This document shows positions 1-32,000 of a stretch of DNA of 32,000 nucleotides, one piece after another. The stretch's first letter is position 1, and every line of letters begins with the position of its first letter. Source of the stretch: Nostoc punctiforme PCC 73102 (lineage in GTDB: Bacteria; Cyanobacteriota; Cyanobacteriia; Cyanobacteriales; Nostocaceae); contig NC_010628.1 of assembly GCF_000020025.1 (NCBI RefSeq), positions 5,310,001 to 5,342,000 of the forward strand, read 5' to 3'. Both the position numbers and the translations under genes were made by a program. Below the pieces are notes generated by a model. It was not told the origin of the DNA. It did no database searches and saw only the letters and a program-made list of their open reading frames with translations.

Positions 1-183
1 GGCAAAGCCTGCGATCGCTACTTCTAAATTCTCTGGTGCTATGGGAAAGGGAAGATAAACATAATCTAATCCTAAATTAGCAATCGCAGCATTATGCATT
101 GCTGGCGACAGCGAATGTTCTACCGGATGTCCAATTACCCCTAGCAGTTTGGTTTTACCCGTAATCAATTTGTCATTTGCCAT
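1..183 (-). CDS. aroE: shikimate 5-dehydrogenase, N-terminal 61 codons (rest lies outside the window)
   Basis: Minus-strand ORF starting at ATG 183-181 and open to position 1. Translation MANDKLITGKTKLLGVIGHPVEHSLSPAMHNAAIANLGLDYVYLPFPIAPENLEVAIAGFA carries the AroE N-terminal signature GVIGxPxxHSxSPxxHNAA. Missing from the ORF track because it has no stop inside the window. Confidence 0.8.
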   Translation of the reverse strand, partial: MANDKLITGKTKLLGVIGHPVEHSLSPAMHNAAIANLGLDYVYLPFPIAPENLEVAIAGFA

Positions 184-273
184 TTGTCAATAAATCAGTA
201 GTGATTTTTCCCTGCTCAATTCTTATAACGCAAGGATTCCAGTCTTTATTATCACTACATATTTACCAAATTC

Positions 274-426
274 TTACACATCACGGGCTTTGAAAAAATT
301 GTAAATGGCAAGCGCAATAGCTATAAGTAATACTGCATGAATTAAATTTCCAGCAATATGAAGTACTAATCCTAATGCCCAAAAAGCAACCAGTACAACA
401 ACAATACCCCAAAGTATACCTAACAT
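274..426 (-). CDS. small two-helix membrane protein (lmo0937-like family), 50 aa
   Basis: ATG 426-424, TAA 276-274. Translation MLGILWGIVVVLVAFWALGLVLHIAGNLIHAVLLIAIALAIYNFFKARDV gives two hydrophobic helices plus a short basic tail, the layout of the widespread ~50-aa lmo0937-type proteins. Below the 60-aa cut-off of the ORF track. Confidence 0.55.
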   Translation of the reverse strand: MLGILWGIVVVLVAFWALGLVLHIAGNLIHAVLLIAIALAIYNFFKARDV

Positions 427-614
427 ATATTTACTTTTAGGAAAGTGATTTTTATTTGTTCACATATTTTATCGTCTAACTTGAGTTTTATCCTATTTAC
501 CTTAAGATAGATTGGGAAATTCAAATCATCTTTCTTAAGAAGTAATTTGAAAGCATTTATTGTTTTTGAATAGCTAGATTTATATACTTATACCATACAT
601 ACAGGAGCAGCACT

Positions 615-637
615 TTCAAAATTCAAAATTCAAAATT
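615..637. repeat. STRR-like tandem heptamer array (TTCAAAA x3)
   Basis: Direct reading: ttcaaaattcaaaattcaaaatt in the intergenic region upstream of the hydrolase gene. Confidence 0.7.
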
Positions 638-683
638 ACAATCCCCATAAATAATTTTAGGCGCTTGTATCCTTTTCTTCTCA

Positions 684-711
684 GGTCAAGGCTCAAGGGT
701 CAAAAGTCAAA
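684..711. repeat. degenerate tandem heptamers (GGTCAAG GCTCAAG GGTCAAA AGTCAAA)
   Basis: Four consecutive 7-nt units read directly from the sequence. Short tandem heptamer arrays of this kind are typical of heterocystous cyanobacteria. Confidence 0.65.
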
Positions 712-769
712 AGCTAACCCTCTGCTCTACACTACAATTATTAAAAGCTACTTAACAATTCTTTGAATC

Positions 770-1708
770 ATGCAGGCAACTACAGCCCCCTCTACAACCC
801 CAATTCCTGGTAAATATTGGCAGTGGCGCGGGCACAACGTTTACTATGTGCGTGCGGGAGAGAAGCAAGCGCAACGTCCGCCGTTGCTTTTGGTACATGG
901 ATTTGGTGCTTCCACAGACCACTGGCGCAAGAATATCACCGGATTGTGTCAAGATTTTGAAGTATTTGCGATCGATCTTTTAGGATTTGGGCGATCGGCA
1001 AAACCAAAATTGCAGTACAGTGGCGACTTGTGGCGCAACCAACTCCATGATTTTATCAGTGAAGTAATTGGTCAAAAAGCAGTATTAGCGGGTAATTCCC
1101 TTGGTGGCTACGCTGGCTTGTGTGTTGCAGCACAGCGTCCTGACAGTGCTGCTGGTTTAGTTTTGCTCAATAGCGCCGGGCCTTTTAGCGAAAGGCAGCC
1201 TACATCTGAGCCTGAAGCTTTACAATCAGAAATTCAGGTTCCCAAACAATCGGCTAATTTGCAAAAACTTCTTGGTGACGGCACTAAGTGGATTTTTCAA
1301 CAACCTTTAGCGCAGTTTTTGTTATTTCAGTACGTGCGACAACGTTGGGTAATTCGCCAAACTCTAGAAAAAGTTTATCTTGACAAGAGTGCCATTACAG
1401 ACCAATTAATAGAAGAAATTTCTCGCCCTGCTTACGATCCTGGTGCGTTGGATGTCTTTGTTTCAGTCTTTAGCACTCCTCAAGGGGAAAAAGTTGATGT
1501 GCTACTAAAGCAATTAACTTGTCCTCTATTAATGTTGTGGGGAGAAGCTGACCCTTGGATGAATGCTAGAGAACGTTCTCAAAAATTTCGTCAATATTAT
1601 CCTGAACTCAGGGAACACTTTTTAACAGCCGGTCATTGTCCCCATGATGAAGTACCGGATAGAGTAAATCAACTTTTAGGCGATTGGGTTTTATCTATCA
1701 ACAATTAA
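770..1708 (+). CDS. alpha/beta-fold hydrolase
   Basis: 312-aa ORF with oxyanion-region HGFGAS, nucleophile elbow GNSLGG and C-terminal catalytic His context GHCPHDE. Confidence 0.85.
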   Translation: MQATTAPSTTPIPGKYWQWRGHNVYYVRAGEKQAQRPPLLLVHGFGASTDHWRKNITGLCQDFEVFAIDLLGFGRSAKPKLQYSGDLWRNQLHDFISEVIGQKAVLAGNSLGGYAGLCVAAQRPDSAAGLVLLNSAGPFSERQPTSEPEALQSEIQVPKQSANLQKLLGDGTKWIFQQPLAQFLLFQYVRQRWVIRQTLEKVYLDKSAITDQLIEEISRPAYDPGALDVFVSVFSTPQGEKVDVLLKQLTCPLLMLWGEADPWMNARERSQKFRQYYPELREHFLTAGHCPHDEVPDRVNQLLGDWVLSINN

Positions 1709-1851
1709 TACTAACCTCTCACTGTCTTGAACTTTATTAAAGTCTGTCCCTCTGAGATTCCGAGAAGGATAGATTTTAGATAGTCAAACCAGGGAGAGGT
1801 CTTTTTATCTTTGGGAAAGTTTGCAACGAACTGGCTCCCCTTCTTCCTTAT

Positions 1852-2502
1852 TTAAAACAATCCCTCCGATTCAGCGAATTTCCGCAAACGTGGTATACAT
1901 TGGCGCTGATAAAAACTGCTTAACGTCGGAATTGACAAGCTAAACTCCTCAGATAATTCTTTCCAGCTAACTTCAGGGGGTAGGCGTTTAAGAATTAACA
2001 CCTGACAATTCACATCTGGTCGTCCTTTAATACAAGTACGGCGCAGTTCTCCTTCAGAATCGGTCTGAGCCCATGTTTCCAAGTCTTCCAGAATGGGAGG
2101 TGCCTGGGGGCTAGCTGGGAGATTATCTACAGGATCGATTGTTTCGCTTGTTCCACCCGATGTAGACTGACGAACCCGAAGCGGCACTGTTGTGGCTTGT
2201 TCGCGGTTCTGGTTAATGTAAAAGTCTTGTAGTCTACGTTTTAGGTAAGCATTTAGCCAGGTGATGATACTCCCATAGTTGGGGTCATAGATTTGACCAG
2301 TCAAGCCATCACAAACATTGCGGCAGAAATACAACCAAGTTTGTTGTAGTGCATCTTGATAGTAGGGAGTACCTTCCCTCCAGAGTCTATTTGCTGTCAA
2401 GCGAATAATTTGCGTGAGCAGCTTCTGACGCTGAGGACTTCCAAGTGGGTGTCCACAGGCTTCGGTAACTAAGCGGCGTAGCTGTTCATCGAATTGAACC
2501 AT
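1852..2502 (-). CDS. sigma-70 family (ECF-like) RNA polymerase sigma factor-like protein
   Basis: 216-aa ORF. The N-terminal part resembles sigma region 2 (YQDALQQTWLYFCRN ... TWLNAYLKRRLQDFY). The C-terminal part resembles a region-4 HTH (VLILKRL...SWKELSEEFSLSIPTLSSFYQRQCIPRLRKF). Assignment is by motif resemblance only. Confidence 0.5.
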   Translation of the reverse strand: MVQFDEQLRRLVTEACGHPLGSPQRQKLLTQIIRLTANRLWREGTPYYQDALQQTWLYFCRNVCDGLTGQIYDPNYGSIITWLNAYLKRRLQDFYINQNREQATTVPLRVRQSTSGGTSETIDPVDNLPASPQAPPILEDLETWAQTDSEGELRRTCIKGRPDVNCQVLILKRLPPEVSWKELSEEFSLSIPTLSSFYQRQCIPRLRKFAESEGLF

Positions 2503-2583
2503 GACAATCTTGAGGCAGAAAGCAAGAATATCTTAGTATTGCGTATAACAACGCCACAAAAAATTACCTTTCATCAAGATATT

Positions 2584-2690
2584 AGGAATTGGGAATGGTT
2601 TAATAATCAATAGTCCTTCTTCCCCTGCTCCCCCTGCTCTCTTCCCCCTGCTCCCTGCTCTCTTACTTCTTCCCCAGTCCGAAGTCGCCT
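2584..2690. repeat. composite intergenic repeat: GGGAAT-type heptamers followed by a C-rich CCCCTGCTCCC tract
   Basis: aggaattgggaatgg then cttcttcccctgctccccctgctctcttccccctgctccctgctc. The same two-arm design recurs at 7894-7988, 8806-8930, 12318-12467 and 28581-28670 in either orientation. Confidence 0.7.
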
Positions 2691-4066
2691 CAATATAATC
2701 CCAGCCAAGAAAATAAATTTTCCCACCAGGAATATGTCAGATTACCAACACTCAGCTTCATCTTGTTGCGAATGTCTTGGATCTTCCAGTTTGTGAGTTT
2801 AGCCAGAGTTTGCGCCTCTTGTTCAAAACGCTTGGGCAAAGACCGCTTATACTCTCTACCCGCCTGACATTTGAGTTCTCCTTGGAACGGATGTTGTAAA
2901 ACATAACGCCCTTGGAAAAATTCACTGTTAGCAGTTTGTTGGAATATCAAGTCTTCAGGGAATTTGTCGCGGGTGTAGCGGACATGCAACCGGGAGATGA
3001 AGACGCTAGTTCTCGGAAAGGGACGACGAAAGCTTGGGGATACTGGCACATCACTTGGAGAATTATCATCTAGCCAAAATACGCCTGCTTGCTTAAGCTC
3101 ATCTGGGGTTAGAGGCTCGGCAGAACAGGGATCGCAACTACCCATATTCCAAGCGTATTCTAAAAAACCAACTTTCTTGTCTTCTTTGGTGTAGGCAGTT
3201 TGAAACATTGATTTGTAGAAGTCAGCAAATTCATCTTTGACAAATAAGGGAACATTTGTGTCGGAGGGGATTTTCACCGTCCGGTAGTTAGTGATTTCTG
3301 CCTGTCCTTGGGGTGAAAGGATGTAGACAATCAAATCCTGCTCTGTCGTGGCATTGATCATGCCTAAACGAATTGGCAGCATGAACTTAGGAGACTCGTA
3401 GGAAATTTGTAGCGGACGAAGGAACTGGTAGCCAGATTTTTCGAATTTATCTAAGTTGACTTTGGCAACAAAGAATTTCATTGAGGAGCGGATGTAAGGT
3501 TTTAGTAACTGTTTCGCACCTCTGGGGATTTTGTAGCCATTGCGTTTGAGCCAAGTTTCTAGTCCGCCAGATTCTTTAGCACTAAGGATCAAGATGTCGT
3601 ATTCACCAACGTTGAAACGTGCTTCGACTGTTACACCCAAACTAGCATCACTGCTTCTCTTACGCGCTGACTCATTGCTTGCTGCTGGCGCTGGTGCTGC
3701 TGATAACTCTTGGGGGTAAACTGGGGCACAAGGATCTGGATCAAAATATTCAACCAATCGCGGCGCACTAAAAGCATCTAAGCGTTCGATAATCTTAGTT
3801 TCAGTCACACGAACTTGTTCTTTTTGCAGCACTGTTGGTACTGGTACTACCATTGCAAAATCTTTGACTTCGCCTTGAAAATCGTTTGCCATTGTTAGGA
3901 CGGTGCGATCGCCATCTCGTGCTATCACCACCTGAGAAGCTTTGTTATACAGTTTTGTATCAGCTTTAGCTACATAAAATCCACAAAATGCCCAAGCTGC
4001 TGGTGCAAAGCAGAAAACAGCTACAATTGCCAACAATAATGGCGTTAAAAGCCGAAAAAACTTCAT
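2690..4066 (-). CDS. exported DUF2330-like protein
   Basis: 458-aa ORF. N-terminal signal peptide MKFFRLLTPLLLAIVAVFCFAPAAWA followed by FCGFYVAKAD, which I recognise as the DUF2330 N-terminal signature. Conserved Cys clusters (DPDPCAP, MGSCDPCSAEP). Only 20 nt downstream of the preceding membrane-protein gene. Confidence 0.6.
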   Translation of the reverse strand: MKFFRLLTPLLLAIVAVFCFAPAAWAFCGFYVAKADTKLYNKASQVVIARDGDRTVLTMANDFQGEVKDFAMVVPVPTVLQKEQVRVTETKIIERLDAFSAPRLVEYFDPDPCAPVYPQELSAAPAPAASNESARKRSSDASLGVTVEARFNVGEYDILILSAKESGGLETWLKRNGYKIPRGAKQLLKPYIRSSMKFFVAKVNLDKFEKSGYQFLRPLQISYESPKFMLPIRLGMINATTEQDLIVYILSPQGQAEITNYRTVKIPSDTNVPLFVKDEFADFYKSMFQTAYTKEDKKVGFLEYAWNMGSCDPCSAEPLTPDELKQAGVFWLDDNSPSDVPVSPSFRRPFPRTSVFISRLHVRYTRDKFPEDLIFQQTANSEFFQGRYVLQHPFQGELKCQAGREYKRSLPKRFEQEAQTLAKLTNWKIQDIRNKMKLSVGNLTYSWWENLFSWLGLY

Positions 4067-4086
4067 TATTTTATACCTCTATTTTT

Positions 4087-4917
4087 TTAATGTTGAGAGA
4101 CGTTACATTGCAACGTCTCTACATCTGTTTCTCTTTCTTGCCAAGAAAACCTTGGGGCTAACCACAGAACATCTAACAGGATGGTCAATGGTGCAAAAGC
4201 AAACAGCGCCCAGAAAACTGCTGTGGAAATAAAGAAATAATTCCGCAGGATAAAAGTTAATCCGGCGATGCAGATTGCCCAAACTACACGCCCAATTCGG
4301 GAATTGGGGATCGATCGCGGATCTGTAATCATAAATAGGGCAAACAGCAGCAAAGATCCACTCATCAATCGGTGCCAGTAAACATCCCAAGTCCAACCCA
4401 GCCAAAGATTGCGAATCGCCTCTAGTAAGGAGTAGGAACCCAAAAAAGCTGCTGTGGTGTCCCAGCGACCAACGCGCTGCAAAATCATGCCGCCAGTACC
4501 GGCAAATAATAGCCCATACCACCACTCTTCACCCCATTGTCCCGGCGAAACCCAAGCATCGGGGGTCAAAAGCAAGGCAGATATGATGCCAAAATTGGTG
4601 GGATTAAAGAAATGCTTATCGCCGACTTGGAAGATAAATTTGCTAGCGATCGCAATTGCTGCGGCTATTGCCATTGTCGTCCAGCAATCAGCCCGCAATA
4701 ACAGTCCCAGTCCTAGAGAGGTAATTAAAGCACTCCGAAGATTTGCCATTTGTTCTTTGCCAGTAACTAATGACAATATCCATTGGGTTGCTAGACTTGT
4801 GGCGATCGCTACCCCAATTAACTCTGGCCGCAGCGTCCAATCTCTTGTACCAATTCCCAATACTAGGAACAAGCCGAGAAATAGAATTTGATAATCTCGT
4901 ATATCTTTGAGCAACAT
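4087..4917 (-). CDS. polytopic membrane protein, NqrB/RnfD-like family
   Basis: 276-aa ORF that is almost entirely hydrophobic helices. The FMITDPRSIPNS motif near the C-terminal third resembles the conserved (M/L)xTDPxTxP motif of NqrB/RnfD-type subunits. Likely co-transcribed with the DUF2330 gene. Confidence 0.5.
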   Translation of the reverse strand: MLLKDIRDYQILFLGLFLVLGIGTRDWTLRPELIGVAIATSLATQWILSLVTGKEQMANLRSALITSLGLGLLLRADCWTTMAIAAAIAIASKFIFQVGDKHFFNPTNFGIISALLLTPDAWVSPGQWGEEWWYGLLFAGTGGMILQRVGRWDTTAAFLGSYSLLEAIRNLWLGWTWDVYWHRLMSGSLLLFALFMITDPRSIPNSRIGRVVWAICIAGLTFILRNYFFISTAVFWALFAFAPLTILLDVLWLAPRFSWQERETDVETLQCNVSQH

Positions 4918-5032
4918 TAATCCTTCAATTCCGGGATTACCCGTAGATTTGTCATCAATCTAGACGAGTGCTAGCTCAAATAGTAATGCTGTTACAGATT
5001 TTGTTACAAAACTGACTTACCAGATGTAGATT

Positions 5033-5143
5033 TAATACAGTTTGGATAAGCATTTTTCACTTTCCTTGTGGTCTGGAGAAAGGGAAAGGGTTAAAGGGTA
5101 AAGGATGTATTCAAAATCTTTCCCCTGTTCCCAAACCGTATTG
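5033..5143. mobile_element. candidate MITE (~111 bp) flanked by a 10-bp direct repeat
   Basis: gatgtagatt occurs at 5023-5032 and 5144-5153. Just inside these lie near-perfect inverted ends, aatacagtttgg (5034-5045) and ccaaaccgtatt (5131-5142), matching 11/12. The interior has no coding capacity. Confidence 0.3.
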
Positions 5144-5266
5144 GATGTAGATTACCATTTAAGGACTTATGGTTGATTGCCAGAAGCGATGCCAAATAGC
5201 CCGTCGCAGACATCGCAGTTTCGCAAGCAACACCTATAAAAAGTTGTCAGCAGCGGATAAACGCAA

Positions 5267-5944
5267 ATGCAGCTAGCTCCTCTATTCCCAATTTTCTATC
5301 GCATTCTCCAACCGAGTTTTCCCAATTGCCTTTGGGGTGGAAATCCCCATACTAAAGCGATCGCATTAACGTTTGATGATGGGCCCCATCCTCAATACAC
5401 ACCAGAAGTTTTGGCAGTATTGGATCGCTACAATATTACAGCTAGTTTTTTTTGGTTGGGTGTTTGCGTCAACCGTTCACCAGCGATCGCCAAAGCTGTT
5501 AGCGATCGCGGCCACTGGATCGGATTGCATGGCTACGATCATCGTTCTTTTCCCATGCTTTCCCTCAATGAATTGAAGGGCAGTTTAGAAAAAACCCAAG
5601 TTGCCATCTACAATGCCTGCAATCTACAACCTGAACAAGTACGGGATGTCCGTCCCCCCAATGGTTTATTTACACCTGCTACTTTAAAATTGTTTTCGCA
5701 GTGGAATTACCGTTCAGTTATGTGGAGCGTTGTACCAGAAGATTGGGTACGACCGGGTATCACCACTGTGGTAGAGCGAATTATGCAGCAGGTCAAAAAT
5801 GGTTCACTGATTGTCTTGCATGATGGTGCTTGCGGTGGACAAGATGTTGCTGCCACAATCCAAATTCTTATTCCGCAACTGCTACAACAAGGTTATGAGT
5901 TTGTAACTGTTGATACTCTGTGGCAGCAAGCTAAGACTGACTAA
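5267..5944 (+). CDS. polysaccharide deacetylase (NodB-homology, CE4 family)
   Basis: 225-aa ORF with the NodB motifs TFDDGP, LHGYDH and RPPNG in canonical order. Confidence 0.85.
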   Translation: MQLAPLFPIFYRILQPSFPNCLWGGNPHTKAIALTFDDGPHPQYTPEVLAVLDRYNITASFFWLGVCVNRSPAIAKAVSDRGHWIGLHGYDHRSFPMLSLNELKGSLEKTQVAIYNACNLQPEQVRDVRPPNGLFTPATLKLFSQWNYRSVMWSVVPEDWVRPGITTVVERIMQQVKNGSLIVLHDGACGGQDVAATIQILIPQLLQQGYEFVTVDTLWQQAKTD

Positions 5945-6012
5945 AGTACTAGCTTGTCAAGTTAAATAAAACGTAAAGAAGTTACCTGAATTCATCCATT
6001 TTCTAGTTAGGA

Positions 6013-6036
6013 ATATCAGCCTTTGGCGGCTGATAT
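6013..6036. terminator. possible bidirectional hairpin between convergent genes
   Basis: atatcagcc (6013-6021) / ggctgatat (6028-6036), a 9-bp perfect stem with a 6-nt loop, between the deacetylase (+) and sugar kinase (-) 3' ends. No clear U-tract. Confidence 0.25.
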
Positions 6037-6057
6037 CCCAGTGGCTGATGTTAGTTT

Positions 6058-7035
6058 TTAGAGTTGATGTGAGGCTAGAAAAGCTTCAACTTCAGCATCT
6101 GTTGGTTGGGAAGCGATCGCACCTGGTTTAATGGTAGTCAATGCCCCAACAGCACTGGCATAAGTGACGATGCGTTTTGCAGTTTCAGCATCTCGCAAGC
6201 TGTGGATGCCGTAATGACTCAACTGGTGGATAAATCCTGCCAAAAAGCTATCTCCTGCACCAGTGGTATCAACTACGGGGATGGAAAAGGAAGGTAATTT
6301 GCCTTCGTTCTCACCCAGACAGTAGGTACAACCGTTTTCACCATCTGTTACTAATACTCCTTCAATTGAAGCCAAGCGGTAAGTAATGGCTCCAGGATCT
6401 GCGGTTTCAAATAGCCATTCAGCTTCTTCTTTGGAGAGTTTGAGGAAATCTACTCGCTTAAATAATTCTGGAATTTTTTGATGAGCGATTTTTGGCTCGT
6501 CCCAAAATACAGGCCGCCAATTGATATCTAGAACAATCTTCAGATCGTAATGTTCTGCTAACTCTAGGGCGCGGTAAATTGCCTGTTCACTTTCAGGATA
6601 GGCTAATTCCAAAGTACCCAAAACCAGAAAATCTGCCTCTTGAAACAGCGCATCTGGCAATTGTTTGGCTTGCAGGCGAGTATCGGCAAATTCTGCGGTG
6701 TCATACTGACCAAATCCGGCGAAGGTGCGATCGCCAGCCAGATCCCGTGTAACATAAACCTGCCGCGTTGGTGCTGTAGGGTGGCGTTGTACCCCCGTCG
6801 TATCTACACCTACATCTTGTAATAGCTTGACCAGTGCATTTCCTGGTTCATCTTCACCAACGGCTCCGATAAATCCTGCTGTCGTCCCCAGCTTGACTAA
6901 AGCACAGGCTACGTTAGCTGGTGCCCCTCCTGGATAGGGAGTCCAGGATTTAACTTCTTCCAGCTTTAACCCTAATTGATCGGCTAAACAATCAAACAAA
7001 ATTTCACCGAGGCACAAAACACGGGAATTGCTCAT
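6058..7035 (-). CDS. PfkB-family carbohydrate kinase, probably fructokinase
   Basis: 325-aa ORF with N-terminal LCLGEILFDCL, GGAPANVA and the PfkB signature-2 region DTTGAGDSFLAGF. Confidence 0.85.
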   Translation of the reverse strand: MSNSRVLCLGEILFDCLADQLGLKLEEVKSWTPYPGGAPANVACALVKLGTTAGFIGAVGEDEPGNALVKLLQDVGVDTTGVQRHPTAPTRQVYVTRDLAGDRTFAGFGQYDTAEFADTRLQAKQLPDALFQEADFLVLGTLELAYPESEQAIYRALELAEHYDLKIVLDINWRPVFWDEPKIAHQKIPELFKRVDFLKLSKEEAEWLFETADPGAITYRLASIEGVLVTDGENGCTYCLGENEGKLPSFSIPVVDTTGAGDSFLAGFIHQLSHYGIHSLRDAETAKRIVTYASAVGALTTIKPGAIASQPTDAEVEAFLASHQL

Positions 7036-7398
7036 TTCATTTTAGATTTGAGATTTCGATTTTGGATTAAGAATTTCCAGTATAAAATCTACAACAATTA
7101 TTGCTAATTTGTCGCCAGTTCTTCATAGAATTAAATAGCATTTTTTACTACTCCATAACATCTATATGCTTCTAATTACCGCCGAAATTATCTAAATATT
7201 TATACTAAAGTTTAAATAAAAACAAGTGCTGTATAATACTTATATATTGTCATGATTTATATTCTTGCCAACTTGAAATCAAAAGAAAATATTGACAATA
7301 GTGTTACTGCTAATACTTGAAACCCCTACCAACAAAAGAATCTTCTAGAATTAGAAAGAGTGATTAAGTAGATATACCAAAGGAGGATAGAAATAGTC

Positions 7399-7662
7399 AT
7401 GGCTGGTGGCAAGTCTGAGACCCCCGTTAGTCTGTCAGACAGAGAACTGCAAATTATCGACCTAGTGGCCGCTGGCTTAACTAACCAAGAGATTGCAGGT
7501 AAACTGGAGATTAGCAAGCGTACAGTTGATAACCATATCAGCAATATTCTGACCAAGACCGAGACCGAAAATCGAGTAGCTCTTGTCCGCTGGGCCTTAC
7601 AGTGGGGCAAAGTCTGCTTAAATGATGTCAATTGCTGTCTTCTCCCTAACCAGATCGAATAA
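7399..7662 (+). CDS. small LuxR/FixJ-type HTH transcriptional regulator (DNA-binding domain only)
   Basis: 87-aa ORF. LSDRELQIIDLVAAGLTNQEIAGKLEISKRTVDNHISNILTKT is a canonical LuxR_C HTH. aaggagga lies 9-16 nt upstream of the ATG as an SD. Confidence 0.85.
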   Translation: MAGGKSETPVSLSDRELQIIDLVAAGLTNQEIAGKLEISKRTVDNHISNILTKTETENRVALVRWALQWGKVCLNDVNCCLLPNQIE

Positions 7663-7893
7663 ACAATTTACTAGTAGCAACGTAATTGCTATGGTCTGGT
7701 AGAATTGCAAGCCAATTTTGAGGTTAACTGATTGTTTCCCTCCTCACGCCTAAGTTTTCAGTGTGAACGCTCTACCAAAAGTTCCGAGTCCTTCACTCAG
7801 CCGGAGTTTATGTTAGTGGAGCCAGCTGACCTTCGGACTCGGAAACATATAACAAAGAATCCTTTCCACATTCAACAAAACAGATGTAGGACT

Positions 7894-7988
7894 GGAGAAG
7901 AAGTGAGGGAGCAGGGAGCAAGGAAGAATTTTCCCCTCAGCAAGAGCAGCACCCTGGTCCTCTGCCTCTTTTCAATGCCCAATGCCCC
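7894..7988. repeat. composite intergenic repeat (GGGAGCAGGGAG arm ... CAATGCCCAATGCCCC arm)
   Basis: ggagaagaagtgagggagcagggagcaaggaag ... ttcaatgcccaatgcccc. Same family as 8806-8930. It generates the spurious 109-aa ORF 7732-8061. Confidence 0.7.
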
Positions 7989-8104
7989 ATACTTGATACC
8001 CAAACTCAACAATCAACCACAAAAATTAGCAACAATTCAGTGGTGCAAGCGTTACATTTGAGAGAAATCTATATTGCTCCATCGGCTTGGAGAGCGGTGT
8101 TCAA

Positions 8105-8806
8105 ATGAATACTTCTGCTTCTTTTCAGGGTGGCTCGTCTCCCTTTGATTTTTTTAACTTTGATTTTAGGGCACCTGTATCTGAGAAAGTTCCCAACCCA
8201 GAATACCGTCCCTTAGACTTTCCCCAACCCACACAAGATGCTGACCTACTCAGGCAGCTATCATTTATACCAGGGTTGAAAGAAATTTTGATGATCCGGC
8301 AGGTTCACGCCTTAGAACACGCTACTGTTTGGGTTCTTAGTGATTCACAAAGTGGCCAACCTGCTAAAGGAAAAGCTACTAACGTTCAACCAGATAACGA
8401 ACTATTAGGCGGTTTGTCTACTGAGCATGGATTTTACCTTTATGGTGAAGTAAATATTAGTGATTTGCGGCGTGCGGTAGCACTTGCTCGACATCGCCTC
8501 ACCAATGGAGAATGGGATTTAGCTGTACATCCCCGTTGCGGCACAAATTTATCAGTAGCAATGCTCTTAACAGCTGGACTAGCTGTTGGTGTACATCTAT
8601 TATTACCATTTCGACCAATCGAGCAACTTATAGGTTTGGGGTTAGCAGCGACGACAGCTGCTGAACTCGCACCTGATTTAGGTTTTATGGCGCAGCGTTA
8701 CCTAACAACTGCCATTCCTTTTAATCTAGCAATTGAAAATATTACCCGTACACGCGACGTTTGGGGGCGTGAGGCACATTTTGTTAAAGTGGGTTGGCAA
8801 GAATGA
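8105..8806 (+). CDS. conserved hypothetical protein with HxxEH and HPxCGT motifs and C-terminal hydrophobic helices
   Basis: ORF-track entry 8087-8806 begins at TTG. The first ATG is at 8105 (MNTSASFQGG...). Notable motifs are QVHALEHATVW and HPRCGTNLSV, followed by two hydrophobic segments. No family name that I can assign reliably. Confidence 0.55.
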   Translation: MNTSASFQGGSSPFDFFNFDFRAPVSEKVPNPEYRPLDFPQPTQDADLLRQLSFIPGLKEILMIRQVHALEHATVWVLSDSQSGQPAKGKATNVQPDNELLGGLSTEHGFYLYGEVNISDLRRAVALARHRLTNGEWDLAVHPRCGTNLSVAMLLTAGLAVGVHLLLPFRPIEQLIGLGLAATTAAELAPDLGFMAQRYLTTAIPFNLAIENITRTRDVWGREAHFVKVGWQE

Positions 8807-8930
8807 GAGGGAGCAGGGGAGCAGGGGGGCAGGGAGGATAAGGGGAGAATTATTCAAGTTTCTCCCTTGTCTACCCCCTCTTCCTTGTCTCCTATGTCTC
8901 TTCTCAATGCCCAATTCCTAATGCCCTAAT
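8806..8930. repeat. composite intergenic repeat (G-rich arm, hairpin, AATGCCC-type heptamers)
   Basis: gagggagcaggggagcaggggggcagggagg ... tctcccttgtctaccccctcttcc ... ctcaatgcccaattcctaatgccctaat. It generates two spurious antiparallel 62-aa ORFs. Confidence 0.7.
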
Positions 8931-8936
8931 AAAATT

Positions 8937-9932
8937 ATGAGAAAACTTTACTTCTTACTGCCCGGTACAGATGGCAAATTTGCCTGTGGTGGTCTTTGGG
9001 CTGAGTTAAAAACACTTAATCTGGCTCAGAATTTCTGTAGTGCTGATGTTGTAACTTACCGTCAGCGAGAAAAAGATAAGCTTTTTATTGACGATTTACT
9101 AAAAGAGAAAAATTTAAATGATGTAATTTTTGTAATTAGTTGGGGATTTGATATAGCTCAACTCGTGGCTAAACTTAAGCAATACAATGTGGTTTACCAT
9201 GCACATAGTCCAGGTTATCCATTTAGACTACCTGCGAGTATTCCGATTGTTACTGTTAGCCGCTATACAATGGGATATTGGGGAGAAAAATCACCTAATT
9301 CTCTGATTTATTATTTGCCCAATCAAATTTCTGATGAGTTTCAAAATTTAGGTCTGGAACGGGATATTGATGTTTTAGTCCAGGCTCGAAAATCTTCTGA
9401 GTATTTAATTAAAGAATTGATTCCAGCGTTGCAAAAACGTTGTAAAGTATTGGTTGTTGATTCATACATAGAGGATTTACCTGCATTATTTAACCGAGCT
9501 AAGGTTTACCTCTATGATTCGGCTGAGTACTGGGCACAACAGGGCGTTAGTGAAGGATTTGGTCTACAACCAATGGAAGCTCTTGCCTGTGGCTGTCAAG
9601 TATTTTCTAGTGTTAACGGAGGACTGGCAGATTACTTAGATCCTGGATTTAATTGCTATAAGATTGCTGGATATTCCCAAGAATATGATGTGCAACGTAT
9701 TCTGAAAGTGATTAATTCTTCAGCAGCTTTTAGTTTATCTGAAGAATTAATCACTGAGCATCGGACTGAAAATATTATTAAGCGTTTCCAAGTTATTCTG
9801 GATGAGTTAAATGAGTTTTTCGATCACAAGATCCAACAGCCATCTAATATTAAGAGTTTGACGAGTATACGTATGGCAAAATTACTCGCTCAGAGGATAT
9901 ATGGGAAGCTGAAGAAGAAATATTTTAAGTAA
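8937..9932 (+). CDS. glycosyltransferase (GT-B fold, GT4-like)
   Basis: 331-aa ORF. The C-terminal half carries the GT4-type E-x7-E region SEGFGLQPMEALACGCQVFSS. Directly upstream of rfbB. Confidence 0.7.
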   Translation: MRKLYFLLPGTDGKFACGGLWAELKTLNLAQNFCSADVVTYRQREKDKLFIDDLLKEKNLNDVIFVISWGFDIAQLVAKLKQYNVVYHAHSPGYPFRLPASIPIVTVSRYTMGYWGEKSPNSLIYYLPNQISDEFQNLGLERDIDVLVQARKSSEYLIKELIPALQKRCKVLVVDSYIEDLPALFNRAKVYLYDSAEYWAQQGVSEGFGLQPMEALACGCQVFSSVNGGLADYLDPGFNCYKIAGYSQEYDVQRILKVINSSAAFSLSEELITEHRTENIIKRFQVILDELNEFFDHKIQQPSNIKSLTSIRMAKLLAQRIYGKLKKKYFK

Positions 9933-9984
9933 TAGAAACGCACCGCAGAGGCGCACAGATCACAGAGAGAAGAGAGGAAATTGA

Positions 9985-11079
9985 ATGAGTCGGCGGTTAT
10001 TAGTTACTGGGGGTGCGGGGTTTATTGGGGCGAATTTTGTCCATCACTGGTGTCAGGTTTATCCAGATGACCGTGTGGTGGTGTTGGATGCGCTTACATA
10101 CGCGGGGAATCGTCTGAATTTGGCGGTGGTTGAGGGAAGAGAGAATTTTCGGTTTGTGCAGGGGGATATTTGCGATCGCACCATTGTAGACAACCTATTA
10201 TCAACCGAAAATATAGATACTATCGCCCATTTTGCTGCTGAATCTCATGTCGATCGTTCGATTCTTGGGCCGGCGGCTTTTGTGCAAACTAATGTGGTGG
10301 GAACTTTCACGCTGCTGGAAGCTTTTCGCCAATATTGGGAGGCTAAAGCACAGCCATCTGATTATCGTTTCCTACACGTTTCGACTGATGAAGTCTACGG
10401 TAGTTTGGGCCCAGATGATGCAGCTTTTTCGGAAACTACACCTTATGCTCCTAATAGTCCTTATTCAGCTTCCAAAGCTGGTAGCGATCACTTAGTGCGT
10501 GCTTATTATCATACTTATAAACTTCCTACCATTATTACAAATTGCTCTAATAATTACGGGCCTTATCAATTCCCCGAAAAGCTAATTCCCCTGATGTGTA
10601 TCAACACTTTAATAGGTAAACCATTACCTGTTTATGGCGATGGGAAAAATGTGCGGGATTGGCTTTATGTGGTCGATCATTGTCGTGCTTTGGATGTGGT
10701 AATCAATCATGGTCAACCAGGGGAAACCTACAATATTGGTGGCAACAATGAGGTGGAAAATCTCAACCTGGTGCAGCTTTTGTGTCAGATGATGGATGAA
10801 TTAGCATCTGATTTACCAGTACGTCCAGCAAAGGAGTTGATTACTTTTGTCAAGGATAGACAGGGACACGATCGGAGATATGCAATTAATGCGAACAAAA
10901 TTAAAACTCAGCTTGGTTGGACACCTTCTGTAACGATTGCTGAGGGTTTACGTTTAACAGTTGAATGGTATCTCAATCATCGTGATTGGTGGGAACCTCT
11001 GCTGTCTGCGGAATATCAAGCTTACTATCGCAAAAATTATCTCATTCCCACAATTTCTCTAGATAATGACTATCCTTGA
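9985..11079 (+). CDS. rfbB: dTDP-glucose 4,6-dehydratase
   Basis: 364-aa ORF with Rossmann GGAGFIGANF, catalytic YSASKAGSDH (YxxxK), STDEVYG and NCSNNYGPYQFPEKLIP, all diagnostic for RmlB/RfbB. Confidence 0.95.
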   Translation: MSRRLLVTGGAGFIGANFVHHWCQVYPDDRVVVLDALTYAGNRLNLAVVEGRENFRFVQGDICDRTIVDNLLSTENIDTIAHFAAESHVDRSILGPAAFVQTNVVGTFTLLEAFRQYWEAKAQPSDYRFLHVSTDEVYGSLGPDDAAFSETTPYAPNSPYSASKAGSDHLVRAYYHTYKLPTIITNCSNNYGPYQFPEKLIPLMCINTLIGKPLPVYGDGKNVRDWLYVVDHCRALDVVINHGQPGETYNIGGNNEVENLNLVQLLCQMMDELASDLPVRPAKELITFVKDRQGHDRRYAINANKIKTQLGWTPSVTIAEGLRLTVEWYLNHRDWWEPLLSAEYQAYYRKNYLIPTISLDNDYP

Positions 11080-11122
11080 ATATAAGGGAATCAGATCGGC
11101 GTAAACTGCCAGCAGGTGTAAG

Positions 11123-12316
11123 ATGCTGCAACCAGAACAGATATTACAAGATCGTTATCAAATCCAACACCAACTTGGTAACAATGGAATTCGTCAAACT
11201 TGGCTTGCAAAGGATTTACTAGCCTCTGATGGCGAAAATTCGACCGTTGTGGTCAAACTTTTAGCCTTTGGCGGTACTATACAGTGGGATGATTTAAAAC
11301 TTTTTGAGAGGGAAGCACAAATTCTTAAAACAATAAATCATCCCCGCATTCCTAGATATATAGATTATTTTTGTATAGACGATCGCACTCTCTGGTTTGG
11401 CTTAATACAACAATATATTCCTGGTGAGTCGCTTAAAGAAAAACTTGCTCTTGGCAAAAGGTTTACTGAAAAGCGAGCGAGAAAAATCGCTGGTGAGATT
11501 TTAAATATTCTCATGTATTTACATGAGTTAAACCCAGGGGTGTTACATAGAGATATAAAACCGAGTAATTTAATATGGGGCGAAGATAATCGGATTTATT
11601 TAGTTGATTTTGGCGCAGTACAAGATAAAGCGGCAAGAGAAGGCGTTACTTTCACCGTTGTGGGTACTTATGGTTATGCCCCAATGGAACAATTTGGTGG
11701 TCGAGCAGTTCCAGCTTCCGACCTTTATGCACTGGGTGCGACTCTGATTCATTTGCTTACTGGGACTTGCCCCTCTGATTTACCTCAGCAGGATTTGCGA
11801 CTGCAATTTGCAGACCGAGTTAATCTCAGTCCTAGTTTTGCCAGTTGGCTACAAAAGTTAATAGAACCCGCTCCCGAACAACGATTTCCTGATGCCCGCC
11901 AAGCGCTGAATGCTCTCAAATCTGGTCTGGCTGTGAAATCTGCAAACAGAAGTCAGCTTTTACCACTAAGAGAAATAATTAACAATTCTGGATGCGGCAT
12001 AAGTAATCAAAATGAAACAGTCCCAGAGGAAATTCTCGGTTGGAACTGGGGCGCATTTCTCATGCCTTGGTTGTGGATGTGGCCGAATCAGGTATGGTAT
12101 GGGCTATTCTGTTTTGTACCACATGGTTGGTGGTTAATGGCGATCGCACTCGGTGCCAAAGGAAATGAATGGGCTTGGAAAAGTAGACAGTGGCGTAGTA
12201 TTGAACAATTCAAAGCCCATCAAAGAGGCTGGGCGATCGCTGGTATTCTCATTGGAGCGCCTATTAGTATTATGCTCTGGGTTCGAGCGATCGCTTTGCT
12301 CAAAGCTGCATTTTAG
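11123..12316 (+). CDS. Ser/Thr protein kinase fused to a C-terminal Trp-rich membrane module
   Basis: 397-aa ORF with Hanks kinase motifs VVVKLL (VAIK-like), HRDIKPSNL, DFGAV, GTYGYAPME. The C-terminal ~100 aa (GWNWGAFLMPWLWMWPNQVWYGLF...) forms 2-3 TM helices resembling DUF2628-type small membrane domains. Confidence 0.9.
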   Translation: MLQPEQILQDRYQIQHQLGNNGIRQTWLAKDLLASDGENSTVVVKLLAFGGTIQWDDLKLFEREAQILKTINHPRIPRYIDYFCIDDRTLWFGLIQQYIPGESLKEKLALGKRFTEKRARKIAGEILNILMYLHELNPGVLHRDIKPSNLIWGEDNRIYLVDFGAVQDKAAREGVTFTVVGTYGYAPMEQFGGRAVPASDLYALGATLIHLLTGTCPSDLPQQDLRLQFADRVNLSPSFASWLQKLIEPAPEQRFPDARQALNALKSGLAVKSANRSQLLPLREIINNSGCGISNQNETVPEEILGWNWGAFLMPWLWMWPNQVWYGLFCFVPHGWWLMAIALGAKGNEWAWKSRQWRSIEQFKAHQRGWAIAGILIGAPISIMLWVRAIALLKAAF

Positions 12317-12317
12317 T

Positions 12318-12467
12318 TGGGAATTGAGAATGGGGAACTTGGAATGGGGAATGGGGAACTTGTACTGAGCGCAGTCGAAGTATGGGGAATGGGGAATGGG
12401 ACTAATGAGAAATTACTTCTTTCCCTTCTGCTCCCTGCCCCCTGCCCCTTTTCCCCTCTGCTTCCTT
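12318..12467. repeat. GGGGAAT heptamer array interrupted by a ctgagcgcagtcgaagt insert, followed by a C-rich CTGCCCC tract
   Basis: gggaattgagaatggggaacttggaatggggaatggggaact tgtactgagcgcagtcgaagta tggggaatggggaatggg ... ctgctccctgccccctgcccc. Fills the gap between the convergent kinase and msrA genes. Confidence 0.75.
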
Positions 12468-13136
12468 CTAACTACTAACTTGCGATTCAACTACACCCAC
12501 GGGACAAGAAACATTTGTCCCTCCTAAACCACAATACCCATTAGGATTTTTAGCCAGGTATTGCTGATGGTAAGCTTCGGCGTAATAGAATTCTGGTGCA
12601 TCTAAGATTTCTGTAGTAATCTTGCCATAACCTGCATCGTTGAGAGCTTGCTGATAAGCTTCTCGTGATGCTTCTGCTAGCTGCTTTTGGCTTTCAGAAT
12701 ATACATAAATTCCCGAACGGTATTGAGTGCCAGCATCATTACCTTGGCGCATCCCTTGGGTAGGATTGTGGCTTTCCCAAAAGACTTTGAGCAGTTCAGA
12801 ATAACTAATTACTTTGGGATCAAACACAACCAACACCACTTCATTGTGACCTGTTCGCCCACTACATACCTCTTCATAAGTGGGGTTGGGTGTAAATCCA
12901 GCAGCGTAACCCACTGCGGTGGTGTAAACTCCTTTAAGCTGCCAGAATTTGCGTTCTGCACCCCAAAAACAGCCCAAGCCAAAAATTGCCTTCTCTAATC
13001 CATCGGGATAAGGAGCTTTTAACGGATTCTTGTTGACATAATGAGCAGCAGGTACTGACATAGACTGTGCCCTTCCTGACAAAGCTTCTTCTGGTGTGGG
13101 CATAACTTGCTTTTTGCCAAATCCGAATAGTGCCAT
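12468..13136 (-). CDS. msrA: peptide-methionine (S)-S-oxide reductase
   Basis: 222-aa ORF with the active-site motif GLGCFWGAE and the conserved HNPTQ..QGND.GTQYRS and YHQQYL regions. Confidence 0.95.
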
Positions 13137-13306
13137 TGATTTTGACTCTGATATATATCTTTACCTTATTTCCTATTGTAAAGATTCTAGCGATCGCTTG
13201 GGGTTTTCTCTTAGCCCTGACCGGATTGTGTTGACCTTGTGGCGCTAGTTCATGCTATTCATCAATATGAATACTTTTCAAGAGTAAGTAGCCGTCAGAA
13301 GTACTC

Positions 13307-13846
13307 ATGGATAAAATACCAAAAATTGATCGTCAAAGGGAGCATCAAGCGAACGAACGTACTTTTCTAGCTTGGCTACGTACTTCTATTTCATTGATTG
13401 GTTTTGGTTTTGCTATTGCGCGATTTGGTATATTTCTGCGCCAGTTGAATCTTGCTATTACTCAACAACAAACTAGGCTAAATCCATTATCCAACTCGGA
13501 AAGTTTGGGTCTTGCTTTGGTAATTTTTGGAATTTTGGTTGTTGCATTAGCTGCGTGGCGATACAACCAAGTTTTTTGGCAAATTGAACGAGCAGATTAT
13601 AAACCAAATAGGCTAATCGTTTGGATTATGGCTGGAGTAGTAATTGTTTTGGGAGTTCTCAGTATTCCTTTGCTCCTAAGGCGCGATCAATTCCTTCCTC
13701 GCTCTCCTTTTCCGACTCAACCACAGTCCCGAAATTTCCAAAGTTCAACCCCAAACTTCAATCTTAAAAAGGGGACAATTACTACTAAATACAAACAGAT
13801 ATATTACAACAAGATCCCTGAATTCTTAAAGAAGTCGGCGATCTAA
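13307..13846 (+). CDS. DUF202 (YidH-like) membrane protein with a long low-complexity tail
   Basis: 179-aa ORF. ANERTFLAWLRTSISLIGFGFAIARF is the DUF202 signature and three TM helices follow. The last ~55 aa are low-complexity, and the final codons are encoded by a palindromic repeat. Confidence 0.7.
   Translation: MDKIPKIDRQREHQANERTFLAWLRTSISLIGFGFAIARFGIFLRQLNLAITQQQTRLNPLSNSESLGLALVIFGILVVALAAWRYNQVFWQIERADYKPNRLIVWIMAGVVIVLGVLSIPLLLRRDQFLPRSPFPTQPQSRNFQSSTPNFNLKKGTITTKYKQIYYNKIPEFLKKSAI
13813..13843. terminator. imperfect palindromic element (GATCCC..GAAGTCGG.GATC type) at the DUF202 3' end
   Basis: gatccctgaattctt aaa gaagtcggcgatc. Stem with 2 mismatches and 1 G-U. Sits between convergent genes only 22 nt apart. 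Related in design to 18877-18917. Confidence 0.3.
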
Positions 13847-13868
13847 GCCTTGCCAAAGCAAAAGACAC

Positions 13869-16073
13869 TTAATTAGCAGTAGCCTCAGAAATAACTGTTA
13901 CACAAGCATTGACCAAAGGTAATAACGGCCCTAGTTGCTCTTGTCCATTTACGGCTAAATCGCTGTGACACAAATAAACTCTCTCGGATACACGAGATAG
14001 TAAATCTGTCAAAATCCTCCGCAGTCGTTCTTCTTCTGCCAATTTCTCATCTTCTGCTGTCCAAGGTTCGCCTAACCTGTCTTGCAAGAAAAACGGCGCA
14101 CCAAATAACGTTGCTGCGCCACCTTTGGCCCAAAGAGGCGAACCAGCATCTAGCCAAAAATGCCAACGGTGCGATCGCCTACTAGATCGATATTGAAATA
14201 TAGTTGCTAAGGTGACGGCCTTTCTCGCTCCACCAATAGGGCGTACAGGGTAAGGGTTGGCGGTAATTGTACCACGTCGCAGTAATTGAATAAATTCGAT
14301 AATAGTTGTCTGAGGCGTTGTCTCAACTGGGGCAATTTGTCGTAACCTGGTGTCAATTTCCCAGTAGTGTTGGGCGGTTTCTAATAATTCTCGCAGTGCT
14401 GCTAACTGTTCGTAGGGGAGATTGCTACCATTCCACAAGAAGCGCTGAATTGCTCTGTCTAAGAGGGAAATGGGACTGGGAATTAACCGCAGTTCTTGTT
14501 GCGATCGCTGCTGTTCTAACCACTCTAATATCTCATTGTAGGCTGTAGTAGCCGCATAGCCAATTCTATCCCAGCGCTCGAAGGCTGACACTGGTAGCAA
14601 GTTGGGGCGATCGGGATGGGGTACAAAGCAGTAATCTGCTATCAAACCAGCGCGTACCGGATCAATATCTGTAGAGACGCGATTAATCGCGTCTCTACTA
14701 TAAATGCGATTCATCACGTCTGTAGAGTTTTCTGGTGGTTGTTGCTTTCTACTCAATACAACTAGCATTTCTGCCACGGCATCCCGATCCACGAGGCGGC
14801 CCAAGCCGGGATAAACTAGTGCCAGTATGGTGAGTAAGGCGCGAATGACGGGTGAACTAATTAGGGGACGTTGGTCATTGAGCGATTCTACCTGGATGTT
14901 TTGCTTGACGAGGATTTCTACTAAAGTATAACGAGCGATCGCATCTAAACCTGGTGCAATAATCGCTACTTCTTCTGCTTGTACTTGCTGCGATTGGATA
15001 GCATCAGCAATTACCTCTGCTGTTTGTCGCAGTAGTTGAGCGCGGGAGGTAGTTTGAATGGAATGTACAATCTCAGGTAAACTCACCAACACCATTGGTT
15101 CTGTGACTAATTCCACCATCTGTTTAGCTTGTTCTCCCAAAGACTCTGGAGGCGGCTCGCTTAAGATTTCTACCCGACAACGCTTTGCTAACCCTTCTAG
15201 ATATTTGGGGTCTGCTCCTAATCCCAATCGCACTGCACCGTCGGGATTGTAGCTAAACGCGCCGATCGCGCCTCGATCTAATAGCAATTCAAACAAAAGA
15301 CGCGCTACGCTAGGATAATCGTCAACATCATCTGCCAATACTGCTTGATAGCGTTTAGTTAGATGCTGTTGGTAGTTGCGATCGCTTAATAAATATTGAC
15401 TATAGAGTTCGGTAATAATGCCATAAGTTAGTAACCCCCTCTCTAAACACCAGTTACGCCAATCAATGAGCAAAGATGCCAAAAATTCCGGCTCTAAAGT
15501 TGTAGTATTCTCCCCCAGACCCCTTGTCAAAATCTGGGCAATATCTTCGCAATGTACACCACTGTAAGCAGCTAATTGCAATAAGTCTAAAATGCGACGC
15601 ACCAAGCGCGACTCATTCACCCCCGCAACTTGTAAAATTTCTTCGTCTAATTGGGAACGCCAGAGTTTGGTTGCTAACTCTTGTTCCGTTTCTGGTCGCA
15701 ACCTTACCGGAAACTGGGCCTTCAGGTTCAATGAGTTAATTAGCAACGGCCAAAATAAAATAACTTCATCCTGGAAAAAGCCTAGCGGTGTCTTGGCACG
15801 TACCGGATATTTTCCTAATGTGGATGTAACAATTATATCACCCAACTCTCGGCGATTATCATCGTTAGCAGCTAAGACTAAAACTCCTGGCTCTGTTTGT
15901 TTAAGATATAAAAATTCGGGTATGCGAACGCCTTTTTTACGTGCTTCCTTCTTAGTATAAAATAATTCAGTATGCTGCTTCTCTGGTTGTACCCAACTAC
16001 AAAATTGCTCTACCAAGCGAGCCGTCTTACCAGTGCGACTAGTGCCAACAATCCAAACCGAATGAGAAACCAC
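13869..16073 (-). CDS. P-loop NTPase, superfamily-1 helicase / AddB-like protein
   Basis: 734-aa ORF. N-terminal Walker A VGTSRTGKT within residues 9-17, an acidic box AVLADDVDDY resembling SF1 motif II, and overall length and layout like UvrD/AddB-type proteins. I could not identify a clear nuclease motif or Cys cluster. Confidence 0.45.
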   Translation of the reverse strand: MVSHSVWIVGTSRTGKTARLVEQFCSWVQPEKQHTELFYTKKEARKKGVRIPEFLYLKQTEPGVLVLAANDDNRRELGDIIVTSTLGKYPVRAKTPLGFFQDEVILFWPLLINSLNLKAQFPVRLRPETEQELATKLWRSQLDEEILQVAGVNESRLVRRILDLLQLAAYSGVHCEDIAQILTRGLGENTTTLEPEFLASLLIDWRNWCLERGLLTYGIITELYSQYLLSDRNYQQHLTKRYQAVLADDVDDYPSVARLLFELLLDRGAIGAFSYNPDGAVRLGLGADPKYLEGLAKRCRVEILSEPPPESLGEQAKQMVELVTEPMVLVSLPEIVHSIQTTSRAQLLRQTAEVIADAIQSQQVQAEEVAIIAPGLDAIARYTLVEILVKQNIQVESLNDQRPLISSPVIRALLTILALVYPGLGRLVDRDAVAEMLVVLSRKQQPPENSTDVMNRIYSRDAINRVSTDIDPVRAGLIADYCFVPHPDRPNLLPVSAFERWDRIGYAATTAYNEILEWLEQQRSQQELRLIPSPISLLDRAIQRFLWNGSNLPYEQLAALRELLETAQHYWEIDTRLRQIAPVETTPQTTIIEFIQLLRRGTITANPYPVRPIGGARKAVTLATIFQYRSSRRSHRWHFWLDAGSPLWAKGGAATLFGAPFFLQDRLGEPWTAEDEKLAEEERLRRILTDLLSRVSERVYLCHSDLAVNGQEQLGPLLPLVNACVTVISEATAN

Positions 16074-16160
16074 AAACTTTCTCCTTGTAGATTTGCTAAT
16101 ATACCTCGTGGGTTAATTTAAGGTTAAGAATCACCAAATAATGCTGGATGATTGTTTCCA

Positions 16161-17507
16161 ATGAAAAATTCTGTTTTTAGCCAAAAAATCTATTCTTTTT
16201 TACTTGCTGCTTATCGATGGTACTTACAGACTCCTGAACGTTCTTTACATGAAGCTTACGATGCAGCATTAAAGATTAAGGAAATAGAAGATAAGCATTT
16301 TAGTGGTAATAAAATAGACATTGACTCAGCCACGTACAGTAACAGCGTGATGGATTATTTTGAGTCAGACCTCAACAAGCTTTTAAAAATTGCTAAGATG
16401 CGACTGACAGAGTTTAGAGCAAGCCGTTGGTTTTTAAATGAAGAAAATCAAAAAGCTGCTCAAAAAGCTGGTATAGAACATCCCAGTCCTTCTTTGGTTT
16501 TGGAAAAGCTAAACTTTATCGATCAAGTTATATCCAAATACACAATAAGTTCAGATCAAATAACTTCTAACGCTTTAGCAGTCAAACCTCCAAATCTACC
16601 AATTAACTCTGCCATATCTGATGACAAATTTCTGCTCGTCAATACTCCAACATTACCACCCAAAATACCAACTCAAGACTCAGAGAAAAAATCAAAACCA
16701 AAGGGTAAAGTAGATACAACAGGCGTTCTACCCCGTTCTATTTTAAGTACTATCACTCGTCTGCAAGTTGAATTAGATCCTAATTCTGAAAAAGAAGTAA
16801 TTCAGAATTTTCGTCAAACTCAAAGAAGAACAATAATATCTATCAGGTTTATTTTACTATTAATTATCATACCACTTTTGACGCATCAGATAGCAAAAGC
16901 TTTTGTCGTCGGGCCATCTGTTGAGCATTTTAGAAGTAGCGATCAGATGCAGATATTTATCAACTCAGAAATGGAAGAAGAAGCTCTTGAAGAATTAGAA
17001 AGATTTGAAGAAAAACTCAAGTTTGAAAATCTCATTATAAATGCTCCTCCACTGTCACCTGAACAGATGGAAGCTAAAATGACAGACAAGGCTGTAGAGC
17101 TTGCTAAAGAATTTCGTCAAGAAAGCTCTAATGCGATCAAAAATGTTTTTGCAGATATGTTCTCAGTTGGTGCTTTTATCTGGCTTTTGCTTGTTAGCAA
17201 GTCTTCTATTGCTGTAGTTAAAGATTTCTTTGATAATATTGTCTATGGACTTAGTGACAGTGCCAAGGCATTTATTATCATTTTGTTTACCGATATATTT
17301 GTCGGTTTCCACTCTCCTCACGGCTGGGAAGTACTCCTAGAAGGTGTATCGCGTCATTGGGGATTACCAGCAAATCGAGATTTTATTTTCTTGTTTATTG
17401 CGACATTTCCAGTGATTTTAGATACTATTTTCAAATATTGGATATTCCGATATTTGAACCGGATATCGCCTTCGGCAGTTGCCACTTATCGTAATATGAA
17501 TGAATAA
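16161..17507 (+). CDS. pxcA: proton extrusion protein PxcA (CemA family)
   Basis: The C-terminal ~230 aa match CemA/PxcA (FILLLIIIPLLTHQ..., FHSPHGWEVLLE, HWGLP, FIATFPVILDTIFKYWIFRYLNRISPSAVATYRNMNE). The long cyanobacterial N-terminal extension is present. The track starts at TTG 16152; the first ATG is at 16161. Confidence 0.8.
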   Translation: MKNSVFSQKIYSFLLAAYRWYLQTPERSLHEAYDAALKIKEIEDKHFSGNKIDIDSATYSNSVMDYFESDLNKLLKIAKMRLTEFRASRWFLNEENQKAAQKAGIEHPSPSLVLEKLNFIDQVISKYTISSDQITSNALAVKPPNLPINSAISDDKFLLVNTPTLPPKIPTQDSEKKSKPKGKVDTTGVLPRSILSTITRLQVELDPNSEKEVIQNFRQTQRRTIISIRFILLLIIIPLLTHQIAKAFVVGPSVEHFRSSDQMQIFINSEMEEEALEELERFEEKLKFENLIINAPPLSPEQMEAKMTDKAVELAKEFRQESSNAIKNVFADMFSVGAFIWLLLVSKSSIAVVKDFFDNIVYGLSDSAKAFIIILFTDIFVGFHSPHGWEVLLEGVSRHWGLPANRDFIFLFIATFPVILDTIFKYWIFRYLNRISPSAVATYRNMNE

Positions 17508-17585
17508 TGTATTGGGAATTGGGAACTAAATTATTTGGTTTTTGAATTTGAGCTAAGTAGGATAATATGAAAAACTTGAATTTTG

Positions 17586-18857
17586 ATGAAAAAGGCACTT
17601 GCTGGGTTAGGAAAGTTTAACAAAGTTAGCGCTATCAGCTTACCTGTAGTTTTGTCAATTTTCCTGGTGCGGATGCAATCTTTGGTGCATCAAGAACTCA
17701 GTCCGCCAGAATGTCGGTTGAAAAAGTGGGATATACCAGTTTCCTTGACTGGTGAAAATCAAAAAGCACCATTAATTCAGAGACTACCAGTTACTTGTTG
17801 TCAAGGTGATACATCTTGCTTGGATGAACTTCTTTATGGAGAAATACCAGACAAAAAGGCGCTATTGAGTGCGATCGCTCGGAGTCTCCAATACTTGCAA
17901 ACGGCTAATGCTGCGGCTGCTTATCAAAACTATCCAGTGGCGGGGATTACACGCGATCGCGTCTTCAAAAGCTTGAAAAGATTCCGCGAACTTGTCTTGA
18001 CAACTCATTCTGCAACAGAATTACATCAAGCCATCGAGCGAGAATTTGTTCTTTACCAGTCAGTCGGTAAAGACACTAAAGGTTCTGTTTTATTCACCGC
18101 CTATTATGAACCGATTTACGCAGCTAGTCGCGTCCCCACACCAGAATATCGCTATCCTGTTTATCGATTACCTCCTGATTTAAACTCCTGGCCTAAACCT
18201 CATCCGACACGAGAAGATTTAGAAGGAGCAGATGGTTTACAAGGCGCAAAAGGAAAATTACGAGGATTAGAGTTGTTTTGGTTTCGCTCACGCCTCGAAC
18301 CATATCTAGCTCAAATTGAAGGTTCAGCACGACTTCAGCTTCCCAATGGGACTCAGACTGCGATCGGCTATGCCGGTAATAATGCTTATAACTACACAAG
18401 TCTGGGTCGAGAATTAGCGAATGATGGCAAATTATCGCTACAAGGTATGACTATGCCAATTATTCTCGACTATTTTCAAAAGCATCCCCAAGAATTAAAT
18501 ATCTATATTCCGCGCGATCGCAGTTTTGTTTTTTTTCAAGAAAATCACGGTGAACCAGCTCAAGGTTCGATCAACGTACCCCTAACAGCAGAGCGTTCCA
18601 TCGCTACAGATAAATCTCTTATGCCTCCTGGTGCTTTAGCGTTGATTCGCGCTTCTATTCCTTTCGCTAATCCTACCGGAAAACTGGAGGAGCATATCGT
18701 TAGCCGCTATGTTCTTGACCAAGATACTGGCGGCGCAATTAAAGGTGCAGGTAGGGTAGATTATTTTTTAGGTACTGGTAAATTAGCAGGCGATCGCGCT
18801 GGTATCACAGTCAGTAATGGACAATTATTTTATCTACTACTCAAGTCCAAGAATTAA
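17586..18857 (+). CDS. mltA: membrane-bound lytic murein transglycosylase A (MltA family)
   Basis: 424-aa ORF. MltA-domain motifs (YYEPIY, EGSARLQLPNG) and a C-terminal 3D domain (DTGGAIKGAGRVDYFLGTG). The track starts at TTG 17583; the adjacent ATG is at 17586. Confidence 0.8.
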   Translation: MKKALAGLGKFNKVSAISLPVVLSIFLVRMQSLVHQELSPPECRLKKWDIPVSLTGENQKAPLIQRLPVTCCQGDTSCLDELLYGEIPDKKALLSAIARSLQYLQTANAAAAYQNYPVAGITRDRVFKSLKRFRELVLTTHSATELHQAIEREFVLYQSVGKDTKGSVLFTAYYEPIYAASRVPTPEYRYPVYRLPPDLNSWPKPHPTREDLEGADGLQGAKGKLRGLELFWFRSRLEPYLAQIEGSARLQLPNGTQTAIGYAGNNAYNYTSLGRELANDGKLSLQGMTMPIILDYFQKHPQELNIYIPRDRSFVFFQENHGEPAQGSINVPLTAERSIATDKSLMPPGALALIRASIPFANPTGKLEEHIVSRYVLDQDTGGAIKGAGRVDYFLGTGKLAGDRAGITVSNGQLFYLLLKSKN

Positions 18858-18876
18858 ACCTACTCGCATTTTCATA

Positions 18877-18917
18877 CTAAGAATCCCAACTTTTCTAAAA
18901 AAAGCCGGGATTCTTAG
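18877..18917. terminator. bidirectional stem-loop between convergent mltA and the 77-aa gene
   Basis: ctaagaatccc (18877-18887) / gggattcttag (18907-18917), an 11-bp perfect stem extendable by aactttt/aaaagcc with 2 mismatches. An A/T run lies in the loop region. Confidence 0.45.
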
Positions 18918-18968
18918 CCTTTCGGCGTAAATAAAATATACATTCCAAATTAATGAAACGCTTGGGGT

Positions 18969-18989
18969 AATTACGAATTACGAATTACG
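18969..18989. repeat. tandem heptamer AATTACG x3 overlapping the stop codon of the 77-aa gene
   Basis: aattacgaattacgaattacg read directly. The stop (tta, 18985-18987 on +) lies inside the third unit. Confidence 0.7.
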
Positions 18990-19218
18990 CTTCTATATCC
19001 ATATCACCATCATCATCATCATGATCGTAAGGAATATCATCAAGGTCGATCATTTCTGAAATTTCTTCTACTTCAGTTAGATACTCAGATTCTTGATGTT
19101 CACGCTCGATTAGACGACCAGTTGACTTTAGCCATTCCAAAAGAATAAACTCATTGCTTGTACGAATTACAGGCGCTCGTTGGTTACGAGGTTCTTCACG
19201 CAAAGGACTGATAGGCAT
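18985..19218 (-). CDS. small acidic cyanobacterial protein (DUF3134-like)
   Basis: 77-aa ORF, MPISPLREEPRNQRAPVIRTSNEFILLEWLKSTGRLI..., with a highly acidic tail (DHDDDDGDMDIEA). The N-terminal LREEPR...LL.WL..TGRL pattern resembles DUF3134 as I remember it. Confidence 0.45.
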   Translation of the reverse strand: MPISPLREEPRNQRAPVIRTSNEFILLEWLKSTGRLIEREHQESEYLTEVEEISEMIDLDDIPYDHDDDDGDMDIEA

Positions 19219-19421
19219 AAAAAAGACTCACTTTGAATTATGGATCACTGTACAAAAACAAGAAAATTGTACATTTAAGGTTAAAAGGCTCGTTAGGCAA
19301 GACTTTTATGAACAAATAAAATATGAACTATTGAGTTTTTTATTCTCTTGTCCGTCTACTTACTTACCATTAAAATGTCTTTGCGTCAGCCTTAATCATA
19401 AATCTTAAAGCGGACACAATC

Positions 19422-19850
19422 TCACAAAGCATTTGGTACCTTGCCGAGAGTTTCATACATATCAGGGGGTAATGCAGACAATCTGTTTGCTACAGCGACT
19501 GCATCAGCTAAATTGCTAAATTGGCACCGGACAATCTCTTGTCCATTTCCTGAAGGAAATCGCTTTCTAGCTTTGTTAGATACAGCACAAATAATCGCTA
19601 AAGCTTTGGCGAACCCATCTTTTGTTAAGATTGTTTCCTGAGCGAACCCTTCAACAGGGATAAGACAAACCTCAAACCGATAGCCAGGTCTGGGAGAAAC
19701 GGCTATATCGATATAAGGTTTATCTTCTTTTCTGATTCTGCGTAAATATTTGGCTGTGGAATTAGTATCGTGCAAATCAGTCCCAAGGGCGTAAGTAAAG
19801 AAACAATCTTCTGTGAGTGACTCAGGACGGGTAATTATATCCGTTGGCAT
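19422..19850 (-). CDS. hypothetical protein (orphan, 142 aa)
   Basis: Uninterrupted ORF with an ATG start and no recognisable motifs. It sits at the transition from HIP1-rich to HIP1-poor DNA. Confidence 0.5.
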   Translation of the reverse strand: MPTDIITRPESLTEDCFFTYALGTDLHDTNSTAKYLRRIRKEDKPYIDIAVSPRPGYRFEVCLIPVEGFAQETILTKDGFAKALAIICAVSNKARKRFPSGNGQEIVRCQFSNLADAVAVANRLSALPPDMYETLGKVPNAL

Positions 19851-20481
19851 AAGTTTAAGTACTACTATCCGTATGTATCTGGGTTTGTGACACAGTAAAC
19901 TTGTCCGTTCTTTTTAGCACATTTTTTGAAAGTGAGAAGTATTAGTTTTACGCCAGGTATTGCAATACAGTTCTACTCACTAAAAATTTCAATTTTTGCA
20001 ATCCTTAAAGACTCTCATCTTTAAAAGATGAATTTGCAATATAAACTGGCAAAAAACACCTCCAGAAGCAAAGTTTGTAGAGATTTAGATTCGGAGAGGT
20101 GTCCACATAGTCAGTTACATGACCGAAAATATTTCTCAACTATTCTATCATAACATAGTTGACGGTTGAACTTTTTCAACTATGTCTGACCCATAGATGC
20201 AAGGTCAACAACAGCATTAAGTTGTATTCAATTCCGATTTTTAGATAATTAAAGACACAGAGGGTGAATAGTTAGTGCGATCGCATCATCTTATAAAGTA
20301 AGGTGGGCACTGCTTTTAGTTCACTAAAATTTTTATTTTTAGCTTCTCCTCAGTCCCCAACCCCAGATGCTACTATGCAAAAAGGTCAAAGGCGAACAAG
20401 CCAAAGTAGTTGTGAGATTCATCCATTGGCAATCCCAAGACTACCTTGTTCATCTTTTTTGGTAGTTATAAACTTCTCAAA

Positions 20482-23400
20482 TTAGGAGGGAACACTCAAA
20501 TTAACTCGCACAATAACATCGTTAAAATCTTTGTCACCTCCACCAGCTAAATCCTCAAAGCCAAAGGTGTTATTCCCTAACAGACGAATATGATCTACCT
20601 TGTCGCTATTAGCACCCAAGAATGGGAAGTAAACTGCTGGATCATTATTAGGATTGCTATCTAAAACAGCATCTGGTCTGCCATTAATGATAATGAATGG
20701 TGCAAAGATAGAACCAGGCTCAAAAGTGCCTGTATAACTTGCCGTACCTTGGTTGTTCACCGTCAGGTCAATTCCTGCAACGCGTTGACGTAGTGCGGCT
20801 TCAGTATAACCAGCTTGGCCAACAAGAATATCTCCCTTACCATCGCCGTTGGTATCAATACCACCATTTTCATCAGCTACTTTATAAAATCCGACGAAAT
20901 TATTAAATGCAGCTTCTCGGTTGATTGCAAAATTAGCAGTTACCTGTTGTTCAACATCTCTTAAGTCAATTAATTCTCCTTGTGGTTGACCTTGTAGATT
21001 TGTACCCAAAGGTAACGCCTCAGTTGTAGGCTGAATTCTTACGACTAGATTCTGGAAATCATTAGTGCTATTACCAGAACCATCTTTCCAAGCCAAGGAG
21101 AACGCATTGTTATCTAAACTCGTAATTTTTTGATTTGAAGGATCAGAAAACAGTACGTCAGTGATTGGTGTAATATTAGTCAGCACATTATCAGTTGTAC
21201 TATTTTTGACTAAATAAAATCTCAGGTTAGTATCAGATGGTAACTCTAATGAAGCATTGAGAAGATTGTTGCTAAAACCATTGGGTGGATTAGCAATAGC
21301 TGAAAGAATTACCTGTCCTCTTTCTAAAGCTTTGCGGGCATAACCTGCTTCGCCCGGAGCAATACCGTCAATTTCGCCTGTAGCATCATCAACAGTATAT
21401 ACACCAAATTCATTCACCAGACTAGAATTACTGCCTGCGATCGCAACTTGCAGTGTTACCGTATCATTCTCACCTTTGATATTAAAGACATCATTACCAC
21501 TATTTGTAAGTTCTGGAGATTGTGGTTCAGGTTCAGGTTGTGGTTTTGGAGTACCAAAGATAACATAGGTTTGCCCAGCCCCAGGTGCGCCCACAAGCAA
21601 GTCATCAGCACCATCATTATTGATATCGCCAGCAGCGCTAACAGAAGTAGCAGAAGAATCAGTAGCATTAATACCGTTGATGGCAAAGCCCTGACTGGAG
21701 TCAAGGTTGGAAAGGTCGAGACTTTCACTAAAGCCGTTACTGCTGCCAAATACTACATAGCTTTGCCCAGCACCAGCTAAGGCAAAAGGTGCGCCAATAA
21801 TCAGGTCAGCAATGTCATCATCGTTGACATCTCCAGCCGCGCTAACTGAGTAGCCTGAGACATCATTGCCATTAATGCCTTTGATAGTAAAGCCGTTGCT
21901 GCCGTTGAGGTCTGAGAGGTTGAGACTTTCACTAAAGCCGCTACTGCTGCCAAACACCACATAGCTCTGTCCTGCACCAGAAGCGGTGTTGTATGCACCA
22001 ATGATTAAATCGTCGATGTCATCATTATTAACGTCTCCAGCATTACTGACTGAGGCACCAAAAAAGTCATTAGCATTGCCATTAATGACAAAACCGTTGC
22101 TGCCATTGAGACTAGACAGGTCGAAGTTCGCACTAAAGGCAGTAGTGCTGCCAAAAACCACGTAGCTCTTTCCAGTCCCTTGTGCGCCAATAATTAGGTC
22201 GCCAATGCCATCACGGTTAACGTCCCCAGCGCTGCTAACTGAGTTGCCTGATGAGTCGGTGCTGTTGCCATTGATGGCAAAGCCATTGCTGCCGTTAAGA
22301 TCTGAGAGGTTGAGGCTAGCACTAAATGCACTACTACTACCAAATACTACGTAGCTCTGCCCTCCACCTGAAACGGCACTGGGTGCGCCAATAATTAGGT
22401 CGTCAATGTTGTCGCCGTTGATGTCTCCGGCATTACTAACTGATGTGCCTGATGAGTCTGAGATGCCATCTGAGTTGCGCCCATTAATACCGTTAATGAC
22501 AAAGCCGTTGCTCCCATCCAATGATGAGAGGTCGAGGTTAGCATTGAAGCTGTTACGGCTGCCAAATACTATATAGCTCTGCCCTGCACCCAAAGCTGCA
22601 CCTGATGCACCGATAATTAGGTCGCCGATGCCGTCATTGTTAATATCCCCAGCATTGCTAACTGATGTGCCTGATGAGTCACTACTACTGCCGTTGATGG
22701 TAAAGCCGTTGCTGCCATTGAGGTCTGAGAGGTTGAGGCTGGTATTAAAGCCGTTGGTGCTGCCAAATACTACGTAGCTTTTTCCAGCACCAGGTGCGCC
22801 AATAATTAAATCGTCGATGTTGTCGCCGTTGATGTCTCCGGCATTACTGACTGAGTTACCTGATGAGTCACTAGCATTGCCGTTGAGGGTAAAGCCGTTG
22901 CTGCCGTTGAGGTCTGAGAGGTTGAATATAACTTGTGGTTGTGGTTGTGGTTCAGGTTCAGGTTGTGGTTTTGGAGTACCAAAGATAACATAGGTTTGCC
23001 CAGCCCCAGGTGCGCCCACAAGCAAGTCATCAGCACCATCATTATTGATATCGCCAGCAGCGCTAACAGAAGTAGCAGAAGAATCAGTAGCATTAATACC
23101 GTTGATGGCAAAGCCCTGACTGGAGTCAAGGTTGGAAAGGTCGAGACTTTCACTAAAGCCGTTACTGCTGCCAAATACTACATAGCTTTGCCCAGCACCA
23201 GCTAAGGCAAAAGGTGCGCCAATAATCAGGTCAGCAATGTCATCATCGTTGACATCTCCAGCCGCGCTAACTGAGTAGCCTGAGACATCATTGCCATTAA
23301 TGCCTTTGATAGTAAAGCCGTTGCTGCCGTTGAGGTCTGAGAGGTTGAGACTTTCACTAAAGCCGCTACTGCTGCCAAACACCACATAGCTCTGTCCTGC

Positions 23401-25794
23401 ACCAGAAGCGGTGTTGTATGCACCAATGATTAAATCGTCGATGTCATCATTATTAACGTCTCCAGCATTACTGACTGAGGCACCAAAAAAGTCATTAGCA
23501 TTGCCATTAATGACAAAACCGTTGCTGCCATTGAGACTAGACAGGTCGAAGTTCGCACTAAAGGCAGTAGTGCTGCCAAAAACCACGTAGCTCTTTCCAG
23601 TCCCTTGTGCGCCAATAATTAGGTCGCCAATGCCATCACGGTTAACGTCCCCAGCGCTGCTAACTGAGTTGCCTGATGAGTCGGTGCTGTTGCCATTGAT
23701 GGCAAAGCCATTGCTGCCGTTAAGATCTGAGAGGTTGAGGCTAGCACTAAATGCACTACTACTACCAAATACTACGTAGCTCTGCCCTCCACCTGAAACG
23801 GCACTGGGTGCGCCAATAATTAGGTCGTCAATGTTGTCGCCGTTGATGTCTCCGGCATTACTAACTGATGTGCCTGATGAGTCTGAGATGCCATCTGAGT
23901 TGCGCCCATTAATACCGTTAATGACAAAGCCGTTGCTCCCATCCAATGATGAGAGGTCGAGGTTAGCATTGAAGCTGTTACGGCTGCCAAATACTATATA
24001 GCTCTGCCCTGCACCCAAAGCTGCACCTGATGCACCGATAATTAGGTCGCCGATGCCGTCATTGTTAATATCCCCAGCATTGCTAACTGATGTGCCTGAT
24101 GAGTCACTACTACTGCCGTTGATGGTAAAGCCGTTGCTGCCATTGAGGTCTGAGAGGTTGAGGCTGGTATTAAAGCCGTTGGTGCTGCCAAATACTACGT
24201 AGCTTTTTCCAGCACCAGGTGCGCCAATAATTAAATCGTCGATGTTGTCGCCGTTGATGTCTCCGGCATTACTGACTGAGTTACCTGATGAGTCACTAGC
24301 ATTGCCGTTGAGGGTAAAGCCGTTGCTGCCGTTGAGGTCTGAGAGGTTGAATATAACTTGTGGTTGTGGTTGTGGTTCAGGTTCAGGTTCAGGTTGTGGT
24401 TTTGGAGTACCAAAGATAACATAGGTTTGCCCAGCACCAGGTGCGCCCACAAGCAAGTCGTCAGCACCATCATTGTTAATATCGCCAGCAGCACTAACAG
24501 AAGTAGCAGAGGAATCAGTAGCATTAATACCGTTGATGGCAAAGCCCTGACTAGGGTCAAGGTTGGAGAGGTCGAGACTTTCACTAAAGCCGTTACTGCT
24601 GCCAAATACTACATAGCTTTGCCCAGCACCAGCTAAGGCAAAAGGTGCGCCAATAATCAGGTCAGCAATGTCATCATCGTTGACATCTCCAGCCGCGCTA
24701 ACTGAGTAGCCTGAGACATCATTGCCATTAATGCCTTTGATAGTAAAGCCGTTGCTGCCGTTGAGGTCTGAGAGGTTGAGACTTTCACTAAAGCCGCTAC
24801 TGCTGCCAAACACCACATAGCTCTGTCCTGCACCAGAAGCGGTGTTGTATGCACCAATGATTAAATCGTCGATGTCATCATTATTAACGTCTCCAGCATT
24901 ACTGACTGAGGCACCAAAAAAGTCATTAGCATTGCCATTAATGACAAAACCGTTGCTGCCATTGAGACTAGACAGGTCGAAGTTCGCACTAAAGGCAGTA
25001 GTGCTGCCAAAAACCACGTAGCTCTTTCCAGTCCCTTGTGCGCCAATAATTAGGTCGCCAATGCCATCACGGTTAACGTCCCCAGCGCTGCTAACTGAGT
25101 TGCCTGATGAGTCGGTGCTGTTGCCATTGATGGCAAAGCCATTGCTGCCGTTAAGATCTGAGAGGTTGAGGCTAGCACTAAATGCACTACTACTACCAAA
25201 TACTACGTAGCTCTGCCCTCCACCTGAAACGGCACTGGGTGCGCCAATAATTAGGTCGTCAATGTTGTCGCCGTTGATGTCTCCGGCATTACTAACTGAT
25301 GTGCCTGATGAGTCTGAGATGCCATCTGAGTTGCGCCCATTAATACCGTTAATGACAAAGCCGTTGCTCCCATCCAATGATGAGAGGTCGAGGTTAGCAT
25401 TGAAGCTGTTACGGCTGCCAAATACTATATAGCTCTGCCCTGCACCCAAAGCTGCACCTGATGCACCGATAATTAGGTCGCCGATGCCGTCATTGTTAAT
25501 ATCCCCAGCATTGCTAACTGATGTGCCTGATGAGTCACTACTACTGCCGTTGATGGTAAAGCCGTTGCTGCCATTGAGGTCTGAGAGGTTGAGGCTGGTA
25601 TTAAAGCCGTTGGTGCTGCCAAATACTACGTAGCTTTTTCCAGCACCAGGTGCGCCAATAATTAAATCGTCGATGTTGTCGCCGTTGATGTCTCCGGCAT
25701 TACTGACTGAGTTACCTGATGAGTCACTAGCATTGCCGTTGAGGGTAAAGCCGTTGTTACCATCTAGGGACGATAGGTTGAATATATCAGCCAT
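20482..25794 (-). CDS. giant FG-GAP repeat protein: three tandem seven-blade propeller units plus two C-terminal DUF4114-like domains
   Basis: 1770-aa ORF with 21 repeats of GF.ING....G.SVS.AGD(I/V)N.D..DDL(I/L)(I/V)GA....G.SYV(V/I)FG (FG-GAP with DxNxDxxxD loops). (PQ/PE)n linkers join the units. The C-terminus has AWKDGSGNSTNDFQNLVVRIQP and FGFEDLAGGGDKDFNDVIVRVNL (DUF4114-type ends). Confidence 0.85.
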   Translation of the reverse strand: MADIFNLSSLDGNNGFTLNGNASDSSGNSVSNAGDINGDNIDDLIIGAPGAGKSYVVFGSTNGFNTSLNLSDLNGSNGFTINGSSSDSSGTSVSNAGDINNDGIGDLIIGASGAALGAGQSYIVFGSRNSFNANLDLSSLDGSNGFVINGINGRNSDGISDSSGTSVSNAGDINGDNIDDLIIGAPSAVSGGGQSYVVFGSSSAFSASLNLSDLNGSNGFAINGNSTDSSGNSVSSAGDVNRDGIGDLIIGAQGTGKSYVVFGSTTAFSANFDLSSLNGSNGFVINGNANDFFGASVSNAGDVNNDDIDDLIIGAYNTASGAGQSYVVFGSSSGFSESLNLSDLNGSNGFTIKGINGNDVSGYSVSAAGDVNDDDIADLIIGAPFALAGAGQSYVVFGSSNGFSESLDLSNLDPSQGFAINGINATDSSATSVSAAGDINNDGADDLLVGAPGAGQTYVIFGTPKPQPEPEPEPQPQPQVIFNLSDLNGSNGFTLNGNASDSSGNSVSNAGDINGDNIDDLIIGAPGAGKSYVVFGSTNGFNTSLNLSDLNGSNGFTINGSSSDSSGTSVSNAGDINNDGIGDLIIGASGAALGAGQSYIVFGSRNSFNANLDLSSLDGSNGFVINGINGRNSDGISDSSGTSVSNAGDINGDNIDDLIIGAPSAVSGGGQSYVVFGSSSAFSASLNLSDLNGSNGFAINGNSTDSSGNSVSSAGDVNRDGIGDLIIGAQGTGKSYVVFGSTTAFSANFDLSSLNGSNGFVINGNANDFFGASVSNAGDVNNDDIDDLIIGAYNTASGAGQSYVVFGSSSGFSESLNLSDLNGSNGFTIKGINGNDVSGYSVSAAGDVNDDDIADLIIGAPFALAGAGQSYVVFGSSNGFSESLDLSNLDSSQGFAINGINATDSSATSVSAAGDINNDGADDLLVGAPGAGQTYVIFGTPKPQPEPEPQPQPQVIFNLSDLNGSNGFTLNGNASDSSGNSVSNAGDINGDNIDDLIIGAPGAGKSYVVFGSTNGFNTSLNLSDLNGSNGFTINGSSSDSSGTSVSNAGDINNDGIGDLIIGASGAALGAGQSYIVFGSRNSFNANLDLSSLDGSNGFVINGINGRNSDGISDSSGTSVSNAGDINGDNIDDLIIGAPSAVSGGGQSYVVFGSSSAFSASLNLSDLNGSNGFAINGNSTDSSGNSVSSAGDVNRDGIGDLIIGAQGTGKSYVVFGSTTAFSANFDLSSLNGSNGFVINGNANDFFGASVSNAGDVNNDDIDDLIIGAYNTASGAGQSYVVFGSSSGFSESLNLSDLNGSNGFTIKGINGNDVSGYSVSAAGDVNDDDIADLIIGAPFALAGAGQSYVVFGSSNGFSESLDLSNLDSSQGFAINGINATDSSATSVSAAGDINNDGADDLLVGAPGAGQTYVIFGTPKPQPEPEPQSPELTNSGNDVFNIKGENDTVTLQVAIAGSNSSLVNEFGVYTVDDATGEIDGIAPGEAGYARKALERGQVILSAIANPPNGFSNNLLNASLELPSDTNLRFYLVKNSTTDNVLTNITPITDVLFSDPSNQKITSLDNNAFSLAWKDGSGNSTNDFQNLVVRIQPTTEALPLGTNLQGQPQGELIDLRDVEQQVTANFAINREAAFNNFVGFYKVADENGGIDTNGDGKGDILVGQAGYTEAALRQRVAGIDLTVNNQGTASYTGTFEPGSIFAPFIIINGRPDAVLDSNPNNDPAVYFPFLGANSDKVDHIRLLGNNTFGFEDLAGGGDKDFNDVIVRVNLSVPS
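21520..25755. repeat. 3 x ~1.43-kb near-identical tandem direct repeat inside the FG-GAP gene
   Basis: Periods are 1425 bp and 1431 bp (e.g. 21521 vs 22946; track ORFs 21801/23226/24657 and 22005/23430/24861 have identical alternative-frame translations). The only differences I found cluster at 24436-24568, plus a 6-bp indel in the linker. Confidence 0.9.
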
Positions 25795-25949
25795 GATTTT
25801 CTCGTATGTTTTTTATTAGCAATTGATGTAGATGTAAAATTTTTAAACAAATCACATTAGCATTAGTTAAAATCTAGGTTAAGTGAATTAATTGAAAACA
25901 TTTTGTATTTTTATGACATTCAAATAAATTCCTATTTTTTATAGGAACC

Positions 25950-25990
25950 ATTGTTTTAGAGGCAATTTATTGAATTACCTCTAAAACAAT
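25950..25990. terminator. 13-bp perfect stem-loop (possible terminator of the PstS-like gene or operator in the FG-GAP upstream region)
   Basis: attgttttagagg (25950-25962) / cctctaaaacaat (25978-25990) with a 15-nt loop and T-rich flanks. Preceded by a second hairpin, ttcctat ttttt ataggaa (25929-25947). Confidence 0.3.
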
Positions 25991-26170
25991 ATTTTTCTTA
26001 CATGAAACTAATGATTCATAAAAGTACCAACAGAATTAACTGTTGAACTTTCTGGCAGGCGGCTAGTACTTAGTAAGGATTTTGGTGCTTAAGAAATAAC
26101 TAAAGTCCTTACTACAAACTTGTTTACCTATTAAAGTTGGTGTGGTCAAGTACTAGGCAGATTTATCAAC

Positions 26171-27634
26171 TTAAGGGGTGCAAGGAGAAGCACCAGTGGT
26201 GGTGTTTACGCAAGTATTCACAACAGTTCTAGCCACTGTTTTGATCGTATTGGGAAGAGGAGCATATCCTCGATTTATAGCTATCTGATCTGGAGTGGGG
26301 TTGGAGGAATTGGTAGCGGGAGGAACTGGCTGTGTTGAATTTGCTAAAGCCCAGTTAATGAAGGTTCTAATATGAGTTGCTATCAAATTGCCTGTGGTAC
26401 TGTTTTGGTATACGTCATAAAACAGCGCATAAGTTGCTGCGGAAATTGGATAGGCAGTTGCAGCATTTGGATCGGCCAAGTTATCAATTCTAATCAGCCT
26501 GTTAGAAGGAGCAGTACCATATTTCACGATGGTTCCAACACTCAAAGCGCCTTGAATTCCAGCTGTTGTAGGACCAACGTATACATTTGCTTTGTTCTGT
26601 AAAAGTGCAGCAGGTAGACTTCTAGCTAAACGTGTAGCACTATCTACATAACCAATTGCACCATTATTGGCTGAGATTGCAGTGGCTACACCTCCACCTC
26701 CTGAAGCAGATAGGAAGGTGGTTGGCCAAACAACTGTGTTTGCTGGTGGTGTTGGAGGTACTGTACCTGAAGTACTTATGCTACCAACTCCTTTATCCCA
26801 TATATTAGCTGCTTGAATAGTTGAAGTCGCAGCAGTCTTACATACAGTATTGAGATGAGTGCTTAAAACAAAGGTACTACCACTATTGTCACTACGACGT
26901 ACAACTTTGATGGGTAAATTGACTGCAATGACTGCGCCGCCATTATCTGTTCTAATTCTGGAATCATTCCAATTTGTGATGGTGCCTTTCAAAATACCAC
27001 AGTAAGTATTTCGGGAAAGCTTCAGTCCGGCTGCTGGTATGCTAAGACCAGTACGGTTGTAAGATAACGTGATTCCAACACCTACTACAGGCACTTGAAT
27101 AGCCTTTCCGCTATTAGGTTTTCCAGTACCGATGGTGACTGTTTGTTCTATTTGTGTTCCTGCTAAAGGGTCGTCAGTAGCTGCAAACGAGACTGGGGCT
27201 AAAATGGTAGGGCCTGGTGATGCTAGTGGTACGGTTTGATTGAAAAAAGCTGCTATGCCTGCGCCGCTACCAACCGAAGCATATCTGAATGTGTCGTTAT
27301 TAACGACTGGGCCATAAGTTCCAACTGGGCAACTATTGGTGATTGCAGCTAAATCAGCATTGAGAGATGGAGGATTTCCAACGCCGAAAACGTTAAACCA
27401 TGAGCCTTTTGAACCAAAAGGACATGGATTCGTCTCTCCAGTACCTACAAACAAAGTATTTACAGTGCTTGCACCTAGACCATTTATGGAGGTTACTCCA
27501 GCTGGGGGAGGAGTAGTGGAAGTCTGAGCTAGAGATTTCTGAGTAGCTGATTGAGCAGCTAATAAACCAATTGTGATGGCAAGTACAGAAATTGAACTTG
27601 TCAAATTACTTAGGCGATCGCGGTAGAAAACCAT
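26171..27634 (-). CDS. PstS-family (phosphate-binding-protein-like) periplasmic substrate-binding protein, oversized and orphan
   Basis: PstS-type motifs YASVGSGAGIAAF, FAATDDPL, LSRNTYCGILKGTITNWND, VVRRSDNSGSTFVLSTHL, GAIGYVD, AYPISAATYALFY. Signal peptide MVFYRDRLSNLTSSISVLAITIGLLAAQSA. The track starts at TTG 27649, but ATG 27634 is preceded by AAGGAG at 6-nt spacing. Confidence 0.65.
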   Translation of the reverse strand: MVFYRDRLSNLTSSISVLAITIGLLAAQSATQKSLAQTSTTPPPAGVTSINGLGASTVNTLFVGTGETNPCPFGSKGSWFNVFGVGNPPSLNADLAAITNSCPVGTYGPVVNNDTFRYASVGSGAGIAAFFNQTVPLASPGPTILAPVSFAATDDPLAGTQIEQTVTIGTGKPNSGKAIQVPVVGVGITLSYNRTGLSIPAAGLKLSRNTYCGILKGTITNWNDSRIRTDNGGAVIAVNLPIKVVRRSDNSGSTFVLSTHLNTVCKTAATSTIQAANIWDKGVGSISTSGTVPPTPPANTVVWPTTFLSASGGGGVATAISANNGAIGYVDSATRLARSLPAALLQNKANVYVGPTTAGIQGALSVGTIVKYGTAPSNRLIRIDNLADPNAATAYPISAATYALFYDVYQNSTTGNLIATHIRTFINWALANSTQPVPPATNSSNPTPDQIAINRGYAPLPNTIKTVARTVVNTCVNTTTGASPCTP

Positions 27635-27640
27635 GTCAAG

Positions 27641-27646
27641 CTCCTT
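27641..27646 (-). promoter_or_regulatory. Shine-Dalgarno AAGGAG for the PstS-like gene
   Basis: Minus-strand reading ttgAAGGAGcttgacATG. The SD sits inside what the ORF track treats as codons 2-3, which argues for the ATG at 27634 as the true start. Confidence 0.5.
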
Positions 27647-28580
27647 CAAGTTAATTTTTGGGTGTTAACCCTAATAAATCCAAATCAAGTGTCAAACTGG
27701 CAATTATCAATAACCTTCTTTAAGGACAAAAACTGACACTGTAAAAATTATTGACAAATTAAAAGTTTGCACAAAGTGTTTAAGAATGTAGAGATAATTA
27801 AAAGCAAATTTATAAGAATTTTGAGCGTATTTAACTATTGTTAATACGCCAAGTTAAGTAATTTTTGCTAGTCAAAAACTCTACATTCTTAAAGTAAGTT
27901 CGCATAAATAAACATTCATAGCTTTAGTACAAGTAATTGGTTACTAGATACTATGAATTATGCCTTAATTCACATTTTCGGCTTCTTGTAACCTGTTAAA
28001 AAGCTACGTTTATTTTTACCAACTTACTTGTTTCGGATGGCAATTTTATCTTAAATTATGGAAATCACTTTATTTAATTCATATCCACAGCAGTTTGCAC
28101 AAGCTACCGCCAAGGTACAAAGTAAGGAAAGTCATGATTTCACTAATTTTTTGAGAATGCTATGGCTAATAGCTGTTGAAATTTGCCAACGGAATTAACA
28201 GTATAGTGTTAAGGTAAAGTTCAAGTCATGATTACATTATGAAATGATTAAAAAAAGTTAAATGTATTTTTTTAATTTATTCATTGTTTAAAAAGTAAGT
28301 TTTTTTGAGGTTTTTTATTACTCTGTCCAAAGTAAAATCTAATTTTTTCTTGAGGTTATGAATTTGCTTGCATGACTCTTTTAGAGTGTTTAATAATCTA
28401 TTCAATAAAGTATATACATTTTACAAATTAACCATAACCTGTATCAACGAAAATGCGTTGTTTCAGCAATTTATTAGTTGTGTAGGTATAGCCCAACCCA
28501 GGCATCGGAAAAAATAGCTGAAAAATCTAGCTATTATAATCAAAAACTTATAAGTAGGTCGGCATAAAAATTTGTCGTTG

Positions 28581-28670
28581 AGAGAAGGCAGGAGGGAAGA
28601 GAGTTTTTGTCTACTTTGTCTTTCTTTTCTTGCCTTGCTTCTCTTCTCCCCCTGCCCCCCGGCTGCCTTC
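28581..28670. repeat. composite G-rich / C-rich hairpin-forming repeat
   Basis: agagaaggcaggagggaagagag ... cttgccttgcttctcttctccccctgccccccggctgccttc. Same family as the other CTGCCCC-type repeats. It generates the spurious ORF 28463-28672. Confidence 0.6.
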
Positions 28671-28688
28671 AACCAAAAAATTCCTTAA

Positions 28689-28944
28689 CCGAACAGTATT
28701 GGAGCCACTTCTGCTGGTGGCTCATTTAACCACGGAACTACATTCAAGTTAAGTGTTAACGATTTCAGCACTTTGATACATTGCTCAACTTTACGGGAAC
28801 CGTCTTGCCGATAGAGGAACTAATCCAATTGCTAGATTATTCCAGGCAAGCAATGGAAATTTTTTATATAGGCTGACCTTCATAGGTGGCACAAGTAGCT
28901 TTGGCACATTGTTTCGCTTGGCATCACCAGATTTTACGCCTTAG
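28689..28944 (+). pseudogene. decayed fragment of a GloVer-type (choice-of-anchor tandem repeat) protein gene
   Basis: Two frames joined by a frameshift read PNSIGATSAGGSFNHGTTFKLSVNDFSTLIHCSTLRE* and YGNRLADRGTNPIARLFQASNGNFLYRLTFIGGTSSFGTLFRLASPDFTP*. This matches the GloVer repeat pattern (GG....GT(V/L)FKL ... tLh.F ... G..P.a.L.qa.nGnfYGtT..GG....GT(V/L)F(K/R)L). There is no start codon and there are internal stops. Confidence 0.4.
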
Positions 28945-29501
28945 CGGAGCTTAACCGTGTAGGTATCGCTTTAAAATAGCCCTGAACGCTGGCTTTCTGT
29001 TGTGCCTGTAAGCATACTCATAGAAATCCTAAATACAACTCAGCGCTCAAAACTCCGTCTGGAAAAGGAATTCAGATTTGACTCTAGCGATAGTGATTAA
29101 AGAGCGGTATGCTACCAAGGATTATCTCGCATTTCCAATGGATTCCCCAAACTCATAACTTTAAGAAGACTGTGGTAGTTCTGGTTAAAGGGACTTCTAA
29201 ACAAAAAAACATCCAACTATTTATTATGGGATGAGCAAGATGCCCGCCCTACAAGATTGGATAATTTATTTCTTGAAAATCTCAAAGGCTTGAAACCTAG
29301 TCTCTCAAATCATGCATACTTAATTAAATAAGTATTAATGTTTTGTTAACTTAACTTAATATAGGTTTGTGTATAGTATAGGACTTTGCTAGCTATAACT
29401 TTATAATTTGAGGATAAATAAATGTTAGATCATGTAAAATTGTAATGCTTGTAAAATTTGAAACAACCAACACTCATAGTACACCATAGGAAAATTAGCA
29501 A

Positions 29502-30122
29502 ATGTCTAGACAAAGTTCTCACAAGAGAAACTTTTTCAAAGCTTTAACTGGTAGCGCTGTCAAAGGATCTCATAAGTTAAGACTGGGACTGGAATCCAGT
29601 TTATTCATTCTGATTGAATCTATACCTTTTTTGATTGCTTGTGCTGTACTTGTAAGCGTTATCAGCCTAAAAAGTCCTATCCTGCTTTTTTGTTTACTAG
29701 TTGGTAGTTTAATTGCAGTCATTACCCAGCAAATTGGGCAGCAGTTTCATTTACCCAGGCGATCGCTAATATTATTGCAAATAATAGCAGCAGCCATCAT
29801 TCTGAGTTTTTATTGGTTAGACTGTTTTGCAGGCCCCGCACAAGCGCAGTTTTTTGGGGAAGCTGAAAAGTTTTTCAAAAAAACTTTGAGTGATAGTTCA
29901 ACAACAAATAGTGGTGGTAGCAACACAGCTGTAAGTTTGATATTTAATGTGTTGCGGGCGATTTACTTACTATATATTGCAATCTCCCTGGTCGGTGTGA
30001 TCAACGCAGTGCGTAAAGATGAAGATTGGCAAAGCATTGCCAGAACTCCCCTATTAGTCGTTGTTGCTGTTACTATTGCTGATGTACTCACACGCTTTGT
30101 AATTGGCGATAGCAGTAAATAA
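29502..30122 (+). CDS. polytopic membrane protein; the C-terminal 91 aa have a VirB2/TrbC pilin-like layout (speculative)
   Basis: 206-aa ORF with aggaaa 9-14 nt upstream of the ATG. Three N-terminal TM helices are followed by A113-Q-A115|Q (AxA signal-peptidase-like site), a polar stretch and two more hydrophobic helices. First gene of a tight three-gene set. Confidence 0.45.
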   Translation: MSRQSSHKRNFFKALTGSAVKGSHKLRLGLESSLFILIESIPFLIACAVLVSVISLKSPILLFCLLVGSLIAVITQQIGQQFHLPRRSLILLQIIAAAIILSFYWLDCFAGPAQAQFFGEAEKFFKKTLSDSSTTNSGGSNTAVSLIFNVLRAIYLLYIAISLVGVINAVRKDEDWQSIARTPLLVVVAVTIADVLTRFVIGDSSK

Positions 30123-30136
30123 TTCAGATATTTCAA

Positions 30137-30514
30137 ATGTCTCAAGAGCGGGAACAAGAATTTCGTCCAGTTAATCAGGTTCTGGGAAGCCAACCTTCTC
30201 TAGGGCCCATCCCTGCCGATCAAATTCTTCCTTGGACGGTGATTGCCTTAGCCTCCTACTTTATTATCAATGGAATTTTTGGGGGTCTTTTCCAAGAAGA
30301 ATTTCAAAAATGGTTGTGGACAGTACTAATGACTGGTTGGGGAATAGGAACCTGGTGGATTTTAACTGGTGGTAGGAGTTGGAGTTTTTTAAGTAAATTT
30401 ATTGGCGTTCCCGCTTGGACAAGAGGCTTTGCTCGTTATCAAAGCTTACTGGAAGTTAACCATGAAGCAAAAAATCGGAAAACAAAGCGTCGGCATCGCC
30501 GGAAACGAAAGTAG
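30137..30514 (+). CDS. small 2-TM membrane protein, VirB3/TrbD-like by topology and position
   Basis: 125-aa ORF starting 14 nt after the previous stop. It has a polar N-terminus (RPVNQVLGSQPSLGPIPADQIL), two adjacent TM helices and a strongly basic tail (KNRKTKRRHRRKRK). It lies immediately upstream of, and overlaps, the VirB4-like ORF. Confidence 0.45.
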   Translation: MSQEREQEFRPVNQVLGSQPSLGPIPADQILPWTVIALASYFIINGIFGGLFQEEFQKWLWTVLMTGWGIGTWWILTGGRSWSFLSKFIGVPAWTRGFARYQSLLEVNHEAKNRKTKRRHRRKRK

Positions 30515-32000
30515 ATTAACACCATTTGAAGATGCCTTACACTTGGCGACAATGTTACGTGTCGCTATGAATGGACGCGATATTGGTGCATACCTTTTGA
30601 CAAAAGGCACTCAAAAAGATCGGTTTTGCTTTGTTTTTGGTTTTGACTGTAAGGGAATTCATACTACCTTAAGACCCGAACAAATCGATACACTTTTTAA
30701 TAACATTGAAGCTGGATTAAAAGATATCCCTAGCGGTGAAAGAATGACACTGCACTTGGGATCTTTTAGCTCCGACAAAGAGCGCCAAAAAGAATTAGCA
30801 TCACTAATCAAAAATGCGCCATCACGAGATATCAAATACTTGTTGATGGCAGAAAGAGCCAGAGTCAAAGAACTGACTGTTTCTGGTGTTCGCAAGCCAA
30901 AATTTTTGCGGATTTATGTCACCTACACCATTGAATCTAACTCACAACATGCAGATGATTGGATAGAGAAGCTTTTAGTCAAAGCTGAATCATGGTGGTT
31001 GAAATTCAAAGGTGAACTCTCAGAAGTAGAAAATCAGCGCATCGAAACCCTAATCACAAATGCTTACAAGCAGGGTTTTCTGCGTTGGGAACAGATTTTA
31101 TCTAATCAAATGGGATTGGATATCAAACCTTTGACAGCAGATGAACTCTGGAAAGAGGTCTGGAAAAGGTTTAATGATACAGAGGCAATAGAGATTCCTC
31201 AGTTGATGACATTAGATGAACAAGGACTGCACGAGCAAGTCAATTCAGATTTAGCTAGTACTAAATTGCTCATAGACAATATCCACGGCACAACTTTGCT
31301 GATGGAGTCTAGCGTACCTTGTGCCGATCGCCGTTGGGTTAATGTTAACAATCGTTATATTGGCGCACTGTCATTTCTCGAAAAACCCGGAGGTTGGCCA
31401 AATAAATCTTCCCAACTGCGATATTTATGGGAATTATTGGCCAGAGAAAGAGTAGCAGATACAGAGATTTTTTGTGAGTTGACTGCCGCAAATCCAGCAA
31501 TGGTAAAAACGACTTTGCAACGAGTGCTGAAGCAGTCAAACATGACGACAATCATGGCTCAAGAAAAAAGTAAAACCATTGATGTTAACGCTCAATTGAA
31601 GCTGAAGAAATCGGTAGCGGCGCAAGAACAATTATTTGAAGGTGCAGTCCCGATTTATACGAGTATTGCTATTTTGGTACACCGTCCAACTGTTGAAAAA
31701 TTAGATGAGGCAATAAGGTATATTGAAAACTGTTTTCAACGTCCAGCAAGGGTAATTAGGGAAACTGAATATGCCTGGAAAATTTGGCTGCAAACTCTAC
31801 CAATAGTTTGGGAAGGTTTATTAGCAACACCTTTTAACCGTCGTCAGCTATATTTAACCAGTGAAGTTCCTGGATTAATGCCTTTAGTTTTAACTAAACG
31901 GGGTGACAAAGAAGGCTTTGAATTGATTGCCGAAGAAGGCGGAACACCGGTACATTTAGATTTGTTTAATCAACACAAAAACTTAGCTTTGTTTGCAACA
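30462..32000 (+). CDS. VirB4/TraC/TrbE-family type IV secretion ATPase, N-terminal 513 codons (continues beyond window)
   Basis: I translated the frame by hand (codons starting at positions divisible by 3). It is open from the stop at 30390-30392 to 32000, and the first ATG is at 30462 (MKQKIGKQSVGIAGNESRLTPFEDALHLAT...). The domain order resembles the VirB4 N-terminal region. It ends ...EEGGTPVHLDLFNQHKNLALFAT, i.e. just where the Walker A (GxxGxGKS/T) normally follows. Missing from the ORF track because no stop lies in the window. Confidence 0.55.
   Translation, partial: MKQKIGKQSVGIAGNESRLTPFEDALHLATMLRVAMNGRDIGAYLLTKGTQKDRFCFVFGFDCKGIHTTLRPEQIDTLFNNIEAGLKDIPSGERMTLHLGSFSSDKERQKELASLIKNAPSRDIKYLLMAERARVKELTVSGVRKPKFLRIYVTYTIESNSQHADDWIEKLLVKAESWWLKFKGELSEVENQRIETLITNAYKQGFLRWEQILSNQMGLDIKPLTADELWKEVWKRFNDTEAIEIPQLMTLDEQGLHEQVNSDLASTKLLIDNIHGTTLLMESSVPCADRRWVNVNNRYIGALSFLEKPGGWPNKSSQLRYLWELLARERVADTEIFCELTAANPAMVKTTLQRVLKQSNMTTIMAQEKSKTIDVNAQLKLKKSVAAQEQLFEGAVPIYTSIAILVHRPTVEKLDEAIRYIENCFQRPARVIRETEYAWKIWLQTLPIVWEGLLATPFNRRQLYLTSEVPGLMPLVLTKRGDKEGFELIAEEGGTPVHLDLFNQHKNLALFAT

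Follow-up and report, generated by a model that had tools for sequence, protein, structure and literature searches.

The explanation that best accounts for all observations together, which we regard as fairly probable, is that the gene described here encodes three calcium-type propellers followed by a lectin-like tail, that its second propeller unit was duplicated recently, and that its product is secreted and acts, while anchored to glycans, in the matrix or in adhesion. The gene lies in a window of 32,000 nucleotides (the whole stretch of DNA that was analysed) from Nostoc punctiforme PCC 73102, and the features identified in this window are compiled in Table 1. The encoded protein has a mass of 177 kDa, a pI of 4.05 and zero cysteines. 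Its ATG start is supported by the N-terminus MAD(I/L/P)..NLSSLDG, which is kept among orthologues. An earlier, sequence-only reading had described a 1770-aa ORF with three consecutive units of ~475 aa, and we measured 477, 475 and 475 aa. Repeated alternative-frame ORFs at 21448-21780, 22806-23174, 22933-23205, 24231-24605 and 24358-24636 result from the repetition of the units.

Table 1. Features of the FG-GAP propeller gene and its surroundings (positions of the window).
Feature	Position	Strand	Description
Whole gene	20482..25794	minus	ATG start, 1770 aa; three FG-GAP propeller units and tandem-DUF4114 tail
Propeller unit 1 and linker 1	24364..25794	minus	aa 1-477, seven FG-GAP blades; blade 7 with 9 unit-1-specific substitutions
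Propeller unit 2 and hybrid linker 2	22939..24363	minus	aa 478-952, seven blades; unit used for modelling
Propeller unit 3 and terminal linker	21514..22938	minus	aa 953-1427; 1,419 nt identical to unit 2
Linker 1	24358..24405	minus	PKPQPEPEPEPQPQPQ; CCTGAA x3, then CCACAA x3
Linker 2	22933..22974	minus	PKPQPEPEPQPQPQ; hybrid, putative unequal-crossover junction
Terminal linker 3	21514..21549	minus	PKPQPEPEPQSP; runs into tail
C-terminal tail	20485..21513	minus	343 aa; pair of DUF4114-type beta-sandwich domains, metal motif degenerate in the first
Second DUF4114 domain	20497..20724	minus	Residues 1691-1766, PA-IIL/LecB-like (Pfam, fold matches, hhalign)
Putative two-calcium and sugar-binding motif	20518..20559	minus	FEDLAGGGDKDFND; role suggested by analogy to LecB
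Proximal upstream region	25795..25920	minus	Conserved with the KVJ3 orthologue, though coding DNA is ~80-85% identical
Terminator-like hairpin	26027-26046		After the upstream PstS-like gene
Upstream neighbour	26171..27649	minus	PstS-like periplasmic binding protein (PBP_like_2), syntenic in orthologous loci
Downstream neighbour	19422..19850	minus	142-aa ORF without family match; synteny kept in L001 and L002

Self-comparison of the gene returned the periods of 1425 and 1431 bp that had been reported before (1431 and 1425 nt), and the statement that copies 2 and 3 are identical holds with 0 mismatches across 1,419 nt, the first difference between these two units being the point where unit 3 enters the tail linker. 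Unit 1 equals units 2 and 3 across 1,188 nt (ORF offsets 38-1225). It is set apart by 9 substitutions, all of them located in blade 7 (offsets 1226-1358), by 2 substitutions and an in-frame 6-nt indel in the linker, and by the start-codon region (first 38 nt), which also differs. Such identity between the units cannot be due to chance. The blades inside a unit are clearly diverged from each other, as had been noted earlier, with a protein identity of 50-73% compared to the near-identical units; at the DNA level the 21 copies follow each other with a spacing of 189-222 nt and show 61-89% identity to a reference blade. Regarding the nature of the blades, the count of 21 FG-GAP blades with seven per unit was reproduced by a Pfam search, in which FG-GAP (PF01839) matched the whole protein in 21 stretches (E = 4e-129, 419.5 bits at a cut-off of 22.1) and one unit alone in 7 stretches (153.6 bits). 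The complete DxNxDxxxD loop described in the sequence-only reading is found in 21 of 21 blades, and calcium binding by these loops is predicted from the motif. An NCBIfam search additionally placed a match to the 'XAC2610-related' domain on the FG-GAP blades, which is uninformative.

Structure prediction for one unit, which had been suggested as a further check, was carried out with unit 2, and the AlphaFold2 model closes as a propeller of 35 strands (pLDDT 91.9, pTM 0.92). The units had been called integrin-alpha-like, and the best Foldseek matches of the unit 2 model are indeed full-length integrin-alpha propellers, with E values down to 5e-21, ~520 columns and TM up to 0.69. The best reading of the model is that the protein carries three independent, presumably calcium-loaded integrin-type seven-blade propellers in series, connected by short linkers of Pro, Glu and Gln. 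A propeller unit appears to be an autonomous module, because natural one-unit and two-unit orthologues share the tail and the synteny. A true integrin alpha subunit, which would have thigh and calf domains, a transmembrane helix and a cytoplasmic GFFKR-type motif, was considered and rejected, as the protein has no thigh or calf Pfam domains, and the hydropathy of the whole protein (highest 19-residue value 1.55) yielded no membrane helix.

The junction between units 2 and 3 is a hybrid: the 5' part of linker 2 matches the terminal linker (CCTGAA x2), its 3' part matches linker 1 (CCACAACCACAAGTT...), and the whole is in frame, with 6 nt fewer than linker 1. Had the terminal linker crossed over with linker 1, exactly the observed hybrid linker 2 would have resulted, and the arrangement fits a third unit that arose as a recent exact duplicate by one unequal crossover in a two-unit ancestor. 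In the course of events that we propose, the ancestral gene would have had two propellers, and gene conversion between both units would hold them near-identical in every lineage. One unequal crossover or replication slip in the PCC 73102 lineage would then have fused the terminal linker to linker 1, and this fusion would have copied unit 2 exactly (1,425 bp), recently enough for zero substitutions to have been acquired since. A crossover within the unit body was also considered; it predicts a middle unit with a unit-1-type blade 7 and a CCTGAA x3 linker, the opposite of what was observed, and was rejected.

A search for copy-number polymorphism among relatives, another check proposed earlier, revealed loci with 1, 2 or 3 units. 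Compared to the three units in the PCC 73102 window, two are present in the Nostoc orthologues P0001 (JGI 3300055348), P0002, P0003 (from Nostoc sp. KVJ3, annotated as 'beta strand repeat-containing protein') and those of Nostoc sp. C117, KVJ20 and N. paludosum, and one is present in L007, which together with others represents a natural one-unit orthologue. The two-unit Nostoc orthologues resemble the PCC 73102 gene in their N-terminus, unit structure, linkers, tail and pattern of conversion tracts, and they share its synteny (PstS-like gene, FG-GAP gene, 142-aa ORF, DUF3134, MltA, CemA). Most of the flanking DNA of a two-unit strain is 99.1-99.4% identical to that of PCC 73102. In the latter, blade 6 of unit 1 has been overwritten by unit-2-type sequence, whereas P0001 and P0003 retain an older unit-1 version. 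Orthologue units are mosaics with tracts of 100% identity, and the nucleotide identity from unit to unit is 90.8-99.6% within a genome of the two-unit orthologues versus 74-85% between genomes. These patterns indicate that units exchange sequence by gene conversion, and do so in all species examined. Of the two options left by the sequence-only reading, both hold: very recent amplification is borne out by the hybrid junction, and ongoing concerted evolution by a unit identity that is higher within than between genomes.

Two further explanations of the repeat were weighed against a recent duplication. The triplication could be old, with the units kept alike by purifying selection on the protein, and the propellers are in fact very regular with conserved structural motifs. 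Protein selection cannot hold synonymous sites, however, and units 2 and 3 show 0 synonymous differences in 473 codons. At third codon positions the units within a genome are 84-99% identical, as opposed to an overall nucleotide identity of ~75-85% between genomes, and the closest relatives carry two units; we give an old triplication practically no credence. We also hold it unlikely that the array is an assembly artefact, in which case the true locus would have two units (over-expanded) or more than three (collapsed), although units 2 and 3 show no difference along 1.4 kb, repeats of this kind misassemble readily, and the short-read contigs of the relatives L005, L006, L009, L021 and L083 end inside the repeats. 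Every sampled orthologue has at most two units and the three-unit protein is absent from the records: an exact look-up of this protein gave no other record, an exact scan of metagenomes for the hybrid junction no match, and tail-based scans of species-representative genomes and metagenomes no other three-unit locus. On the other hand, the junction between units 2 and 3 has its own clean in-frame hybrid sequence, for which a two-unit genome would yield no reads, and the 9 substitutions mark unit 1, which gives the array an anchor at either end. Assemblers moreover mostly collapse identical repeats, and any error would more likely make three units an underestimate.

The 343-aa tail is probably the most informative part of the protein with respect to function. 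DUF4114 (Pfam PF13448) was detected in two stretches of the tail (E = 2e-24, 88.7 bits at a cut-off of 27), structure prediction gave a confident tail model, and the cassette is common to many Nostocales proteins with differing N-terminal parts. For the last tail domain the only high-probability Foldseek matches are the PA-IIL lectins CV-IIL, LecB and RS-IIL (probability 0.96-1.00, TM 0.57-0.62), with weak E values of 6e-3 to 0.1. The residues E320, D321, D327, D329, N331 and D332 (tail numbering) of the motif are invariant in 52 of 52 tail homologues, and in hhalign the D-x-D-[FY]-N-D motif aligns to D99-D104 of LecB, with a probability of 34% and E = 4e-4 for the second tail domain (the LecB sequence used in the alignment was checked against 1our). 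The PA-IIL lectins LecB (Pseudomonas aeruginosa), RS-IIL, CV-IIL and BC2L-A as well as the sponge lectin thrombocorticin likewise carry this metal motif after E-D, but the tail has three additional residues in the loop that separates E-D from D-x-D. The C-terminus of the protein is located 11 residues past FEDLAGGGDKDFND, similar to the LecB chain, which ends ~10 residues past the motif and whose C-terminal carboxylate helps to bind calcium. In the first tail domain four of the six metal/sugar residues are lost, as judged from the tail sequence with the help of the alignment. The thrombocorticin match of the tail is weak (E = 0.33), and a search of the protein with the Pfam PA-IIL profile gave no match at E <= 0.01. 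Because the sequence-profile statistics are weak, we state that the second tail domain resembles the PA-IIL/LecB family and may work like its members, and do not claim membership. LecB-type proteins are free tetrameric lectins of 114 aa, whereas the domain described here is preceded in the same chain by a degenerate copy, to which it is fused in tandem, and by a very large N-terminal portion. A DUF4114 domain, that of PilY1.1, has been implicated in calcium-dependent, EPS-related motility (PMC9109919).

The protein is probably secreted. No hydrophobic segment was found at the N-terminus of the 1770-aa protein (highest N-terminal hydropathy 0.16), and the lack of an N-terminal signal peptide together with the low pI and the missing cysteines are traits of type I substrates. 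RTX nonapeptide repeats (PF00353) were not found in the protein by Pfam, and a scan of the window ORFs of at least 100 aa gave none of the type I secretion components (ABC transporter, membrane fusion protein, TolC). In cyanobacteria type I secretion genes are often unlinked to their substrate, and their absence from the window is for this reason weak evidence against a type I route. The sequence is best read as that of an acidic matrix or adhesion protein without signal peptide or cysteines, which would be attached to glycans. Export would most likely take a TolC/HgdD-dependent type I route, the protein would fold outside the cell as its 21 blade loops bind calcium, and the lectin tail would grip polysaccharide, be it the cell's own sheath/EPS or partner glycans, with the propeller string offering a multivalent binding surface whose length varies with copy number. 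In N. punctiforme in contact with moss, an FG-GAP protein was among the most abundant exoproteins (PMC5702739). The secreted N. punctiforme FG-GAP protein Npun_R6586 could at most be called a possible ortholog, and there was no N. punctiforme PCC 73102 protein among the best homologue matches.

Upstream of the gene, the conserved proximal region is probably its own promoter and 5' UTR. A promoter and terminator scan gave no enrichment over shuffles and the hairpin after the upstream gene as sole yield, and an Rfam scan of the window detected no RNA family. A Pho-box scan found no repeats upstream of the FG-GAP gene and one marginal match upstream of the PstS-like gene.

In view of this neighbourhood, the protein could serve phosphate or calcium economy together with the PstS-like neighbour and not adhesion, for instance in calcium- or phosphate-mineral binding or as an exoenzyme scaffold, with the tail as a generic export or anchoring tag. 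This would agree with the conserved position of the PstS-like gene, with the 22 acidic calcium motifs in the protein, with a Nodularia DUF4114 protein that belongs to the phosphate-limitation stimulon and adjoins phosphatases (PMC9846622), and with the presence of the same tail on phytase-like, 5'-nucleotidase and choice-of-anchor I proteins of other Nostocales. We nevertheless consider it rather unlikely. Phosphate regulation via the neighbour was demoted to a rival explanation after the Pho-box scan proved empty upstream of the FG-GAP gene, the terminator-like hairpin and the separately conserved promoter-proximal region split both genes, the neighbour stays below the NCBIfam PstS cut-off (126.9 vs 205 bits), and according to Pfam the protein is without catalytic domain. 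An intracellular or periplasmic, non-adhesive protein, in which the missing signal peptide simply means no export, is very unlikely in our judgement, even though RTX repeats and nearby secretion genes are missing as well. The composition is acidic, cysteine-free and rich in calcium-loop repeats; many homologues contain RTX repeats and also cadherin and Ig-like extracellular domains; related FG-GAP proteins occur in Nostoc exoproteomes and symbiosis proteomes according to the literature; and the exoprotein HesF (Alr0267) of Anabaena sp. PCC 7120, which has no signal peptide and depends on the TolC-like HgdD (PMC4390845), is an earlier case of a protein that is exported efficiently and yet bears no recognisable signal.

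Starting from a secreted, glycan-anchored protein, a more far-reaching joint reading can be put forward tentatively, and we regard it as doubtful in its entirety. Propeller copy number would be a fast, recombination-driven tuner for the length and valency of a secreted lectin-anchored adhesin acting in filament aggregation or in attachment to plants or mosses, the 21 calcium loops of the FG-GAP blades would take over from RTX repeats as the calcium-driven folding ratchet for signal-less export, and many Nostocales exoproteins would carry the tandem DUF4114 cassette as a general anchor to glycans that needs a free C-terminus. For Nostoc biology, the hypothesis is of interest that secreted proteins may be anchored to glycans, in a calcium-dependent manner, by the widespread tandem-DUF4114 cassette, and some of the secreted proteins it has in view are prominent in symbiosis exoproteomes. 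In terms of evolution, amplification and gene conversion are documented here on complete propeller domains and not on single blades, with a crossover junction that can be read directly and close strains that differ in the number of units. For annotation, it is relevant that related short-read assemblies break in these repeats, and the unit number is worth confirming by long reads. Current understanding is not overturned, as the family and the serial-propeller architecture are already known.

The architecture had been called unusual in the sequence-only reading, a view that we dropped: 21 or more blades occur in 82 and 14 or more in 117 of the best 120 homologues, blade arrays of exactly seven account for 273 of 341, and bacterial tandem integrin-type propellers were already described in 2011 by Chouhan et al. 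(PMC3192720). The gene is an ordinary member of a common family and a clear example of copy-number change. The bacterial FG-GAP propellers of that study likewise have seven repeats per domain with a calcium motif in each blade, are more regular than metazoan integrins and occur as whole propellers in tandem; one or two units were reported there compared to three here, and current databases commonly contain proteins with three or four. In contrast to the known bacterial FG-GAP propeller proteins, the units here are nearly identical at the DNA level, and a DUF4114 tail stands where most homologues end in RTX, cadherin or Ig-like parts. Near-identical repeats are also known from another Nostoc propeller protein, Npun_R6612, whose WRAP domain contains near-identical blades without synonymous differences, read as a very recent amplification (Pereira and Lupas 2022, PMC9218822). 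There a single blade is amplified in one propeller, whereas here the amplification covers all seven blades of a propeller together with the linker.

With HesF the protein shares several traits, being large, acidic, calcium-dependent (as predicted) and devoid of a signal peptide, and HesF is associated with adhesion or aggregation of filaments; unlike HesF and the type I secreted RTX adhesins, it has no RTX repeats and no transporter genes nearby. A further analogy, with no homology claimed, is offered by the biofilm adhesins Bap1 and RbmC of Vibrio cholerae, which have one propeller per protein compared to three here, with eight blades and an inserted beta-prism. Both are secreted, modular proteins that combine a calcium-type beta-propeller with lectin-type domains, and they act as a 'double-sided tape' tying the exopolysaccharide matrix to another surface (PMC10102183). 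Their propeller binds polysaccharide and the other domains point outward, while for the Nostoc protein the reverse or another arrangement would be expected.

Self-comparison of the FG-GAP coding DNA recovered the two periods of 1431 and 1425 nt that the sequence-only reading had assigned to three tandem propellers within one long ORF. The Pfam search likewise supports FG-GAP blades (E = 4e-129; 21 stretches, seven in each unit) and places a DUF4114 match within the C-terminal 343 aa; the complete DxNxDxxxD motif is present in all 21 blades. Alignment of the three units (ORF nucleotides 0-1431, 1431-2856 and 2856-4281) yielded no difference between units 2 and 3 across 1,419 nt, confirming the proposed identity of these copies, and the earliest mismatch marks the point where unit 3 enters the tail linker. 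Unit 1 matches both exactly over offsets 38-1225 and departs from them by nine substitutions grouped in blade 7 (offsets 1226-1358), by a 6-nt in-frame indel and two substitutions in the linker, and in the opening 38 nt around the start codon. The blades of one unit show 61-89% DNA identity to a reference blade and 50-73% protein identity, thus the contrast drawn earlier between diverged blades and conserved units is correct. Short repeated ORFs in alternative frames within the gene are by-products of the repeat.

Coordinates of the features, in the window unless a locus is named (L001 and L002, loci of the related proteins P0001 and P0003), and identity of the nearest proteins
Feature	Position	Strand	Remarks
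Genes for group-1 glycosyltransferase, GDP-mannose 4,6-dehydratase and polysaccharide deacetylase	8937-11079 and 5267-5944	+	
734-aa ORF	13869-16073	-	GTG start; homologue at same position in L001, L002
MltA/CemA junction	17507-17583		genes adjacent, RicinB-lectin genes absent
2.9-kb stretch just downstream of FG-GAP gene	17579-20481 (L001 11897-14821)		96.5% identical, 35 substitutions per kb
142-aa ORF directly downstream of FG-GAP gene	19422-19850	-	same position in L001, L002
FG-GAP gene	20482-25794	-	1770 aa, ATG start
Tail	20485-21513		C-terminal 343 aa
1.85-kb stretch upstream of PstS-like gene	27650-29500		99.4% identical to L001
60-aa remnant	28759-28938		63% identity to 416-aa gene
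Two RicinB-lectin genes	L001 15240-17270		between MltA and CemA
416-aa secreted-looking gene	L002 3397-4647		intact at corresponding site, Nostoc sp. KVJ3
P0001	on 8.33-Mb contig		97% identical, two units
P0002			89% identical, two units
P0003			82% identical, two units; Nostoc sp. KVJ3

The linkers record how the third unit probably arose. Linker 1 reads ...CCACAA(CCTGAA)x3 CCACAACCACAACCACAAGTT..., the terminal linker ...CCACAA(CCTGAA)x2 CCACAATCTCCAGAA... and the linker between units 2 and 3 ...CCACAA(CCTGAA)x2 CCACAACCACAACCACAAGTT..., and the middle linker therefore joins a 5' portion from the terminal linker to a 3' portion from linker 1. Unequal exchange between terminal linker and linker 1 in a two-unit gene would give rise to a third unit, and the product predicted for it (unit 1, linker 1, unit 2, hybrid linker, unit 2, terminal linker, tail) is the one observed. 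Had the exchange fallen within the unit body, the middle unit would carry a blade 7 of the unit-1 type and be followed by a complete linker 1, which is not the case. Because units 2 and 3 lack any substitution, the event is very recent, and together with the hybrid linker this bears out the recent amplification suggested earlier.

Within one genome, units 1 and 2 show 90.8-99.6% identity in codon-aligned DNA (84-99% at third positions), versus 74-85% for units across genomes when the near-identical strain pair is left out. Identity along the unit is mosaic, with long 100% tracts and diverged edges or one diverged end; in KVJ3 it is about 100% in the first 60% of the unit and 77-91% in the remainder. 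In these alignments the mosaic pattern indicates repeated gene conversion, not one duplication per lineage. An older version of blade 6 in unit 1 (TTNGFDAINNLSDLGSNGF) is kept in P0001 and P0003, while the same stretch in the window carries unit-2-type sequence; the window strain has one conversion more than its close relative, the P0001 strain. The one-unit gene of locus L007 is 92% identical to each unit of the two-unit locus L008, thus units are gained or lost between close species. The ongoing concerted evolution proposed from the sequence is correct, and these figures now give it a precise form.

The three nearest proteins (1,296-1,300 aa) comprise two units each, and the genes around them follow one order: PstS-like PBP, FG-GAP gene, 142-aa ORF, DUF3134, MltA and CemA. 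With tail-based scans, Nostoc sp. C117, KVJ20, N. paludosum and a single metagenome contig proved to have two-unit genes as well, and several others one-unit genes; no three-unit gene was among the results, and an exact look-up found no record of the 1770-aa protein. Copy number is thus polymorphic, with one- and two-unit orthologues against three units in the window. Most flanking DNA of the window matches the P0001 locus at 99.1-99.4% identity, and the two strains look conspecific, though they differ in copy number. In L005, L006, L009, L021 and L083, short-read contigs from related Nostoc genomes stop within the propeller repeats, a little upstream of the tail. Assemblies seem to be broken routinely by near-identical units, and unit numbers in draft genomes are therefore unreliable; the count of three is as assembled, and with perfect 1.4-kb repeats copy number is the main caveat.

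Serial propellers as such are common, and the claim that a beads-on-a-string architecture is unusual was wrong. At E ≤ 1e-10 the homology search yielded over 6,000 proteins; among the best 120 homologues, a sample skewed to long proteins by the three propellers of the query, 117 contain at least 14 blade motifs, 82 at least 21 and eight at least 28, and 273 of 341 blade arrays have exactly seven blades. Even given this bias two to four propellers in series are a standard layout, and many such proteins have RTX, cadherin or Ig-like domains at their end. Chouhan et al. 2011 (PMC3192720) described integrin-type propellers in bacteria, with a calcium site in each blade and 'sometimes two tandem copies'. 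What distinguishes the orthologue group of P0001-P0003 and the window gene is the similarity of its units: in ungapped 300-aa windows between-unit identity is 96-100% in P0001, P0002 and P0003 and at most 87% in other homologues. Within a Nostoc gene family that is annotated but uncharacterised, the window gene represents a new allele carrying one additional unit.

Unit 2 (475 aa), modelled using an alignment of 27 homologues, closes as a propeller of 35 strands (mean pLDDT 91.9, pTM 0.92), so the structural reading made earlier is correct as well. The top Foldseek PDB matches are integrin-alpha headpiece propellers (E down to 5e-21, about 520 columns aligned, TM ≤ 0.69 normalised to target chains of about 440 aa), and sequence search of the PDB found integrin alpha-V at about 1e-9. 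The 1770-aa protein has neither thigh nor calf domains, nor a membrane helix; it is a carrier of integrin-type propellers and not an integrin. A single unit is an autonomous module, since one-unit orthologues with the same tail occur naturally (e.g. L007, 843 aa); from these orthologues and the proline-rich linkers we infer that blades are not exchanged between units.

Hundreds of Nostocales proteins have a counterpart of the final 343 aa at their own C-terminus, behind varying N-terminal partners (FG-GAP, cadherin, He_PIG/Ig-like, phytase-like, 5'-nucleotidase, choice-of-anchor I, RTX), with several copies per genome in e.g. Cylindrospermum sp. NIES-4074. Among Nostocales, the tail (homologues P0121-P0240) is a mobile C-terminal cassette. 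Its model (pLDDT 93.8, pTM 0.91) consists of two beta-rich halves which align with each other, and the only high-probability Foldseek matches are the PA-IIL lectins CV-IIL, LecB and RS-IIL (0.96-1.00, TM 0.57-0.62), with weak E-values. In a profile built from 52 tails, residues 246-339 align with LecB 26-111 (sequence checked against 1our), including the D-x-D-[FY]-N-D motif, at E 4e-4 and a probability of 34%; through the same motif thrombocorticin was weakly found by a profile search of the PDB. Six residues (E320, D321, D327, D329, N331 and D332) never vary across the tail family, and the first half, as read from its sequence, has lost four of them. From motif to chain end there are 11 residues in the tail and 10 in LecB. 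DUF4114 has been related to PA-IIL-type lectins in Myxococcus PilY1.1, where colony-level motility is lost once an Asp of the motif is mutated (PMC9109919). The last tail domain probably acts like a calcium-dependent sugar-binding module, and we do not place it in the PA-IIL family; its constant very-C-terminal position may, by analogy with LecB, reflect the need for a free carboxylate.

Three polysaccharide-related genes, for the glycosyltransferase, the dehydratase and the deacetylase, lie 10-15 kb from the FG-GAP gene with its putative fucose/mannose-type lectin tail; GDP-mannose 4,6-dehydratase catalyses the first step to GDP-fucose or rhamnose-type sugars. The RicinB pair is a further strain-level difference in lectin-type genes. 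The 2.9 kb below the FG-GAP gene look like a local patch of higher divergence from L001 (tail 99.9% identical, other flanks 99.1-99.4%), possibly through recombination with another lineage. The 142-aa ORF, which matches no Pfam or NCBIfam family, could be a functional partner of the FG-GAP gene, and the 734-aa ORF has no Pfam family and a sub-threshold RecX-like NCBIfam match only. The 1.85-kb stretch upstream of the PstS-like gene has no ORF of at least 100 aa; it contains the 60-aa remnant and is probably a decayed gene.

The FG-GAP protein (177 kDa, pI 4.05, no cysteine) has no hydrophobic N-terminus. In Anabaena, HesF has no recognisable signal, yet its export is efficient and needs the TolC-like HgdD (PMC4390845). 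Because of this precedent, the acidic Cys-free profile and the RTX-bearing homologues, signal-peptide-less export would most likely be the route, probably by a type I system; Pfam found no RTX repeats in the 1770-aa protein, and no transporter genes were found in the window. At the family level, the N. punctiforme exoproteome is rich in FG-GAP proteins on moss contact (PMC5702739), and such proteins also increase on rice contact (PMC9620832). A phosphate-linked role is suggested instead by the PstS-like neighbour, which is conserved, and by a DUF4114 gene of Nodularia that is induced when phosphate is limiting (PMC9846622), but a scan upstream of the FG-GAP gene found no Pho-box-like site, and the gene has a conserved upstream region of its own, after a terminator-like hairpin. 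In our working model of an exported binding protein, the chain would be secreted and then folded by calcium, the tail would bind polysaccharide and the propellers would supply repeated binding faces, analogous, not homologous, to the 'double-sided tape' logic of Bap1/RbmC in Vibrio cholerae (PMC10102183).

Follow-up and report, generated by a model that had tools for sequence, protein, structure and literature searches.

The ComB apparatus of Helicobacter pylori is a type IV secretion system (T4SS) exapted for DNA uptake. It belongs to the MPF-T class, comprises a reduced set of VirB2-, VirB3-, VirB4-, VirB6-, VirB8-, VirB9- and VirB10-like proteins with recognisable VirB2/VirB3 homology, has neither coupling protein (T4CP) nor relaxase, and serves a host function from the chromosome. 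The natural competence of cyanobacteria is attributed to type IV pili. The Ptl system of Bordetella pertussis is also a chromosomal T4SS devoid of relaxase and T4CP; some protein-secreting T4SS (pT4SS) lacking a T4CP export from the periplasm, and pT4SS are known only in the MPF-T and MPF-I classes (Abby et al., 2016, PMC4793230). They set the precedent that a machine with neither relaxase nor T4CP can be functional. From the structural point of view, the Trw system of R388 is the reference (TrwK/VirB4, TrwM/VirB3, TrwL/VirB2; PDB 8rtd, 7o41 and 7o43). For the MPF-C class, the reference is the computationally defined cluster alr7204-alr7213 of plasmid pCC7120alpha, with the MobV relaxase alr7199 (Guglielmini et al., 2012, 2014). 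Its alr7206 (pCC7120alpha 214650-217223) is the MPF-C reference VirB4 (PMC4027160; PMC8600333), and eight MPF-C profiles exist according to Guglielmini et al. (2014).

We analysed a 32,000-nt stretch of the Nostoc punctiforme PCC 73102 chromosome (hereafter, the window), whose positions 29502-32000 we consider, with a probability of roughly 0.7, to be the 5' end of a nine-gene chromosomal T4SS operon of the little-studied MPF-C class; its orthologous cluster in Nostoc sp. PCC 7120 is all0471-all0463. We regard it as probably a vertically inherited, exapted system and not a mobile element. It has in common with pCC7120alpha the gene order (alr7204, alr7205, VirB4, alr7207, alr7208, alr7209, VirB10, alr7211), a cyanobacteria-specific VirB4 clade and the lack of VirB11. 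Unlike the plasmid-borne reference, it is chromosomal, syntenic and apparently inherited vertically, has no MobV, VirD4 (alr7213), alr7212 homologue or integrase nearby, carries the alr7209-like gene in duplicate, and encodes in Nostocales a gene 1 product with two additional N-terminal TM helices. The reduced gene set and the relaxase- and T4CP-less chromosomal setting recall ComB and Ptl; ComB, however, is MPF-T, and DNA uptake is no more than a possible task of the MPF-C cluster, which differs from Ptl and other pT4SS in its MPF class and in its host, a free-living phototroph and not a pathogen. With R388 Trw it shares the two-domain VirB4 fold (~940 aligned columns, TM 0.55-0.67) and a small membrane protein gene directly 5' of virB4, but the two VirB4 sequences are only 11-14% identical, the MPF-C protein escapes all Pfam VirB4 models, and the small proteins have no demonstrable homology to TrwL or TrwM.

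Organization of the Locus

The gene coordinates and sizes proposed in a first-pass annotation of the window (Table 1) were all reproduced, together with the 14-nt gap between the first two ORFs, the 53-nt overlap between the second and the third, and the 513 codons without stop that lead from the third ATG to the last base. On comparative grounds the three are real genes, chance ORFs being excluded by the hundreds of homologues in which they are conserved and by dN/dS values of 0.04-0.23.

Table 1. Features of the cluster and its upstream region (window positions; genes beyond 32000 as found in the proxy locus).
Feature	Position	Strand	Relationship or remark
Conserved upstream region, ~180 nt	29320..29501	+	Likely operon promoter and leader, predicted from conservation
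Gene 1: candidate prepilin, 206 aa	29502..30122	+	alr7204-like; all0471 orthologue
Gene 2: VirB3-like protein, 125 aa	30137..30514	+	alr7205-like; all0470 orthologue
Gene 3: VirB4 ATPase, first 513 codons of ~915 aa	30462..32000	+	alr7206 and all0469 orthologue
Secreted helical protein, 261/276 aa	Downstream, proxy locus		alr7207-like
5-TM VirB6-like protein, 349 aa	Downstream, proxy locus		alr7208-like
Two paralogous bitopic proteins, 274 and 228 aa	Downstream, proxy locus		Both alr7209-like
VirB10/TrbI, 524/544 aa, TrbI domain	Downstream, proxy locus		Similar to alr7210
Periplasmic protein, 190 aa	Downstream, proxy locus		alr7211-like

Since the window stops within virB4, the downstream gene content was read from a 97%-identical proxy locus and not from the strain's own genome; the VirB6- and VirB10-like genes that had been anticipated there are present. 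TrbI/VirB10 and MPF-C genes lie 3' of virB4 in the loci L001, L052 and L086, and in 74-78 of the 80 related loci. Seven of the eight MPF-C accessory families (which we take to be the CONJscan profiles named after alr7204-alr7212) were found with their order kept (alr7204, 7205, 7207, 7208, 7209, 7210 and 7211); the alr7212 family is absent within 10 kb of all 80 loci. The proposal that an MPF-C T4SS module begins here is thus sustained by the identity of VirB4, by the orthology of the first two genes to alr7204 and alr7205, and by TrbI/VirB10 and four more MPF-C genes in the proxy locus.

The DNA upstream of the first gene contains ATTAAT/GTTAAC palindromes, a TATAAT that is conserved (29402-29407) and, 8-13 nt ahead of the 29502 ATG, an AGGAAA that resembles a Shine-Dalgarno sequence. 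These blocks are conserved in 12 loci, and the nearest loci align from position 29284 onward, so that a promoter and leader are likely; a generic sigma-70 scan of this region gave no enrichment over shuffles.

The VirB4 ATPase

The third ORF is a VirB4-family ATPase, as the first-pass annotation had suggested, by its orthology to alr7206, its fold and its motifs. Its family shares 48-54% identity with alr7206 across 98% of the length (E = 0), with database homologues of 885-896 aa, and by sequence comparison the protein is placed in the cyanobacterial clade typified by alr7206. All the peptide blocks previously quoted for this ORF were found. The in-window part covers the N-terminal domain in full and enters the RecA-like ATPase domain as far as its first strand, and the Walker A motif, predicted to follow immediately, straddles the window edge: ATTRAGKS opens with the last two in-window codons (31995-32000), where homologues read LALFAT/TRAGKS, and Walker B (IFFIDEAP) lies further downstream in the homologues. 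Both motifs are invariant in alignments of 13 and 28 sequences. The dN/dS of virB4 is 0.06. VirB4 is the sole genuine P-loop protein of the cluster.

The ATG at 30462 is kept in every related locus inspected, several of which have an in-frame stop just 5' of it; many database homologues are annotated from a Met 30 codons further downstream. As the 30-residue N-terminal extension aligns to alr7206 from residue 8 onward, the overlapping start is plausible.

The fold was examined on an AF2 model of P0003, a full-length homologue 87% identical to the window protein (pLDDT 81, pTM 0.76), in which both domains are visible. The best Foldseek match in the PDB was R388 TrwK/VirB4 (8rtd_O; E 7.7e-20, ~940 columns, TM 0.59/0.64), with lower scores for 4ag5, the VirB4 C-terminal domain (2e-8), TrwB (2e-6) and HerA (0.03). 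On the other side, the window fragment did not give the anticipated matches to Pfam CagE_TrbE_VirB, AAA_10 and TraC_F_IV, nor to the NCBIfam VirB4 model; full-length homologues showed in Pfam a sub-threshold DUF87/AAA_22 P-loop signal only, and a PDB sequence-profile search a weak FtsK P-loop match only. The curated VirB4 profiles fail because the MPF-C clade is extremely divergent, and not because the fold differs.

The Small Membrane Proteins

The 125-aa protein is 39% identical to alr7205 (E 1e-23) and its gene has a dN/dS of 0.035. After a conserved N-terminal motif (FRPVNQILG..P.LGP.PADQI.PW) come a hydrophobic helix and a second segment rich in Trp and Gly, and the protein ends in a basic tail. 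Of the two TM helices ascribed to it, that at residues 30-48 is strongly hydrophobic, whereas the Trp/Gly-rich segment 58-78 remains below the Kyte-Doolittle threshold. No match was found in Pfam or among PDB sequences, and hhalign against a seven-sequence MPF-T VirB3 profile gave a 0.3% probability. Nonetheless, hhalign places the family with 97.9% probability (E 4e-13) on residues 1-94 of P0092, a protein in which a domain of this type is joined in frame to a VirB4 homologue, and which also shows a faint PrgI match (E 0.09). An HHsearch link between one MPF-C profile, whose gene is not named in the accessible text, and VirB3/TraL has been described (Guglielmini et al., 2014). Thus, the earlier VirB3/TrbD assignment holds as regards the site 5' of virB4 with the 53-nt overlap and the natural fusion, but finds no counterpart in VirB3 profile similarity; a role as VirB3-like partner of VirB4 is partly supported by position and fusion.

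The 206-aa protein is 45% identical to alr7204 over its C-terminal 100 aa (E 6e-29), its gene has a dN/dS of 0.23, and none of its 476 homologues carries a Pfam domain, TrbC/VirB2 (PF04956) included. Three N-terminal hydrophobic helices precede a P-A-Q-A-Q-F-F motif and a ~90-aa core, in which an amphipathic stretch and a loop rich in G, S, T and N lead to two hydrophobic helices linked by an RKDEDWQ loop. The AQA/Q site announced in the first-pass annotation lies at residues 113-116 with 91 residues C-terminal of it, within a (P/S)-A-x-A-Q-F-F sequence that is nearly invariant throughout all clades of the family and represents the predicted signal-peptidase site. In Gloeothece, the homologue is a short form of 135 aa, whose signal peptide is of the classical basic and hydrophobic kind and ends in ASA/QFF. 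Hydropathy peaks at 146-164 and 179-197 agree, at the level of secondary structure only, with the AF2 helices 139-172 and 176-200 and the RKDEDWQ loop between them; the model itself is poor (pLDDT 56), and Foldseek found no match with it. Comparison with VirB2 by hhalign reached 15-25% probability, vs. 0.1-0.5% in controls, confined to the signal peptide, the cleavage site and the first mature residues; likewise, Guglielmini et al. (2014) found no VirB2 homologue in MPF-C. The pilin assignment consequently keeps its predicted cleavage site, its 91-aa remainder and its two hydrophobic helices, while homology to VirB2 could not be shown, and we regard the protein as a candidate prepilin or VirB2 analogue on its architecture.

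Genomic Context and Inheritance

The cluster is framed by the same set of housekeeping genes in 80 Nostoc-type loci (MsrA, DUF202, CemA, MltA and DUF3134 upstream; PlsY, DUF3086 and DUF3119 downstream); the genes of both flanks are found again, 83-97% identical, in 38-67 loci, and all loci examined carry the cluster at one and the same site. ORFs are intact in 74-81 loci, with dS values of 0.27-0.46 for cluster genes vs. 0.35-0.39 for the flanks, dN/dS of 0.035-0.23, and a GC content of 39.7% vs. 40.4% in the flanks. Distances between VirB4 sequences are correlated with those between the genes on either side (r = 0.67-0.86), and no gene of the neighborhood evolves more slowly than VirB4. These comparisons indicate that purifying selection on the cluster is strong and that it has diverged in step with its flanks.

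The module had been suspected to belong to an integrated element, among other reasons because of the HIP1-poor DNA and the AT-rich desert in front of it. HIP1 is indeed scarce, with one site in 29502-32000, whereas the first 20 kb have 1.13 per kb. Across the cluster as a whole its density is mildly lowered (0.58 vs. 0.87 per kb, 63 loci), which could be a trace of foreign origin. The 1.85-kb spacer also exists, ORF-poor and AT-rich (GC 0.30-0.38), but not as the edge of an element: the collinearity of the nearest loci with the window is broken only by a ~9-kb insertion (20292-29283), and by this alignment the spacer is part of that strain-specific insertion 5' of the cluster. Among loci, the upstream gap measures anything between 0.7 and 9.7 kb, but the cluster keeps its place. 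Homologues of MobV, VirD4, integrase and alr7212 were found in none of the 80 loci within ±10 kb, and the window's 29.5 kb upstream contain no relaxase or VirD4; the coupling protein, relaxase and integrase expected for an element were thus missing from the surroundings searched, and neither tRNA nor boundary repeats of the att type were found at the cluster.

The edge of an ICE or another recently integrated element with its own MPF-C conjugation machinery would accord with the nearest characterised relatives, which sit on conjugative plasmids with MOBV relaxases, and with the low HIP1 frequency behind an AT-rich spacer, but it is very unlikely: the missing mobility genes, tRNA and repeats, the identical site across Nostoc, the flank-like dS and GC, the co-variation of VirB4 with its neighbors and the separate origin of the spacer largely refute it. 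The missing mobility genes, together with the very low transcript levels in PCC 7120, could instead be taken as signs that an ancient conjugative element is decaying here and has no present function; this is disfavored, and highly improbable, in view of the intact ORFs, dN/dS values equal to or below those of neighboring housekeeping genes, the slow evolution of VirB4, its invariant Walker motifs and a regulated induction (PMC3141674). That the large ORF might encode a translocase of the HerA/FtsK type belonging to some unrelated system, as the database label “Helicase HerA central domain” implies, can be practically dismissed: the sub-threshold DUF87/HerA signal and the weak FtsK match speak for it, and it is refuted by the full-length Foldseek fit of the P0003 model to VirB4 (E 8e-20, vs. 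0.03 for HerA), by the orthology to alr7206 and by the linkage to TrbI/VirB10 and the MPF-C gene set.

Rather unlikely, too, is a chromosomal MPF “helper” that still serves conjugation with T4CP and relaxase supplied in trans from plasmids or other elements. Either factor could be encoded outside the ±10 kb searched, e.g., on the MPF-C plasmids common in Nostoc, and act from there: several such plasmids and MOBV relaxases are frequent in Nostoc genomes, VirB4 paralogues are present in PCC 7120 on pCC7120alpha and beta, many cyanobacterial plasmids have a relaxase but no VirB4 or VirD4 (PMC8600333), and all structural MPF genes except alr7212 have been kept under selection. However, T4CPs co-evolve with the MPF class, the MPF-C-associated VirD4 clade being monophyletic (PMC3548315); the plasmid systems have their own complete MPF, with VirB4 only 54-60% identical; and conservation by vertical descent across a whole order would be unusual for a service to mobile elements. 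Furthermore, only the relaxase-less clade, Gloeothece included, has lost alr7212 and duplicated the alr7209-like gene, which argues for functional divergence.

Proposed Origin and Function

With its fixed chromosomal site and no DNA-processing or coupling genes nearby, the cluster has probably been repurposed for a task other than conjugation. The ancestor would have been a conjugative MPF-C system captured by the chromosome, which then lost its DNA-processing and coupling module and was afterwards inherited vertically as a host function. In the machine so derived, the VirB3-like protein would serve as docking site for a VirB4 hexamer. This hexamer would power the assembly of an envelope-spanning channel, and would probably also pull the signal-peptidase-processed ~90-aa product of gene 1 out of the membrane to form a pilus or pseudopilus. 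Lacking a coupling protein, the cluster by itself would be unable to deliver relaxase-bound DNA; by analogy with DNA uptake by ComB and toxin export by Ptl, T4CP-independent working is most likely. Deployment under nitrogen deprivation is conceivable. The most complete form of this proposal, tentatively held at somewhat less than even odds, is that the all0471-all0463-type cluster is a domesticated, relaxase- and T4CP-free MPF-C machine, vertically inherited in heterocyst formers with relatives in Gloeothece, which is turned on late after nitrogen step-down, builds a pilus from an unrecognised pilin family and handles a non-conjugative substrate (protein export, or DNA uptake or release). If true, MPF-C would be the third MPF class known to yield non-conjugative T4SS, and this the first such system in a free-living phototroph.

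Distribution and Expression

Homologues are spread over Nostocales genera; Calothrix has the identical gene order, and Gloeothece an equal relaxase-less gene set in permuted order. Transcript levels of the cluster orthologues in PCC 7120 are low (PMC3141674 data). After nitrogen step-down, RNA-seq gave 33, 28, 194 and 186 reads for all0469 at 0, 6, 12 and 21 h, respectively, i.e., 5.9- and 5.6-fold increases, with 6.7- and 6.8-fold increases for all0468, and 7.7- and 10.6-fold, on 1-11 reads only, for all0463 (Flaherty et al., 2011, PMC3141674). The latter gene is also among those specific to heterocyst formers (PMC4365693).

The Large Open Reading Frame Is a VirB4

The first-pass annotation had proposed three co-directional ORFs at the end of the window, with a 14-nt gap between the first and the second and a 53-nt overlap between the second and the third, and the ORF check bore out this arrangement together with its coordinates (see table). 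Many database homologues of the third ORF are annotated with a start 30 codons downstream of ATG 30462. The overlapping start at ATG 30462 is credible from sequence comparison, since this codon is kept in related loci, some of which carry an in-frame stop just 5' of it, and the 30-residue extension aligns with the N-terminus of the plasmid protein alr7206.

Direct Pfam, NCBIfam and PDB-sequence searches with the three window proteins gave no match. Homology searching with the large ORF retrieved 116 relatives, the full-length ones being of 885-896 aa and including all0469 of Nostoc sp. PCC 7120. As these homologues read on as LALFAT/TRAGKS (the slash marking the window end), the Walker A motif (ATTRAGKS) begins at the last two codons of the window, right where it had been anticipated; Walker B (IFFIDEAP) lies downstream, and both motifs are invariant in the homologues. 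Among plasmids, tblastn matched 98% of the length at 54% identity to pCC7120alpha 214650-217223; this is the locus of alr7206, which serves as reference VirB4 for the cyanobacterial MPF-C class (PMC4027160, PMC8600333). The VirB4 family is not recognised by curated profiles, and its own profile found in the PDB a weak FtsK P-loop match only, so evidence at the level of the fold was needed; a structure was modelled for P0003, a full-length homologue 87% identical to the window protein (pLDDT 81, pTM 0.76). Foldseek placed R388 TrwK/VirB4 chains at ranks 1-14 against the PDB, over ~940 columns (E 7.7e-20, TM 0.55-0.67), with the Thermoanaerobacter VirB4 C-terminal domain, TrwB and HerA ranking lower. 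The assignment to VirB4 is secure, the N-terminal domain encoded in the window included, and the initial call of a VirB4 within an MPF-C type IV secretion system (T4SS) was right on orthology to alr7206, Walker motifs and fold.

Gene Content of the Cluster

The window ends inside virB4, and the genes after it were read from L052, a related locus serving as proxy; DNA identity to window 29502-32000 is 97% in L052 and in two further loci (L022, L027). The L052 cluster holds nine genes, of 206, 125, ~915, 276, 349, 266, 234, 544 and 190 aa, and BLASTP pairs those downstream of virB4 with alr7207, alr7208, alr7209 (twice), alr7210 and alr7211 of pCC7120alpha. The same order is found in Komarekiella and Calothrix, and the PCC 7120 orthologues are all0471 through all0463 (protein sizes from the table of Flaherty 2011); that neighbourhood was rebuilt from the Flaherty 2011 supplement and from locus-tag offsets in other genomes, which agree.

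Unicellular Gloeothece also has the relaxase-less gene set, with its alr7209-like duplication, in permuted order (alr7207-like, VirB6-like, two alr7209-like, VirB10, a 135-aa short form of the first protein, VirB3-like, VirB4), and no alr7211-like gene was detected near it. Unlike this relaxase-less clade, an Allocoleopsis plasmid clade, ~60% identical, is typed as conjugative with MOBV and keeps alr7212.

Features of the window, the proxy locus L052 and the Gloeothece locus L083
Feature	Location	Strand	Remarks
734-aa protein	13869-16073	-	no Pfam domain; 92% identity in 38 loci; dN/dS 0.09
MltA-family lytic transglycosylase	17583-18857	+	syntenic two to three genes upstream of cluster, 58-61 loci
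1770-aa FG-GAP/DUF4114 repeat protein	20482-25794	-	Pfam E 4e-129; 21 FG-GAP stretches
492-aa PBP_like_2 (PstS-type) periplasmic binding protein	26171-27649	-	long Thr/Pro-rich N-terminus
206-aa ORF	29502-30122	+	first cluster gene
125-aa ORF	30137-30514	+	second cluster gene
VirB4 ORF	30462 (ATG)-32000	+	third cluster gene; 513 codons open to base 32000, runs off window
276-aa protein	L052, beyond window		alr7207-like; signal peptide and helical region
349-aa protein	L052, beyond window		alr7208-like; five TM segments
266-aa and 234-aa proteins	L052, beyond window		alr7209-like pair; both bitopic
544-aa protein	L052, beyond window		alr7210-like; VirB10, TrbI/VirB10 domain
190-aa protein	L052, beyond window		alr7211-like; signal peptide and periplasmic domain
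Relaxase-less set	L083 9071-17655		Gloeothece verrucosa PCC 7822, 880-kb replicon; VirB4 76-77% identical to Nostoc

Candidate Prepilin and VirB3-Like Protein

The 206-aa protein is an orthologue of alr7204 (BLASTP 45% over the C-terminal 100 aa, E 6e-29). Its family has 476 matches, none with a Pfam domain, and an exhaustive profile search of 1.84 billion proteins yielded just 264 clusters at 50% identity. The family core consists of one hydrophobic segment, the motif (P/S)-A-x-A-Q-F-F and ~90 residues with an amphipathic stretch, a G/S/T/N-rich loop and two hydrophobic helices linked by AR(K/N)D(E/D)DWQ, an arrangement that, judged from sequence, is the VirB2/TrbC prepilin layout. The Gloeothece short form has a textbook signal peptide ending ASA/QFF, which marks the two extra TM helices in Nostocales as a lineage-specific addition. 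Of the pilin call made earlier, this layout stands; any similarity to VirB2 is weak and restricted to the signal peptide, cleavage site and first mature residues, where hhalign against a verified VirB2/TrbC profile reached only 15-25% probability (controls 0.1-0.5%; VirB2 and VirB3 profiles were built from annotated plasmids). No bridge to a known pilin family was present among the 150 matches listed, Pfam found no pilin domain in divergent members, and Foldseek returned nothing with an AF2 model (pLDDT 56) too poor for a meaningful search. The published class description likewise reports no VirB2 homologue in MPF-C (PMC4027160), and the alr7204 family is a candidate for this missing pilin.

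The 125-aa protein is an orthologue of alr7205 (BLASTP 39%, E 1e-23), and its family matches neither Pfam nor PDB sequences. Classical VirB3 is typically fused to VirB4 or encoded directly upstream of virB4. The window gene adjoins virB4, and in P0092, a Tolypothrix sp. PCC 7601 protein, residues 1-94 are a domain of the 125-aa family in frame with a VirB4 homologue (hhalign probability 97.9%, E 4e-13), the VirB4 part being a 34% identical relative. The VirB3 call is therefore reasonably supported by gene position and fusion, and not by profile similarity, as hhalign against a small MPF-T VirB3 profile gave 0.3%, equal to controls. Guglielmini et al. link an MPF-C profile to VirB3/TraL by HHsearch (PMC4027160). 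P0092 also shows a faint PrgI (PF12666) match at residues 16-44, and the same Tolypothrix genome has VirB4 of the chromosomal clade and of two plasmid clades.

Mobile Element or Fixed Host Locus

On pCC7120alpha, the reference cluster is accompanied by a MobV relaxase, an integrase, alr7212 and VirD4; homologues of all four are absent within ±10 kb of the cluster in the best 80 genome loci, and the cluster has no genuine P-loop protein other than VirB4. The flanks are housekeeping genes, namely MsrA, DUF202, a 734-aa protein, CemA, MltA, DUF3134 and a 142-aa protein upstream, and two small ORFs, PlsY, DUF3086 and DUF3119 downstream, which adjoin the cluster in 38-67 loci at 83-97% identity. 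The two small putative ORFs (79 and 89 aa; L052 19291-19850, just past the last cluster gene) show 83-91% identity across 67 loci. In PCC 7120, the cluster end is directly adjoined by all0462, a hypothetical protein gene of ~1829 aa (PMC3141674 supplement).

The first-pass annotation had read the locus as an integrated element for conjugation, a reading overturned by the housekeeping synteny and the lack of mobility genes within ±10 kb. Neither a tRNA nor meaningful flanking repeats turned up when the edges of an element were sought. The DNA is HIP1-poor, as had been noted, with a single site in the 2.5 kb; over the whole cluster the depletion is only mild (0.58 per kb vs 0.87 in the flanks). 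The cluster matches its flanks in synonymous divergence from other Nostoc (0.27-0.46 in cluster genes, 0.35-0.39 in flanking ones), and its GC is 39.7% vs 40.4% there. Pairwise VirB4 distances correlate with those of CemA, MltA, DUF3086 and PlsY (r = 0.67-0.86) as with those of another cluster gene (0.70). These values do not fit an integrative and conjugative element (ICE). Nor does a decaying remnant agree with the dN/dS values (VirB4 0.06, 125-aa gene 0.035, 206-aa gene 0.23) and with VirB4 being the slowest-evolving gene of the neighbourhood. The agreement of GC, synonymous divergence, dN/dS and correlated distances indicates vertical inheritance of the cluster under strong constraint. The strongest remaining rival has the cluster working in trans for coupling protein (T4CP)/relaxase pairs encoded on plasmids; we consider it unlikely, since the plasmids bear their own MPF genes, with VirB4 identity of just 54-60%, and the relaxase-less clade has its own gene loss and duplication.

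Possible Function and Significance

If the solved R388 machine is taken as a guide, hexamers of VirB4 on the VirB3-like protein would energise assembly of a VirB6/8/10-like channel, and would probably also pull the processed product of the first gene out of the membrane into a pilus. Lacking coupling protein and relaxase, such a machine would be unable by itself to conjugate DNA. There are precedents without T4CP: ComB takes up DNA, and Ptl exports a toxin from the periplasm.

MPF-C is an already known class, purely computational, and the sole diderm T4SS class without experimental study (PMC3548315, PMC4027160, PMC5587801). Non-conjugative T4SS are known to have arisen from MPF-T and MPF-I only; Abby et al. 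note that pT4SS are known from these two classes only, T4CP being missing from some (PMC4793230). In the literature searched, outside which much subscription literature lies, we found no discussion of the chromosomal all0471-all0463 cluster or of a relaxase-less MPF-C clade, nor a functional study of all0461-all0473 or of a chromosomal cyanobacterial T4SS. Being chromosomal, relaxase-less, T4CP-less, conserved, under strong purifying selection in Nostocales and present in the genetic model PCC 7120, the cluster allows exaptation of a T4SS in cyanobacteria to be tested directly, and could disclose a new secretion, pilus or DNA-exchange route bearing on heterocyst biology, symbiosis or gene transfer. 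For annotation, VirB4-keyed mobile-element finders would wrongly call it an ICE remnant.

Expression and Upstream Region

In PCC 7120 the nine cluster genes are annotated as “unknown protein” and appear to react to nitrogen deprivation. In RNA-seq at 0/6/12/21 h after nitrogen step-down (Flaherty et al. 2011; PMC3141674), reads were 33/28/194/186 for all0469 (5.9- and 5.6-fold), 9/15/61/60 for all0468 (6.7- and 6.8-fold) and 1/3/8/11 for all0463 (7.7- and 10.6-fold), with 1- to 2.8-fold for the remaining cluster genes; given the low expression and small read counts, this induction should be treated as a lead and not as a result. One of these genes, all0463, is counted by Simm et al. among the functionally uncharacterised genes that are specific to heterocyst formers (PMC4365693).

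About 180 nt 5' of the first gene (29320-29501) are conserved in a 12-locus alignment, with palindromic ATTAAT/GTTAAC blocks, a conserved TATAAT at 29402-29407 and an AGGAAA ribosome-binding site. Despite the reported induction, this region has no conserved NtcA site (GTAN8TAC) across the 12 loci; a possible GTAN8GAC at 29372-29385 was rejected as unconserved. Sigma-70 and terminator scans gave no enrichment over shuffles, and no Rfam family was found in window 27000-32000. A FurC box upstream of all0465 has been predicted in silico, this gene being absent from the validated targets shown in the accessible part of that source.

The Variable Gap Upstream of the Cluster

The 1.85-kb AT-rich, ORF-poor stretch upstream of the cluster is real, and had been taken for an element boundary. 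Two parts of the window, 12017-20291 and 29284-32000, align collinearly with L052, in which ~360 bp separate them, so the window bears a ~9-kb insertion (20292-29283) containing the 1770-aa FG-GAP protein, the PstS-like protein and the AT-rich spacer. Across 60 Nostoc loci, the gap between the 142-aa gene and the cluster varies from 0.7 to 9.7 kb, that of the window being the largest, while the cluster stays fixed; the AT-rich “desert” is thus part of a strain-specific insertion in a variable gap and not an element edge.

Within the insertion, the 1770-aa gene has three ~1425-nt internal tandem copies of 96-100% DNA identity and a homologue in one of the 80 related loci; it has been recently expanded or acquired, and its product is likely a surface or adhesin protein. 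This giant repeat protein differs from all0462, which lies on the opposite side of the cluster. In 27 loci this variable gap also holds a fast-evolving homologue of the PstS-type protein, at 44-59% identity. Further upstream, MltA could give the VirB1-like peptidoglycan-opening function missing from the cluster, or its linkage may equally be coincidental.
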